From positions 124,001-188,000 of the forward strand of contig JALDZX010000017.1 in NCBI GenBank assembly GCA_022813865.1: a stretch of DNA of 64,000 nt. Reading direction: 5' to 3'. The stretch comes from Xylographa opegraphella. Its lineage: Eukaryota. Within the stretch, counting starts at the first letter, position 1. The number at the start of each line of letters is the position of its first letter. The position numbers and the translations under genes were made by a program. Shown piece by piece: positions 1 to 64,000 of the stretch. The notes below the pieces were generated by a model. That model did no database searches and was not told the origin of the DNA. It saw nothing but the letters and a program-made list of their open reading frames with translations.

Positions 1-352
1 GTTTTCTCCTCTTGATCTCCCTCCTTCGGGTCTTTTTTGTCCTTTGATTTTTTCTTCTTTGCCAGCTTTTCCTCGTATTCTTTCTTCACGATTTCAATCT
101 CTCTGTTCAATTCTTCCTTCTTCTTCGCAGCTTCATCAACGACAGGAGAGCAGAAGCCTCGGTCTTTCAGGTGACCTCGACAGGCGTAGAAAAAATCCTT
201 GGCCATGTCAGCTTACATGCATAACTCGTGAAAGATAGTACCTTGTTGTCAGGCGTGATCAAAACAGATACGGTTGGTTTGTAACAGACATAACATGGCT
301 TTGATGAGCTCTCTGCCACAGTGCGCAAATGCCAAACATTCGATAGCGCCAT
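1..352 (-). CDS. VFA1: Vps4-associated protein 1 / DUF1742 family protein (3' end runs off the window)
   Basis: ATG at 352 gives MALSNVWHLRTVAESSSKPCYVCYKPTVSVLITPDNK. A 44-nt GT-AG intron (198-241, branch GCTGAC) joins it to DFFYACRGHLKDRGFCSP and a Lys/Glu-rich coiled coil. CxxC...C-x2-H pattern typical of this family. Confidence 0.85.
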
Positions 353-1224
353 AGTGAAGATAGTCTGCAAGTAGTCCTCCTTCAGCTTGTGCGTGAGATA
401 TTGAGAATGGCTAACTTCAAGCCGAAGACAGTCTCGAGATACTACGAGAAGAGGCACAACAATCGACGTCTTCGAAAAGTTTGAAGCAATATCTCCTAAG
501 CTACGGATTAGACTGATGCTAACAGGTGTTGATTCACAACCAATGATGTTCCTCGTATAGAGCGATGATACGGCGGCTCGACGGTTCCGATGCTTAGTCA
601 CGGACAATCAACAGATCATCGCATTCAGCAATCAGTGTGACATTGAGTTATAAGATTGCCGATGCCTTGTACTCTTCCAAGGAGGCAGATTGAGTACATA
701 GTCGTCCTCAGTCGTCGATAGACGTAGGACCAGATACATAGTAGCAAGGGTGGTAGACCAGGAGACCAGGTGGAGGAAGGCTAGAGTCGGACCATCTTTG
801 ACCCGTAAGGCCTTCGGATAGTATGATCAGCAACCGAAGACAGGTCCGAGGACGCTCACCAATCAGACTCGACATTACAGGGTCATTTTACCTTATATTT
901 TCAATTATTACAGGAAATGCCATTAACAGCTAAGACCATGTCTCTACAGTCTTAGATTGTTGAGGAACTAGAGCCTTCGTGTTAGAAAGTGAGGTCACTT
1001 GGGGCATGGAATATTGACTATTACGGAGTAATTAACTTGTTGCAAACACCCATTCTCATGTATCACGTCAACTTGAACATCTCATTCAATATGTCTATCA
1101 TATTTGTTGTGCTCATTTCAAAAACCTATTAGAGGCTGCGCTACTTCGTACACATTTCATGTCCTGATCGAAGTGTTTCAAACCATGAATTGTGAGCATC
1201 GGGTCAGTGAACCCAGACGATTCT

Positions 1225-2828
1225 TTACTCGGTTATGCCATGCTTCGCGTCACGAGTGGCTACATGGTTTCCTCCGGTGACCTCGGAATCATCCATGACA
1301 GCAGCCACTCTTTCAACCCTGCGCCGTGCATCTACCCAGATCATGAACTCACTGTAGGTTCGAGGCATTACTTTGATACTCTTTTCAAGCAAGAATGTGT
1401 AGTTGAATTGACCGGTGGGCTTCGTATGCCCATGCTCAATGTCTCTAACCTTAGAATCAACTCTGATTTGTACCTTTGTGAATGGGCTTTCCTTGTGGTC
1501 GACACCGGGGCTGGTACACACGTCAACGAGAGGTGGGTCTGTGTAAGCGACTGTAGCTGTGAGATACAAAACTGATCCCACAGGTACCGGATTGTCAAAC
1601 GTGCTCGGATCGAGGCTGAGAAAAGCTGGTCGCGAGTGCGAGAAGGATGCAGCACAGCAGAACGCCAATTCGAAGGTCGCCTTCAAAAGAAACCCACCAA
1701 AAATCATAAAGTTATGACGATTTCGGTATTGCGGTTGCATAATCTGTGACGAGTATAATCTTGTACTATCCATGTATACAACGTTATCAGGCTTATGCAC
1801 GGAAATGTTGGCATCTATTGGTAGTGGTAAGCTTTGGTCCGACGAGCGTGACTGTTTGTAAGAGACATGGCTGAAAAGCAGAGCCTACCGTGGTACTCGA
1901 GCTGCTTCAGCCACATGGCATGTATCAAGTCACTCTCCTCATCATTAGGTGTCTGCTTGCGCAGAGTTGTCTTTGAAAGCTCTTTTTTAGCATTGTAATT
2001 ATTCTCCCCTAATTTATATAGACGGCGCTCATCCTCGGTATTGATCTGCAAAGGAGGTATATTGGTTGGCTTCTTCGTTGTAGGATCCAAGGAAACCATC
2101 GTGAATGCACACGTCATTAATACATCCTCCTTCGACACCTTACCACCAGTGCTGGGGACCCGCGCGACTTGCAGTGATATTTCCATGCTACTCCGGCCTG
2201 TAGCATAAGTAACCTGGCCGGATAATTCCAGGTCGCACAGTTCCTTTAGCGGATGATTGATTGTGATTCGATCAACAGCGGCAGTAACAGTTGTGACAGA
2301 CTCTCCCGTATGCTTGTATGCTATTATTCCAGACAGAGCGTCGAGATCCATGAAAAGTGTACCCAGTCTTCAGCTTTTGTCAGTCGAAGCCCCGAATTAT
2401 CTACTTCTGCATACCTGATATGTCCATTGGCGTTGAGATAGTTGTCTAAGAGCCACGGATCTTGTGCAAGTGGCAGGACCTAGGATTCCATCAGCCAGAC
2501 TGGTTGCGCTAGGTAAATAGGAGTGTCGTACGACTTTGTGGTAGCTATCTGACATCTTCTTCTTTGGAGATAGCTCATGGTTGGAGGATTTGGATGGTCT
2601 TCCAGACTTCTCCGCAGTATTTGCACCTTGTTCCTGCTGCTTCTTAAGAGCTTCTATGTAGGGTGTCTTCACCCTCATGGCGGTCAGTTCTTGGTAAACT
2701 CCGTCTGTAGAACATCGTGTGCTGCTGTGTAGACTTCGCTCTCGCGGAGTTCTCGACACAGCAGTAATGATCGTACGTGAAGAATGCACTATGGTACGAA
2801 GGGTGTCATTGCACCTCAAGGCTTTCAT
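1225..2828 (-). CDS. Double hotdog-fold acyl-CoA thioesterase (ACOT9-like, probably mitochondrial), multi-exon
   Basis: Spliced ORFs 2397-2855, 1815-2351 and 1225-1800. Motifs RLGTLFMDLDALSGIIAYKH, VTAAVDRI, GRSSMEISLQV and RHNFMIFGGFLLK. Arg/Ser-rich N-terminus resembles a presequence. Start codon choice is uncertain. Confidence 0.85.
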
Positions 2829-3288
2829 GATAGCCTGAGGTGCACTGAGAACCAATGCTCACATGGCCAACGAAGGGCGTTGAAGCCATCTACAGTGCTC
2901 GGTTTCGCTTGAGTACACGCGGGGTCTAGCCTAGCGATTTGCATACCTATGAAGTAGACTATATATCGTCTGTTCGGAATATTTACCACGTTCTCCAGCA
3001 ATTCACTCGCAGTACGTGAATTGACTGCTGTAAGCAAATGGTTGCTTATTTTCCGTTTATAAAACGAGCACGCCTTCATTGTGTCGATGCTCTCTCCTCT
3101 GTGACTACCAATAAAGGCCGATGTGATAGTTCCATAGTTGACCGGACTGATGTTTCTTGTTGAAGCCATTCGTTTTATCTTTATCTTTATCTTCTATGTA
3201 GATTTCTATCCTTGTTACCCTGTGTCCTCGCGCTTGACAATCGGCTTTGAGGTCGATTTGCATTTTCACAATCTCAAACATAACTTCA

Positions 3289-5379
3289 ATGCCTATCACA
3301 CGGATTGATATCTGTGATCTGATCCATACCCTATTGGAAGAAGGATTAGAACTATCCACTAGTTGTTCAATCGTTCTTACCCACAATTTGGCGACAGGCA
3401 GTATCCTTGATGAGATTGCTGCCGTTTCAAAGCTGCCCACATTCGTAAATCTATGGGTGCAGCGGAGTGGCAGACTCCGGCTATCCATTACCTTGGTTTT
3501 AGATGCTATATCGTCAAATTGTCAGCAGAAGGAGATCTTTCAGAAGCAGCTAGAAAAAAGCTTTGCGAATGCTGAGGTACTGCCAGCATGTAGGTCTAAT
3601 TTGGAGGATGCTGACCTTTGCGTCTTAGCTATGGCGTCAACTGGGCCTTCAATGTTCCTATTTAACCCCAATTGACAAAGATTTCTTTTCCAATGGGACC
3701 AGGAAAATTGAGATGATACTTTTTCATACAGAAGCTACGTATGTAGCTACGAAAGGATTTAAGAACCACATCATTGCAAATACACGGCCACCAGACGGGG
3801 TACCAAACGCTAACCTTCATGAAATCAGTATAATATGGGCACTATCTTCTATAGCAAGCTCATCGACCGAACGAGACAACAAGAGATTGAATGGTGGAAC
3901 ATCGCTGGCCAATACCGACAGGATCGTGTCGGCTTTGGGAGAAAATGACAGCGACAGATACATTTCTCTATCTCAACCCAACCCAAGGCTACCTTTATGG
4001 GATGCGGAGCATCAATGTGACTGGCTTCCATTCATGACTGTGACAAGCGTCACAGACGCGCAGATGTTAGACGAAGTTGTTGATGAGGAATCCATCGTAT
4101 TATCTACACAAGCTTCTGCTCCCCAAGTTCCGCAACAGCAACAACGTCTTGAAATATATCGGAAGAGACCAAGAAGCATATGCTCTCCCCTTTTTGACGT
4201 TCTTGCTGCCCAAAAATTGATCGACACCGCTTTTCAAGAAATCATTTGTGGCAGGAAAATTCCGGACCTTCCTACGGCGGATCGAGCGAAAGTTGTAGCC
4301 AGACCCAAGCTTGCGGAAATCTCTCCTGCCCTTTTCAGTCCAGGATATCTCCAGGTATGTCAACCAGATCAGCCTTGTAGTCTCACCATACTTAGTCTGA
4401 TTTTACAGTGTAGGCAATGTCTCGCCATAGCCAGTGCATCTGTACTATAGCTTATTCAATGGCGTTTGTGAATGGTCGTGCAACATCAAAACCACTCAAA
4501 GATGCTTTTGCACTACTATGGGACACCGCTTCTAACATCGATTTATTCATTGGAGAGCCGCCGTCACGAGAAGCAAGAACCCCTGCTGAGGGGCTGGCTT
4601 CAATCATAAAAGCTCGTACATGGTTGATAATGCAGAAAGGCCTCTTCGAACCAGCGGCAGCAGCTACGCTGAAGCCTCTGTCATACGGCGTGTCGCAAGC
4701 CGCTGAAAACCCATTACAAACCCTCGACGAGTGCTCCTCCCCCGTCACTCTCGTCGCAACTCCGAAGAATTCTTCTTCTCCTGCTACGGAGATTCTGGAT
4801 GACTTCTGCCTGTCAGACGAGGATTTCGAGCCCTTGTTTGAAGATAGTGATGATGAAATTCTCCTTGACGAGTACGAGGTGGATCCTAGCATCCACGACA
4901 CTTGGTCGCACCGGACGAACCATGCCTCGAGCGACGGCTTGTCGGCAAGACCTCCCATGACACAACCAGATCGTCAAAGCTCCGCTGTCGCGGACGATCC
5001 TCGCACGAAGGCGATGATCAACAGAGCGCAACACGGACTCCTCGATACCCTCATTGTCTCCGATAGCGACGTCAGAGAACCAACAGACACCGGCTCCCCC
5101 TTCGAGGCGCTGGACAGCGCAGACGTCTCCAGCATCGGCAGGGCAGAATCAGCCGATATGCCGCCAGACCTCGACGCGGAGGAGATGCTGCTCGACAACC
5201 CTAGCAACGATGGCGGCTCGATCAGCGCCGGCGACGCGTTTCTAGACGCCATGGAAATGCTCGATCGTCTCAGCGTGGACGAGGGGAGGGCCGCTGGTAA
5301 TTGGGGGAGCTCCGAGCCTGATGAGATGCTGGATGTGTGTGAGCTCGGTGACGGGGTTGGGGGAGACTGGTTGGGATAA
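3289..5379 (+). CDS. Hypothetical fungal protein with acidic low-complexity C-terminus, multi-exon
   Basis: Consecutive same-strand ORFs 3247-3675, 3713-4450 and 4417-5379 separated by GT..CTRAY..AG introns (e.g. ~4355-4413). No recognised domain. Start uncertain. Confidence 0.6.
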
Positions 5380-5834
5380 TAGGAAGTTGGGTGGGGGGGT
5401 GGAGGATGAAAGGAGTGTTGTTACGAGGTGGTTGCAGCCTGCCTGGAAGTCATACGCGTGAAAGATCATGAAAAGCATAGGAGATGAGTGGGTGAATTTC
5501 GAGTGAGTATGGATGAGGACAAGCTCAAGATCGCACACTATGTTGATAGAGTCTAGTGCGCTCGAGTGAGCATAGAAGGAAACTCCTGGTTCCGAGCAAT
5601 GTCTGTATAGGTGCAGAAGCAAGCTGTGCAGGTTGACTCTTGGGGTCCCATTCAAGTCGTCGATCAAGGTTCAATAGAGTCCATCTCCCACCAATAGCTC
5701 ACGATGCAAATAAAAAGCCGTCTGTAATACTTCGGTAGTATAAACATTAGTGCTCTACATATATCCCCAATACAGTCATTCCTACAGTCGGCCGTGAACA
5801 GGCTGTCCCAACGTCTCGTCAGCCACACGCTGCA

Positions 5835-7290
5835 CTATAGCCTCGACTTCTCGGCGATCATAGCATAACCCTTAGGATACGATTCTACATGACCGAATTA
5901 GCCAACGCGCTACCAGTCGTGCCAAAAGCTCGACGGAAAGCAGCTTACCGAGGATATCCCGATCCATCATCTGCTCGACGTTCTGGAACCCGCCGACGGT
6001 CATCAAGATGTCAAAGTCCGCCAACAAGCTCTTCATCACATGCCTGACGCCCGCCTCTCCCATGATACTGAGTCCCCACACCCACAGTCTGCCGACCCAC
6101 ACGAACTTGGCCCCCAGAGCCAAGGCCTTGCAGACGTCGCTGCCGCCTCGGATGCCGCTGTCGTACATGATGTACGTCTTGTCGCCGACGGCAGCGACGA
6201 TATTCTCCAGCGCGTCCAGCGACGCGATCGCCCCGTCGACCTGCCGGCCCGCGTGGTTGCTCACCACGATGCCGTCCACGCCGACCTCGACGGCCTTCTT
6301 CGCGTCCGCGACGCTTTGGATGCCTTTGAGGCAGAAGGGCTTGCCGCCGCTGATCTCCTTCCACGTCTTGATCAGCCACGGCATCTTGCTCCAGTCGTGG
6401 GCGCGTCCGTGCCACACATTATCGATCCACATTGCGCCGGCGCGCTCGGGCTCCTTCTTCGGGTCGATGCCTGCTGCCGCAAGGCGCTTTTGGAAGACCG
6501 GATCCGTAAGGCCCAAGTCGGCACCGATGCCACGATAGAAGGCGTAGTTGCCCTCCGCGACGTCGTCGTGGCGCCAGCCGAGCTGCCAGGTGTCGGTGGT
6601 GAGGATGCAGACGTCGAAGCCGGACTTGAAGGCACGCGTGAGCAAGCTGACGGCCAGCTCGTCATCGTGGGGCAAGTAAAGCTGGTAGAAGCGGCACCCG
6701 GCGCCGTTGGCAGTGGCGACGTCCTCGATGGCGGTGGAGCCAGCGGTGGAGAGGCAGTAGGGCAGGTTGAGCTCCTTGGCGACTTTGGCGACGGGAAGTT
6801 CGCCTAGCGGGTGGTAGATCTTATTAATACCGATGGGGGCGAAGCCGATGGGCGCGGAGACTTTGTGCCCAAAGACGGTAGTGCTGCTGGTGCGGACGTT
6901 GGTATCGACAAGCTGGCGGGGAATGATCTTATGGCGGTAGAAGGCTTGACGGTTGGCGAGGTGGGTGTAGGAGGAACCAGCGTTGGAGGATGCATAGAGC
7001 CTGGGCGTATTAGATTGCGGAGTATGATGTCGAGAGTGGTGGCATTTTACCATCCACCTTCGGTCAGCTTCTGTTTAGCAAGGTCTTCAAGCTTTCCAGG
7101 CTCTGTAATCAACGAGAGTCAGCAGCAACTCGACAGTATGCGGAAGTTATGGAGGGCAGCAATATAGGCCGGACTTACCAGTGTTGAACAGCGGTTTCTC
7201 GCCATTGTTGATTTTCCAGAAGTTCTCCCGTTGGTAAAGAGACCATTGAGGGGTGTCTCGGTTCTTGCGATTGGGATTGTTGGCGTCCAT
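5835..7290 (-). CDS. FMN-dependent alpha-hydroxy acid dehydrogenase/oxidase (lactate 2-monooxygenase-like)
   Basis: Motifs APIGFAPIG, FYQLY, LKGIQSVADA, GIVVSNHAGRQVDG and DSGIRGGSD..KALALGA. First exon MDANNPNRKNRDTPQWSLYQRENF; last exon ESYPKGYAMIAEKSRL* with stop at 5835-5837. Confidence 0.92.
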
Positions 7291-7921
7291 GAGGAGGGTC
7301 GAGTGGGAGCAGTGGTGATTGGATGTGGTCGAGAAGGTCAATGGCAGACTACTATGGAGGTGAACGATAAACAGAGGCCCGCCTCATTGTTATATCGTAG
7401 CTATCTGAGTTGGGCATGATGACGTTTCCGGGTTGTTCCTACGGTAGTCGTCGAGTTCGTGGGGAATGAAGTCATTCCTGGAGGCTTGGGTTTGCTGCCG
7501 CTGCCGGGATCGGCCCTTGGTGCGCTACTTAAACTCTCTCGTAAGATTGTAAACAATCCTAGGCGCCAGACACAGGGGAGAGCTGCACACATGTATTCTC
7601 ACGGACGTTTCTGGATGAAAAAAACTATTATGGAAATATCCCGACAACGTGGTTTTCCCGATGCGCCCTTCAGAAATCGGGACATTATGGCATGCCACGT
7701 TAACCCCACAAGAGGCCCCAGGTGTGTCCCAGCATCTCATCCACGATGACCCGAATCACGGCAAAGATTAACACAGCGATTGTTAAAGAGAATGGAAATC
7801 ATAGGCTCATACATTATCGTCAAGTCATATCTTTCGTGATGAAGCGGCTGCAATGCGGAACGAACCGGACAACGCGCCTCGATCGCTGGCTCTCTCTCGC
7901 AAACTTTCTCGATCATCTGCA

Positions 7922-9463
7922 TTATTGTAGTATCTGACTGCTCCCCGAATTGCCACCAATATTGCCAACATTGCTTACAAATACAACTAAGACGGCACAG
8001 TATCTGGAAGGGCAGCAGCTTTAGCGTGGGGCTCTCTGCTTGGGATGAAGGAAACTCCTTTCAACAGAATCGAGCAGATAATGCGGGACGCTTGATGAAA
8101 ACCAGATAAACTCACCCAGCAGCAGCAGCCAAGATCTCGTGTCGTCTCGCCTTGGTGAACAGCGAAAGGATCGCGGAGAATATGAGCGTAGATACGAGAA
8201 GCACGCCTAGACAGGTGGGACTCGTTGCAGACCCATTGGTATTGGTGCTGATGTGGTAAAGGGCCCATATAGGCACTATCAGCACCACCAGAATGAAGCA
8301 GGTTATGATGAAGGTAACAAAGGCATTTATGCGGTCTCTAGTGAAGTAGTGGAGATCAGGATCCGAGGTTTTGGCTCTCGTTTCCTTGTGTCCGTTAGCT
8401 TCACCACGTCTGCTTGTTACATATACAGCAATGTAGAATTTACCTTGGAGCAGAACATACGCTGCGTAGGGATTAGCGTTTCATACCGCAAAACTCGAAT
8501 TTATGATTTTACCTGAATAGGTTTGCAATGACACATCCGTAGCATCCTCTCCACGAAAGCATCTAGGAATGCCGTCTCTCGGCCGGGTCGAAGGGTGATT
8601 AGGTCTTCCTTCTCATAAATGAATGAGGCCTCTGCTTCGAAAAGTGGCGTGTGGTTCTCCATCATGTTGATCACACTGCGATGATCGCGGTTCGCCGGCC
8701 GATTCAAGGAGACAAGTTGCTGTGCTTGTAAAAGCAATTGGCCTGGATGGTGGTAAGAAGTAGTTGCTGTGATTTGAGGGAGACAAAATGACTAGCTCAC
8801 CATACTCCAGCACTTTCTTCTCAATGGTCTCCAGAAGTTGCTTCCTAGAGATAGCATTGGCAGCCAATTCTCGTGCGTTGTCTTTTGTCCTTGACTTTAG
8901 ATACTTCCGGCGGCTCGCATCGTTCCAGTCTTGCCGGTCAACGGCACGAAGGTCAGATTCTAACGCCCGGAGCTCATCTTGCTTATTGAGGAGTAATCGG
9001 GCGTGTAGAAATCCAAAGCGTCGATAGATCATAAAGGAGTCATCACTGTCCAGGTAGCTTGCAACATATGGAAAGCCTTTCGGCGAGTCTTCCACTGTCA
9101 AAAATAAGCATTGCAAGACAGACGCTTTCTACGGCTGGTCTGCATTGGACTGACGTTTCCGTATCAGAATTTTCGACACCCGTCTTCTATTGGGTTTCCG
9201 TACTGATACCTTCCCTCGCAGTTTTGAGGGCAAAGTTCGTATGGCACTCAAAACTGCCGGCCAGAGTCAATTGATATTATCTCACATACTCTCAAAGATC
9301 AACAGGACACACCTTCACGAGGGCTATGCGTGCTGCTAACAAAGGTTGTCCCAGAGCTCAATGTTGGACTGACCGCAGTTTCCTTCTCGCACTGCGAGAG
9401 AGTCACGATTCGACCTTCTTCCATATCGCTGGCCAACCGGCTCGACTGGTCAGAAGCTGCCAT
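7922..9463 (-). CDS. DUF6594-family membrane protein, multi-exon
   Basis: VEDSPKGFPYVASYLDSDDSFMIYRRFGFLHARLLLNKQDELRALE signature. Downstream exons give about 3 hydrophobic helices (AFVTFIITCFILVVLIVPIWALY; LGVLLVSTLIFSAILSLFT; EILAAAAGYCAVLVVFVSN). ATG 9463 lies below a TATATA at ~9517; 5' exon structure is tentative. Confidence 0.8.
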
Positions 9464-10019
9464 GGCTGCGAACGAGGAAAGGCGAGGGACAATGGCACAC
9501 GGGAGACGAGAGGGAGTATATAAACAGTCGAGCCTCGTGAGATCGCTACCAATCCCTTGCCATGGTCATGCACCGGGGCAAGAGGCGCCCGAGGCTCCTG
9601 ACCTTGAAGCGTAAATACTTGCGCGAAGTGGCATGTCTAACACTCCTTACCGAAAGGATACGCTTTACTGGCCTTGGCCACGGTGGAATGCGATCAGCGG
9701 GCGGGAGTGGCTGCTTCGTTGATTGGTGCCAGCTGCGTTAGGGGCGGAGTCCGCTGTGAGCTGGACCGAGACCCTGCGGGAACGCAAGAAGGCAAGGCAG
9801 ATTTTGGAGGGGCGGAGGAATACATATTTCCCGTTGTTGCGAGACGGAACTCCATACATATCAACGAATGAAGGAGCATCGTGAACAGAGTTCGTCCTCG
9901 GGATAAAACACTTGTCCTGAAACACAGACATATACCAATGGCATCCTTCCATAAAAATCTAAATGCTCGTCCCCCTTCCCCAATCCTGCAGAGGCTGACA
10001 TCGCCATCCGCCGACGACC

Positions 10020-10425
10020 TCACCCGTCCTCCAGGTCCGGCTCTGGGACCATCTTGTCATACTTGATGCCATCCGAGTCGGTCACTTCGTAATCCCATCC
10101 CCACCGTTCCTCATTGAAGACCCCTTTCTTCACTTTCATGATCCAATCGAAGATACCGGTGCTGGGATTCTTCATTCGCACCTTGTCACCTGCACTGAAC
10201 GAAGGGTCTCCCTTTCAATACATCAGCTGTCTCCTTTGCTATCATATACGATTGACATAACATCGTTGAGTCTTCGTACCTTTGGCTGAGGTCCTTTGGC
10301 CGCATTGTTATGAGATCTTACGTCCGATGGGTTGTAATTTGCTTCATTCTATCCAATTGTACGTTAGTACTACCTACGTCACATGGAGGGGCGTTCAGAT
10401 CTCGTACTTCATTCGTGTTGGTCAT
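10020..10425 (-). CDS. Small 92-aa SH3/Tudor-like beta-barrel protein, 3 exons (not in ORF track)
   Basis: Exons 10425-10408, 10348-10280 and 10211-10020. Both introns start GTACGA and have a branch site (TACTAAC; GCTGAT) and AG. Product MTNTNENEANYNPSDVRSHNNAAKGPQPKGDPSFSAGDKVRMKNPSTGIFDWIMKVKKGVFNEERWGWDYEVTDSDGIKYDKMVPEPDLEDG*. Confidence 0.75.
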
Positions 10426-10863
10426 ATTGCACGAGTGGAGTGTAACTTTCCGACTTATACACCCAGCAGCTGATGGATTATAAGTATGCCCTGGAGGCGC
10501 AATGTTACACAGGGAGCCTAATATTTCAGGCAATCGGGCAACCACTTCGAAGGGAGAATATCCAATCAGCATTCGGCAGATAGCAAGCGTAGATCGGTCA
10601 GTCCATTCGCGAAACAAGGAGTCCAACATGGTGCCACACCACTGCGGTTGATACTCTGCCCATAGAATTACAAGGAATCTAAATGTTCCAACTGGCTACT
10701 TCGTCACACTCAAGCAAAACTAAGCTCGTGCGATGCCTAGCATGATTATATCCATCAGATTTCCACAACTCCATGCAATGCGAGCCATCCCAAAACGGGC
10801 TGCCTGGGTATCACCTAAAACGAGAAACAATTCGTAGGTACTGCCTCCGATTTTGGGGATCAT

Positions 10864-12444
10864 TTATACAGCATCCATGCCGGACTTGAGCGTGACAAAC
10901 GCGTATAGGAAGGCATACGACGATATCACCGCAAGACCAGCTATGGAGACAAACCCGCGGGCTCCCAGCACCCCGCGTCCTTTATCGGGCAGGAATGCCA
11001 CCAGAGACACCGCTGCGGCCCACACGGCTATGAAAAGCATTGTTCCATGATACAAAATGCCATGATTGATATGCTCGTTCGGGAAATTCTCGTGAAATGC
11101 CTCGTGGACGGTCTGTTTGGAGACAAAGAGCGCATTGTGGCCGGAGGTATATCCGTGTCGCTGCCTCGAATTGAGATCGTCGGCGGGTAAGAGCAAAGTC
11201 GCCGAGGAGCCTCCAGAATTATGGTGCCTGTGTCGACGATGTGATCCAAACAGGGTAAATCTTTGTACAGCTTCTGCCATCATGAAGCGTGGCCAGGAAT
11301 GCAACCCTCCCCACATGATACGATTGACGCGCAAGTCGCGATTCTGCATAGCCTCATTGAGTGCCTTTCCCAGGATCTCAACCTGTGCCTCCGATGGCCG
11401 AGTTTCGAACATGAATTTTAGGTTGAGAAGAACCGCAGCTCCCATGTCGTGCGGACTGCTAAGGCTTCTTGCGCGTATCAAGGAGAGCCTGTCCACATCT
11501 TTCCTGATTGGTTCCAACATGATGTATCCCGCCGAATTCTTCTCTCCACGTTTACTAAGAACCGGTTTCTGGTTATTAGGGAATCCGGGTGCGCCACCAT
11601 TCTTGATCTTGTTTACTAGCTGTTGCGTTGTAAAGGGTCTGCCTTCAGCTACAAGTGCCTTCAATGCCCAGATCAGGGCGGATGTGAACGATTCAGGCCC
11701 AGGTCTTCTTGTAGTAGCTCCTGGGGCTGTAGCCGCAAGGTATTCAAAAGCCCGGGTTGGTGGAGACCGTACGTTCCCAAGATTGCCTGCATAACAACAA
11801 TCAAAAATTTCCAAAACGTCAGCTTGAGTATCTTGGAGAAGATCTTCAGCCCTATTCCATATAACTTTATTCAACTCCCCTTGAACCATACGAGGGGTGC
11901 TTTTGCCGAAGAGCTCCAAGTGTCCAGGCATATGTCCTGGCGTACCGTGACCGGCATAATAGACTATGAGAAGTCTCTTCGGCCGATCCTCGTCACTGAC
12001 GAATTTCGCAACGACGAAATTGATTTGAGATTGTGCTGTTTTCCCGGTGTGTGCTTTCAAAGTGATGTTGTGTATATCATAACAGAATATGTCTTCGAAA
12101 ACCTTCGCGAGCCTGTCAACCTCTCCTTTAACCTTCATATCGTCAAGGGCTTCGTCCCAGGATAGTAGCAGAACTGCGGCCGACTCATACAAAGACGATG
12201 CCTTGTATTGACCCTCCTCCATGACTTTGCTCCATGTAACCTGGTACGAAGAATTGAGCTGCTCGATTTCGTCTTCATAATGGACGATGGAATCATCATG
12301 AGGATGGTGCTCAACGTTGACAGGTGTCACCAGAGGAGTGCCCAGTGGAGATGGTGTGGGTACGATGGTATCGCTCGGCGGATCGCTGGAGGAAGTGCGC
12401 TTGACTTCCATGGTCTGCGTCCCTGCGGTATTCGTGGGCTCCAT
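10864..12444 (-). CDS. Caspase/metacaspase-like peptidase (clan CD, C14-type) with two C-terminal transmembrane helices, intronless
   Basis: 526-aa ORF. AVLLLSWD, catalytic His in LLIVYYAGHG, catalytic Cys in DVLEIFDCCYAG, then FEYLAA and SFTSALIWAL. C-terminal hydrophobic segments MLFIAVWAAAVSLVAFL and FVSIAGLAVISSYAFLYAFVTL. Confidence 0.85.
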   Translation of the reverse strand: MEPTNTAGTQTMEVKRTSSSDPPSDTIVPTPSPLGTPLVTPVNVEHHPHDDSIVHYEDEIEQLNSSYQVTWSKVMEEGQYKASSLYESAAVLLLSWDEALDDMKVKGEVDRLAKVFEDIFCYDIHNITLKAHTGKTAQSQINFVVAKFVSDEDRPKRLLIVYYAGHGTPGHMPGHLELFGKSTPRMVQGELNKVIWNRAEDLLQDTQADVLEIFDCCYAGNLGNVRSPPTRAFEYLAATAPGATTRRPGPESFTSALIWALKALVAEGRPFTTQQLVNKIKNGGAPGFPNNQKPVLSKRGEKNSAGYIMLEPIRKDVDRLSLIRARSLSSPHDMGAAVLLNLKFMFETRPSEAQVEILGKALNEAMQNRDLRVNRIMWGGLHSWPRFMMAEAVQRFTLFGSHRRHRHHNSGGSSATLLLPADDLNSRQRHGYTSGHNALFVSKQTVHEAFHENFPNEHINHGILYHGTMLFIAVWAAAVSLVAFLPDKGRGVLGARGFVSIAGLAVISSYAFLYAFVTLKSGMDAV

Positions 12445-13428
12445 CTCCAGGCGCTATGCAGGTATGTGAGAATCGACGTCAACTCAATAGGCCAATAGAT
12501 ACACAACAAAGGGCGAGAGGGCGAAATTGACAGGACACAAGTCCGTCGTTGGCGCACGCCGAAGAAAATTGTGCGAATCGGTAAGTCGGCGCCATTGTGA
12601 AGGCCTTCTAGCCTTTTATAATATCCACTCATCAACTGAAGGCCATCAGCCTCAGCCTGACAGGAAATGTGCTGCAGCATCCCGTCGTCTGCATCGGGCG
12701 GGGCTATGTTTGGCAAAGAAGGCAAGGTGCGGCTCTTTTGGCCCCCACGATTAAAACTAGTCGTGGAACTAAGTCTTGGCAATAAGGAGGACACACATTT
12801 ACCTGCCTTAGTCAATAATACATTTTAGGCCCGGCCTGTTAAAAAGGATAATGGGGCAAGCGTATCATGATATATAATATCTTTAACACGGCCCTCCTGT
12901 CGCGACTCACCCAGGAGTGGCCGCTTTCGCGGGTCGGCTGTAGTGGCAGGCTCTTGCCCCACGCAAGGTAGCTTTGTAAGGGTTTCCTGCCCGCTCAGCA
13001 AGCCCTACTCCACATATACATGAACAGAGCTTTCAGCTCTGCAGATAAATCATTCTTTCATTATATCACAGTCACCACATTTTCAGCTTGTGCTTGTATC
13101 AAAGTTGATGTATCCGAGGAAGACATTGAATCGCTTCAATTTGTTCATGTTGGTGTATGGCTACCTTGCGACGACCTTCAACGTTTGATGATGTTATAGA
13201 AAACTCGAAGCAAAACGTTAAGACACGGTCGTATGTTAAAGTTGTTGTTATTCGGCACGTCGAGTAAACCGTTTATATAGTTGGGAGTCCGAGAAAAATA
13301 AGTCATTTCCTAAACCTGTATACGTTCAAGTTTAACGCAGCTGATGCTCAGCTACGCCTTCTTTTAAACGAGTAGTTGAAGTGGTGTAGAGACTCGCTTC
13401 TCGATTCCCTCTCCTGTAGCTATCCTAG

Positions 13429-13537
13429 CTGCATGTTCACTCTTCTGTGACAGACTGCATATCCACTCTCATGTGGCTGGCTGTATGTTCAATCTCATGT
13501 GTCTGACCGCATATTGACTCTTATGTGGCAAGCTGCA
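13429..13537. repeat. Degenerate 26-bp tandem repeat, 4 units
   Basis: Units start at 13429, 13455, 13481 and 13507: ctgcatgttcactcttctgtgacaga / ctgcatatccactctcatgtggctgg / ctgtatgttcaatctcatgtgtctga / ccgcatattgactcttatgtggcaag. Confidence 0.85.
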
Positions 13538-14025
13538 GCACCATGCGGCCATTCTACGATCATTTGGCAATCAGTTCTTCTTCTGTAGTATTGGTAACAA
13601 GTAATATTCCGGTTTTAGCTGCTCCCTAGTCGTCGAAATAGTGTATATAGCCGGGACGGCTGGCTGAATATTGATAGTGTCAAATCGTGGCTTGCGGTGA
13701 ATTTTAGCTTAGGGAGCTACGGATATATCGCTAGGATATGCGAGTTGTCGCATCATGTACTACATAAATAACCGGTGTTGTATGTTCAGCCAGCCACAGA
13801 TTAAAATGGTGCGGCTTGCTCAGACCTTACACCATGCTCGTTAAATGTAATCTGCATTGGCAAGATGACTATATGTGATTTTCAAGGAAGCGACCATGGC
13901 ATGTATTGCTTCTGTTGCTTGTACACAAGATCCAGCCCACCACTCATTAAAATTTTTCAACGTATTGCATAGATTGCGAAAAATCCTTAGAAAACCTAAT
14001 CAACAGGTATCTCATCATATTCATT

Positions 14026-15307
14026 ATGGACCCATATCAAGCCATTCTCTTCAAGTTAGCCGGCATGACCACAGCTCTCGTTGGGGTTATTTCCAGCCAA
14101 ATTGAGCAATCATTGCCAGCCATATCAGCTGATGAGCTCTTGGCTTTGGAAAGAGTAGATGGAAGTCCTGTCGATCTCGCGTCTGATCCCCGCAGACGCA
14201 AATGTAGGCGTCTCAGGTTTTCTACAGGCACCCCAAGATGCTAAGGCGCAGCAGGCCAAATCGGGAATCAATGTCGAGACTTCCAGGATAGGTTGAAGAC
14301 TCTGAATGATACAGTCAGCGGACAGATAAACGCTCTGAACAATTTCATACCGACAAGCACAGAAAACTTTAATGCCGCCGCCGGATCCGCTTTCAATTGC
14401 CTACAGGCCCTCACAGCTAAAATGCTGCAAGTAGCTGATGGTGATAAGAAGCTAGACCTTGAAGAACATGACCTCGGGCTTACTCTAACAAGCACGCGAG
14501 GAAGTTTCCAAGCGCTGGTCCAGACATGTCAGGATGTCTACAAGCAGTTGAGTGACCAAGCAGCAGCGCTTGCTCAGCAAGAGAGTTATAACGACCGGCT
14601 CAAGTTGGATATCCAAGCAAAGAACCAGGAAATCAAAGCGGAGCAGCCAGGTGTTCTTGACATGGTGCGTGTCGACGTCCAGACAGCAAGCCAACTGGAG
14701 TCCGATGCCAATACAACAAGGGACCAGTTATCCAGTGCTCAGAATGACGCGAACGTAAGTGCTAGCGAACCCATTATAGGTTTAAACTTATATTTCTCAG
14801 AGTATAGGAGAAAGTTTGAAGGTGTTTTTCACTGGGAGCGACAACGATCTTAACAATCGAATTCAGAGTATCGAAGATACACTTCGAAATCAGGAAGATG
14901 CTCGAAATCAAGCTAGAGAGCAGGCTATCAACCACTATCAGCTTTACGTCGGCGAGACCACTGCTATCAGTGTCCTGGACGACTTCCTTGCTCAAGTTCA
15001 GACAAACTTTAACATGGCTAGCAATGAATACGACGATCTAATGGGCAGCAGAGGTGCCGCGGACCGTACATTCGAATCGATCAAGCTTTTATGCTGGGAC
15101 ATTGAGAACTCGCAGGACAGCGCCACTCGCGATGCGTGTCTGAAGCATGTGCTGCATCTTTTGAATGGTTTGTCGCCACCTCTGGATCAAGTAGCCGCGG
15201 TGGTTGCCGCGAAACAGGAGATTGAAGCTCAGATCAAGGGTGTGCTCGGTGATGGCAAATTTGAGAAGTTGAAAACGGCCCAAGAACCTCCTGCAGTAGA
15301 CATGTAG
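14026..15307 (+). CDS. Alpha-helical coiled-coil protein of ~395 aa (candidate 'A' component of an alpha-pore-forming toxin), 3 exons
   Basis: Introns 14204-14251/14254 (GTAGGC..GCTAAG..CAG) and 14755-14800 (GTAAGT..CAG) join ORFs 14026, 14293 and 14816 in frame. Q/A/L/D-rich heptads with a short amphipathic turn, SIGESLKVFFTG. Confidence 0.75.
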
Positions 15308-16523
15308 TTTTCGTCCTCGATATTCCTCGCAATGAAAATCTGCAAAGTCATGATAAGTCGAAAACGTGTTTAAGAAAATAATCATAATCTTCATCGTTCG
15401 TAGCTCACGCCTATAATCGAACATACTGAAAATTCTAAACCTGAGCCAAAGCCCCGATGCGGTAACATGCTCTGAGGTTCATGCGATAAATTCCACGGTC
15501 TTTTCCCAAAGACATATTCTAGTCTTCTAACCTGTAGTTGCAGTGTACAATTACCCTTTCGTCGTAAATATACGCACCACCTCCTTGCACGCACGCCTCC
15601 GACTCGTAGCGAGGGACACGGGATGCAAGTAAACTGCAATTATTCTCCGATGCACTTCTTGCAGGACCTTTCCTGCATGATCTGGAATGAGATTGCATTA
15701 AGGTGGTACGGAGGCAGATTTCATGGGACCGAATACGCTGGTTGTCGAGGACTGCAGCGGGATAATCTGCAGTCCAAAGACCTTTTGAGGGTCCAGACCC
15801 CGTGACGGAGGCGCCACAGAATACGAGCTATCTTAATGCTATTCAAGGTTAATCAGTCCTTATTCAGGTCGGCCGTACCCCGCTGTCAGCCAGCCTCACC
15901 CGCCCTGAGCCGCCGTACGAAGGTACTTCAGCTGTACTCCGTAGGTTCGATGTCACTAACGCCGATTGCGTCTTGCGGCCACAGTGCTGAGGTGGTACGT
16001 CCAGACTAGTTGACTCACGTTGGGATGTTCGCGATCCTTCTCTGCTTTGACAATTGTCGGCTATCACATTCGAGACCTCTTGGTGGCTGGCTGAGTTCCA
16101 TCCACGACAGAGCTCGAGGCGCTGTGAACCCGGCAAGTCTTGCAACACTGACGGACTTCTCAACTCCTATCCTATGGCTTTATCAGGATTTTCAATATCC
16201 TACATGACCACTGTCTGTTTCAGTCCTTTGGGGCAATCGCATGGTTCAATGAAAGCCATGCTCCAAGCTATTGTCCCGCGTCAATGTGATCCACCTTGTT
16301 CTGGATGTGCGCAATACCATTAGCATGTTTTTTAGCATCTCTTGAAACGGTTCGGAAGGTCTTGATCTTGCCGATCAAGTCTGCTGATAATGCTTGCTCG
16401 CATTGTATATAACTCGTCCGCCCCGCTGAACTAAAGGCCTCGTAACGTCAGGATTTGAGCCTCCATTGATAGCTCCTCAGAAAACAACTCAGCTCTCAAG
16501 TCGATCTTGTTATACAAGCAATC

Positions 16524-19226
16524 ATGTCAGAATCCCCAGCTGATAAGCTTGCAGCGGTGCAAGATGCGCAAGACCAGCGCCTCAAGGACAAGTACAATGG
16601 CAAAGCCGGCAAAAAGTTCGTGACCGATGTTAAAGAGTCACTCCTTTTCCAGTCCAACTGGTCAGACCTGTTATCAGCCGCTCCAATTGCCTTAGAGCTA
16701 TTGGGCGCATGCTTTGTTGCGGCGTCTGCTCCAGATGCAGACTCGATTCTACTGACCGAAGCGGTACCAAAGGAGGGATGGAAGTGCCTTAAGTAGATCT
16801 TCGAGCCTAAGCTGTGTGCCCAATGTACTGAGGCCATCTAGTAATGTTCGAGACCCTTCTCTCCGAGCATGTCTTATCCAGATCACCAGCCAGGGACGAA
16901 TTACATTTGGTACAGCTGGAGTGAATATGTCAAAGATTGCTGAGACATCCAGCTCGATAAATGAAGTGGTTAGTGTTACTACCGAAACTGTTTGGCAATT
17001 ATTAAATCATTTTTCAGGTTTCCAATGTTATCCGAGCCGTTCAAGCTATTTACCAGCCAGGCATGAAAGATTATCTTGACAATTTTCTTCAACAGCTCCG
17101 TGACCAAGCAAAAGACTGTTGCGATTATTCCGACGAGATTGAAAAGGCATTCGATACCTGGTTGACAATGGTTGCAGAGCTTCATACAGCTAGCGAGCAA
17201 AAGTCTGGGGCCGTTAGTGCAGAGACATCTACCAATCTCTCCGCACAAATTGCTGCGCAAATTCAGCAGCAAGGTGCGTCGGAGATGCTAGACAGCGCTA
17301 AACCGGCAGCAGATCGTGCCAAAAAGTCCCTAGATATCGCCGAGGATAATTTCAAACAAGCTAATGAAGCAATACCAAGTCGTTAGTTCTTCTTTACTGA
17401 TTTCTTGAACACCCACTAATTGGGACAAGCTCTCGTTACTATGGGTATGCAGATTTTGCAGTCAGCTGTAAGCGCTGGTCCAAAATTGATCGCGGCGGCT
17501 CTACCGGCTGTCATGATGGCAGCAGACCCAATGACAGCGCTTGGGCCAGCGCTTGGAGCCATGGGCAAGTCTTTCGCTGTTGGAGATGCACAAGGTGCAC
17601 CGACTGTGGCACAAGGCGCAGCAGCTTTACTGTCAGGGCCGCAGGTACTGCCGACTGGAAACGATGATCCTGGTTATCAGGCAGCATTGCATACTGAGCC
17701 TATCATGACAAGCCTTTTCTCTTACTTGACCGAAGGAAAGAACAAGAGTATTGACTGGGAGAAGTTTCACGACAAGGCAGCTGGTGGTGATGGCAAGACG
17801 CCAGTGGGTGTCACTGCGATCGAGACTATGTTAACTATGGCAAAGAAAAATGGAGGGTTGTCGAACCAGCCGCCTTCCGTTGATGTTTCGCAGGCTATAG
17901 ATTCCTCACTTTCGGTAAACTTGATAGCAATTATAATCGATCAATACTGATATCTTTAGGTCCTTACGGAGATTGGAAATGCGATCAAACAGCAAAGTCA
18001 GCTTACCTCGGATGCCGTCGGAGAAGACACAATCAAAGGCTGGCAAACCAAAATCAAAGAAGCTGAAACAACTGTCACAAGGTTGAGCACTACGCTTTCG
18101 ACCGGTCCAGCAGCTTCAAGCAGTGTGCCTACTATAGGTGATATGAGAGCACCAGCGCCCAGCGATGACTCAAGTGGTAAGACGGTATTCAAAGAAAGTT
18201 TGAGTTGTTTGAGCTAAAGTATACAGCTTGTGCCTCTCTGGATATGGCCAACAAACGTCTTGCGACAGATCAACAAGCCTTGAACAATTCGCAGAAAAAC
18301 TATGAAACGGCCATGGAACATCAAACTCAGGCAATTAGTGATTTAGCAGTTGCGCGTGGCAAGCTTGCGGAGCTCAAAGCTACAGCAGATACTCTTGTAA
18401 TTGAAACATCGATCCGGAAACAAGAGCTTTTGTGCTAACACGTTGTAGACGCATGTTAATGCCGTCTTGATTAGTTGTATCAATCTCCTTGTGCAATTAA
18501 AGGTGCAGGTCGGCAAGCTTAAGCAATTCTTTGCTGCTATTCATGCAATGATTGATGTCGTCGTTCGAACCAGAGTCAACAGTTTCGATAAGGATATTAC
18601 CACTCTCGAAAATGTCAGTTTAAAGTCTGGCGGACTCACGATCAACAACTTGACTCAGGAGGCAAGTCGCTCTTTCGTATGACATAACGCATTGATTCTA
18701 ACATCAAGCAAGACAATATATACTTCTACACTACAATTAAAAGCCTATTTTGACCTCCTGCATGATATCGCAGGGATGTATACACAGATACATACCCAGC
18801 ACATCACCCAGGGAGTTGACCTGGTCGACATGTTGAGTCGAGAAAGCAGCCCAGCTGAAGTGACTCAAAGGCAACAAGACCTTGAGAAGTTTGCCGATAA
18901 TGCTGGAAGCGCAATCAAAGATCTCTGCACAAAGGTATAGCCGCATACCATCGAGACATTCATCCCGAATCCGAATAATGCCTCAGTTACTGACTGATTC
19001 CTGCCATCAGCAACAACGTCAGGTGACGGAAGGCCTACAGCAGCGCATTACGAATATCGCGCAGAGCACCCAGATGTTGGAGAGCGTAGGAGTTACAATG
19101 GACCCGAAGTCACTGGCTGCAGTGCAAGCTGGCGCGGCCAGCAACACGCAAGCCGTGCAGGCTGGATTCGACGAACACAAGGCGCTCAAGAAGGATCTAT
19201 CGCAAGACTTTCTGAGTGTTCCATAA
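16524..19226 (+). CDS. 760-aa helical-bundle protein with central hydrophobic Ala/Gly segment (candidate ClyA/Hbl-like toxin), 9 exons
   Basis: Exons 16524-16792, 16842-16968, 17018-17381, 17430-17914, 17960-18176, 18227-18396, 18449-18661, 18713-18934 and 19011-19226 splice in frame (2283 nt). Motif NWSDLLSAAPIALELLGACFVAAS, long coiled coils, and hydrophobic LVTMGMQILQSAVSAGPKLIAAALPAVMMAADPMTALGPALGAMG. Confidence 0.85.
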
Positions 19227-20256
19227 GCTGAGCTGAACGCAGAAGTACCGCTGCCAGGTTTACCGCGATGGAATGTTTCTCAAAATTCGCGTCAAGTCAA
19301 GGAGTTTTGATGGTTCGTGAATCGACTGAGTCAGTTGGGCCACCTAATTTGAGACTGTTGTTGAATAGCAGATAATCTAGTAATTCACTATAAATTGACC
19401 ATCGATTGCACCGCTGCTGCTTGTCCCAACTGCAAGAACCTCATACCCCGATAACCGTTTTGCTTCCTTCCAGAAGGCCATCACCCTTACCTTCCTGTCG
19501 CCCTGCCATGGAAACTCGCACTACCGATCCCCCCTATCGGCAAAACCTCCACAGTTCCATTCCGAGAAAATCCATACCGTACCATCAAGCTCCTGCGTGT
19601 GCGAGACACCGACCACATGCATATGCGCACGCGCGAATATGAAGTCAAGTGACAGACATCCGCACGCCGCAGCAGCCCAACAAGCAGTACCAGCATAAAC
19701 AACATAGCCTAGCCCGGCCTAGCCACAAAATCTTCAACCACGCACCGCCAGACGAGCCCATGCATACCGCACCCGCTCGGCCAGTCCGCCATTCGCTCGG
19801 GCTCAACCGTTCGATGGATACCGTGTGGATATGCCCGGGCTTGTGAGGGATCAGGATGTCTATAAAGGGTTCTGGTACCGTGAAAAGTAGGTGGTCTGGG
19901 GGTACTTCTAGGAGACTGAACAAGCGAGGTGCGTTTGATGTCTTCAATGAACGTGCTGAAAAGATATATTATTCTTAGTTTTAAAAGGCCGGAATATGGG
20001 TAATAGAACGGTATATGTTCTTTCGCGCCTGCTTGGAAAACACTCAGCCTCTAGTCGCGCGATGCGGGCGAGGATCGGGTGAGCGTCGCGCAGCGGTAGG
20101 GCGGCGCTCACCCTGAACCCTAGGAAGGTGAGATCAGGATATTTTTGCGTCTTCTTGGCACTGCCATTGAGAACACACGGCAGCCATTTTCGTTGTATAA
20201 GCGCGAAACTGATAATCAAGTTCTCCGGTCTCAAGCCCAACTCCTGTAGAGCAGCT

Positions 20257-23200
20257 TCACATACCCAAGAAATCCTCTGCTCCACCAACATCATCCATGA
20301 CGTTCGCCATGTGCAGATCCATCTCCATTCCTGCCTTGATCGCGTCCACCATCTGGGCCTGCCCGGTCGCAGTCACTCCCGTTCCATTTTCCATATCGAG
20401 CAGCATTTCGTTGCCATCGACAGCCACTGCTGCATCCATGGCTGCATTTACATCAAGATCCGCTTCGATTTCACCGGGGGTACTACTCCCTCCTTGAGAC
20501 TGCACTCTCCGATGCAATCTCACAATTATTTCTGCTCTTGCTGCATCGTGCTTACTTAGGGCGAATGCACCGTTGTAAGCGGACTGAAGAGCATGCCGCA
20601 GTGAAAGCCTCTCGCGTCCGTCATTCGCAGTAGGAGCACATATCAGCGCAGTTACGATATCGAGTACCACATCCGCCGCTTCGTTTGCAGCATGCTTCAA
20701 TGTCATGTCAAGCAAAGACCCAAGCACGACTTTAGCGCCGAGCATAGTCGCCGCTGTCAGCAATAGCCGGTGGGTATAATTCGGCGGGGCTGCATTCGAC
20801 ACGCCGGTCGTGCTCCAATTGACAAGGGCCATGATAGAGTTGTATAATGACGAGAGTATGCTGCCGCCTGGCGTGCCACACCAGCTCTCAAGCTCAGAAG
20901 CCGATGTGGCAGTGTTGCGTGGGTGCCGGATTCGGCTTTTGAGAGTCGTAAGCAGAGACTCGATGTCTTGACGTTTAGGATGGAGCTTTTGAAGTGCGAC
21001 GAGAGCTCTGTCAAGAGGCACGGTGGTGACTGCAAGAACTGCCTCATGCAGAGAAAGTGCGTCAGATGATAGGGATGGTGGATGGACCAAGAGGGATAAA
21101 GCAGGCAAGAGTATCGAGAGCGATGTAGTAGAAGTAGATAAAGGAGTGAGCAGGCGACGAGTTGACCAAGAAAGACCTGCTATCAGGGATGGAAGCAGGA
21201 ATGGCTCGAGCAAATCTAAGGCGCCGTGATATTAGTAGCGAATTCAAAGCATAGTCCGCGGGTTTACGAACACACAGGAATATAAAATGCTTTCTCCTAT
21301 TGCGATACTTACATTCAAAACCGCCTTTCAATGTCTCCAGACCAAGTACTCCGGCTTCACAAGCCTTTAGACTTTGATCAAACAGGGTTGCGACCAGTAA
21401 ATAGAATTCCTGCGGACCACATGTGGATATTAGCTCATCGCTAATACCTTCTGTCTCAAAGAGACCCTTGATCCAGCCGCCGAGGTGCATCTTCTCTTTG
21501 TCCGAAAGCTCGCTAGGGTCTCTTGAGATACATCCTCTTCGAATGTACTTTAATATGAAGGAGTCAGCATAGCTGATGCCCAATTCGCTGTCCGGCAAAT
21601 TGAAATGTTGACGAAACACTAAGACAAGTAGGAGAATACTACCAAATTCGTCGTATACAGGTTGGTGTTCCCCTATCATATAGTTAGCAGAATGCAAGAA
21701 ATATATATATTTAATGCTTACCTTGATCCTCATGAACCTGCCAATGGTCTAGGAGCTCACAAAGCGGCTGGAGGATAGTACTTGGTTGGCAGAAGATCAT
21801 CAAGACGTTCAGTGCCCGAGACTTGCGAGAGAGTGCATTGCAAATAATTTTGAGAGTCATGGTATCTTTGTTGTTACATAAGCTCTGCAAGATCTGTCAA
21901 TTTGGTGTTAGTCGAGAGCTTTCGATATTGTCACCTCCGATCTTTATTCATATCTATTTATGGATAATGGTTTGAGGGTGACAAACCTCGACCAAAGCTC
22001 GGGCTATTTCAGCGGCGTTGCCTTCCATATTCTCTAATTCCCAAACGAACTCCTCTATTTTGACAGGATTTGCAGTACATTGTGCCACAAGATCGGTTTT
22101 TTGATATTTGCCACCTTCTGGTAGACTTTGCATTGGAACGTCTCCAAGAATAGACTCGATCGACTGTTCTGGTATGAGACCATATAAAGCACACGAGAAG
22201 AGGAATTCGGCACGGGCTTCGGAGAGCATACCACTGCTGTCGAGCAAGTCAAATGACTGGGTGGAGTAAGGATCAGCCGGGGGATCCATTCGACCTAGAC
22301 CTTCCGCTATGCAGGATTCAATGTTGTAAGGTGGAAATATCATTGTAGAATATGATTCGAGCAGTACAGGTAGTTTGTTAGTCAAAAACGAACGATAAAT
22401 AAAGATGCCACCGTTCGACTCCGCTCGATTGATAGCATTAGCAAGAACATCAAACGTCGCCGTAATGAGATCAGTAACCAGAGTAGGTATGCCACCCTGC
22501 TGCCGTCAGCGATAACCGGGATATCTCTTAATCCCATCGACCTACACTATAGCGGACATTAAGATATTTGAATAGTGTTACGTCGTTGAAAAGAGGTCTT
22601 CCAATAAGCTACCATTGATCAGAGAAACAATGGACATGACACGAATACAACATACCATGGCATTAATGTATATGTACAGAGCTGCTCTAGTGATAATCAG
22701 TGGATTGTCTAGTACATTCTCTTGATAAGCTAGAGAGTCTAAGTCCACCCCTTCAACCACCGCATTGCCGAGTACGTTGACAGACTCATCATGGAGACCG
22801 GATTGCTTCTGCAGAATGTCTAACGCCTGACCAAGTTGTGCATTAGATGGCGATATCAGAACAGTGAACGGTGGCAAGTATCGGCTGAACCAGGTCTTGA
22901 GATCTAGAAATCATCAGATTGGTGAAGGACATAGATATATTGCCAGTAATAGACTGCAAAGATACCTTTCGGAGGGCCCCCATCTTTGCTTGTCAGAAGG
23001 CCAACCTTTGAGAGCTCGTTAATGTATGCGCCAACGTATTGGCCAAGAGCATTTCCAATTTCAAGGAACGGTCCTTCAAGAGGAATAAGATGCTCCAAAG
23101 TTTGGGTGAATGTCGACAGAAGAGAAATCAATGGCTTTGCAACATGAAGAGTGTCTATCCGCTCAGAGGCTGCGGTAACAATAGCTCTTCGTTGGATCAT

Positions 23201-23563
23201 TTGAAAGCTGAGTCTATCCAAAACCGCGGCTTCTGTGCTTCGTCCGGCATGGTCATTGAGGCCATTCTCTCCAAAAGCTCCAATCTTATTGAAGTCTCGA
23301 GCGATGCTTCCCAATACTTCAGCATCCGTTAGAACACCACCCTGCAGAAGCAACTCGAAGTAGCAGAGTAAGCGATCCTGAAGGCGCGCACTGCCATGTC
23401 TCTGCTGTATCCACGCTTGATATATGAACCTGCCGCTCAGTGGCGACCGAACGCTTTGCGCCCTGAGTTCGTGTGGAAATTTACCAAATTCGAGGTGATC
23501 GAGCATGCATCTGGAGAAAAAGACCCTCCAGTTCTCGATCTTTTCGACGTCCTTTGCAAGCAT
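20257..23563 (-). CDS. MED5: Mediator of RNA polymerase II transcription subunit 5 (Nut1), multi-exon
   Basis: Motifs [86 protein letters not shown] and PPNYTHRLL. Confidence 0.9.
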
Positions 23564-24540
23564 AATTGGCTACTCTGAATATTGCCAAACTCGTCTGTCA
23601 AATGCATATCTCACATATTCTCGGATGACAACGACCCTCAGCTAGGTAGATATTCGCACTCAGTTCTTGCCCAGTAGGAAATAGTCTGCAGCTCCTTCGC
23701 TAATGTGCAGCAATAGGAAAAGAATTCAATCTCAGCTTAGGTATATATGCAATTGCTGATTATCACCTATCGATCAGTGAAGCACTTCCATTTATATAGG
23801 ATTGAAGAAGCTTATCGATGTAGCATCGCAGCGTCCTCTTCTGTTAGATAATGTAGGAAATTGGACGCCCAACACGGGACGTGCTCTCGGAGAATTGGTT
23901 AGCGTGCTTAGTAATATGCGCTTATGCTGATGTATACGCGAGTTCGCACGATAATAGAAGAGATACGGAGAATTTAACAAGCAAACGTGGCATTATTCTA
24001 CCTATAGAGCGTAGTCCAGATTCGATGATCTACAATTATTTTTGGCCCAACAATGGTCGATCAGGTTCAATTCAATTTTGGAGTTTGGTAATGTTTCGAC
24101 ATGGCTAAGCATTGTGAAAAAGTTCAGGACTCGTCGGAAACAATGACCTTACTTCATTAGATTTTCTTAGGAATAAGGATCCATAGTCACGTTAAAGATC
24201 TTCATTGATTACTGAAAGGCAAGGAGACAGCGCGACTGACATGTCCGAGTGTATCAACTGCCGGCAATGAAATCTAAACGCACATGAAGTACGATATGGA
24301 CTACCTTAGGGCTTCGGCTGCCTGTTCACGAAAGCGGGAGATAGCGTTCTGTGGGCCCATAACTCCGAGGATCGGCTACATTAACCGTTGTTACATCATA
24401 GCCCAAGATGCTCGTATTTACGAAGGCGATCCGAAATAAAAGCAACAATTCTCTACTTTCACGACCTTTGGAGATCATCATATACACCTTGTACAAAGTA
24501 CAAACAATATCTATATATATATAAGACATCTAGATTCACG

Positions 24541-25684
24541 ATGGTACCCAAATTGCCTCAGCGTCAGCTTGGAAAGAACGGCCCAATGGTTACTGCCCTT
24601 GGGTTTGGTGCCATGGGCCTGTCCGCTTTTTATGGCAAGCCTGAAGCCGATGAAGTGCGCTTCGAGGTCATAGATCGGGCATATGAGCTTGGTGAAACCA
24701 ATTGGGACACCGCGGACATATACATGGACAACGAGGATCTTATTGGAAAATGGTTCAAACGAACTGGCAAGCGGGACGAAGTATGTCTCCAGTTGACGAT
24801 GGGCCTCAAGGAATCCTTTTCATTGACCTTTTACCTTCTCAGATCTTTCTGGCAACCAAATTCGCAAACCATGTGAAACCGGACGGAAGCAGAGAAGTAA
24901 GGAACGAGCCTGAATATGTCAAGCAAGCATGTGCGAAGAGTCTGAAGCGACTGGGCATTTCCACAATAGATCTTTATTACTGTCACAGACTTAGCGGCGA
25001 GGTACCGATAGAGGACATGGTTGGGGCCATGGCAGAGCTGGTCAAGTAAGTTCAAATTGGTTGAGCTGCTCTAGATATTTATAACTGACTGGGACATTTA
25101 GGGAAGGTAAGGTCAAATATCTTGGCCTCAGCGAATGCTCTTCGGAGTCGCTCCGTCGCGCTTATAAGGTGCACCCAATTCAGGCTGTCCAGATCGAGTA
25201 CAGTCCTTTCACGATGGACATTGAAGATCCTAAAATTGGTTTGATGGAGACTTGTAAGGAACTCGGGGTTGCGATCGTTGCATATAGTCCGCTGGGCCGC
25301 GGCTTTATCACAGGCCAGTACAAGTCGCCGGATGATTTTGAAGATGGGGACTTCAGAAAAATGGCCCCTAGGTTCTCGGCAGAGAACTTCCCCAAAAATC
25401 TTAAGCTCGTGGACCGCATTGGAGAGTTGGCGAAGAAGAAGGGTATCACTGCGGGCCAATTGACTCTTGCATGGCTCCTAAAACAAGACGAGCTGGTAAT
25501 TCCCATCCCGGGCACAAAAAAGATCAAGTATCTTGAAGAAAACCTTGGCGCCCTGGACGTTAAATTGAGCGAAGAAGAAAATACAGAAATAAGAAAGGCC
25601 GTCGAGAGCGCAGAAATACATGGGGACAGATATCCTACGCCAATGATGAAGATTTTGTTTGGTGATACTCCACCAGCAGCATGA
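24541..25684 (+). CDS. Aldo-keto reductase (YakC/AKR13-like), 3 exons
   Basis: [16 protein letters not shown] (catalytic Asp/Tyr), [33 protein letters not shown] and [15 protein letters not shown]. Introns at ~24781-24842 and ~25046-25100. Confidence 0.93.
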
Positions 25685-26205
25685 TGATCTCAGGTTGCGC
25701 ATATTACTAGCTAGAATAGTCCTCACTTGAGAAAAATATCACGATGAAAGTTCAGTCCCATAGACATAAGACATTTGCTATAACATACAAATGTAATCTT
25801 GAAATTACCGAGTACGACTATGGCCGAATACTTACTAAGCGGCCAAGTTAACGGCTATTCCGAATGATTCCTGAAGAGTATCTGAAGCTTGAAGCTCTCT
25901 GCGACTTCTACCGATGTGAACACCCGAATTGGAGAAATCATTTCATCCGCTACTGATTGGAAAGAGCCCTATTATGAAAGATTCATGCCCGAGAGGAAAG
26001 ATGGTTGCATTGACTGTGAACATTGATTTTTCATGTCGGACTATGCACCGTGACCTGGAAATGAATGATAATATGCACAAGCTGATTAGCAGGGATCTCT
26101 TTGGTAAAGCAACAACATCGGTAGAGCTAGTGGCGTATTGAACACTTTCTCTTTGATATGATCTACAGCACTATTAGTGCATAACTTCCTTTGTGAGTAA
26201 GGTAA

Positions 26206-27639
26206 TTAAGGTAAATAGGGTTTGCTTCTTTGGTGTATCCGCTCCTGCACATTCCTCCGACTCATGCTATGCTCTTGCACGCTCTTCCAACTCGTGCCAC
26301 TTTTGCCGGGTGCAACTAAGGTAGGCTCGAGGTATATTAACTTTATGCCATGCTCGGAAACCCTCCGCGCGGCCTCCTCTAGATGGTCCCACGGCCATGA
26401 GCAATCTAATATGTCGCTGTCGTACCAAAACTCGACATCTGGTTTGAACACTACCTTTATGGTCTCTAAGCAGCTCGGGGTAGCCGCACTATTTTCCGTC
26501 TTGCATGCAGCAAGATCTGAGAACCAGTCGACTTCAGACTGGTTGAAGTTGGCGTAAGTTGTCGGATACTTAGCATTATCGGCAAAGTCTATGCGTACGT
26601 AGCGAAGCCCTGGTGCCGCCAGCTTCTTAAAGATGATTGTAGGCTCTGTGTGTCGCAACTGGCGCATTCATATGGAAAGCCGTTCTAGACACGGAAACCC
26701 CGAAAGACCAGGAGCACCGCCTATGAACATGAAGAGCTCAATCCGCTTCAGGGACGTGCACTGCACGTCAAGCATTCTCTGGATACCAGGTAAGGTATAA
26801 TCGTCGCAGTAGACAGAAGACTGCAGGGATATCAGCGTCAGCCTTTCGAGTCGGCTTGGCCAACAAAGCAGGTGGGCGGAGACTTCTGGTGACGTGCTCG
26901 GTGCATCGAGAAGCATCGAAGTTAAGGAGCTGGTAAAGAGTTGGTGTGGTGGTAAAATTTGGTCGAGGACGTCTTGACTAATTGGCATTACGTCGCGTCG
27001 TATCCGCTCTGCTGCAAGCTGCCCGTCTGTCAATCCATAGCAAGACATATAGGTGCTTCAATGTCGGAATGCTAAAGGAGTCAAATACTATTCCTAATGC
27101 CGGGCCACTTGAATGGCCGTGTAAAGTCAAGCGCTCTAGTGGGTGCGTAGCAAGCAACTGAATGAATGGCAACGCTTTGGCGGTCAAGTCGGTATACAGG
27201 CCTGCGGAACGGATGCCTTTGCAATAGGATAGAAGGGCGATGGCTTTTCTCCCTATTGCAGTGCTGGGATTCCGAACTGCGATATGCACTTCGCGAATAT
27301 AGGAGCCACGAGCAGGCTGCTTCAACAGATTTTTGAGTAGGCATGATGCTCTATGAATGTCCTTCCACCAATATTCAGTAACGTTTATTTTTCGGTAGAG
27401 AACAGTTTCGTAGACCCTGCACCATCGTTTGCAGGCGTATGGCACTGGTAAGATGTTAGACCCCAACAACAAGGACTCCTCATGACGATTGGGGGGAGAT
27501 ATGAGAAGATCATCGCCAACATCTCATCAGGCAATGGCGAAGTTGTGTTTTCTCCCAGTGGAAGAGAGACTGGAGGTGGTAGGCAGAGCACGCCTGTGGA
27601 ACCGTCCAGTTTTGTTTATCGTGAATACTCCATACTCAT
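26206..27639 (-). pseudogene. F-box / LRR-like protein pseudogene
   Basis: F-box start LPDEMLAMIFSYL and CKRWCRVYETVLYRKI followed by LxxLxL repeats. Broken by an in-frame TAA (27616-27618), a frameshift in a C6 run (27491-27496), a frameshift at ctatatg (~27047) and an in-frame TGA (26668-26670). Confidence 0.75.
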
Positions 27640-28031
27640 AGATGTATAGTCTCGCCCCCACTAAGCCATGTTCTCTTTCAGGTCAAAGTAGCTGAATCAT
27701 GATTGCCATTTATGTGTCGTGCTGATTGTGACGAAGCTATTCTCGCAAGACAATTAGCATATCGAAGCTTTGTCCTAGTCCTAGGATAGTGGGGATGCAG
27801 TGGTCGGGATTTTTGCATCTCCCAAGACGTGCAGCACGACAATCATGGACTAACGGCAATAACAAGGAAAAGATGAGCCCGAGGCCGGTAGATCTGAGCT
27901 CACTTCGTCGTTTGCGGACATACTAGACGTTCTTCAAGATGCAACAATCGATGAAGTTGCATGTGACAGTCGAATAGTTGCCGACCTGACTTGACAATCG
28001 CCAACCACGATTCCTGCCATTGCTCCAGAAA

Positions 28032-30370
28032 ATGACCGCCAGACACTCTCGGCGACTTATACGTCCCCTGATTTACACCGCCGCCACCGCTACCATTGGC
28101 AGTAGCGTCCTATACTACTCTTATCGACCTCGCAATATCCCTGGGTCCGACCCTGCTGCGGTACCGCCAAAATTTGGCCCCGATGGAACTATTGCACCTC
28201 CAAGATTTCCGAAGGTGAGAAGCCGGGCGGAGCAAATTGCAGAGCTAAAGAGGAGCGGTGCAACAAGCCATACCTCTGGAGATACCGAGAGACCCTTTAG
28301 CAGCCTTTTCCGAAGTGGAAGTAGCATACACAACGGCACAACGGAAGATGATGAACCATACGATCTGTTGATAATCGGAGGTGGAGCTACGGGCTCCGGC
28401 ATTGCTCTTGATGCAGCCACAAGGGGATTGAGAGTTGCCTGCATAGAGAGGGATGATTTCAGCAGTGGCACGAGCAGCAAGAGCACAAAACTAGTCCACG
28501 GAGGCGTCAGATATCTTGAAAAAGCCGTATGGGAACTGGACTACAACCAGTTAGTTTCACCGCCGGCTGGCTTCTGATCGATATGCGCTTATCATGCTCA
28601 GATACAAGCTTGTCAAGGAAGCTCTACGGGAGCGGAAGTATTTCCTCGACACGGCACCGCATCTTTCGAGCTGGCTACCTATCATGCTTCCAATCCAGAA
28701 ATGGTGGCAAGCGCCGTATTTCTGGATGGGAACCAAGGCCTATGATTTCTTGGCAGGATCCGAAGGGATCGAAAGCTCTTACTTTCTTACTAAAAGTAAA
28801 GCATTAGAAGCATTTCCAATGCTGAAAAGAAACAATGTGGTGGGAGCGCTAGTATACTACGGTATTCAATTTACCACGAGCACACAGGAGAACATGCACT
28901 GACTATATTAGATGGGGCTCACAACGATTCGCGAATGAACGTTTCAATAGCCATGACTGCTGCCCTCTATGGTGCAACCGTTGTCAACCATATGGAGATC
29001 GTCGGATTGGAAAAGGACGCCACCGGAAAGCTGTGCGGCGCTCGAGTAAAGGATCTTGTTCAGGAAAAGGATGGTAAGAAAGCGGAAGAATTCACAATCA
29101 AAGCAAAGGGTATCATCAATGCGACTGGGCCCTTCACGGATTCCATACGTAAAATGGATGACCAAACAGTGGATGAGATTGTTGCTCCTAGTTCTGGGGT
29201 TCATATAATTTTACCGGGCTACTACAGTCCTGCAAAGATGGGCCTCATTGACCCAAAGACCTCAGATGGCCGAGTAATATTTTTTCTCCCCTGGCAAGGA
29301 AACACTATAGCAGGTACTACGGACGCCCCAACAGAGATTTCCCAGAACCCTGTTGCAGGCGAGGAGGAAATTAATTGGATCTTGTCGGAGATTAGAGGCT
29401 ACCTTGCACCAGATATCAACGTCAGGAGAGGTGACGTTCTTGCCGCCTGGTCAGGTATACGACCATTGGTGCGTGATCCGAAGGCAAAGAACACTGAATC
29501 TCTGGTGCGGAACCATTTGATCACTATCTCCGACTCAGGCTTGCTCACTTGTGCCGGTGGAAAATGGACCACGTATCGCCAAATGGCCGAAGAGGCAGTA
29601 GATGAAGCTATTCCTCAATATGGACTTCGGACGGGTCCAGTCAGACACGTTCCACATATCAGTGGCACTGAGATGGTGGATGATGCTGCTCCGCTCGATG
29701 GGACCTGCCAAACACACCAAGTTAGGCTAATTGGAGCTCATGGCTATTCGAAGACTCTTTTCATCAACCTCATCCAGCATTTTGGGATCGAAACAGATGT
29801 TGCTAAGCATTTAACTGAGTCCTATGGAGATCGAGCGTGGACAGTCGCAGCTCTGTCTGCACCCACGGAGAAGCGATTTCCAGTTCGAGGGATCAGAATA
29901 TCACCACTATACCCTTTCATCGATGGTGAGGTCCGCTATGCTGTCCGACACGAGTATGCTCAGACTGCAGTGGATGTCCTCGCGAGAAGAACAAGATTAG
30001 CATTCTTAAATGCACAAGCGGCGCTGGAGGCATTACCGACGGTCATCGATCTGATGGCGGAAGAGCTGAAATGGGATACCAAGCGGAAGAATATAGAGTG
30101 GCGAGAGTCTGTAAAATTCCTCGCTTCGATGGGATTAGCAAAAAGCAAGCTCAATGTTACAAGGAGAGATGTGGAGAGTGGTAAAGCAGCGGAGTACGAT
30201 GAGCATGAAAGAAAACTGTACTCAAGACATGGTCGGTCATTGTCCAAGCGGATGTCGTGCCCTTTGCTAACATGACACCAGATCGACCAGCTGATACAAT
30301 AGAAAGCGATTCGAAACTCGAATCTGGGGAGAACCCAATGATTGGAATGGATTCACCGGCTAACAAATAG
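28032..30370 (+). CDS. GUT2: Mitochondrial FAD-dependent glycerol-3-phosphate dehydrogenase, 4 exons
   Basis: [61 protein letters not shown] and [12 protein letters not shown]. Last exon ends ..MDSPANK* at 30370. Confidence 0.95.
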
Positions 30371-31686
30371 GATAACTCCGACTACGTGTATTATGATATT
30401 TGTGTGATTAGTTTCTATAGCGCACGACTAACGCACCTATAAATTGGATGATAGTGATACCGTAACACCATTTTGCCCGAATGATTTGGTATTCCGGCAG
30501 TACTGTGGTCTTGGTCCACCGCACATTGCAAGAAGAGCTTCACCAACTGCACCAGAATGGCCGCGTCGTATGTATGTATTGATTTTGGTGAAACAGTTCA
30601 TAAACGCTTGATTTTCTCTACAGAATATACTAGTGCCTTCCTGACCGAAATTTTGACTTTGCGGCTGTAGTTGTACGTTTTGACCATTTGGTCTGAAAAG
30701 TGGGTTCCTGTGGCTCTCCGTTCAAAGCTTCACAGCAATATGGCTACACCGCGGCAAGGTCAGAAGCAGTGTGATATCAATGGGTACAGAATGTCTCTTT
30801 CACGGCCGTGATTCAGATATGCCAGACAAGCCTCCTCGACCGCCTCAGTCAGATTACTGTACATGGGGAGTCCTGTTCGTATTAGATTTATACGCCTACA
30901 AATACCTGTCTCTGGCATCTCTCTCGGGTTGACTGCTGCAAGAGATCACTGAAATAGTTCCTTCCGTTACGCACGTCAAGCCCCGATCCACGAGCTGCAT
31001 CGTCAAGCCTCACAACTTGGTCAGTACACCGAGACTCTATCAAAGCGTCGATTTCTCAAGTACCTCACGATTCGTTCCAATGTTTATTGTCTTGTAGATC
31101 TCACAAAATGACCGACACTCGTCCTTGCGGAAGGCCTTCGGCTGCAGCTCCTCTTGCTTGATGGAAACATCTGAGTCGTGCCGCACAATGAGCGGTACGC
31201 TGAAAATGATGCATGACTGTGTTGCCCAGGCAATTATATCGTCAACGCCAGCTTGGGTTCTGTCTCAAAGATATCCGATCACTTATACTTGGTGTGTGCA
31301 AGAGCGCACCAACAGTGTGGTGAGAGGTCGCCATTTCACGTACAGGATACACGCTGTCTCGAGAGACAAGGGTGACTCTGAGAGAGGACTTGGGAGAAGG
31401 CGTAAGTGAGTAGTGGTAAGAAGACGAAAGATAGTAGAAGAAATTCAAAAACCACACATAATTGATTCAATAGATATTCTCAAACTTTTGGCGAGCTACC
31501 TTCGGAAGCGTCCATGACAACATCCGTAACATTAAGAGAGCGAAGGAAAGACGATTCGAGCCCCTTGAGACAGCGAAGCAGACGTATCACTTGTGCATGT
31601 GTGAAAGGTATAACCAACTCCCCTCTCTTTGCACTCCCGATACCCAAAAAATGAGTGTAATCTCCAGCATTCTTAGACCAGCATTC

Positions 31687-34338
31687 TTAGACCAGCATAC
31701 TTCTCCTCCTCGCTACCGCTCGTTCCGCCCTCGACCCAGGCTCGCATTTTCCTCCTCCCTCCACAGATGCCTTCTCAGTAGTGGTCTCGTTATCCGCTGC
31801 TACGGACAGCGTTTCCCTCCTCCTCCGCCCGCGAACTGAGCCCGTCGTCGCCTTGACATAAGGTGCAGCGCCGTCAATGTCTGTGACGCTTGAAGACCTC
31901 CTGGCAACTCGAACACGTTCGCCTGCATCTGCAGGCTTGCTCTCCGTGATGCTTGACGAGCTAGAGGATCGCGCTTGTACGGAAGGATACTTGACTTTGG
32001 TGACGGACGAGCTTTGAAAATCGTAAATGTCAGGGACCACTGCCGATGCAGTTTTCGCCCCTTCCTCCAGGTGCTTACTTCGCTTCCCAATATCCTCCCT
32101 GAGATTATTAGGCTGCTTGGTACGGGTGCCAGCCAATAATGCTGCGATGGCAGAACTGGACCCTGAGCTCGGGATTGTGGAAGCTACAGTCTTTGTGACA
32201 GTGGCAATTTCGTTTCCTTCACTATCTTTGCTATTTTGTGCTTCTGACACGCGTTTCTTTCTGTCCATAAGCACTCTCGAGGGTAATTTTTCCACAGCAG
32301 CGGTCTTGGCGGATAGTGGACTCTGTGGTTCCGCTCTTGATTCCAGTGCTTTTTGCCTGTACCTTGCGGGATACCCTTCGTAATCCTCCGTTCCCTCTTC
32401 CGTTTTGATCCTCACAGTATGGATCTTGGCAGGCTCAGCACGTTGTTGCACGTGGCTGATATAGACGTCTCCATAGGCGCCCACTGAGGACTGACCGACA
32501 GGAACGTCCTCAACTTTAACGCCAGCCGCTCTTTGAAGGCGCTCATCTGCACCAACAGCGTCGACAAGCTCCTTTCCAGGCCGTCGCATCTTATCTCGAA
32601 GATTAGGTTCCGCATAACTAACACTGCCGCGGGGACGGCGTGTTGTTCGACCTGTCGCTGTAATCAAAGATGCAGATGATGCGTCTGGTTGTATATCACC
32701 TGGCGGCGGGGTATCCCGAGTGTCAGGTCGAGAGTTTGTTGGTTGAGAAGAAAGAGGAGAGCATAGATTGAGATCTGGATAAATAGGCGTTGCTGGAGGA
32801 ACAATTGAAGCCAGGGTAGATAGCACAACTGTGTCAGTCTCGGGAGGCGAAATTTCTTCAATCATAGGAACGATTGTGGATACGCGCTCAACATCTAGTA
32901 TCGAGCAGACAGGCGTTGGTGCTGATGATTTCACACGAGAATGTTCGCGAGCTTGAGACTTTCTAGATAGGTCTTTCTTTATATCTCCAACTTTGTCTTC
33001 GGTTTTTGGTTTGCTTGGTTTCCGTGGTGAGAGAACAGGATCCGTGTTCACGCTTTCTATTTTCGCGTTAGCATAGCTTCCCAATATGATACTGCTTCGC
33101 TTACTCTCTCCCAATGCTTTTCGACCAGTTGTCGATTTTAAAGACACCTCTCGTGGTCTGTCTTTTGTGTCATCTCGTGCATCTGGAAGATATAGCTGCG
33201 AGCTCCTCCTCGTTTCAGGACCTCCGCCAGAGCCTTCGTTATTTCGAACGTTTTTCATGGGCTCATTCGAGGCTCCCGGACGTCTATGGAAGCGAAAGTC
33301 ATCTTTCACAGTAGCCGTAGAAGCGTCGATACGCTCTTCACCATCTCTGGCGCTCAGTTTCCGCTTCGCGCCAAGTTTAAGTGGTTGGCTCGATAGTGTC
33401 CCTATTGGCGTTGACGTATTTTCAAGACCCGCGGGTAGACCTGAGGTATGATTTGCTGTACGCTCTTTACTGAAAGTACTTTCCCGCCGTTTCCTCCGCG
33501 TCTCTAGGTTCGTAAACGCCAAAGTAGAACCCAAATCGGCCGAAGTACTGTCCAGGCTCGTTTGGTGGCCTCCATCGTGTTTCACAGGATCTCCATCATC
33601 AAAATGCGCAACCGGTGGAGGACCAAGATCTGGCGAGTTTGCGGAGTCTCCCTGGTCGTTCAAAATGCCGAGCAACTCTTCAGTACTATCAAGCATTAGC
33701 CAAGGCTGTAGATTAGCAGAAGCAAGCCCATACTTCAATGTCTTCCGAGGATAATATTTGTCCTCCAGTATCGGCGGAAGCCGTCCGTCCTGTCCCGCAG
33801 TGACTTCGGATAATGTAAGAGCATTTTTCCAAACTCTCTGATCCGGTGAATTCTCTGGAGATTTCACGCGGCTTTGCCTTCTTAACGGCGCTGAAGTTGC
33901 GATAGCGCTCGTCTGTGCCCTCCCCAACTCAAATACCAAACAACCCAACTCTGCGAGCTTTTCCTCTAATTTGTCCTTGACAAACCCCAGGTCCTCAAGT
34001 GCTTCTCGTTTTGGACGGTTTTCTAATTCATGCTCTAAAGAGATGACCCCCTCCCTTAGTACTAAGTTTTCTGAAAGTAGTCGGGACGTTTCCGCTTCGA
34101 GAGTTCGAATGCGCAAAGATTGGGTCGAATTGACTCTGGTTTTGTTAGAAACTAATGAGCAAAAGAAAGACTCCAATATATACCGAGCGATCTCTCGGTT
34201 CTGCCTCAAAAAGCGTCTTTTCACTGAAGGGTCACACATTTCAGCCATCGTGCTCGTTTCTAGTTGATTGAGAGGCTTACAAGCTTCCACGGACTCCACA
34301 GAAGCCGCTGGTGCCGCTGACTCATTGAGTCTAGCCAT
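31687..34338 (-). CDS. SGO1: Shugoshin, 5 exons
   Basis: N-terminal coiled coil LKRRFLRQNREIARVNSTQSLRIRTLE and basic SGO motif RPRGSVSYAEPNLRDKMRRP; C-terminal RRRSML. Introns 34224-34280, 34136-34183, 33686-33733 and 33057-33104. Confidence 0.92.
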   Translation of the reverse strand: MARLNESAAPAASVESVEACKPLNQLETSTMAEMCDPSVKRRFLRQNREIARYILESFFCSLVSNKTRVNSTQSLRIRTLEAETSRLLSENLVLREGVISLEHELENRPKREALEDLGFVKDKLEEKLAELGCLVFELGRAQTSAIATSAPLRRQSRVKSPENSPDQRVWKNALTLSEVTAGQDGRLPPILEDKYYPRKTLKYGLASANLQPWLMLDSTEELLGILNDQGDSANSPDLGPPPVAHFDDGDPVKHDGGHQTSLDSTSADLGSTLAFTNLETRRKRRESTFSKERTANHTSGLPAGLENTSTPIGTLSSQPLKLGAKRKLSARDGEERIDASTATVKDDFRFHRRPGASNEPMKNVRNNEGSGGGPETRRSSQLYLPDARDDTKDRPREVSLKSTTGRKALGESKRSSIILGSYANAKIESVNTDPVLSPRKPSKPKTEDKVGDIKKDLSRKSQAREHSRVKSSAPTPVCSILDVERVSTIVPMIEEISPPETDTVVLSTLASIVPPATPIYPDLNLCSPLSSQPTNSRPDTRDTPPPGDIQPDASSASLITATGRTTRRPRGSVSYAEPNLRDKMRRPGKELVDAVGADERLQRAAGVKVEDVPVGQSSVGAYGDVYISHVQQRAEPAKIHTVRIKTEEGTEDYEGYPARYRQKALESRAEPQSPLSAKTAAVEKLPSRVLMDRKKRVSEAQNSKDSEGNEIATVTKTVASTIPSSGSSSAIAALLAGTRTKQPNNLREDIGKRSKHLEEGAKTASAVVPDIYDFQSSSVTKVKYPSVQARSSSSSSITESKPADAGERVRVARRSSSVTDIDGAAPYVKATTGSVRGRRRRETLSVAADNETTTEKASVEGGGKCEPGSRAERAVARRRSMLV

Positions 34339-34746
34339 CACGAGGAGGCTTGAAGTCGCGCCTCACATACCCGTATTCGCAGTCGAACGGCGCAATATTT
34401 GTGTGCACGGTTATGATAATGTTGTAGGGAATTCTTATCTGTCGCAAAGTAAACAAATGATGCTATTTACGCGCAGCCTTGGTCATATCCAGAACGCCAA
34501 CAAGGATCTGTCACTCCGGGCCGCGGCTTAGCCGGTACTGCGGATAGCTGCAACGCGTATGTTACAGCGCAGCGTCTGAACGTGGTCAAGCTCGTCCGGT
34601 TCCTTGTAGAATAACCTAGATCTCCTCCTCAATTTTGCGTAGTAACGTCTCATCGTCGACGTGATCTTGAACTTCATAGACGTGAAGCAACAGCACCACC
34701 TCCCCCTCGAGGACAGCAGACAAAGACATCTGTAACTCTGCTAGTC
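34339..34746. promoter_or_regulatory. Divergent SGO1/DAD2 promoter with forkhead and MCB-like sites
   Basis: GTAAACAAA at 34449-34457, TATTTAC at 34464-34470 and ACGCGT at 34553-34558 within a ~410-bp head-to-head interval. Confidence 0.55.
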
Positions 34747-35227
34747 ATGGCTTTCCAAAGCAAACAACCCCAGTCCAGCCTGAGACATCCATCTATTGGC
34801 GGTTCTTTAAGCTCTTCCGGTCAATCTTCACTTCTGGCAACGCGGATCAACGAAAAGAAAGTAGAGCTAGAGAACCTCAAGCAGCTTCGAGACCTCAGTG
34901 GCGACTTGGCAACGCAGATGCAGGCCCTAGAGCAGAAATTAGCCACCTTAACAGATGGCACGGAAGGTATGTTTGTTCTGCCTGTGAATTGCATATTATA
35001 CTGACCAAGTTTTGCAGCAGTGGCAGCCGTTTTGGCCAATTGGCATAACGTACTGAGGGCTATTAATATGGCATCAAGTAAGACGGTCTATTCAATAGCC
35101 TAAAGCGTGACTATTTTGCTGAATTGTTGAAGTGAAGTTGCCCAAGCCAAAGGGGGTAGACGACGAAGTTGAGCCACCGTTACCGCAAACCCTTGTGCGG
35201 ATTCCCTCCCAGCTTCAGGAGATTTGA
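34747..35227 (+). CDS. DAD2: DASH/Dam1 complex subunit Dad2, 3 exons
   Basis: RINEKKVELENLKQLRDLSGDLATQMQALEQKLATLTDGTE|AVAAVLANWHNVLRAINMAS|..PLPQTLVRIP. Confidence 0.92.
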
Positions 35228-35299
35228 GTACCCTGGAGTAAAGCTAGTACAAATGTTATGTTCAGCGGATTTCAATTCCTGCTACCGATCTCTAGCAAC

Positions 35300-36060
35300 A
35301 ACATCTTGACGATCTCAAACCGTCACGTCCAGTTTCACTGGGATCTTGAATTCTTACTTTTAATACGTTTAACTGCCTTGCTAGGATCTTCTAAGATATC
35401 AACCTTGGGTACCAATCTTGACGAACACCAATTGTCACGTCCATTTCCCTCGATTCCACGTTCATTGCCCGTGCTACACATCATAGCCTTCGCAAAGAAC
35501 ATTGGAGATATCAGCCTTCCTCACGAACCTTGATACATCAACATCCGCTACGAGCTTTGACGAGCAGTAGTTGTCACATCCATTTTCACTGAATCCAGAT
35601 TCACCACCTTTGGCCTTTGCTACGCGTCATTGCCTCCCTAGGAACCTTACAATATCAGCTCTTGTCACGAATCTAGAGCATATCAGCCTTGGCTACCAGT
35701 CTTGACGAGTATCAATTGTCGCGTCCATCCTCCCTGATTTCAGATTCACCACCTTTGGCCTTTGCTACGCATCATTGCCTTTGCCAAATTCTTGAAGACA
35801 TTTACCTCCTTTACGAGCCTGCACGATATCAACATTCGCAATACGAATTTGACAACCACATCGTCACGTTCAGTCTCAACACAATTGCCTCCGCCACGAA
35901 TCTTGACTCTCACAACAAGCTTTCCTACACCTCTTAACGGATACGAATTGTCACATTCCATCCGATTATATCCAACATCATTGGCTTTCCTACATATCCA
36001 GACGATATCAACATTCAATACGAATATTGACAATCTTAAATCGTCACGTTCATCTTAATT
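35300..36060. repeat. Degenerate ~140-147-bp tandem repeat array with dyad core TTGAC(G/A)A-N5-7-YYGTCRC
   Basis: Cores at 35306, 35418, 35557, 35702, 35849 and 36027. The identical 30-mer cagattcaccacctttggcctttgctacgc occurs at 35596 and 35741. Confidence 0.8.
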
Positions 36061-36147
36061 GAACCCAGCATTGTTGCTTCGTTACGCATCATTTCCTCCG
36101 CTACCGAATCTCGCCTTATGTCGATCATACCACAGAGCTCCGTAAAT

Positions 36148-36772
36148 ATGAATATGAACAGCTCTCCTGCGCCTCCCACCCACCTCGCAGTACACGGCTC
36201 TGCCGTCGTGGCTGACGGTGGAGGTCAGTATTAACCTTTCTCGCTCGCAATACCTGTTCTCATACACTTCAACAGAACTCTCCCTGTCCGCGTCCCTATC
36301 CGCCTCATCCCCCTACTTTGTGGAGGGTTACGCCGGGGACCTTTGGGTCCCCAGGCAACCGGGTAAGTCCAATTACCATTTCCATCTGGCGTAAAGCGCT
36401 TCTCTAACGTGACCCAACAGCCTATCCGACCCTCGAACCAGGCAACAGGGCATATAATGCCACAGGTATATCTCCGTGCCTCATCCCCTCGTCGATCTCT
36501 AACACGAACTCAAAGTCCGAGCCTGCCTTACGGCCACGGCTGTCCCTCCTCTCCCTCACTCTCCTCCTCTCCCTCACCCTCCTCCTCCGCCGCCAACCCC
36601 GCCACCACCAAGACCTCCTCCAGCGCTGCCCGCCCCAGCACGCTTCATCTGCGGCCTCTGTAGCTCTGGCTACACGCGAAAAGTGGACGTCAAGCGTCAC
36701 TTCCAGACGGTGTGCGTGCCGAGGGGAAACCCCTCGGGACTGCAGTGGGATTCGAACCCCAGCTGCAGGTGA
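36148..36772 (+). CDS. 154-aa proline-rich protein with C-terminal C2HC-type zinc finger, 4 exons (not in ORF track)
   Basis: Exons 36148-36223, 36276-36362, 36421-36465 and 36516-36772. Three phase-1 GT-AG introns (GTCAGT, GTAAGT, GTATAT; CTAAC branches in introns 2 and 3). Ends PPPPPTPPPPRPPPALPAPARFICGLCSSGYTRKVDVKRHFQTVCVPRGNPSGLQWDSNPSCR*. Confidence 0.7.
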
Positions 36773-36991
36773 CGCCCGGGGGGTGGAGAAGGGGGAAGGG
36801 GGGGTAGTATAGCTTGCGTTTGGGCGTTTTGCGCGTTTTTTTTTTTTTTTGGGGATTTCTTGATTTTTTTGTTTTCATGGCACATGTGTGTTGAGGGGCG
36901 TGTCCATTGTGGGGCCACTATATGTGGCCGCGCAGAGGGCGTGTTCTTGAGGATCCAAGGGAGTTGCAATGAGCATTAGAGGGGAAGGATG

Positions 36992-37026
36992 NNNNNNNNN
37001 NNNNNNNNNNNNNNNNNNNNNNNNNN
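36992..37026. other. Assembly gap (N run)
   Basis: Run of n characters. Confidence 1.
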
Positions 37027-37568
37027 GGTGGTAAGTACTTCTGAGACGTCACTCAACGAGCCATGGCTTCTAGAGCAGTGCAACCGAGCTCTAGATTCCA
37101 CTTCGGTTTTCTCGAGAGGGAAGCGGACTAACTCCCGTACAGTATGCTACGCGAAACCTACGGCCTCCACACCACCACAAAACAATAACCGCAACTCGCT
37201 CGTCCGTGCTTTCGGCGGGGGCCATCCACATAGCCAGCATAGATAGGGATTTCCGAAACACAAGCATACACGCCAGTTGCCGGACATATATCGTTGCCCG
37301 ACGCTCCGATCTCCAGTTCTCATGAGCCCCCGTGCCCCCTTTGTCATAGGTTAAGTGTGGAGATGGCCACTATCGGCGTACGACCGGGTTATCGAGCCAG
37401 CGACCCACACATCTTCAGCTGCGGTCGCACATGTATGCTATCCAAACCCCAGACAGACAGACAGACAGACCGAGAGAAATTTTGATGGCCCAACAACCCT
37501 CCCCCTCTCTCTTTCGCACCTCACCACCACACCGCAATCCTACCCCCCCGACACCCCAACCCAAACCA

Positions 37569-39479
37569 CTAAACCCCAACCACAACCCCCCCACCACTCC
37601 CCCTCCCGCCCCCCACCTTCCGCGCCCTCATCTTCCTCGCCCACTCACGACTCGCGACGCGACCCCGCTCCGCCGCCTCAGCCCTCGCCTTCCTCGCCGC
37701 GTCCTCCTTCTCCCTACGCGCCGCGTCGCGCGCCTCCTGCTCCGCGAGCGCTCGGCCAAAGACTTCCTTTCCCTTAGACGTCGCCGGGCCGGCGAGCGAA
37801 GGCGCGCCCCGGGGGGCGGACGTATTGGCTCGCACGTAGGACGGGCCGTTCGGCGGTGGTGCGATACTAGCGCGTTTGGTAGTCGCGGTGAGCTGGGCCC
37901 CGCTGGATGCGACTGACGAGGTGCGTGCAGCTGCGGTGGTGGCTGGTTGGGACGGCGTGCCTTCTTCCTTCCTGCGCGCGGCGGAAGCGCCGTCGTTGGA
38001 GCCCTCGCCGCCGCGCACGAGGCTCATGCGTGCTCTGCTGGCGGCTGTGCCTCGGACGACGGGCGCCAAGCTCACTCGGACGGGCTGGGCTTTGAAGTCG
38101 CGCTTCTTGCTGGCCTGGTCTTCTGCTTCTTCGCGCGCGAGACGCGACGCGCGCTGGGCTTTGAGCTTCTGCGAGATGGCGTCGCCGGGGAGGGTGAATG
38201 TTGGACGGGTGGGTGCTTTGGTGGAGCGTTGGGGCACGAAAGGCGGTTTGGAGATGGAAGATACCCGCGTATGCTTCTTTTGAAGCGTGGTGGTGTTGAC
38301 TGCGGGCGTGGTCGTCACCGTTGGCGTAGTATCTGTTGTTGGCTTCGCTGGCTTGGGGGCAAGAGCAGTATTATTGGCTGTTGAGTGCTTCGCAGCAGTG
38401 GTGCGCGGTGTTGAGCTGAGTCTTGAAGTGTTGCTGGTCTTGAAAGCAGAACGTTTGATTGGCGCCTTTCGCTGAGTTTCCGGAGTAGGTTTCTTTGCAG
38501 CAGCTGTTCGCTTGACTTTGCTTGATGCTGCTGGCGACTTCTTCGTGGTCAAGAGAGTGGGAGTGGCATCTTGGTCGCTAGCAACGGGCTTTGGGCTCTT
38601 CTTTTCAGCATGATGTACCTTGACGGGCGACAGTCGATCGTCGATGATGATAGGGATGGACTCGGTGATCTGCTCGATAGCTTCTTCCAGGGCATCTATA
38701 GCCTCCACTGTGTCTTCGATCCGCATATTTGTTCTGACCGGTGATCTTGTGACAATGTCCCCAACAAACGAGTCGTCTTTGTCGGCAGTCCCCTCCTCCT
38801 CAATGGTAGACTTCTCAAGTATTTCTTCACCCAGCGTCGGACTATGAGCTACGGCCGCAGGGGTGCGGGTACCGATGTTGTTGACGAACGAGTCCTCAAC
38901 ACCGACACCTGAATTTTCCTCCGTCTTTGGTGTCTTGTGAACTTCGGGGTCGAAGCGCGGTGTATGTGACCTGGGCGACAGCTGCTCGAGCGCAGCTAGC
39001 ACCGCTTTCGAGGGTGGTGTTCGCGGCCGAGAATCATGCACCGGATCCCGATATGTCTCTGCACATTGCCCCCCAGGTCAGCGTGAAGCCGAGAGTCTAA
39101 CGCGATGTGGAGCGTAGGGTTTACCTCCAGCCTTCCCTGTCAACAACTCTTCGCAGGCCTCTCCGGCGGCAGAACTCGCACTGCTTTGATACGGATCCTC
39201 GAGTATCTCCACCTCATTCTCCGAATCAACTTCGTTCTTCTTGCGCCCCTTTCTGGTGCCCTTGGCTTTCCGACCCTTGCCAGCGGCCTTCTTCCCTGGC
39301 TTGACCGCATCGCCTTGCTCCGCCCCACTCACAGCGTCTCCGTTGAGATTCCCAGCAACCTCACCAAGCGGTGTGCGACTCACTGTTGGAGTGGACGGCA
39401 GTGGGGTCGCGGCCGCCAGATGGGCCTCATCATCCAGGATGGCGGCTGTGCGCAGCGCGGTGCGTGTAACCCGAGGCAT
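37569..39479 (-). CDS. Fungal basic low-complexity protein with TPX2-like motifs (candidate microtubule-associated protein), 2 exons
   Basis: MPRVTRTALR..RTPLGEVAGN. Intron 39059-39124. RIEDTVEAIDALEEAIEQI; KPPFVPQRSTKAPTRPTFTLPGD; DFKAQPV; RKARAEAAERGRVASREWA. Confidence 0.75.
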
Positions 39480-40509
39480 AACTGTGGAAGCGAAGCTATA
39501 CTCGGTAAATATATGTAAGATCCAAAGGTCGGGTGCGGAAGGGTGAAGCAAATCTGCCTATGTACGGTGAAAGAAGCAAGTGTATGAATCCGATTGTTGC
39601 TGTGGTTGATAAACACGAGACGCCGTCTAGGTTTGTTTACATTCGGCGTCTAAGCGACGGCCGCTAAGCCTTATAGCCCTGACGCGCCACCCTTCTAGCG
39701 TGTCCTTGGCGAACGTTTGGTAGCTAACCAACGACTTCCTCGAGCATTGATGTGATACTATCAATTGCACCATCTCTCCGATACAGCAAGACCACGAGTA
39801 CGTGTTCCAGACCTGATTCGCAGTGTCTACTACCAGGCAGCAGCGCAAACCCAGATAAGTTGACTCATAGCATCGTGACACATACTCCGTAAGGTAGTAG
39901 CCTCCCATTGCGATCTCGCATCGATTCTCCGACCACAGTATCGCCTCACTCCTCAAGCACAACACCGCCAACACAGCCTACACATCATATTGGCCCTACC
40001 CTGACACTGCTCGGCAGACTTCTAGGTTTCCCAGTGACTACAGGACCCGTGGACATATTGAAGGTAATTAACCTAGGCCGGCAACCTCCATATTGTAGCA
40101 TGTAACAAGCCACCACCTTCCCTGACACCCTATTTCATCTGCCCTTCAACCCCCCCCCCCCCAAACACCTACGAGCCACCACCTCATGAACCAAGCCAAG
40201 GCACACAAACACACCAGCCCGACCATCGAAACCCATTCCACCCCTTCCCGCCTGCGACCCAGACACGGCTACCTCCATCTACCCCCACCTCCATCCAGCA
40301 CACCCCACCCCCCGGCGATTCGGGCAGAGCGCGGGCGCGAGGGCGGGTCAGATGGGGCTAGGGGAGTGCGAGAGGCAAGTGAGAAGGAAGCACAGTTCGA
40401 GAGCGAGGTATACCACGCCATACATACATATTCCACCCGCATACAGATGCGTACTTCTAACGAGAACACTCCCACCCAAGACCATAGATACATCACCATC
40501 TATACCCCC

Positions 40510-40550
40510 CCCCATTCCCCATTCCCCATTCCCCATTCCCCATTCCCCAT
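40510..40550. repeat. (CCCCATT)n heptamer microsatellite, ~6 units
   Basis: ccccattccccattccccattccccattccccattccccat immediately 3' of the YPI1 stop codon. Confidence 0.9.
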
Positions 40551-40567
40551 CCACCCACCCAACCCGC

Positions 40568-41308
40568 TCACTTCTCCAGCACGGTACCCACCCCCCCAGC
40601 CCTCACCTTCCTGCTCTTCTTCATCCTCTCATACGCATTCCCACTCCTCCGCCTCGCCTTCTGCTGCCGCGCCTGGGCGTGCGCGCACCCGTCCACATGG
40701 TGTCGCTCCGACGCCCCTTCGTCCGTCGCATCCCTCTTGCGCGCAGCAGCACCACCAACATCCGTCCCACCACCCTCATCCCCCACCCCATCATCATCAT
40801 CCGACTCCGACTCCGACTCCGACGACGAGGAATCCGATTCCGAAGACGACTCCCCCACCGCGCGCGGCTTGTGGTAGATGCAGCAGACTAAACCACACAC
40901 ACACAGAATGACCGTATTAGCCAAGCCAGGTCAAATCACTCCCCAGCACGCAACCCACACACTCAAAAAACCGGAGTAGAAACATAAGAGCTCTGCCCTG
41001 TTCTCAACAATAACCCCCCCTCCCACCCTCCCCCCCACGCAACCCATCAACAACGCACCAACGCACATACCTTTACTACTCTTCCGGCCCAGCCCCTCAT
41101 TATCCACCACGTCCTCCGCCCAGCGAATGCCCCTGCGCGGCGCGGCGGCGGCGCGCAGGCGCAAGGTACCGATAGGGACAGGGGCGCGCCGTGGCGGGGA
41201 GGTGCTGTCAATGGTGGTGGTCGTCGTCGTGGTTGTGGCCGTGCCGGCGCCGGCGGTGGTGGGGAGCGGGATGGTGGCTGTGCGGGTGGCGGGCAGAGAG
41301 GGCGGCAT
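40568..41308 (-). CDS. YPI1: Protein phosphatase 1 inhibitor-3 / Ypi1, 2 exons
   Basis: [48 protein letters not shown]. Intron 40888-41070. Confidence 0.92.
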
Positions 41309-44300
41309 GGTTGCTGGGTTTTAGTGGTGGTGGTGGTGGTGGAGAGGAGGGTGTGGGTTTGGAGGTTGGGTTTCTTGGGTGAGTTGTTGTGGATGACGGA
41401 GGTGGGGGGTGGGTTTTTTGTGGTGCTTGCAGGGCTGAGGAGGGCGGCTAGGGCGCCAAAAGCCGCTGTTGCCAGCTCTTGTGTTTTTTGGGGTGGGGGG
41501 GGGTGGGGATGTTTAAGCGGTGCCTACCTTGGATTACGGAAGCACGGCTGAATTATGTTTCGCGGTTCGATATCTACATGATCGGGTGCGGAGTGGGATT
41601 CGCGATTACGTTGTCATGTGTACGGGCGCCTATGAAGGTAAGGTATTCTCTCCCTTCGATTACGTTGATACGATGACATCGTCCGGTGACACGGTAGCTG
41701 TGTTGCCAAGCTCCAATGTCACAACTCGCTCGCCTCTCCACCGATCCTACGGGTGGCTTCGGCTCTCTGGTTCACGGATTCGATCCTTGGCTCTTCGAAA
41801 GCCAGGATAGCTCATTGAAAATAGCAACGTCCAGCGCTTTTGAACCGTAGTCTCTGACGCCACCTTCGTATCGCCGCGTGTCGCGAACAGAGGTCTCAAA
41901 GGACTCCGTTCCTCACTATACGTACGAAGAATGCCACGTGGGTTCCGTGTGGTGTGAGGCCATCCCAAAAGGATTACATTCTGCGCCCAGCCAAGAGAAT
42001 AGGATGTGCTCCCTCCCTTATGTAGCACAACGACAGCTGCCATGACATTCAAAACCTGTCATTAGCGGACTTGATGCTAGAAAAGTAAAAAACTCATCGG
42101 CTTGTCAAATCCTACACATGATCAGATCGAGGAGTGTAAGCAAGTCTCATGACAAAAGGAGCGGTCGGTGTAGTTGTAACTAAGAAAAGAAATCTCAATA
42201 ACAAGAAACGTGGGAGATCTGACGCGTAAAGCGGTGTAGTCATCTGTCCCTGACCAGCCAGTGGTAAGGGTAAATGAGTAAGCAAATTCAGCCATCCTCG
42301 TAATCCTGAAGACTAAAGATAGCAAGAGCCGAGCTATTATAGATTTCGTAGGGCCACCTGGCACGTTCACCATTGTCACATTAGCTGAGTGTGTTCTGCA
42401 CCAAGATCGATACAAACCTCGTGATAGCAAGCCGAACTCAATCATAGAGAAGACAGAGGAAGCCAACAGATGGTCTTTGTAACAACGAGAGGATGCGGAG
42501 CACCCCATGATTCATCGGGGTCCCTATCACATCAGTAGTGCTCGTTCCAATTCGAACTCTGATAAGGCATTGCTGATGTGAAGCAGGAATATGAGCTAGG
42601 AGCAATGCTGGCCCCCTGCTTCTACTCCCTGACCAGGAAGCCATCAAATCCTTCGGGGTTGAACAACCACGCGATGATATCAGCTAGGAATCCATCTTAC
42701 CGTACGGAGTACCTTAGGTAAACAGCTTCATGCTTGCCCCATCATGCCGCGGTTGAAGTAGTGAGTAAGCCGTCTAGCCTAGCGCTAGGGAGTCAGAGGC
42801 CCCGATGCGATCCGATGGAGATCTCGATCGAGTTCAGAGTTGCGGGTGAAAAGATGCTTCGTCCATGGCACAGTCTCGAAAACCTTGATGTTGTCGGGCT
42901 CGCTGTGATTGTTCAATTCTGTCTCTTCTTCTCCCGATAGAGCTAGAGCGTACGCTGCCAATGGCATCACCATCGCCTTTCGCCCTTCATGCAAGGGCCG
43001 AGGGCACATAAAGGAAGCGCGCTACGGATTAAGGTTCGGAGGATTTGCATCTAGACCGAGCTGGCCGTGCGCCGGACGCCCAGCTGAAAGGCCCTGGTGG
43101 TGGCATCTCTCGATTGCCGGCGAGCCTCCGAATGCGCTCTCAGCTGAATGGCTGCATTCCACCAACCACGAGGCCGGAAGGTCGTCATGGCTGTAGCGTC
43201 GTGGTGGATAATCGCTGATGCAATGTCATTATTGCACGTCGGCCGCACTGGGCGGAGCTTGCCAGGGGATTCCAACATGTCGGTCGCGCTTCCCATTTCC
43301 GTCTCACGATGGAGCGGCTGGGTGAGATGTGGTGGCGCTCAGGGTCGCAAATGAGGAGAAAGCATCTGGTGGCGGATGATCAGCATCTGGGATCAGGTCT
43401 GTCGAGCGGAGAAGAATTGATCACGGAGATTTCTGGTCGTGGCTTGGAGGCGACAAGCTAAACCGGAGAGCAGGCAGGACTCAGCAGGACTCGGGAGCAA
43501 GTGATGCGGGCGATGCAGCGGCTTTCCTTGCCCAACAATGGAATGCTGTCGTGATACGGCGTTGGCACGCGTAGCACTCCCTCGATACTGCCGCAACGGC
43601 AATCTGTCCCACCGTCAAGAGAAGCAGGACTGGTAAGGTGGTATGTTTCCGATGGGACACGGCGGGCCACGCCTCTCCTCCCACTCGGCTCATGAAGCCA
43701 GCCAAGCGATAGGCAGCTTCGTCGCAGTTGGCCCGCCTGATCGCGCTCCGACGAAGGTTCCGCCTACTGCGGTGCTTGTTCTGTTAGACGATGTTTGATC
43801 CACCTGGGCCAAAACACAAAATTCCCCGCAGGCTGTGACGAGATCGTCGTCCCGTCCGCGGGCCTTCTGCTCCTTCTCACACGCGATTGTTCAGTAATCT
43901 GTCTCGCTCGTCTCGGGGGCTTCGGCAGAAAAGAAGTGTGATAGAAAGGCATTGGTCTGCATGATCTTTCCGGCACCCGAGCTCGTGCTGTCCATGGAAG
44001 CTGGGGGAAGTGATGATTCGATCGACCGTATTCTGCTTGACAGCGGAAACCGACATCCAGCCAACCATGGTGACCACGGGAGCACCAATTCATCAGGCCA
44101 TGGGGCTGGCGAATCGTTGTCTTCCTCCCATCCCTCCCCGACCTCCGAGTGACGGCTACGGGCAGGGGATGATGCAGCGCGAGGGCTGTCGCTGGCCGAG
44201 TTGAAGCACGCCCCCCTTGTCGCTGATTGGTGGACGAGTCTGAAATTGGCGGCCACGCCTTCATGGGCCGAGGGCGTGGGCTGATTTCAGAAAAAGGGAG

Positions 44301-47300
44301 AAGGGCGGTAGGGGCTAACAAGAGGGGTCACATTGTGCTAAAAAGTGCAAAAAGTGCTAAAAGTGCTTGAAGTGCTTGGGTGAGAGTGTGGGGGGAAAAG
44401 GGGTCCGAGCCCCGGGTGGTTAGATAGGAGGATGAGGGTGAAGGTGAGGATGAGGAATTGCGACAACGCTGCCGCTCGAGTGCTGAGGTGCCACGGCAGC
44501 CAGCATGGACTTTTGGTGTTTTGGACGGAGCCGAGTGGGGGAGGGATTGTGGAGGAGCCAAGGGAATCCGTCGAAACGTGGGGAAGAGCAAAGTCGGTCG
44601 AGGGTCCACAAGAGGCCGGGGGGGAGGTGGTGCACAAGTCGTGCTTTTGTGTATCCGTCCCCCGTACTCCGTACCTCGAGCCATTTCCGTCCGATGAGAG
44701 GAAAACAGCGTGCGCAGGATGCAGTGTTGCCTCCCAGGCCTCAGCACAAGGCAAATTGCATGCAGTCCTGATGAAATTTGGATTCCGGCTTTTCCTTGTT
44801 TTGATGCTCGACGGAAGTACTGTACTCCTGTATATTGGTTGGCTTTCGTAGCGAGCTGGCCCTGGCCGAGGCTTGCCCCTCCCCTCCTCCAACTCTCTTT
44901 TCGATCGCGGCCGCTGTTGATGTGCACCGGGAGGAGAAAGACAGGGGTTTAATCTTTTAGTGCCCGCGTCCCGTCGTCATCCAGTCCAGAGGTAGTTAGT
45001 GAGCGACGTACCTCGCCGGGCAGCTGCTCCAGATGCTACGGTGCTACTGTTACTACCAGATGGCACCATTCTATCTTCCGCCACTCCTCCCCCACCCCCG
45101 CCTCCATCAATGCTGGTCAGGCCGCAAAAGGGCGAAACCGCAATGGTCGAGCAGACCACCGAGAGCAACAAAAGCATATCTCGTCGTTGGCAAAACTTTA
45201 ATGGACTGGATGGGACAGACTAAGGTTACCCGCTTCATGGCGCTCCTGGCCGCCCCACGATGCTTCCCATTCCCCAGAGATAACAGAAAACAAAATATGC
45301 AGCAGGGTGACGGCAACAACGACGGTCGGGGTGGGCATCCGCTTGTCAGGCAAAGTGGCAGAAGCAGACCGCTGCGACTCCAGACGTAGCTCCACCACTG
45401 CCTGGTGCGGGCCGTGGGCCAATTAATCTCGCTTCGACCCTCGGGCGTGACGCTGGTCTCACGTCTGCCATTGGGAATTCGGATGATCGACTCGTTCGAC
45501 GTTGGTAGCGTGTGCAGGAGCCAGCTTTTATTTTCCTCCCCGAGCGCAATTATTCTGGACGAACCGTTCCGCAACGTTTACTGTGGATTGCCTAAACCCT
45601 GCACGAATAGCTGTTTTCGTGATCGGCAAATAATACCGACCTCAAACCGTTGCACAAAGGGAAAGGTTGGAGCCGAGCAGGCTCGTTATTGTTCGACTGG
45701 CTCCGGTCGCCTGCTGACAACGGGCTGAGACCGTCGTGTTCCAGGTTATAAATGGCGCATTTCGGAGAATAGTAGGAAGGATGAATAGAAATCCGACTAA
45801 GCAACAGAGGGCTGGCATCCCTCTGACAAAGCCGAGCCTGATCAATCGATGAAGCCGGGAAAATCTCACACGGTCATTGGTCAAGCGGCACTTCCCTCCA
45901 CCGCGGACGAACACGTACGCCCCGGCCTTGCTGTCGCTACCGATTCCGCTCCGTCGAACAATTGCCTCATAGGTGGACGAATGCTCGGTCCCCAAGTGCC
46001 ACTGAGCCAATGGCCGTGGACGTGTGCCTCGTGCCTTGCATGTCGACTTCATCATACAGTAGGTAGACTCCATCGTTCGCTCCACCTCATCAGCAGCAGC
46101 AACAGCATCATCATCATCATCATCATACCCACTGGCATCGTGACGAAGGTTTGAAAGCAGCAGCGTGGTCAAACGGCGCACATATGCGACAATCGGCAAA
46201 CCTACGACGCACTTGGATTGTGCCTTATCTTCGCGACGGCTGATAGCCATCGAGAATCGGCTGGAGATTCGCATCACTTGATCGATAAGGGGGGGGGCCC
46301 GTACTCGTACTCGTCCGTTGAGGAGTGTGGCCCACGAGCGAAATCGCCTGCTGTGTCAGCTGCCGACGATCCCCTTCCAGTTGGCGGTTTGTCGCAGATA
46401 TGGAATCTTGTAGACAAGGTCGACTGCAAGAATGCAAGACATCCCAGCGGCACGAAAAGATGGAGAGAAGGGGGGGAACGGGCAGGGAGGTCCCAGATCG
46501 AGCTGCAGTTCTGACAGTTCGAAGCACAGCGGTCAACCTTGCAACAAGACTTCAACAAGTAGCTTTGGGCCCGAGTCTCGTAGTACGGCGTGTGAAAGTA
46601 TGGTAGCCTACAGCAAATAATGCGATACAGCGTGCACTCTTGGCACCAATGTCCCTCTGGTTCTTCCGTTCAAGGTAGGGTCTGGTCTCGCACCTACCGC
46701 CGTGGCCGGTAGAGGCAGGACCAGCTGCTGTTTTTGGGCTCTTTCTGCTTGCCGCGTTTGCCTGTTGGCCTGTTTGCACCCCGGGCGGTCGTTGGCGACA
46801 TTCCACTCCGCCACCAATCACGCTTCGGCGCTGCCCCCACGCCATATAGACCCTGCAAAGACGCAACTGCACGCCTCCTCGGCCCCTGCTGGTCCTAGCA
46901 GCATCGTCAAGCGGCGAAAATTTCCTCTTCATGCAGCTGATTTCATTTTCACTTTTCATTTCCGGCCTAGCGTGCACCTGCAGGCCATCGCTCTTCTTTT
47001 TGCCCCTGCGCTTACCTTTTCCCTCTGGCCTGCTGCAGCATGGTGCGGCACACCTCATGCCCTCGATGGTCATTCGTCCAACCCGGTCGGACCATGCATG
47101 GGGTCACTCATTCCTTTGGTGTGCCTGAGGGCTGCAACCACCACCCCCCCCAAGATCCAAATATACAAAGCTCCCCTCTCCGGCCTTGAACATCCATCAT
47201 GTTCAACACCATTGCCTTCGTCAACACCACCTCTTGCCCACCAATTCCCTGCCGGAACCCGGGAGCATGATCTTATATCATCGCCGGCACCCCACCGCAC

Positions 47301-47565
47301 CCAGCAGGCTAGACGCCTAAGCGGCTACCCATCACTTGCCTGAAAGTCGTCTTGAGTCACACCAGCACTCCCCAAGGCAATAGCTTCTGCTTCAACGCTA
47401 TAAACTCACTCCTTGCCTTTTCTCTTCTCTTCACATATTTCTTTCAGTTCCTCCCTCCGTTTACCTCATCCTCATCCCACGCTCTTGACATCCATCTCCA
47501 ACATCACGAGCAGCCGTTGTTCGAGATCTTTCGCCGCCCCCCCCACCCCAACCAGATTGAATCCG

Positions 47566-48045
47566 ATGGCGGCTTGGTCTCTTGACTACTGCCTGGCCTG
47601 CGACCGACAGACGGCAGGCGAGGCTTACTGCTCTCAAGTCTGCCGCCTGGCGGACCTCGAGAGCTCATCGTGCGGCTCGGAGCCGGCGTCCCCGACCTCG
47701 CAGACCTTCCCATGGTCTCCCGCCGTGCAGAGTCCCGTCACTCGCTTCTACCTCCCTCCCGCCTTCAACTTCTCGGCATACCGCACCGCCCCTTCGCCGT
47801 CATCGTCCCCGTGTCGGCCGCTCTCTGCTGGCTCCCTGGCTGTCATGGCTTCATCCACGCCGAGCCAGTTCACCGCGTCCCCTCGTATCCTTACACCCTC
47901 ATCGTCTCGGTCCTCCCTCACCTCGGTGTCCAACATCTCGAGCCAGGGCGAAATCATCTCCACCCAGGCTCGCAGCGAGCTCCGAGATTACACAAACTCC
48001 TTCGACCAAGTCCGGGATTGGCGACGACGCATGACCACATCATAG
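47566..48045 (+). CDS. ECL1: Ecl1-family (extender of chronological lifespan) zinc-binding protein
   Basis: MAAWSLDYCLACDRQTAGEAYCSQVCRLADLE (CxxC..CSxxC), FYLPPAFNFSAY, LTPSSSRSSL, ELRDYTNSFDQVRDWRRR. Confidence 0.85.
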   Translation: MAAWSLDYCLACDRQTAGEAYCSQVCRLADLESSSCGSEPASPTSQTFPWSPAVQSPVTRFYLPPAFNFSAYRTAPSPSSSPCRPLSAGSLAVMASSTPSQFTASPRILTPSSSRSSLTSVSNISSQGEIISTQARSELRDYTNSFDQVRDWRRRMTTS

Positions 48046-49109
48046 GACCCTGATCACCTGTTGAATGCCCCACCATATTTCCATTCCTGGGGGGCTTGCA
48101 TCCTGTTTCCGAACACATTGAATTATTTCGACCTTGCGTCGACCTTTCTCGGCATATGCATCGGCCGGCTTTCTCCCTTCGACCCATTTTTTCCAGCAAG
48201 CATGTACGAGCAAAAAACCACAGCAGAATCGAGGGCGTTTTTCTTTGGGACATGAAAAGTACCATGGTGGGAGGCTATTTCCGTATCACTCAGGCGATTC
48301 GCCTGTGCGAAGAGGCATTTTGTATGGCATCACAGGAGGCGGCAGAAAACCGCGGGGGGAAGGCACTCTACTCCGTCGTTCGATCGTTCATGGAATTACG
48401 CAGCATACCAGCATTGGAGAGGATTGATTCCTGTACTACACATTTTTTTTCGGGCGGGCAGCGTTTGGAGACGAAGGGCGTTTACACGCGGACATGGAAG
48501 GCGGGGGACCGGCACCCGTGAGCGTGAGCCGTGCCGGAGAATTTGGGCAGAGCGGTTCCTTGTACGGCGCGGTCGAGGGATTTCGCGCGTGCCTCGGGCG
48601 TGAGAGGCGGCGAGGGTTTTGGCGCTGGGAGGGATGGGATGGGATGGAAGGAGGAGTCGTGGTGGACGAGCATGGAGCTGCGTGGCCGAGAGAGCCGAAT
48701 GGAGTGTATCGTAGATAGTCGACTCAAGGTACCTAGTCGCGGTAGGGGTGGCAGTCCCGAAAAAAACACAACTCAAACTCACCCCGTTTCCACTTGATAC
48801 TCCCATCTCAGCGCCCGTGTCGCATGATCAGTCAGCTTCCTACCTACGGTACCGTCCCTCTGTACGCGCCCTCATCCCCCGTCTCGCGGTCTCAGTCACC
48901 CTCCCACAGTGAAAATCCGCCCTGTTAGGTCCCTACCTACAGCACCCTGTCCCCATTCCTTCCTTCCTTCCTTCCCTCTCTCTCTCTCTCTCCCTCCCCT
49001 TCCCTTTTCCCAATTATTCCTTTTCCCCGCTACGACGAACGGCCCGCCCGGCTCCCTGCGATCGAACCCACATCCCCATCCCTTTCGATCTCATCGTGCA
49101 TAATGGACT

Positions 49110-49171
<62 letters not shown>

Positions 49172-49221
49172 NNNNNNNNNNNNNNNNNNNNNNNNNNNNN
49201 NNNNNNNNNNNNNNNNNNNNN
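49110..49221. other. Poly-G run followed by assembly gap
   Basis: About 62 G followed by an N run. Confidence 0.95.
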
Positions 49222-51994
49222 GGGGCAGGGGCCCGTGCTGGTGCTGGTGCGAAAGTTTGGGTGGAGGAGGGGTGGGATTGGAGGGGTGGAAGTTTAATTC
49301 TCTAGCGGGGAGGGTGGTGGAGGGTTTTAAGGTTTCGATCTGGGAGGGAGGGGGGAGGGGAAGAGATGAGATGCGGTGGATCGGGGGATGGTCCGGGGGG
49401 GGAGGGGATCTGGGCTGGGGACCCTGAGGTGGGTGATGGATGATGGGGAGGGGGTTTGCTGGCTTGGGGAGTGGGTGGAGGGAACGGAGGGGGAGGGAGA
49501 GGGAGATTGCGTCGCGTTGCGTTGCGTTGCTTGCTTTACTCCCCTGGATCTACATACGAAGTACTTCCACTCGAGGTGCGCCCCCTCGGCCAAGGGAATC
49601 TATCCCCCACCGCCTCCTCGAAAGCTACGCGTCCAGAGACAGTCCGAGACGGTGATGATGAGTGGGAGTCATCCTTCCCACCACCGGCCGGCAGCGTGTA
49701 CAGTGAGTGAGTGCTCCATGCCCCGTTTTACAGAACGGAGACCTTTCACCAGCTTTCTCCCGTCCCGTTCGAGGCCCATTCGCTCGACTGTTTTTTTTTG
49801 TTTCCCTTTTTTTCAAACGCTTTCTTGCGCTACGTGACCTTTGCGCTGGTTTTGGCTCGGTCCACTACACGCCTTCTTCCATCTTTCGTCCTTTTCGCAC
49901 ACGCTATCGGAGCCTGTGTGTGTGCGGAAGTGTCTCCGACGCGAGGGTGGACCCTTGTTCGAGTCGAGGCCTACTTGGTTTGCTTTTCGTGCCTGCTAGT
50001 TGGGGCTCCGGTTCGGGACTACTTGCATCACCATTATTCTCCATCTCCAAGCTAGCTACCTATTTCCGTGTGATAGGAGCGTCTCCGTAGGTAAGGTAAG
50101 GTCGGATAGATAGGTACACCCCCCAAAACAAGGGGGCCGGATCGGTCGGCCTTTACCGCCACTAATGCAATCTGAGATGGGGGCGATGGTTCCTTGCAGG
50201 TTTCGAGTCTGTCCTAAGCTAGGACAACGCAAGAGATAGACGGACTGCCGTTTTTTTTTCATTCCCTCCTCCTGTTCTCGCGCCGTCGTGATGTAATGGA
50301 GCGGCGTTGCCTTCCTGTTTGTTCGGGTAGAATGGAAGAGGGTGATTGCTGTATCACGAGGCTGAGAAGCCGTTTGCTGGACTAAGAGCCTCGATGGACG
50401 GGAGCTTCGCCACTCACTGCGCATGATGATTCGATGATGATTCGATGATGACTGATGATACGCCTTCGAGGGCTTTTCGGCTCTGCGCGGAAGATCGCCC
50501 GACTACCTAGGCGCCCGGTCTCGATCATCTAGATCTGGCAGGGTCCCAGCTCAGATTATTTCCAGTCGCTTGTGCGAGATTGGGAGGAAGCGCGCAGTCC
50601 GGGCTTTGGTTGGCGACGCGCAACGGGGGTTGTTCCGAAAGCAAAAGATCTGAATCTCCTTGGACCCCCGTAATTTGTCGCTGGAGACGGCCGAGGAGGG
50701 AGATGGATCCTACTGACCTTGAGGCAGTGGTTACTGGCGTAGGTGCAATCCACGCTCATCATCTACTTTACCTAAGGTACCTTACGCAGGAGGTATCACA
50801 TCCACGCCACCCTGCGCAGCGAAGGGCTAGCGGAACGATTCGACAGCGCTAACACCATAGCTAGCTCACGAGTCACACCCGCTCCCAAGCCCCTATATCG
50901 AAACATCCCTCTCTCTCCAGTCGACATACCCTAAGGTATCTACTATCCACCAGACTCAGCCTTCTAGCTCCACCCGACACCCCCCCAAAGCCATCCCACC
51001 CGTCTCGGACGACTGGAAAGCACACCAGCCCTCCGCGCTAGGTCTTACCGTCAGCCCTTCGCACAAACTGGAGCCATCTCCGTCGCCGCCCCCCCCAAAG
51101 CGCACTCCCTCTCCATGGCCTTTTCTCCGACCGAGCTTGGCGAATACCCACAACCACTCCCTCCTAGCGTCCAATCACTGACCGAAGCTCCATGCCCTCG
51201 CGGAGATACCTCCGGTGCGAACGAGGTCCCGTGGCCGGCAAGGTGAGGTACCTACCTAGGCAGCATGACCTCCCCTCCTCCCCTCACAACCACTTTCCTT
51301 CCCCCGCGAGCAAGGGGTGGTCATGAATCATGACCCGACCCGACCGGCGCTGTGTCCGTATTCCTGCCCCCCGTATTCTGTTCGAAAGGGTAGTGCAATA
51401 CCTAGCACAACCGCGCACGCCGGCTCGAGACGGACCCTGATTCACTCGCTCACTCGCTCACGCAGTCAGCAAGCCTCCCTCTTCTCGTCATGCGCCACGC
51501 CCCGCCACCGACGGCGGGTGATAGAGCGCCCCCCGTGGCGCCCTATAGCAACACCGGCTAGTCCTGTCTTACGGTGCGGACTACGCGGACGTATCTCCGC
51601 GGGGTGTCGGGAGCGGTGGTTGGCTGTGAGAAGAGGTGGGGGGGACGCATATCGCTCACTTTCTGGTAGGAGATGGAACGGTGCACTTTTTTAGGGGGGG
51701 GGGGGGACCGAGGGTGGATGATGGTAGCGTGTATTTCTTGAAAGGAAGGGAAGGGAAGAGAGGATGGATGAGTATTTGGATGGCCACTGTGGCTCTGGGG
51801 CAAAGGGGATTCGTGTGTATGGGTTGCTAGCTAAGGTGGCTAATCTGAATCTGATGTGGTCTGGTCCAAGGAAAACATCTCATCGACTAGTGAGTGAGCT
51901 GATCCGAGCAGAGCATCTCCCCCTTGTCCCTCCCCTATCTCTCGCGCGCGATCTCCCACTCTTACTCCCACCCCCTATCTCCCCCCGCTCCCAC

Positions 51995-54900
51995 CTACTT
52001 CCCCCCCCTCACCCCCTCCCCCACCAACAAACTCCTCCCCGCCGCCAACGCCCCCAACGTCGCCAAGCTCCCATTCCCCAACACCTCCCAAACGGCCACA
52101 TTGGCCTTGACCTCCTTCGCGAACCAGTTCCTCAGCTCGACCGCCATGAGCGAATCGACCCCGAAGCTATGCACCGCCTTGGCGGGATCGATATCCGCCC
52201 GCGGCACCGCCAGCGCGGACGCCAGGCGCGCCGCCAGCGCGCCGGCGACGATGCCGCCCGCGTCCGGGAGGGAGTCCGCCGCTGCGAGGAGGGCCGCAAG
52301 GTCCTGGGCCGCGAGCGCGTCGCCGGCGGTGGCGGTGGCGGCGGCGCTGTGGAAGGCGGATTGGCGCATGCGCAGCAGGTGCCGGAAGAGGGGCCGTGAA
52401 GTCCACGCGAGGGGCGGGGCGTGGGGCGCCGGCGGCTGCAGGCCGGTGATGAGCTGGCAGCGAGCCGGGGTGAGGACGGGCAGGGCGGGATCGCAGTAGC
52501 GGTCCATGAGGGCGAGAAACTCCGCCTCGCGGATACCGACGTAGCCCTGCGCGCGCAGGCGTGTGCGCACGTGGGCCCGCTCGGCGACGTAACCCGCGCC
52601 GAGGACCATGCCGAGGTCGATGGCGACGGCCTTCTGCCCAAGGGTGACGCGGTGCCGTGCCAGCGCGTCCTGGTACGTGTTGCCGGCGGCGTAGTTGGCC
52701 TGCCCGGGCCCGCCGACGATGCCGACGGTCGAGGAGAGGAGGATGAAGAAGTCGAGATCCCGGGGGAGTTGGGCGTGCAGGTTCCAGGATCCGGTGACTT
52801 TAGGGCGTGTCGCGGCGTGGAAGTCCGCGAGGGACATGCTTTCGAAGAGGGAGTCCTGCGGTTGTGTTAGCAATGGGGTGCCGAGGGGGGGGGGCGATGA
52901 TGGGAGGGATGGTTGAGGCGTACTTTGAGGACTAGAGATGCTTGGACGCAGCCTTTGATCGGAGGCATCGTTTTATTGCATTCCGAGATTGTCGATGCCA
53001 GCTGGGCCTTGTCGGTCACGTCGCAGCACGGGGTTGCTACCACGACACCCTTGCTTCGTAGCTCTGCGAGGAAATCCATCACGATGTCGCTATGGATGGA
53101 CTTTCGAGACAGCAGGATGAGGTGCTTTGCCTTGCGGTTGACCATCCATCCTGCAATGGATCGTCCAAGACCTCCAAGACCGCCGGCAATCAGGTAGCTC
53201 GCGTTCGACTCAAAGTAGTAAGTTGGCAGCGCGCTGGGAACGGTCTATGATTGAGATGTCAGAATCAGTAGAAACTCCTTCATGAGATCTGCTTGGGTAA
53301 CTCACAGGGACTTCATCAGTCGGATGGAACTCAATCACAGTCTTGCCAGTTGATTTGCCGCTCTGCAAATACCGATACGCTTCCACCAGTTGTGACGATT
53401 TGTAGACATGTATGGGCCGCAATTCCGACAGTTTCTTGTCTTTCATCAACTTCATTACCTCCTGCATTATTTCGTGGAGCTCTTGAGATTTATCTTTCTT
53501 CATGTACGTGAAATCTACAGAGGCGAACATGGCATTTTTGGCGAATTGAAACATGGGCAAGCTACCGTGAGAGAGGATATCTTTCAGACCAGCTTCAATG
53601 AAACGCCCTAAAAGTTTCAAGTGTTAATGTTGCATTCGCTGCATTGAATACCTTGTGCAAACAAGACTTACCTGAAGGCGCGATACATTCCCAAGAGGTA
53701 CGCAGACCTTCCCCAGATAAAGTGTTGACAACGACGTCGACTCCTCGATCCCGAGTCATTCTCTTGATGCCTTGGGCGAAAGAGAGCGTCCTACTTGAGA
53801 AAATATGGTCTGAAAGTACCCCGTATTCATCCATCACAAGTTTCTTCTTCATCTCTGAGCCCACCGTAACAAAGATCTCAAGATCCAGGTGTTTAGCCAC
53901 CTGGATCAACGCTTGACCCAACCCGCCAGCTCCAGAGTGTATGAGAACCGATTCTCCCTTTCGGGCTCGAGCGGCACAAACCAACGAGTAGTAAGCCGTG
54001 CTGAAAATAGCGGGATGAGAGGCTGCGGTCGAGAGTGACATGTCATCGGGGACTATAAGGGCATTGACTGCCTTGCTCCGGCAATAGGTCTTCATGGATC
54101 CTCCTTCCCAGGAAACAACTCGATCTCCAATCTTGAAATCAACATCGGTGCCAATCCGCGATACGATACCGGCGCACTCCTGACCAATGTGATCGTCGCC
54201 AACCTGCCCAAGCGCAACTAGAACATCTTTGAAGTTGAGACCGCTGGCTCTAACTTTGATTTCGATCTCGTCTGGACCTAACGGATGGAGGTAGTCCGTG
54301 TCGTCGATGAATTCAAGCGAGTCTAGTGAGCCAGGAGATCTAATGCTTAAGCTCAACGGTCTCTCGGGTTCTTGTCCAAACGTTCTTCGTTCAGCTTCTT
54401 GTAGGACGGTCTTCGAGAATACATGATGATTGATGTCACAAGCCTCAACAATGCGAGGGATACATAACGTGCCACCTTGCTCCTCAATCTCCGTCTCTAT
54501 TGGCCCTGATGCGATACGCTGCGTGCTCTCCAGTATCGTCGAGATCTTGTCAATAGCACCAGACACGTCTTGTGTGTTTTCGAGCGCCAAAGTAATGAAA
54601 TTTAGTCTACTATTTTCCGACTGTAGAGTTCTGGCAAGGCCAGTGACCATTCCAGCTTTGGGATCTGCAGTGTCATGGGCGCCTCCATTAGTGACCCAGA
54701 TCAACAGCTGACTTAACGAAGTAATTCGCTGCAGCTTGGAATAGGAATTCTCGGAAAGTGTGTCGAGGAACGAGCTTTCCACCTCGAGAAGAGAGATGCA
54801 GGTCGTATCCTGCAATGAAAACGAGTCCAAGTCTCCTAGCGGAAGGACGTTACAATGAGACAACCTATGTGCTTCGAGGGAAGCCTTCAGACCCTGAGCA

Positions 54901-57900
54901 ATGGTCAATTGCAAGGGAGAGTTCTCTGCAATGATAACAACAATCTGCAAAGCGGTCGTCGGTTTCGGCGTGGTATCCGAGCCTGTAGATATCAAAACAC
55001 TGATGAGCCGCGCCGCCTCGTCCTCGCAGTCGTGCATGACCACATCGATACCAGAAAACTGATTCCTTAAAAGGACATTGTGCCAATCTTGTACCGGTAT
55101 TTGTGGCCCCCATTTGCGAGTTTCCTCGACTCCAAGCCACCATCCAGGCAAGAGACCAAAGATAAATCCCATTCTCATCGGTTCAGGGTTGCAAAGTTCA
55201 CACAACAGCAGCTTGCCACCAGGCTTTAGCAGCTTACGTACATTGTGGAAGGTGTTGTTAAGGTTCGTGGTCGCGTGTAATACGTTGGCAGCCACAATAA
55301 CATCGTAGTACTCAGCCTCATAGCCTTGCTTCAGTGGATCTTGCTCGATATCCAAAGTTGTGAACGAAACTTTATCCGTGCAACCGATGAAGATATCTTG
55401 GGCTTTTTCGAAGAAACTTGGTGAAATGTCCGTAAAGGCGTACTCTGAGAAGTATGGAGTGGCAGAGTCTTCCGCACCATGGGGCACAAGTGCATCAAGA
55501 ATAGCTTTGGTTGTCGAACCCGTACCGGAGCCAATCTCGAGAATTTTCAGATGTGGCTTCTTGAAAGCAAGTGCGTTGATATATCGGGCGAGCTTCTCAA
55601 ATGCCTTTGTACCCGTTGCGACATAGTAATCACTCATGAGATTACCTTTGAAGAGAAGTTCGAGAGGCTCCATTTGACCATTAAGAACATCTGGTAAATG
55701 CTTCCCTACCTTTACGATAAGTTCGCCTTCAGGACCACTGTTTGCGACGCGATGATTGAGATTTACTTCGTAGTCGTTGTCGTTGACAAAATCCATCCAC
55801 TGCGGCTGGCTAGACTTTAGAGTGCCAGCCTCATATTTTTCGCGCTGCTGTTTCATCCAGAGGACGTGTCGCTGAAGGTATGGCTTCGCCTCTAATACCT
55901 GGTCGCACAGAGGAGCCTCCAGTGCCTTCATGATTGAGATAAAACAAACCAACTCTTTCTCTTGTATGAGTACATCAGGTGATGAACTCGAGTCAGCTAT
56001 ACAGTAAGCTGTCATACTGTGACTATCCTGTAAGTCGACGTCCGGTTTCCAGCTCAAATTCCAGCCGAGTTGCCGCGCTTTAGGATTACTCGAGGATAAA
56101 TTAGACCGACCAGCCACAGCTGTAGTCTCACAACCATGAATCACGATACAGGGCTTGTGATCTGAATCATGTAGTCCACATAAGCTAGAGACTGCATTAG
56201 ACAAACCCCCAGAAATAGCCTTCACATACACTTTCATGCCAGTCCCGTTGGTTGTATTGCGTAAGCTTTCCGAGATCCAAAGAGTGTCTATCCGTGTCGG
56301 AACCATGGTTGACATGAGCGACTTCATGCCATTGGTTAAAGCTGGAAACAAGAGCTGCAAAACTCCATCAAGAGCTGTAGGATGAATCAAGTGGGGCTGG
56401 ATATGAGTTTCAGATTTTGGAACTTTCGACTTCCATTCTCGAAAGTCGATAACACCAATAGCCTCGCCTAGATCATTATGATGGATGTTCTGCAAAGCTT
56501 GGAATGTCGAGCCATAGCACAAGCCAATATTTTCCAAATCATCATAGAACTCTGTAGAGCCAAGGGCGGTTCGGCATGTTTGAGCTGCATCTTCATACAC
56601 ACCTTTATATTTCTCCAGCTCGAATTGCGCTTCATTGCCGGAGTCAAGTTCGCTGTCGTCCCGTTTATATTCCACAGCAACAGCACCTTCGCAACATTCT
56701 GACCAACCCCCATTTTCGTATATATAAAGGCGAAAATCGCTCCAAAGCGAAAGTTTGCTCTTGATATCCCTTGCAGGCCGTAGGCAAAGTTGTGTTTCTA
56801 TCCCATCCGTGTCTGAAGGTACAAATATCGCTTTGTGGAAACTCACTCCTCGGATACGATATCCGGTGATTTGTCTGCTGCTATCTGCTAGTTGACGTAC
56901 TGCCTCAATTGCCATTACAACCATGCCAGCAGCAGGATATAAGATAGATCCGTTAACCTTTTGAAGATTAGTCCATGCAAACGAAGAAATGAAATCTTAC
57001 GAACTTTGTGATCTTTAATCCATGAACATTCAGAGACTCTCAGTACATTACGCCATCTGGCCTCGAGCGGATTCCAGTCCGATACTGGTGTTCCGAGAAG
57101 TTCATGCCAGGGAAACTTGCGAAATCTATAGTTTTTGCTCAGACTGCTCTCCATCCAGTGCTTTTGTGAGTGGTTGAACGGATATTCTGGGAGATCGACC
57201 AACATGCGAGGATTGTGTGCCGGTTGGCAGTCATGGTTGACCACTCCGAGGTTGACTGGGTATCCTAAACAGTAAAGTTGGCCAATAGCCTCTAGTGTCG
57301 TTGTCACAGCGGACAAGCCCCGCGAAAGTAAAGAGCTATAACCAATTTCTTTACCAATCTCAGTTGCGTTTAAAATGTCTCTTAATGGTCCTCGTAACGC
57401 ACAATGTGGACCAATCTCAAGTATGTGGTGTATCGAGGTGCTCTCCATGGTCTGCTTGTGCTTATTCAACTTCTTCACCTTCTTCTTAGACGAATTCGAC
57501 AACACGTTCGAAATTGCATCCGAAAATCGTACGGGTAAGACCATGTTTCGTACCCAATATTCGCTCTGACTGAGTTCAGAAAAATCAATGCGCTCTCCTG
57601 TAACAGAAGAAAATATTTTCGGAGGGCAAGGACGAGCTACACCACCTTCGATATCGTCAATTAGCATCTGGTACTCGGAAGCAATGCTCTTCATGAACTT
57701 TGAATGATACGCAACGTTCACCTTGAGTTTGCGGTTGAAGATATTTTCGTCGTCAAGAATCTTGCCAAGGTCATCGATCCGCGCTGCGTCGCCTGTGATA
57801 GTGACATTCTTAGGGCTATTGATACAACCAATAGTGATATCTCCATCTTCATAACCGTCTACTTGAAGGAGATGTGGCATAACCTCGGCCTCTGAAAGAC

Positions 57901-60609
57901 CAACAGACATCATCGATCCTGCAATATGATTAGTTTTGGAAAGCCGGGCTGCAAGTAATCCTCGAAAGTAGGCTATTTTCCACGCAGACTTCCTTGAAAT
58001 ACCGTCGGCACAATAAGCTGCGGCAATTTCTCCTGAAGAGTGGCCAACCACTACCGACGGAACCACGCCCCAAGCCTCCATGAGATCAACCAGAGCAATT
58101 TGGATGGCTGTGCACAGCGGTTGGCATAGGATGGGGTCATTCACGTTGGAGTCCTCCTTTACTTTTTGTAACTCATCTGATAATAGTTAAAGTCATATCC
58201 ACTAACTATCAAGGATTGGCTAGACTCACGTGTCAAAGACCACTCACAACCTAATGTTCGGAAGTATGACTCTGCTTCAATAAGACTTCGATGAAATCCT
58301 GAATTTTGAAGGAGTTCTCGGCCCATTGCAAACCATTGTGCACCTTGACCAGTAAAGACGAATCCCAAATTATGTCTATTTGAAGATCTCACAGGCCTTG
58401 ATAGATGACTCTTTAAGCTGAGCTGCATACCCTGAACTGTTGAGGCAACGACGAAGGCCTTCCAAGGCAGACAACTTCGCTTCATACACAACGTGTAGGC
58501 GAGATCCCGAAGGTAGCGGGTATCATCATGAACCGTCAGGGAACAGAAATGATCCTGATATACCTTTGCCAGGCGATCTATCCCACCTTCATCCGCTGCA
58601 GACCAGACACACAGTTGGGCAAAATCGCCGCAGGCCTGTTCATGACGTTCGGATCGTTCGTTTGTGAGCATTCTCGACAGCTCATAGTTCGAAGGATGAG
58701 TTCCGGAACAAGCCGATGACAGAGTCTCAAGAGTGGGTGGGAGCTTCACGGTATTGTGCCTCCCATCAAGCCCACGGGATTGAAGATAGTTGTATGCGTC
58801 GTCGATTACCACATGTGCATTGGACCCTCCGAAGCCGAACGAGTTGACGGATGCTCGACGAAGACCTTTCGTGGGCCAGGGTGTAACCCCTAACGGGAAC
58901 TAACAATTTCAGAAGTTAGATGCAGACTGACCCGCTTTGGAGGAGCAGTCATACTTTGATATTCCAATCATCCAACAAAATCTTTGGATTTGGTCGTTCA
59001 TACCATATGTTTGGAGGGATTATTCCCTTTTCCAGAACTAGAACAGTTTTAATCAAACCAGCAATTCCACTAGCACCTTCCAAGTGGCCGATATTCGATT
59101 TCACGGCACCAACGAACAGTGGCTCGTCTCTAGGAGTTTGGTCCCGAAATGCAGTTGCTATGGCGCTGACCTCGATAGGATCGCCCGCTGGCGTACCAGT
59201 TCCATGGGCTTCGAAGAAACGTGTGGTAGCCAGATCCAAGCCGGCAGCCCTATATGTATCACGAATCAGAGCTTCTTGGGCTCTGCTGCTGGGTTGTGTT
59301 ATGCCAGGTGTACGTGCATCTTGGTTTGAGCCACTTGCACGAATCACCGCACGTATTGTATTTCCATCCCGAAGAGCATCGGACAGAGGCTTAAGCAGAA
59401 CAATACCAAACCCTTCTCCTCTAGCGTAGCCGTTAGCCCGATGATCAAAACTGTAGCACTTGCTATCCGGAGACAGGAAGTTGAGATCCGACAACATAAC
59501 CATAGAGTCGGGACTAAAAAATAAGTTACAACCACCGACAAGCGCCTGCTGAGGTATAAGCCTTATGTAAAGCTTCTCTCTAGTGTTCGGTAAAGGCCGC
59601 CACTTACTATGGAAGATTCCCGCGTTCGCAAACTCTGGCAAGCGAGATGAACGGCTACCAAACTGCTCGAGCAAGCTGTATCGAGAGCTATACTAGGTCC
59701 GGTCAAGTTATAAAACCAGCTTAGTCGATTGCTTAGCATTGCCTAGAAAAATAGATTGGGGTCAGTATTTCCCTAATAGTATGATTCTTGAGCCAGACGA
59801 CCCGGCCATTTGTCAAAAAAATAGGCTGGAGGCCCAGCCAGCTTCCCAGGTATGTCTCAACCACAGACATCCTGAGAACACGTCTCGGAACCCAAGATTA
59901 TGTTATTTCAGATTGGCAAAAATGTCACGCTAATTACGTACAGACTGTGTACCGGTTGCCAAGTACATCTTCTGGAATTCAGGATCTCGCAGGAGCATAG
60001 CTTCGTATTCCCGCATGAAAGAGCCCACGTAAACGCTTGTGTTGGAACCAACAACGTTTTCCATGGGAATGCCCGCTATAAGTGTGATTAGTTAATATTG
60101 CCAATCTCCCGTGTCCTTGGGAGCAGGCTCACCATTTTCAAGAGCTCTGTAGGCAGTCTCCAGAAGCCAGCGTTGCTGAGGGTCCATCGAAGCTGCTTCC
60201 GCCGGCGTTAACGAGAAAAAGGGTGCATCGAAGACGGCCAAATCTTCCGCAAGAAAATGGCCGCCCTTGACATTCATCTGAAGTGTTGGTCAGTCGTAGC
60301 ACAGTAATAGTCTGCCAAGATGGATCGATCTACCGTGCCTATACGTTTCGTATGGGGATGATAGAAGGCATCAAGGTTGAACCGGTCTTTTGGAACGTCC
60401 GACATGGCGGACTTGCCTTGCACCAGCATCTGCCAAAAGCCCTCGGAAGAGGTTGCATCTTGCGGGAATTTTAGAGAATAACCAATCACAGCAATGGGCT
60501 CAACTATATCCTCGTTTGAACTGGAGTTCGGAGTCATGATACCATTGGAGACTCCATTCTCAGATGCTGTGTGACCACTATATGGATGTTGCTCAGGGCG
60601 CTCGGCCAT
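51995..60609 (-). CDS. Highly reducing iterative type I polyketide synthase (KS-AT-DH-cMT-ER-KR-ACP), multi-exon
   Basis: [159 protein letters not shown]. Confidence 0.96.
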
Positions 60610-61290
60610 CTTTCTTTGTTGAGCAGAAATCTTTGTCAGTATCAGTGATGCTAAAGCTGAAGCTTGATTTGCATTCTATTGCGATATCGTAGGTGAAGAT
60701 GAAAGTAAATGCTCGAGTGACACAAAACAAATTTGGCAGCCTCACTCGAAGAATGACTAGGAGGAGACATAATTACTGGTACAATGAATGAAATTAGCGC
60801 TTAGAGGTGTTATACAGACATGCGGACAGTGTTAATGCTTCCGCTACCTAGCGTAGAGCCATCATGTCCCCCAAACAGATGGGCTCATCACTCGCAACAG
60901 CCGCTGCAGCAGGATATTGGGACATCGTCGTCTACATGGCCGTGATGTACCGCACTGTCAAACCTCGTCCAAAGAAGCCACTAACAGGACGCCGGCGTTA
61001 GTCCCAATCCCCCACTCTAGTACGTAAGGTGCCTTAGGTATCTAGGTAGGTTCCTAACATGCTGTATGGTGTGTTCTGCCAGGGTACATGCAGACCATCA
61101 TTTGCGTCTTTGCAAATGAGTACCAGGGGAAGTCGGAGCCAAAGTAGTTCCTCATATGCGAACTTGGTACAAGCCCCGGTCAAGCCTGTTTTTTCTCGAC
61201 ACCCACTCCGGCTCTTCAGAACCATCTTGTGTTTCGTGGGATTCGTTCCTTGCATTACATCCTCAGTGTTGCACCCGACGCGGTGGAACG

Positions 61291-62277
61291 ATGCGGTTCC
61301 TCTGTCTTCACGGCATGGGCATGACCGGAGAGGTATGTACCTAAGGATACCACTTCCAGCACCTCTCGCTCGTCCCCAGGCGGCGGCGGCAACTTTCCGA
61401 ACTGTTGGATAATGTCTTGCCGATGTCTATGAGTCGTGACTGCTAATATGCCCTCTTCACACCGGCAGATATTCGAGTTGCAACTAGGTATCTTACTGTC
61501 CATCCGCGAGAAGCGCTTGATTGTTCATCAACCATAGCTGACGGGTCCTTTCCTCACACCGGCAGAGCCACTGTGCAGGGATCTGAGAGGCGGCCACACC
61601 TTCGAATTTGCGGAAGGCTCGATTCCGTGTGCAGCAGCTGCTGGTAAGCACTTTTGTTAGCTCTTGAGCCGCGCATCGCGTTGTTGTTCCAACTACTTTC
61701 TTGGCTGCGGGGCTGCTGCATAAATCACCACGCCCCTCTTCACAGCCGGCCGCACGTGCACAACTGATAAGGGCCAGGATTGACAAATGTCTTTCCTCTT
61801 CAAAGCGAATACTACGCCTTCTTCACCGATTTTGCTCTTACCTTCCGTACCGCTCTGGACGATCTGGAGAAATATCTGCAGGAAGAGGGTCCTTTTGATG
61901 CTGTCATCGGCTTTTCGCAAGGGGCTTGTCTTGCAGCGACGCTTATGATCCGGCACGCTCAGAAACAACCCTCGCAATCCATCTTCAGATGCGCTGTGTT
62001 CATTTGTGGTATCGAGCCGTGGAACATTGCGGAAGGAAGAAATTACAGTGTGACGATGGACGGCGAGGTGATCTCAGTGCCCACGGCCACCATATACGGG
62101 TCGAAGGACTATCAGTGGGGCGACGCGAGTCTTGCGTTAAGCAAACTGTGCAACTCCGAGAGCAAAGAGATCTATGATCACGGACGGGCACACGAAGTGC
62201 CACGATCTTCAGAGCTGACCTCTGGGATGGCTCGAACTATCCGAAAAGTGATAGATAAAGCCCTCTATCTGCATTAG
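61291..62277 (+). CDS. FSH1-family serine hydrolase (LovG-like trans-acting thioesterase), 4 exons
   Basis: MRFLCLHGMG|IFELQL|..GHTFEFAEG|..EEGPFDAVIGFSQGA (GxSxG)..IYGSKD..HGRAHEVP, giving a Ser-Asp-His triad. Introns 61333-61468, 61488-61565 and ~61644-61777. Confidence 0.9.
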
Positions 62278-63071
62278 ATAGTCTACATTCCTGTACCAAG
62301 GACTATTCTTGTGCACGGAGCAGGAAGACATACTCTCATATTGCCGATTGATCGGAACCAAAGTATCATAGGTATTGAAAGGGTCTGATCATTTCAATAT
62401 TCTTGCAATCACACTTGTCTGCTGGTCAGCGGTCGGTTCCGTTACCGCTGTTACGCCCATTGACAGAGCGGTCTCGCCGCTCGCTATACAACAGTTTCCT
62501 CAGCCTACAAGACAAGGACTATCGGCCCTGGTCAGCTTCAAAGCATGATGCTTCAGTCGCTGCTATCACAGTTGTGAACTGGGCTGCCGCGTATGACAAG
62601 TATTCGGCAGCATCGAAAGACAAAATATTGCACAGAGCAGAATGGTGGTGAAGGACGATCGGAATAAACAGAACTGCGTATGGCAGGAATGAGGTGGACG
62701 ATGACGGTAATAAGGTAGCATGCCCCTATAGAAAGTAGAATTTTCTCTGTCTCGCTCGGGATAAATACAATCTTCGTGAGTGTCTTGATAGTACGATCTT
62801 GCCTGAAATCTTAAAAACTTTCTCCTTGTGGTCTAAAGGCATAATCAAACTCGGTACCTACTTGTCTGATGCTGGGATTTCAGAAAGAGAGTCCGGGCCC
62901 AAGGCCGCTAAGATGACACGCTAGTGCAATTGAGCTCGAATATGTTCAGCATTTCCGTAAACACGGGTTTCCTCGAATAGGCTTGAGGGTTCCCGAAACA
63001 CATCATACATTCTACGCGGTCCTTTCATATGTCCCCTTCAGCCACCTCGATCCCATGTAACTCTCGTCCAA

Positions 63072-64000
63072 ATGTTTTCTCTTGATGCGCCGGGTGGTGG
63101 CACCACCGCAACTCGAAATCCCCGGAGGAGACAGCGGACGAGCTCAGATGATTCGATAGCTCTGCGACAGAGCCCGAAAAGGCATAAGCGATCGTTTCTT
63201 GCTGCCGACACATTTGTACCGTCGAATTTGCTGAAGCCGAATGGTCACCTTTCTGTGGTTCATGGGGGCCCCATTTCCGATGGGCACCCACCAAAGGCTC
63301 GAAAACACCGGGACGTCAGTGTTGATACAACCAGTCTCGTAATCCGAAATAGAGGAAGTAAAAGGGTGGAAAGAGAACGGCGAGGTAGCAAGCAAGATGA
63401 GTGTGTGGTGCAGGTAGATATTCCCCACGGTGAACGGTTGGCTACATGGCTGTTGACGCTGCCGAAACTAGACGAAGAACGACAACTACATCGTTATGCA
63501 AGATCCAAATATCCCGGACCTGTTACGAGATATCTTGAGCAGAGGTGATGGACGGCCTAAGTGTCTGGGCGGCTTGATCTGACATTATCACAGAGTCCTG
63601 GCAATCCGAGATTTCAAGTAACCTCGGCCACGCCGTTGCTACGACCTACAACCAAGCCATTATATGGTGCTATAGACATACATCATCTATTGACGTCTCA
63701 AGGCCTCTCGTCATAAAGTTTCCTCAGCTCACCCCAAAATCTGTTTCTCCTTCACATCCTCTTCCGCTAGGCATGCTTGTCCATGATTCAGGTGCAGACG
63801 AAATCGCATTGCTTGTCGTTATGCCTCTTAGCGGTCAGGTCATATACTGGGAGAGCGTCAAGCAAGCTGCAAATGCGGAACTGGTACGACAAAAACAACA
63901 AGCCCTCTTGGGGTCTATCGGTGGCTTGCTTTCTGGTGAGATTATTACAAAGATCACAGAAGCTGAGCCTGACGGATTTATCCTCACTACCAATAACGGC
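63072..64000 (+). CDS. NUP133: Nucleoporin Nup133, N-terminal part (runs off window)
   Basis: MFS..TRNPRRRQRTSSDDS..PKRHKRS..DTF. After introns: TKNDNYIV, AIIW, HPLPLGML, LLVVMPLSGQVIYWESV, EPDGFILTT (beta-propeller-type strands). Confidence 0.8.

Follow-up and report, generated by a model that had tools for sequence, protein, structure and literature searches.

A block of five genes in the lichen-forming fungus Xylographa opegraphella, lying between an FMN-dependent dehydrogenase gene and the Mediator gene Med5, raises the question of whether a caspase-like protease and the genes around it form one protease-gated membrane system. All five genes predicted there were found in the window (the whole analysed stretch of 64,000 nucleotides), and the flanking FMN oxidase and MED5 genes are those that had been named (Table 1). 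The divergent interval, given earlier as about 1.6 kb, measures 1581 nt from the start of the C14 protease gene at 12444 to the start of gene 4 at 14026.

Table 1. Features of the gene block and its flanks (positions within the window)
Feature	Position	Strand	Basis and remarks
FMN_dh (FMN-dependent dehydrogenase, flank)	5872-7053	-	PF01070, E 6.8e-102
DUF6594 gene (PF20237), 346 aa, 5 exons	7922-9463	-	Exons 9463-9313, 9094-8801, 8742-8513, 8384-8116, 8018-7925; stop 7922-7924
Conserved EDLITLRPGRE in DUF6594, candidate protease site or binding loop	8576-8608	-	Alignment, model
Small-protein gene, 66 aa	10020-10305	-	Exon 1 10305-10280 (putative, uncertain), intron 10279-10195, exon 2 10194-10023, stop 10020-10022
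C14 protease gene, 526 aa, single exon	10864-12444	-	PF00656 26.1 bits, AlphaFold, Foldseek, VIA
C-terminal hydrophobic tail of C14, two predicted membrane helices, residues 463-519	10888-11058	-	Kyte-Doolittle, model
Putative dyad codons of C14: His166 (11947-11949), Cys216/Cys217 (11794-11799), preceded by invariant Asp215	11794-11949	-	Alignment and model
Gene 4, 394-aa helical protein (P0155), hydrophobic segment at residues 6-24	14026-15307	+	Neighbour, not of the trio
Gene 5, 736-aa helical protein (P0117 = MMC26_003184), hydrophobic stretch at about 255-325	16524-19226	+	Neighbour, not of the trio
Med5 (Mediator, flank; several exons)	20257-23563, extent approximate	-	PF08689, E 1.8e-26 on ORF 21062-21733

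Three genes recur together

The real unit is made up of three genes, not five: the C14 protease gene, a gene for a soluble protein of about 60 aa and the DUF6594 gene. In Pezizomycotina lineages separated by deep divergence they have stayed side by side; the small gene and DUF6594 form a pair whose orientation to the adjoining protease gene varies. The original prediction had called for recurrent co-location of all five families; in the data reached, this was found for the C14, small-ORF and DUF6594 families and was not found for genes 4 and 5.

The metagenome scan yielded 52 loci, 20 of them with a C14 match at E ≤ 1e-24, and 16 distinct loci were left after merging L010 with L011, L012 and L014, and L002 with L003. 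DUF6594 lies 0.7-2.3 kb from the C14 match in 12 of the 16; the contigs of the other four are too short to tell. Among the 32 other loci it is present only in L028, the thirteenth locus with DUF6594 near C14, which fell outside the E ≤ 1e-24 set because its C14 match is a contig-end fragment (tblastn E 1e-11). No DUF6594 match occurs in the 129,527 bases of the positive loci that lie more than 4 kb from C14. The small-protein domain was found in the C14 loci by HMM, and in all 13 loci the best match is a small ORF that immediately precedes DUF6594 and shares its strand (E ≤ 1.2e-3 in ten, weak in three). Protease gene and pair are co-oriented in L005, L006, L008, the L010 group, L013, L016, L017 and the window, divergent in L001, L004, L009 and L018, and convergent in L015; in L028 the DUF6594 pair is upstream of C14. 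The C14 proteins of the linked loci differ at 53-73% of aligned positions.

Annotated genomes give a similar picture. The C14 and DUF6594 locus tags are exactly two apart in four of the six named genomes listed for both families, namely X. pallens (MMC27_001250/001252), Lambiella insularis (MMC13_003887/003885), Trapelia coarctata (MMC30_001528/001530) and X. bjoerkii (MMC18_005090/005092); in each case the contigs are of equal size, and the tags of these lichen-fungus genomes leave one gene between C14 and DUF6594. The C14/DUF6594 proteins P0013/P0123 are likewise both from 12,683-bp contigs, and P0040/P0134 both from 30,267-bp contigs. The listed DUF6594 gene is not adjacent to C14 in two Leotiomycete genomes, Mollisiaceae sp. 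(EG329_011520 for C14, 001392 for DUF6594) and Botryotinia globosa (EAF00_010961 and 009135), and may be a paralogue there. Furthermore, PF20237 is found on three of the 116 C14 homologues, annotated as fusions in three species (P0033, P0073 and P0106; PF00656 at 25.2-33.3 bits). In P0033 and P0073 a small-ORF homologue is included as well, and the order C14, small-ORF homologue, DUF6594 is that of the window. The fused models may be annotation merges; their linkers are not conserved.

Few gene neighbourhoods are conserved in fungi. Those that are understood, among them metabolite clusters and the pairings of NLR with executioner and of gasdermin with protease, are functional units. The trio keeps together through rearrangement and deep divergence. 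It is very probably a conserved functional unit, and its presence across distant fungi suggests that a membrane system with a protease link awaits description.

The protease, the small protein and DUF6594

The C14 protein of the window belongs to the PF00656 family, its Pfam match of 26.1 bits (E 8.4e-6) exceeding the cut-off of 21.4. Its AlphaFold model (mean pLDDT 70.1, core mostly 85-97) shows about 50 disordered N-terminal residues, a caspase fold at about 70-315, a small alpha/beta domain at about 340-403 and the hydrophobic tail. The top Foldseek match is the Yca1 metacaspase 4f6o (E 8.5e-9), and at least 344 of the best 500 matches have E ≤ 0.001. VIA gave Z scores of 19.0 for MALT1 (7pav_B, 204 residues aligned, rmsd 3.3), 18.2 for caspase-9 and 18.0 for AtMC4. 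The predicted fold is thus that of the caspase-hemoglobinase group. Sequence kinship with type I metacaspases of the Yca1 kind was not found: searched against PDB sequences, the family profile (42 sequences) gave no caspase or metacaspase match at E ≤ 1. The metacaspase, paracaspase and caspase fold matches are tied at Z 18-19. Because of the missing sequence-level match to solved caspases and metacaspases, the specificity of the protease cannot be read from homology.

The intact His/Cys dyad ascribed to this protein is borne out by the alignment. The motif AGHG begins at residue 164 and DCC at residue 215; an alignment of 42 of the 116 homologues shows D215 in every sequence and a conservation of 90% or more for H166, C216 and C217. 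In the model these motifs stand at the ends of strands 157-164 and 209-215, so that His166 and Cys216-217 would form a dyad at the ends of central strands. Since invariant D215 directly precedes the catalytic Cys, presumably as in metacaspases when the S1 pockets are compared, a preference for Arg or Lys at P1 may be expected. The two transmembrane segments reported for the protease correspond to hydrophobic segments 463-488 and 497-519 (Kyte-Doolittle) and to model helices 461-483 and 496-521. A C-terminal hydrophobic segment was present in 29 of the 116 homologues, outside the fused models, and in five of the eight co-oriented loci. The protease thus often has a membrane anchor of its own or is annotated as a DUF6594 fusion.

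The small protein, taken at first to have 92 aa, is 66 aa long in the splice model, its first exon being uncertain; the ATG at 10305 was read from the sequence and the splice signals. The conserved core of about 57 aa follows the pattern KF..GdKVWl...W.Y.lkd.nG...wv.E..L. Described at first as a beta-barrel protein, and here a candidate for an SH3/Tudor-like small barrel, the protein matches no Pfam family, and the best match in the PDB profile search, YdhK, is not significant (E 0.1).

The exons of the DUF6594 gene were mapped by tblastn of the orthologues P0119, P0120, P0121 and P0125 and of P0033 and P0073. In the window, they match PF20237 with E values of 1.7e-21, 1e-11 and 3.8e-20 at profile positions 1-99, 84-155 and 155-231 of 238; the orthologues and fused models cover the full family model, positions 1-238, with E 1e-58 to 1e-63. 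The 346-aa splice model agrees with the start coordinate given before and with the three transmembrane segments, the product having a helical soluble N-terminal part followed by three hydrophobic C-terminal helices. The predicted structure of the orthologue P0119 is all helical, and a search for structural relatives found no known ones. The EDLITLRPGRE motif occurs in eight distinct C14-linked loci and the window. It sits in a segment between helices (196-206, pLDDT < 50); across 30 DUF6594 homologues D195, L199 and R203 never vary, and conservation reaches 90% or more at P201 and G202. DUF6594 is not named in about 8.4 million full texts of the literature, and the trio is its first functional context.

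How the three products may be connected

The best guess at present is that a membrane-bound, Arg/Lys-directed protease acts on or together with DUF6594. Protease and DUF6594 would share a membrane and meet on its cytosolic side, the helical N-terminal part of DUF6594 being cytosolic and its three C-terminal helices embedded. Preferring Arg or Lys at P1, the protease would cut DUF6594; the likeliest site would be EDLxTLRPGRE, a loop that is invariant and exposed. Such a cut might put the membrane protein into another state or free the helical portion at its N-terminus, a step that the small protein might regulate or adapt. The loop is kept in 30 of 30 aligned DUF6594 proteins, possibly including some not linked to C14, and therefore may be a general feature of the family unrelated to the protease. 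Some direct interplay of protease and DUF6594 is fairly probable, and the explanation as a whole, i.e. a three-gene unit whose protease acts on or with DUF6594 at one membrane, has about an even chance. That DUF6594 is the cleaved substrate is doubtful; the output might be cell death or a signal, and of these cell death is unlikely. The boldest version is improbable: DUF6594 proteins would be membrane effectors of a new class, under protease control; cut in the RPGR loop by a tail-anchored caspase-like protease, they would come to damage membranes or to signal, the small protein serving as safety catch, and the whole would be a gasdermin-independent, caspase-like cell-death or immune pathway of lichen-forming and other Pezizomycotina.

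The alternative that survives best, unlikely as it is, gives DUF6594 the role of a membrane scaffold or anchor and the small protein that of an adaptor, the two positioning or regulating a protease whose targets are other proteins. The fused annotations in three species would suit it, domain fusions marking stable partners more often than enzyme-substrate pairs, and so would the C-terminal anchors that other C14 proteins possess, as expected if membrane placement is needed. However, self-anchored proteases, that of the window included, still have DUF6594 adjoining, so that the link calls for more than anchoring.

The trio might also share regulation alone, for instance through one promoter region or chromatin domain serving a stress response, its products having no physical or proteolytic relation. 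Co-location is the sole relation seen, and the distances of C14 and DUF6594 across 13 loci are only weakly correlated (Mantel r 0.20, reached in 570 of 5000 permutations), as this reading would allow. It is nevertheless quite improbable, for the link outlasts changes of order and orientation at the C14 divergence given above, fungi rarely conserve neighbourhoods other than functional clusters, and fused models exist.

Still less probable is a single multi-domain gene of which the three ORFs would be exons or, in a weaker version, a single gene made up of the small ORF and DUF6594. The fused models P0033, P0073 and P0106 speak for it, as do the constant co-orientation and close spacing of small ORF and DUF6594 and a donor-like GTGAGG site overlapping the stop codon of the small ORF in the window. 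But C14 is on the opposite strand in the divergent and convergent loci, and its ORF closes with the conserved hydrophobic tail and then a stop codon. All 15 informative small ORFs end 1-10 codons past the conserved core, the DUF6594 orthologues have a conserved start exon of their own, and by the locus tags of four genomes, C14 and DUF6594 are separated by one gene.

Genes 4 and 5 exist as described, on the plus strand and with products of 394 and 736 aa. Their description as toxin-like was not upheld in that form. It comes from sub-threshold language-model leads alone: both point to a bacterial 'putative Enterotoxin' cluster (0.88 and 0.83, below the 0.9 line), 30% of whose members carry Bacillus_HBL (PF05791). 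Neither PF05791 nor any other Pfam family was matched at E ≤ 5, no PDB sequence was matched at E ≤ 10, and PADLOC gave no match. Like ClyA/Hbl toxins, the two proteins are long and helical, have an internal or terminal hydrophobic stretch and are encoded in tandem; they differ in that gene 5 has roughly double the usual size, and elsewhere the genes are not protease-linked. The two are unrelated to each other, and gene 4 has only three matches at E ≤ 0.001 in 1.84 billion representatives. The only relative of gene 5 found, MMC11_000882 of X. trunciseda, is on a 215,834-bp contig, and the C14 orthologue of that species, MMC11_004932, is on another of 83,517 bp. No gene-5 relative is listed for X. 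pallens or X. soralifera, although their C14 orthologues have 89-91% identity. The original five-gene system, in which the protease activates genes 4 and 5 as alpha-helical pore-forming effectors, is barely credible despite the adjacency, the shared divergent interval, the common lead and the hydrophobic stretches in both proteins: it is weakened by the synteny result, with no homologue of either gene in the 52 C14 loci, and genes 4 and 5 are lineage-restricted neighbours.

Relation to known protease-linked and clustered systems

HET-Q1 and HET-Q2 of Podospora are a known gene cluster of a gasdermin and a protease. Pfam scans of all exons and proteins of the five genes found no gasdermin, HeLo, HELL or SesA domain, and no NLR or amyloid motif was detected by such scans in the block. 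PMC12881547 describes fungal gasdermin (fGSDM) clusters with CHAT or S8 proteases, caspase-related in part of the clusters. In contrast to these, the trio has no gasdermin domain in Pfam scans, and its protease is a single C14 domain with a membrane tail, whereas theirs are CHAT or S8 proteases with TPR, WD40 or ANK sensor repeats. The partner in the trio is a predicted integral membrane protein with no recognised fold, accompanied by a third conserved small gene. Unlike the known executioners that pass from soluble form to pore, DUF6594 already has membrane helices.

With metacaspases and MALT1, the C14 protein of the trio shares the predicted caspase-hemoglobinase fold and the His/Cys dyad. 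It differs from them in its identity to solved structures, 9-17% in the listed fold matches, in the added membrane tail and alpha/beta domain (340-403), and in showing no metacaspase prodomain and no death or Ig domains of MALT1. The trio marks a specific clade of fungal caspase-like proteases with directly testable partners. Should DUF6594 prove to be processed by the protease, fungi would have a second way, free of gasdermin, of coupling a caspase-fold protease to a membrane protein, and this would bear on the long-standing question of the actual role of fungal caspase relatives.

The same source (PMC12881547) also presents NLR/amyloid clusters (NWD2/HET-S; HeLo or HELL executioners) as groups of two or three genes that include a membrane-targeting partner. 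The trio resembles them in being a group of clustered fungal genes with a membrane partner; its control would be by a protease, whereas theirs is by templating.

The gene block and its proteins

In Xylographa opegraphella, a lichen-forming fungus, and in other fungi, the genes of a small protein and of a membrane protein are persistently linked to that of a caspase-fold protease with an intact catalytic dyad and, frequently, a membrane anchor. In the window these are the C14 gene, the small ORF and the DUF6594 gene (hereafter the trio), beside which two helical proteins are encoded by genes 4 and 5. The original prediction had placed a five-gene, protease-gated pore-forming or cell-death module between an FMN oxidase and MED5. 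Both flanks were borne out by their Pfam matches, and all five genes were found.

Gene block and other features of the window
Feature	Position (nt)	Strand	Remarks
FMN-dependent dehydrogenase	5872-7053	-	PF01070, E 7e-102; flanks the block
DUF6594 gene	exons from 9463 to 7925, stop 7922-7924	-	PF20237 in three exon ORFs
Small ORF	10020-10214 + short upstream exon	-	
C14 gene	10864-12444	-	single exon, 526 aa
Small domain of C14 (residues 340-403)	11236-11427	-	beta-alpha-beta-alpha
Gene 4 (protein P0155)	begins 1581 nt from C14 start	+	394 aa
Gene 5 (protein P0117)		+	736 aa; NCBI protein MMC26_003184, 100% identity
Med5	other flank of block		PF08689, E 1.8e-26
Long ORFs without a Pfam family	37569-39077, 40126-41551, 43764-46355		most of the long ORFs in the 36000-54000 region
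Highly reducing polyketide synthase	51995-59692	-	consecutive ORFs

The C14 protein shares 91% identity with an X. pallens protein and 89% with one of X. soralifera. It scores modestly with the Pfam family PF00656 (26.1 bits, the cut-off being 21.4), and a profile built from 42 of its 116 homologues matched no caspase or metacaspase among the PDB sequences. The AlphaFold model based on the same 42-homologue alignment had a mean pLDDT of 70.1, with most of the core at 85-97. Of the 500 best Foldseek matches to this model, 344 were at E ≤ 0.001, headed by the yeast metacaspase Yca1 (E 8.5e-9), and in VIA the model was aligned with MALT1 over 204 residues (Z 19.0, rmsd 3.3), caspase-9 (Z 18.2) and Arabidopsis metacaspase 4 (Z 18.0) being tied with it. 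Judged by the model, the predicted caspase fold is clear. In the alignment, His166 and Cys216/217 were conserved in at least 90% of sequences and Asp215 was invariant. Two hydrophobic helices (residues 463-488 and 497-519) end the window protein; with fused models left out, a C-terminal hydrophobic segment was present in 29 of the 116 homologues, as well as in 5/8 co-oriented metagenome loci. The original account of this gene as a caspase-like protease with an intact dyad and two membrane segments was thus correct. Derivation of the tail from DUF6594 was rejected (hhalign probability of 2% against the DUF6594 membrane region).

The caspase fold is followed by a small domain at residues 340-403, conserved in the family consensus with the pattern ...VxRIxWGGL..., and it is here that the fused gene models join. 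Two members of the window C14 clade are annotated with other partners: P0090 (Coleophoma, 800 aa) as a fusion with a protein kinase domain, and P0104 (Apiospora, 774 aa) under the name homeobox-containing. Because of these annotations, the C14 domain may be combined with varied C-terminal modules.

The DUF6594 gene, modelled with orthologues as guides, has five exons, and its 346-aa product carries three C-terminal hydrophobic helices. For the X. pallens orthologue the predicted structure consists of helices throughout and is of moderate quality (mean pLDDT 66, pTM 0.36). Foldseek gave no significant structural relative (best E 0.95), and among 48,161 chains the VIA matches reached a Z of at most 8.5, all of them generic hairpins of antiparallel helices that cover residues 73-162. 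The PDB profile search returned tropomodulin alone (E 0.02). The invariant motif EDLxTLRPGRE sits in a low-confidence modelled segment between helices. In Vezdaea aestivalis, protein P0150 (775 aa) is annotated as DUF6594 fused to RNase H (PF00075) and Cauli_VI (PF01693); a retroelement gene has probably been merged into this model.

The third protein had been described as a 92-aa product; in the present gene model it is 66 aa, with a conserved core of about 57 residues and no Pfam match.

Linkage of the three genes

The metagenome scan with the C14 alignment yielded 52 loci, of which 20 had C14 at E ≤ 1e-24; when near-identical ones were collapsed, 16 distinct loci were left. DUF6594 lay 0.7-2.3 kb from the C14 match in 12 of the 16. 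In the remaining four the contig offers no more than 2.8 kb of flanking sequence; the small ORF is present in three of these. In the positive loci, the 129,527 bases that lie more than 4 kb from C14 gave no DUF6594 match. Among the other 32 loci, only one, L028, had a DUF6594 match. This thirteenth case falls outside the E ≤ 1e-24 set since its C14 match (tblastn E 1e-11) is only a fragment at the edge of the contig.

For the small ORF, an HMM was seeded with the window and two fused models and then rebuilt from the first hits. In all 13 loci its match immediately precedes DUF6594 in the same orientation, ten times at E ≤ 1.2e-3; the other three matches were weak, though at the expected place. 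Seven loci outside the training set gave E values from 1.8e-9 to 3.8e-4, and on two short contigs C14 has the small ORF directly upstream. The position of the small-ORF/DUF6594 pair relative to C14 varies between loci: downstream in the same orientation, divergent, convergent or upstream. When C14 distances were compared with DUF6594 distances in a Mantel test, all pairs being near saturation, r was 0.20, a value reached in 570 of 5000 permutations.

Six named genomes occur in both the C14 and DUF6594 hit lists. In four of them (X. pallens, Lambiella insularis, Trapelia coarctata and X. bjoerkii) the locus tags of the two genes are exactly two apart, and both genes of each pair are on a contig of equal length. 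In the other two, Mollisiaceae sp. and Botryotinia globosa, C14 and the listed DUF6594 are not neighbours, and this DUF6594 may be a paralogue.

Three different trios (L006, L011 and L016) come from records sharing one accession prefix, and two or three C14 paralogues are listed for several lichen fungi, so the trio may be multi-copy within genomes. At L024, L025, L026 and L030 the C14 gene is a more remote relative (27-30% identity), with neither DUF6594 nor the small ORF and with conserved neighbouring ORFs of its own.

Proposed working and rival readings

In metacaspases, the arrangement with Asp before the catalytic Cys gives Arg/Lys specificity. The invariant Asp215 of the C14 protein resembles this arrangement and would suggest a similar Arg/Lys preference. 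Both the C14 and DUF6594 proteins would be held by C-terminal anchors with their N-terminal parts exposed to the cytosol, and because both would face the cytosol in this way, an encounter on one membrane would be possible. Given the metacaspase-like Asp of the protease, the invariant and probably exposed RPGR loop would make a plausible cleavage site in DUF6594. Some direct interplay between the protease and DUF6594 seems fairly probable; the predicted cleavage of DUF6594 by the protease is rather doubtful, and cell death as the putative output is unlikelier still.

In the main rival reading DUF6594 is an anchor or regulator of the C14 protease and is not cut by it. The complex prediction for C14 (residues 50-410), the soluble part of DUF6594 (50-245) and the small protein, run without alignments or controls, scored 0.00 and speaks for neither reading. 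A less likely reading has the neighbours sharing regulation only.

It is also less likely that the trio is a single multi-domain gene. Fusions of C14 and DUF6594 are annotated in 3 of the 116 C14 homologues, and in the two from Teloschistaceae a small-ORF homologue lies between the two domains in the same order as in the window. These two may be merged gene models, because their linkers are not conserved; merged or not, they show the gene order of the window. All 15 informative small ORFs have a stop codon 1-10 codons past the conserved core, and in the divergent loci C14 is on the opposite strand, which argues for three genes.

The closest known kind of system is the fungal gasdermin-protease cluster. 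According to a 2025 review, over 80% of gasdermin genes in fungi sit in clusters with genes for proteases, and a caspase-like CHAT domain is present in some of the latter (PMC12881547). Every component of the trio differs: unlike in the gasdermin clusters, the protease is C14-type, has a membrane tail and no sensor repeats, its partner is an integral membrane protein for which no related fold was found, and a third conserved small gene is present. No mention of DUF6594, PF20237, Bcin02g01150, BCIN_02g01150 or W97_08941 was found in full-text literature; as far as that literature for DUF6594/PF20237 reaches, the trio is undescribed.

Genes 4 and 5 and the rest of the window

The five-gene system, as originally proposed, is less likely. 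Its observation was largely right and a recurrent protease-linked module stood; the membership did not, co-location recurring for C14, the small ORF and DUF6594, and homologues of genes 4 and 5 being absent from all 52 metagenome loci. Genes 4 and 5 are without the shared history of the trio. In the exon-based search, gene 5 had MMC11_000882 of X. trunciseda as its sole relative. This lies on a contig of 215,834 bp, and the C14 orthologue of that species, MMC11_004932, on a different one (83,517 bp). Of 1.84 billion representatives, three matched gene 4 at E ≤ 0.001, one of them being the window's own protein.

Neither helical protein matched Pfam, PDB sequences or PADLOC, and PADLOC gave no match over all five block proteins. 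That the two are paralogues was rejected (BLASTP E 1.6, hhalign probability 0.4%). The language-model search with gene 5 gave unnamed Ascomycota clusters at 0.98. One bacterial 'putative Enterotoxin' cluster, with Bacillus_HBL on 30% of its members, was listed for both helical proteins at 0.83 and 0.88 against the tool's line of 0.9; because of these scores and the low recognition values, the enterotoxin link is a lead only. If true, a ClyA/Hbl-like pair in a lichen fungus (window 14026-19226, plus strand) would be a separate finding.

Elsewhere in the window, G+C is 0.54-0.59 at 36000-54000 against 0.45-0.50 in the remainder. The polyketide synthase comprises KS, AT, DH, methyltransferase, ER, KR and ACP domains.

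What the first reader, a model, noticed from the sequence alone, without database searches (positions are those of the whole stretch)
14026..19226. Tandem helical pair resembling a two-component ClyA-family alpha-pore-forming toxin in a fungus
Seen: two co-oriented genes (~395 and 760 aa), with no obvious signal peptide on the larger one. Both are almost entirely heptad helices. The larger has a ~65-aa Ala/Gly/Met hydrophobic segment (17430-17640) between two long coiled coils; the smaller has a short amphipathic tip between coiled coils. Established: helix bundle plus central hydrophobic hairpin, encoded as tandem A/B genes, is the layout of XaxAB/YaxAB and Hbl/Nhe toxins. From memory, and unverified, the NWxxxLxxAPxxxxxLG motif also occurs in uncharacterised animal proteins. 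Toxin identity is inference.
Basis: inference. Interest (0 to 1): 0.75.

Follow-up and report, generated by a model that had tools for sequence, protein, structure and literature searches.

The report
Unnamed ClyA-like helical protein family
A lichen fungus gene belongs to a large, unnamed protein family of fungi and animals whose predicted shape most resembles bacterial pore-forming toxins, but the neighbouring gene is an unrelated orphan, so a two-part toxin is not supported.

Summary
Two co-oriented, intron-bearing genes lie at 14026-15307 (394 aa) and 16524-19226 (736 aa as deposited, 760 aa with a skipped conserved exon part restored). Database names place the window in Xylographa opegraphella. 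Both proteins are about 76-78% helix. The larger has no signal-like N-terminus and carries a 70-residue Ala/Gly/Met/Leu segment at 17430-17635.

The larger gene belongs to a big unnamed family: 973 cluster representatives at E<=1e-3, ~700-800 aa, no Pfam or NCBIfam family. It occurs in fungi and in animals (shark, gecko, python, abalone, brachiopod), all sharing the NW..LL..AP.....LG motif.

The smaller gene is a heptad-rich orphan. No homologue was found anywhere, it shows no similarity to the larger gene, and it has no usable fold model, so the A/B pairing has no support. Pore formation remains inference.

The parts
14026..15307 (+). Gene 1 (deposited as hypothetical protein MMC26_003183, P0006, 394 aa). 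Exons 14026-14203, 14255-14754 and 14801-15307. It is a heptad-rich all-helical orphan with a hydrophobic N-terminal stretch (residues 4-26).
   Evidence: The exons reproduce P0006 exactly. The introns are 51 nt (GTAGGC..CAG) and 46 nt (GTAAGT..CAG). Codon score is positive in frame. Heptad test: 5 of 5 helices. No homologue was found. No Pfam or NCBIfam family matched.
16524..19226 (+). Gene 2 (deposited as hypothetical protein MMC26_003184, P0001, 736 aa). Exons 16524-16792, 16842-16968, 17018-17381, 17430-17914, 17960-18176, 18227-18396, 18449-18676 (or -18661), 18800-18934 as deposited (18713-18934 as supported by homologues), and 19011-19226.
   Evidence: The exons reproduce P0001 exactly. 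The N-terminus aligns from residue 1 with homologues. The family has 973 representatives at E<=1e-3. AlphaFold2 model: pLDDT 72.6, pTM 0.58.
16656..16706 (+). Family signature NW..LL..AP.....LG (residues 45-61). It opens a buried-type hydrophobic helix (46-67 in the model) and is the most conserved hydrophobic element of the family.
   Evidence: W46 is present in 47 of 53 aligned members, L50 in 50, P54 in 52 and G61 in 51. The best 19-residue Kyte-Doolittle window is >=1.2 in 52 of 53 members and >=1.6 in 33 of 53. The motif is present in the named animal members. The helix has pLDDT ~84-86.
17430..17635 (+). Central Ala/Gly/Met/Leu-rich hydrophobic segment (residues ~253-322), directly after the third long helix. 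It is the candidate membrane-active 'head'.
   Evidence: Composition is A18 L8 G8 P6 M6, with 4 charged residues of 70. Two or three helices are predicted at low confidence; pLDDT is <50 over 252-311. Hydrophobicity >=1.2 is kept in only 16 of 53 family members.
17603..18100 (+). Helical insert domain (residues ~312-462), interrupted by intron 17915-17959. It has no counterpart in ~350-aa ClyA-type proteins.
   Evidence: Helices at 312-321, 334-354, 379-394, 401-426 and 437-462, with pLDDT mostly 72-96. Separate structural matches to small helical bundles only (rows covering 314-464).
18101..18166 (+). Low-confidence Pro/Ser/Ala-rich linker (residues 463-484) between the insert and the C-terminal long helices.
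   Evidence: pLDDT is <50 over 468-482 and no secondary structure is predicted. P472 is kept in 42 of 53 members.
18662..18799 (+). Region where the deposited gene model is probably wrong. A likely 51-nt GC-AG intron (18662-18712) is followed by 29 conserved codons (18713-18799) that the deposited model splices out.
   Evidence: The skipped residues align with conserved residues of P0002-P0005. Other introns here are 45-52 nt (one is 76), whereas the deposited intron is 123 nt. The alternative GT donor would give a 36-nt intron. No RNA data exist to decide.

Best explanation
These are two independent genes.

Gene 2 encodes a member of a large, unnamed and uncharacterised family found in fungi and animals. 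Its members are ~700-800 aa, almost all-helical proteins without an N-terminal signal peptide.

The predicted core (about residues 40-600) is a long antiparallel helical bundle built in this order:
- a conserved hydrophobic helix (the NW..LL..AP.....LG motif);
- three 45-48-residue helices;
- a hydrophobic Ala/Gly/Met/Leu segment;
- a ~150-residue helical insert;
- two 54-55-residue return helices.

This layout is most like protomers of the ClyA superfamily of alpha-pore-forming toxins, especially those with long hydrophobic helical heads (AhlB, SmhB, HblL1).

Most likely mechanism (inferred, not shown): the protein is made as a soluble bundle that hides its hydrophobic helices. On a trigger it opens and inserts them into a membrane, possibly oligomerising into a pore, and it works as a single chain without a dedicated partner.

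Gene 1 is a lineage-restricted coiled-coil orphan that merely lies upstream.

What is shown: gene structures, family size and range, motif conservation, the hydrophobic segments, and the ranking of structural matches. What is inferred: homology to ClyA-type toxins, membrane insertion and any lytic activity.
For: Family.
- A profile search against 1.84 billion representatives gave 973 hits at E<=1e-3, 493 at <=1e-10 and 133 at <=1e-30, mostly 690-820 aa.
- Of 28 hits looked up, 16 are fungal, 5 animal and 7 without an organism name. All are 'hypothetical' or 'uncharacterized'.

Structure (model: pLDDT 72.6, bundle helices mostly 70-96).
- Many alignments begin at residues ~34-50 and end at ~590-650. 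This corresponds to the N-motif helix through the second return helix.

Position and length of the hydrophobic segment.
- It lies after the third long helix and is 70 residues long.
- AhlB has 63 and NheB 54 hydrophobic residues at the equivalent place (PMC6602965, passages).
- The membrane-active region of ClyA-like toxins lies between the bundle helices alpha4 and alpha5 (PMC6162564, sections 1-5 read).

Weak independent lead. The only Pfam-named row shown among the 30 protein-language-model look-alike hits of P0001 is a bacterial 'putative enterotoxin' cluster in which 30% of members carry Bacillus_HBL (rank 20, score 0.83).
Against: - Four of the 14 top rows have rmsd 34-41 A, so they are not rigid-body matches.
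- Foldseek found nothing at E<=1e-3. Its best hit was PrgA at 2.3e-3, and MakA came only at rank 38 with E 0.25.
- No sequence or profile link was found. Among the 25 Pfam families shown for the 53 members there is no HBL or HlyE.
- NCBIfam gave one MakA hit in 53 members (17 bits against a cutoff of 320). Generic coiled-coil models such as SMC and PgrA hit more members with better E-values.
- PDB sequence profiles gave nothing relevant.
- The protein is twice the size of ClyA-type proteins.
- The central segment reaches hydrophobicity >=1.2 in only 16 of 53 members and >=1.6 in 3.
- The model was built from the deposited protein, which lacks 29 residues. That gap lies outside the matched core.
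- There is no functional or expression data of any kind.
Confidence: 0.4

Rival explanations
1. Gene 2's family is a non-lytic helical-bundle protein. It could be a structural or scaffolding coiled-coil protein, or an exchangeable lipid-surface binder of the apolipoprotein or perilipin kind. In this reading the hydrophobic helices are simply the core of the bundle or a monotopic membrane or lipid-droplet anchor. The likeness to ClyA-type toxins would then reflect only that both are long antiparallel bundles.
For: - Foldseek is not significant.
- There is no profile link to toxin families.
- No signal peptide was seen in the 53 aligned members.
- The family is shared by fungi and animals, with the named members split by one branch. 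This fits an old cellular function.
- One member has a weak Apolipoprotein A1/A4/E hit (E 3e-4, 21 bits against a cutoff of 90).
- The N-motif helix is confidently modelled inside the fold.
Against: - ClyA-family entries, rather than BAR, spectrin, vinculin or apolipoprotein-type bundles, fill the top of both structural rankings. They do not do so for the control helical model.
- The window protein's 70-residue, almost uncharged Ala/Gly/Met/Leu segment after the third helix is unusual for a scaffold.
- Members differ widely (17-40% identity to the window protein). Some species carry two copies (Podospora didyma, Kalaharituber pfeilii). This looks more like an effector or immune family than a housekeeping one.
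Confidence: 0.3
2. One reading: genes 1 and 2 are the A and B subunits of a XaxAB/YaxAB- or Hbl/Nhe-like multi-component alpha-pore-forming toxin and act together.
For: - The genes are tandem and co-oriented, 1.2 kb apart.
- Both proteins are helical.
- Gene 1 has the size (394 aa) of ClyA-type subunits.
- The best row with a ClyA-type Pfam family among gene 1's language-model look-alikes is the same 'putative enterotoxin' cluster in which 30% of members carry Bacillus_HBL (rank 13, score 0.88). The query's recognition value is low, so this is only a lead.
- Gene 2 resembles B-type components.
Against: - Gene 1 was found only in this genome. The word-indexed search of 5.8 billion proteins (295-2000 aa) returned itself alone among 693 candidates.
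- Its 90% cluster has one member.
- No prokaryotic relative was found.
- Gene 2 has an orthologue in X. trunciseda that is 71-75% identical, and hundreds of relatives elsewhere. The pair therefore cannot be conserved at any detectable level.
- There is no profile similarity between the two genes (probability 0.1-0.2%).
- Gene 1's model is unusable (pLDDT 46), and its structural matches hold 0 ClyA-family rows of 50.
- Gene 1 is regular heptad coiled coil in 5 of 5 helices and has no internal hydrophobic head.
- In fungi, adjacency alone says little.
- Neighbours of family members in other genomes could not be inspected with these tools.
Confidence: 0.07
3. Gene 2 is a latent cell-death executioner switched on by proteolysis, by the logic of gasdermins. 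The caspase-like peptidase encoded 4 kb upstream (10864-12444, minus strand) would cut the disordered linker (residues 463-484) and free the membrane-active N-terminal part.
For: - A Peptidase_C14 caspase-domain protein lies nearby (E 8.5e-6, 26 bits against a cutoff of 21.4).
- A disordered Pro/Ser-rich linker separates the N-terminal part of gene 2, which holds both hydrophobic elements, from its C-terminal helices.
- Fungal gasdermin-like proteins are controlled by proteolytic cleavage (PMC8851545; only the search listing and the start of the abstract were seen).
Against: - Gene 1 lies between the peptidase gene and gene 2, and the peptidase is on the other strand.
- There is no evidence that family members elsewhere sit near proteases; this could not be tested.
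- The structural matches use helices from both sides of the linker as one bundle (model ranges ~40-600). The C-terminal part therefore looks like part of the core and not a detachable inhibitor.
- No cleavage motif was identified.
Confidence: 0.07

Closest known systems
B-type components of tripartite ClyA-family toxins (AhlB, SmhB, NheB, HblL1)
   Same: - Long antiparallel helical bundle with a ~55-65-residue hydrophobic, Ala/Gly-containing head placed after the third long helix.
- Hydrophobic stretch lengths are 63 residues (AhlB) and 54 (NheB), against 70 here (PMC6602965 passages).
   Different: - About twice as long (736-765 aa against ~340-370).
- Extra N-terminal region with the NW..AP..LG helix, a 150-residue helical insert and ~140 extra C-terminal residues.
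- No sequence or profile similarity.
- Eukaryotic, with introns, and shared by fungi and animals.
- No A or C partner genes were identified.
- Several of the best matches are non-rigid (rmsd 34-41 A).
XaxAB / YaxAB / PaxAB binary toxins
   Same: - Two adjacent co-oriented genes for helical proteins.
- The absence of a signal peptide in Xax/Yax subunits is recalled, not checked here.
   Different: - In these toxins both subunits share the five-helix-bundle frame, and both pore structures are built from a tightly interacting A-B pair (PMC6162564, sections 2 and 4).
- Here the smaller gene has no homologue, no usable fold model and no internal hydrophobic foot.
Single-component ClyA (HlyE) and Cry6Aa
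   Same: - One chain carries both the bundle and the membrane-active element and needs no partner. This is how gene 2 most plausibly works.
   Different: - ClyA uses a short beta-tongue plus an amphipathic N-terminal helix (PMC6162564, PMC6602965). Here the hydrophobic elements are a conserved helix near the N-terminus and a long central helical segment.
- The size, the insert domain and the lack of sequence similarity also differ.
Hemolysin E-like (hl) genes of Drosophila ananassae
   Same: A eukaryotic, intron-bearing gene family with ClyA-type structure, proposed to act in immunity (PMC11731912; abstract and passages read).
   Different: - Those genes have sequence-detectable hemolysin E domains and signal peptides.
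- They have a scattered distribution attributed to horizontal transfer from bacteria.
- The present family has none of these properties and is spread over fungi and animals.

Membership tests
ClyA superfamily of alpha-pore-forming toxins (ClyA/HlyE, Cry6Aa, Hbl/Nhe, Ahl/Smh/Mak, XaxAB/YaxAB) | Common five-helix-bundle frame (alpha1, alpha2, alpha3, alpha6, alpha7), as defined in PMC6162564 section 2 | tested here: inconclusive
ClyA superfamily of alpha-pore-forming toxins | Membrane-active hydrophobic element in the region between the bundle helices (alpha4-alpha5 region) | tested here: met
   The window protein has a 70-residue segment (253-322) after the third long helix, with 4 charged residues. 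Caveat: only 16 of 53 family members reach hydrophobicity 1.2 there. Membrane activity itself was not tested.
Pfam Bacillus_HBL (PF05791), Pfam HlyE family, NCBIfam MakA and Xax models (sequence-defined families) | Profile match above the curated cutoff | tested here: not met
   No such family appears for P0001 or for the exon pieces. None is among the 25 Pfam families listed for the 53 members at E<=1. One of 53 members has a MakA hit of 17.3 bits against a cutoff of 320. PDB sequence profiles gave none. The protein is therefore not filed in any of these sequence families.
ClyA superfamily of alpha-pore-forming toxins | Single ~300-400-residue protomer | tested here: not met
   The protein is 736 aa as deposited and 760-765 aa with the restored exon part. 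Family members are mostly 690-820 aa. Extra N-terminal, insert and C-terminal parts are present. No internal duplication was found that would make it two protomers in one chain.
ClyA superfamily of alpha-pore-forming toxins | Soluble-to-oligomeric-pore transition; lysis of membranes | not testable with these tools
   This needs purified protein, liposomes or bilayers, and electron microscopy.
XaxAB/YaxAB-type binary (or Hbl/Nhe-type tripartite) toxin loci | Partner subunit genes that co-occur with each other across genomes | tested here: not met
   Gene 1 was found in no other genome: itself only among 693 candidates, a cluster of one, and no prokaryotic relative. The gene 2 family has 973 representatives and an orthologue in X. 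trunciseda that is 71-75% identical. Limits: the gene 1 search was word-indexed and restricted to proteins of 295-2000 aa, and neighbours in other fungal genomes could not be read.
XaxAB/YaxAB-type binary toxin loci | Both subunits have the ClyA-type fold | tested here: inconclusive
   The gene 1 single-sequence model has pLDDT 46.3 and pTM 0.26, so its matches (0 ClyA-family of 50 rows) carry no weight either way. There is no profile similarity to gene 2, but true A and B subunits are also very dissimilar in sequence.

The most novel reading that the evidence does not exclude
Gene 2 represents an old, double-sized eukaryotic branch of the ClyA alpha-pore-forming superfamily. It is present in fungi and in animals up to sharks and reptiles, is made without a signal peptide, and acts from inside the cell as an endogenous single-chain pore-former. 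It would work in cell death, immunity or allorecognition, much as gasdermins and MLKL/HeLo proteins do. That would add a third, alpha-helical ClyA-type executioner class to eukaryotes.
Probability: 0.25. Interest if true: 0.85.

Novelty: new variant of a known kind. Interest (0 to 1): 0.6.

Why it matters
ClyA-type alpha-pore-formers are treated as bacterial toxins. The one eukaryotic case found in my searches (the Drosophila hemolysin E-like genes) is described as a horizontal acquisition, and its authors write that the domain was 'heretofore only identified in prokaryotes' (PMC11731912 abstract).

Here a family of about a thousand cluster representatives has no Pfam or NCBIfam model and no named member. 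It occurs in many fungi and in vertebrate and invertebrate animals, and its predicted fold resembles those toxins most.

If the likeness is real, eukaryotes have their own ancient ClyA-type membrane-inserting proteins. Their cellular role, whether cell death, immunity or membrane repair or remodelling, is completely open.

If the likeness is only a common helical arrangement, the family still deserves a name and a first experiment. It is large, conserved and wholly uncharacterised.

The finding also corrects the local picture. The neighbouring gene is an orphan and not a toxin partner, and the deposited gene model probably drops 29 conserved residues.

Tried and rejected
- Whole-genome search. 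No genome is held for this window.
- Sequence families. Pfam on the exon pieces, on 17 proteins and on all 53 alignment members gave only sub-threshold coiled-coil noise. NCBIfam on 11 proteins and on the 53 members gave the same.
- The single MakA hit (Lingula protein, E 0.0018, 17 bits) was considered and rejected as noise. Only 1 of 53 members has it, and SMC- and PgrA-type models score better.
- PDB by sequence gave nothing relevant.
- Foldseek against the PDB gave no match at E<=1e-3.
- Gene 1 against gene 2 profiles gave no similarity.
- Internal duplication of gene 2 (N half against C half) gave 29-31 aligned columns at probability 28-57%. This is not convincing.
- Related loci. The metagenome scan returned one 2,230-base contig with no flanks, closest to the Fusarium member. 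Prokaryote genome scans with the gene 2 alignment and with gene 1 returned nothing. One call failed because the 53-row alignment had no sufficiently conserved stretch.
- No paralogue of either gene lies elsewhere in the window.
- Expression. No RNA holder is listed. Laying three runs showed only the probable source assembly covering the stretch. Splicing and expression therefore remain unverified.
- Complex prediction of gene 2 residues 41-736 with gene 1 residues 95-394 returned 'no answer' (score 0.00, controls not run). This is no evidence either way.
- The gene 1 AlphaFold2 single-sequence model has pLDDT 46. Its structure search was used only as a control for how a helical model behaves in the tool.
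- Earlier findings of this scan held nothing relevant.
- Literature. Six full-text searches covered ClyA/YaxAB with fungi, ClyA-like eukaryotic homologues, PF05791/HBL-like, six locus or accession names of family members, Cry6Aa/ClyA fungal structural homologues, and alpha-pore-forming fungal cell death. None found a paper on this family. Supplementary files were not searched.
- The idea that genes 1 and 2 are one mis-split gene was rejected. Gene 1 ends in a stop, the 1.2-kb spacer scores non-coding, and gene 2's N-terminus aligns from residue 1 with homologues.

Full report
**What is there.**

Names attached to identical database proteins place the window in Xylographa opegraphella, a lichen-forming Lecanoromycete.

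The stated interval holds two + strand genes with short fungal introns.
- Gene 1: exons 14026-14203, 14255-14754 and 14801-15307. They reproduce the deposited 394-aa protein P0006 exactly.
- Gene 2: nine exons from 16524 to 19226. They reproduce the deposited 736-aa protein P0001 exactly.

All 11 exon pieces tested have positive codon-usage scores in the proposed frame (+0.15 to +0.32 per codon). Two neighbouring non-coding kilobases are negative in all frames.

The deposited model of gene 2 probably errs at one place.
- It removes a 123-nt intron.
- A 51-nt GC-AG intron (18662-18712) fits better. It matches the local intron sizes of 45-52 nt.
- It also keeps 29 codons that align with conserved residues in four homologues, giving 760 aa.
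- No RNA data could be found to settle this.

**The observation.**

- Gene 2 begins with ~40 polar residues and no signal-like stretch, as do all 53 aligned relatives (judged by eye).
- It is 76% helical in the AlphaFold2 model.
- Residues 253-322 (17430-17635) form an Ala/Gly/Met/Leu-rich stretch with only 4 charged residues in 70.

Two qualifications apply.
- On its C-terminal side the stretch is followed by a ~150-residue helical insert and a disordered linker before the next long helices.
- An uninterrupted heptad pattern is clear in only 2 of the 7 long helices of gene 2, whereas it is clear in 5 of 5 of gene 1.

The 'amphipathic tip' of gene 1 could not be verified. Its only hydrophobic stretch is at residues 4-26.

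**Gene 2 belongs to a large unnamed family.**

- Word-indexed searches found relatives at 71-75% identity (Xylographa trunciseda). They also found relatives at 38-40% identity (Fusarium proliferatum, a Trizodia genome bin, a Dothideomycete).
- A profile of these five, scored against 1.84 billion cluster representatives, gave 973 hits at E<=1e-3, 493 at <=1e-10 and 133 at <=1e-30. Most are 690-820 aa and matched end to end.
- Of 28 hits looked up, 16 are fungal (Ascomycota of several classes and two Basidiomycota). Five are animal (Lingula, Scyliorhinus, Haliotis, Paroedura, Liasis). Every name is 'hypothetical' or 'uncharacterized', or an automatic coiled-coil label.
- Protein-language-model look-alikes agree: Ascomycota clusters and a 121-member Chordata cluster at 0.98.
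W46, L50, P54 and G61 are kept in 47-52 of 53 aligned members, and the motif is present in the animal proteins.
- This motif opens the one hydrophobic helix that the whole family keeps (>=1.2 in 52 of 53 members). The central segment is that hydrophobic in only 16 of 53.
- A FastTree tree of 62 chosen full-length rows separates the 5 named animals from the 19 named fungi by one branch (SH-like support 99). One long-branch fungal row (Cladorrhinum) sits at the base of the animal side.
- In that tree the window protein lies in a fungal subclade that does not follow the species tree.
- No Pfam or NCBIfam family reaches its cutoff for any member tested.
- Six literature searches found nothing on the family.

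**Fold.**

The model was made with the 53-sequence alignment and has mean pLDDT 72.6 and pTM 0.58. Its elements, in order:
- three short N-terminal helices, including the motif helix 46-67;
- long helices 97-141, 148-195 and 203-250;
- the low-confidence hydrophobic segment;
- the insert (312-462) and a linker;
- long helices 485-538, 543-597, 638-690 and 697-733.

Foldseek found nothing significant.

The Foldseek-independent aligner, run against 48,161 PDB representatives, put ClyA-family toxins in 14 of its first 24 rows.
- These were HblB, Cry6Aa, AhlB, HblL1, XaxA, NheA, MakA, AhlC, SmhA, PaxB, MakE, MakB, ClyA and YaxB.

Many alignments run from about residue 34-50 to about 590-650. The matched core is therefore the motif helix, the three long helices and the first two return helices. 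The C-terminal ~140 residues, which include the place where the deposited model lacks 29 residues, are extra.

Against this:
- The very top row is a designed protein.
- Four of the top rows are non-rigid matches (rmsd 34-41 A).
- I could not inspect helix connectivity.

The published frame of the superfamily is a five-helix bundle with the membrane-active part between alpha4 and alpha5 (PMC6162564, sections 1-5). The 63- and 54-residue hydrophobic stretches of AhlB and NheB sit at that place (PMC6602965, passages). Both fit the position and length of the segment seen here.

**Gene 1 and the two-component idea.**

- Gene 1 looks like a real gene. Its only database match, however, is itself, its cluster has one member, and no prokaryotic relative was found.
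- The closely related X. trunciseda has a clear gene 2 orthologue, but no gene 1 relative was returned. The limits are a word-indexed search and proteins of 295-2000 aa only.
- Profile comparison of gene 1 with the gene 2 family gives nothing.
- Its single-sequence model is unusable (pLDDT 46).
- It is regular heptad coiled coil without an internal hydrophobic element.
- The best row with a ClyA-type Pfam family among its language-model look-alikes is an HBL-containing cluster at 0.88, at a low recognition value. This is a lead only.

Neighbours of family members in other genomes could not be read with the tools at hand. Absence of a conserved partner is therefore inferred from the absence of homologues, not from synteny.

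**Reading.**

The best-supported account is that gene 2 is a single-chain member of an old fungal-and-animal family with a ClyA-like bundle that shields hydrophobic helices. It most likely switches between a soluble and a membrane-inserted, perhaps pore-forming, state.
- The fold likeness rests on one predicted model and borderline scores.
- The mechanism is inference.
- I put this account at 0.4.

The main rival is that the family is a non-lytic bundle protein whose likeness to the toxins is generic (0.3).

The two-component toxin as proposed gets 0.07.

A caspase-like peptidase gene lies 4 kb upstream of gene 2. This suggests a protease-activated executioner scheme, but nothing beyond proximity supports it (0.07).

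**Novelty.**

Nothing in the searched literature or the family libraries names this family. If the ClyA likeness is real, the family is a new, double-sized eukaryotic variant of a known kind of membrane-inserting protein. If it is not, the family remains a large uncharacterised one that is worth a first experiment.

Noticed in passing
window 10864-12444 (- strand): A single-ORF 526-aa protein with a caspase domain (Pfam Peptidase_C14, E 8.5e-6, 26.1 bits against a cutoff of 21.4). It has His- and Cys-containing motifs of the catalytic type and two hydrophobic stretches at its C-terminus. It lies 1.6 kb upstream of gene 1 in divergent orientation.
   Followed up: no
window 18662-18799: The deposited gene model of gene 2 splices out 29 codons that are conserved in homologues. 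A 51-nt GC-AG intron would keep them and give 760 aa. The X. trunciseda model (P0002) seems to retain the corresponding intron as ~15 extra residues.
   Followed up: partly
proteins P0003 (Fusarium proliferatum) and P0004 (Trizodia sp. genome bin); locus L001: These two members are 73% identical, although the organisms are distantly related Pezizomycotina and the window protein is only 38-40% identical to both. A metagenome contig (L001) encodes a protein 83-86% identical to the Fusarium one. Within this fungal subclade the gene tree does not follow the species tree. Gene transfer, old paralogy or contamination of the genome bin were not told apart.
   Followed up: no
proteins P0020 and P0157 (Kalaharituber pfeilii); P0011 and P0008 (Podospora didyma): Some fungi carry two family members. 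The two Kalaharituber copies are near-identical and lie on one contig with accession numbers seven apart. The two Podospora copies are divergent.
   Followed up: no
Some members may therefore be secreted.
   Followed up: no
protein P0067 (Drechslerella dactyloides, 1540 aa): This protein is a family member in its residues ~500-800, is twice the usual length, and is named a C2H2-type domain-containing protein by UniRef. It may be a fused gene model or a real fusion.
   Followed up: no
window ~36000-54000: A block with G+C 0.54-0.59, against 0.45-0.52 in most of the rest of the window. Its content was not examined.
   Followed up: no
window 5872-7074 (-), 8613-9128 (-), 20257-22505 (-), 24385-25684 (+), 27990-30275 (+): Ordinary neighbours by Pfam: an FMN-dependent dehydrogenase, a DUF6594 protein, Mediator subunit Med5 in several exon pieces, an aldo/keto reductase and an FAD-dependent glycerol-3-phosphate-oxidase-like protein. 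None is toxin- or secretion-related.
   Followed up: no
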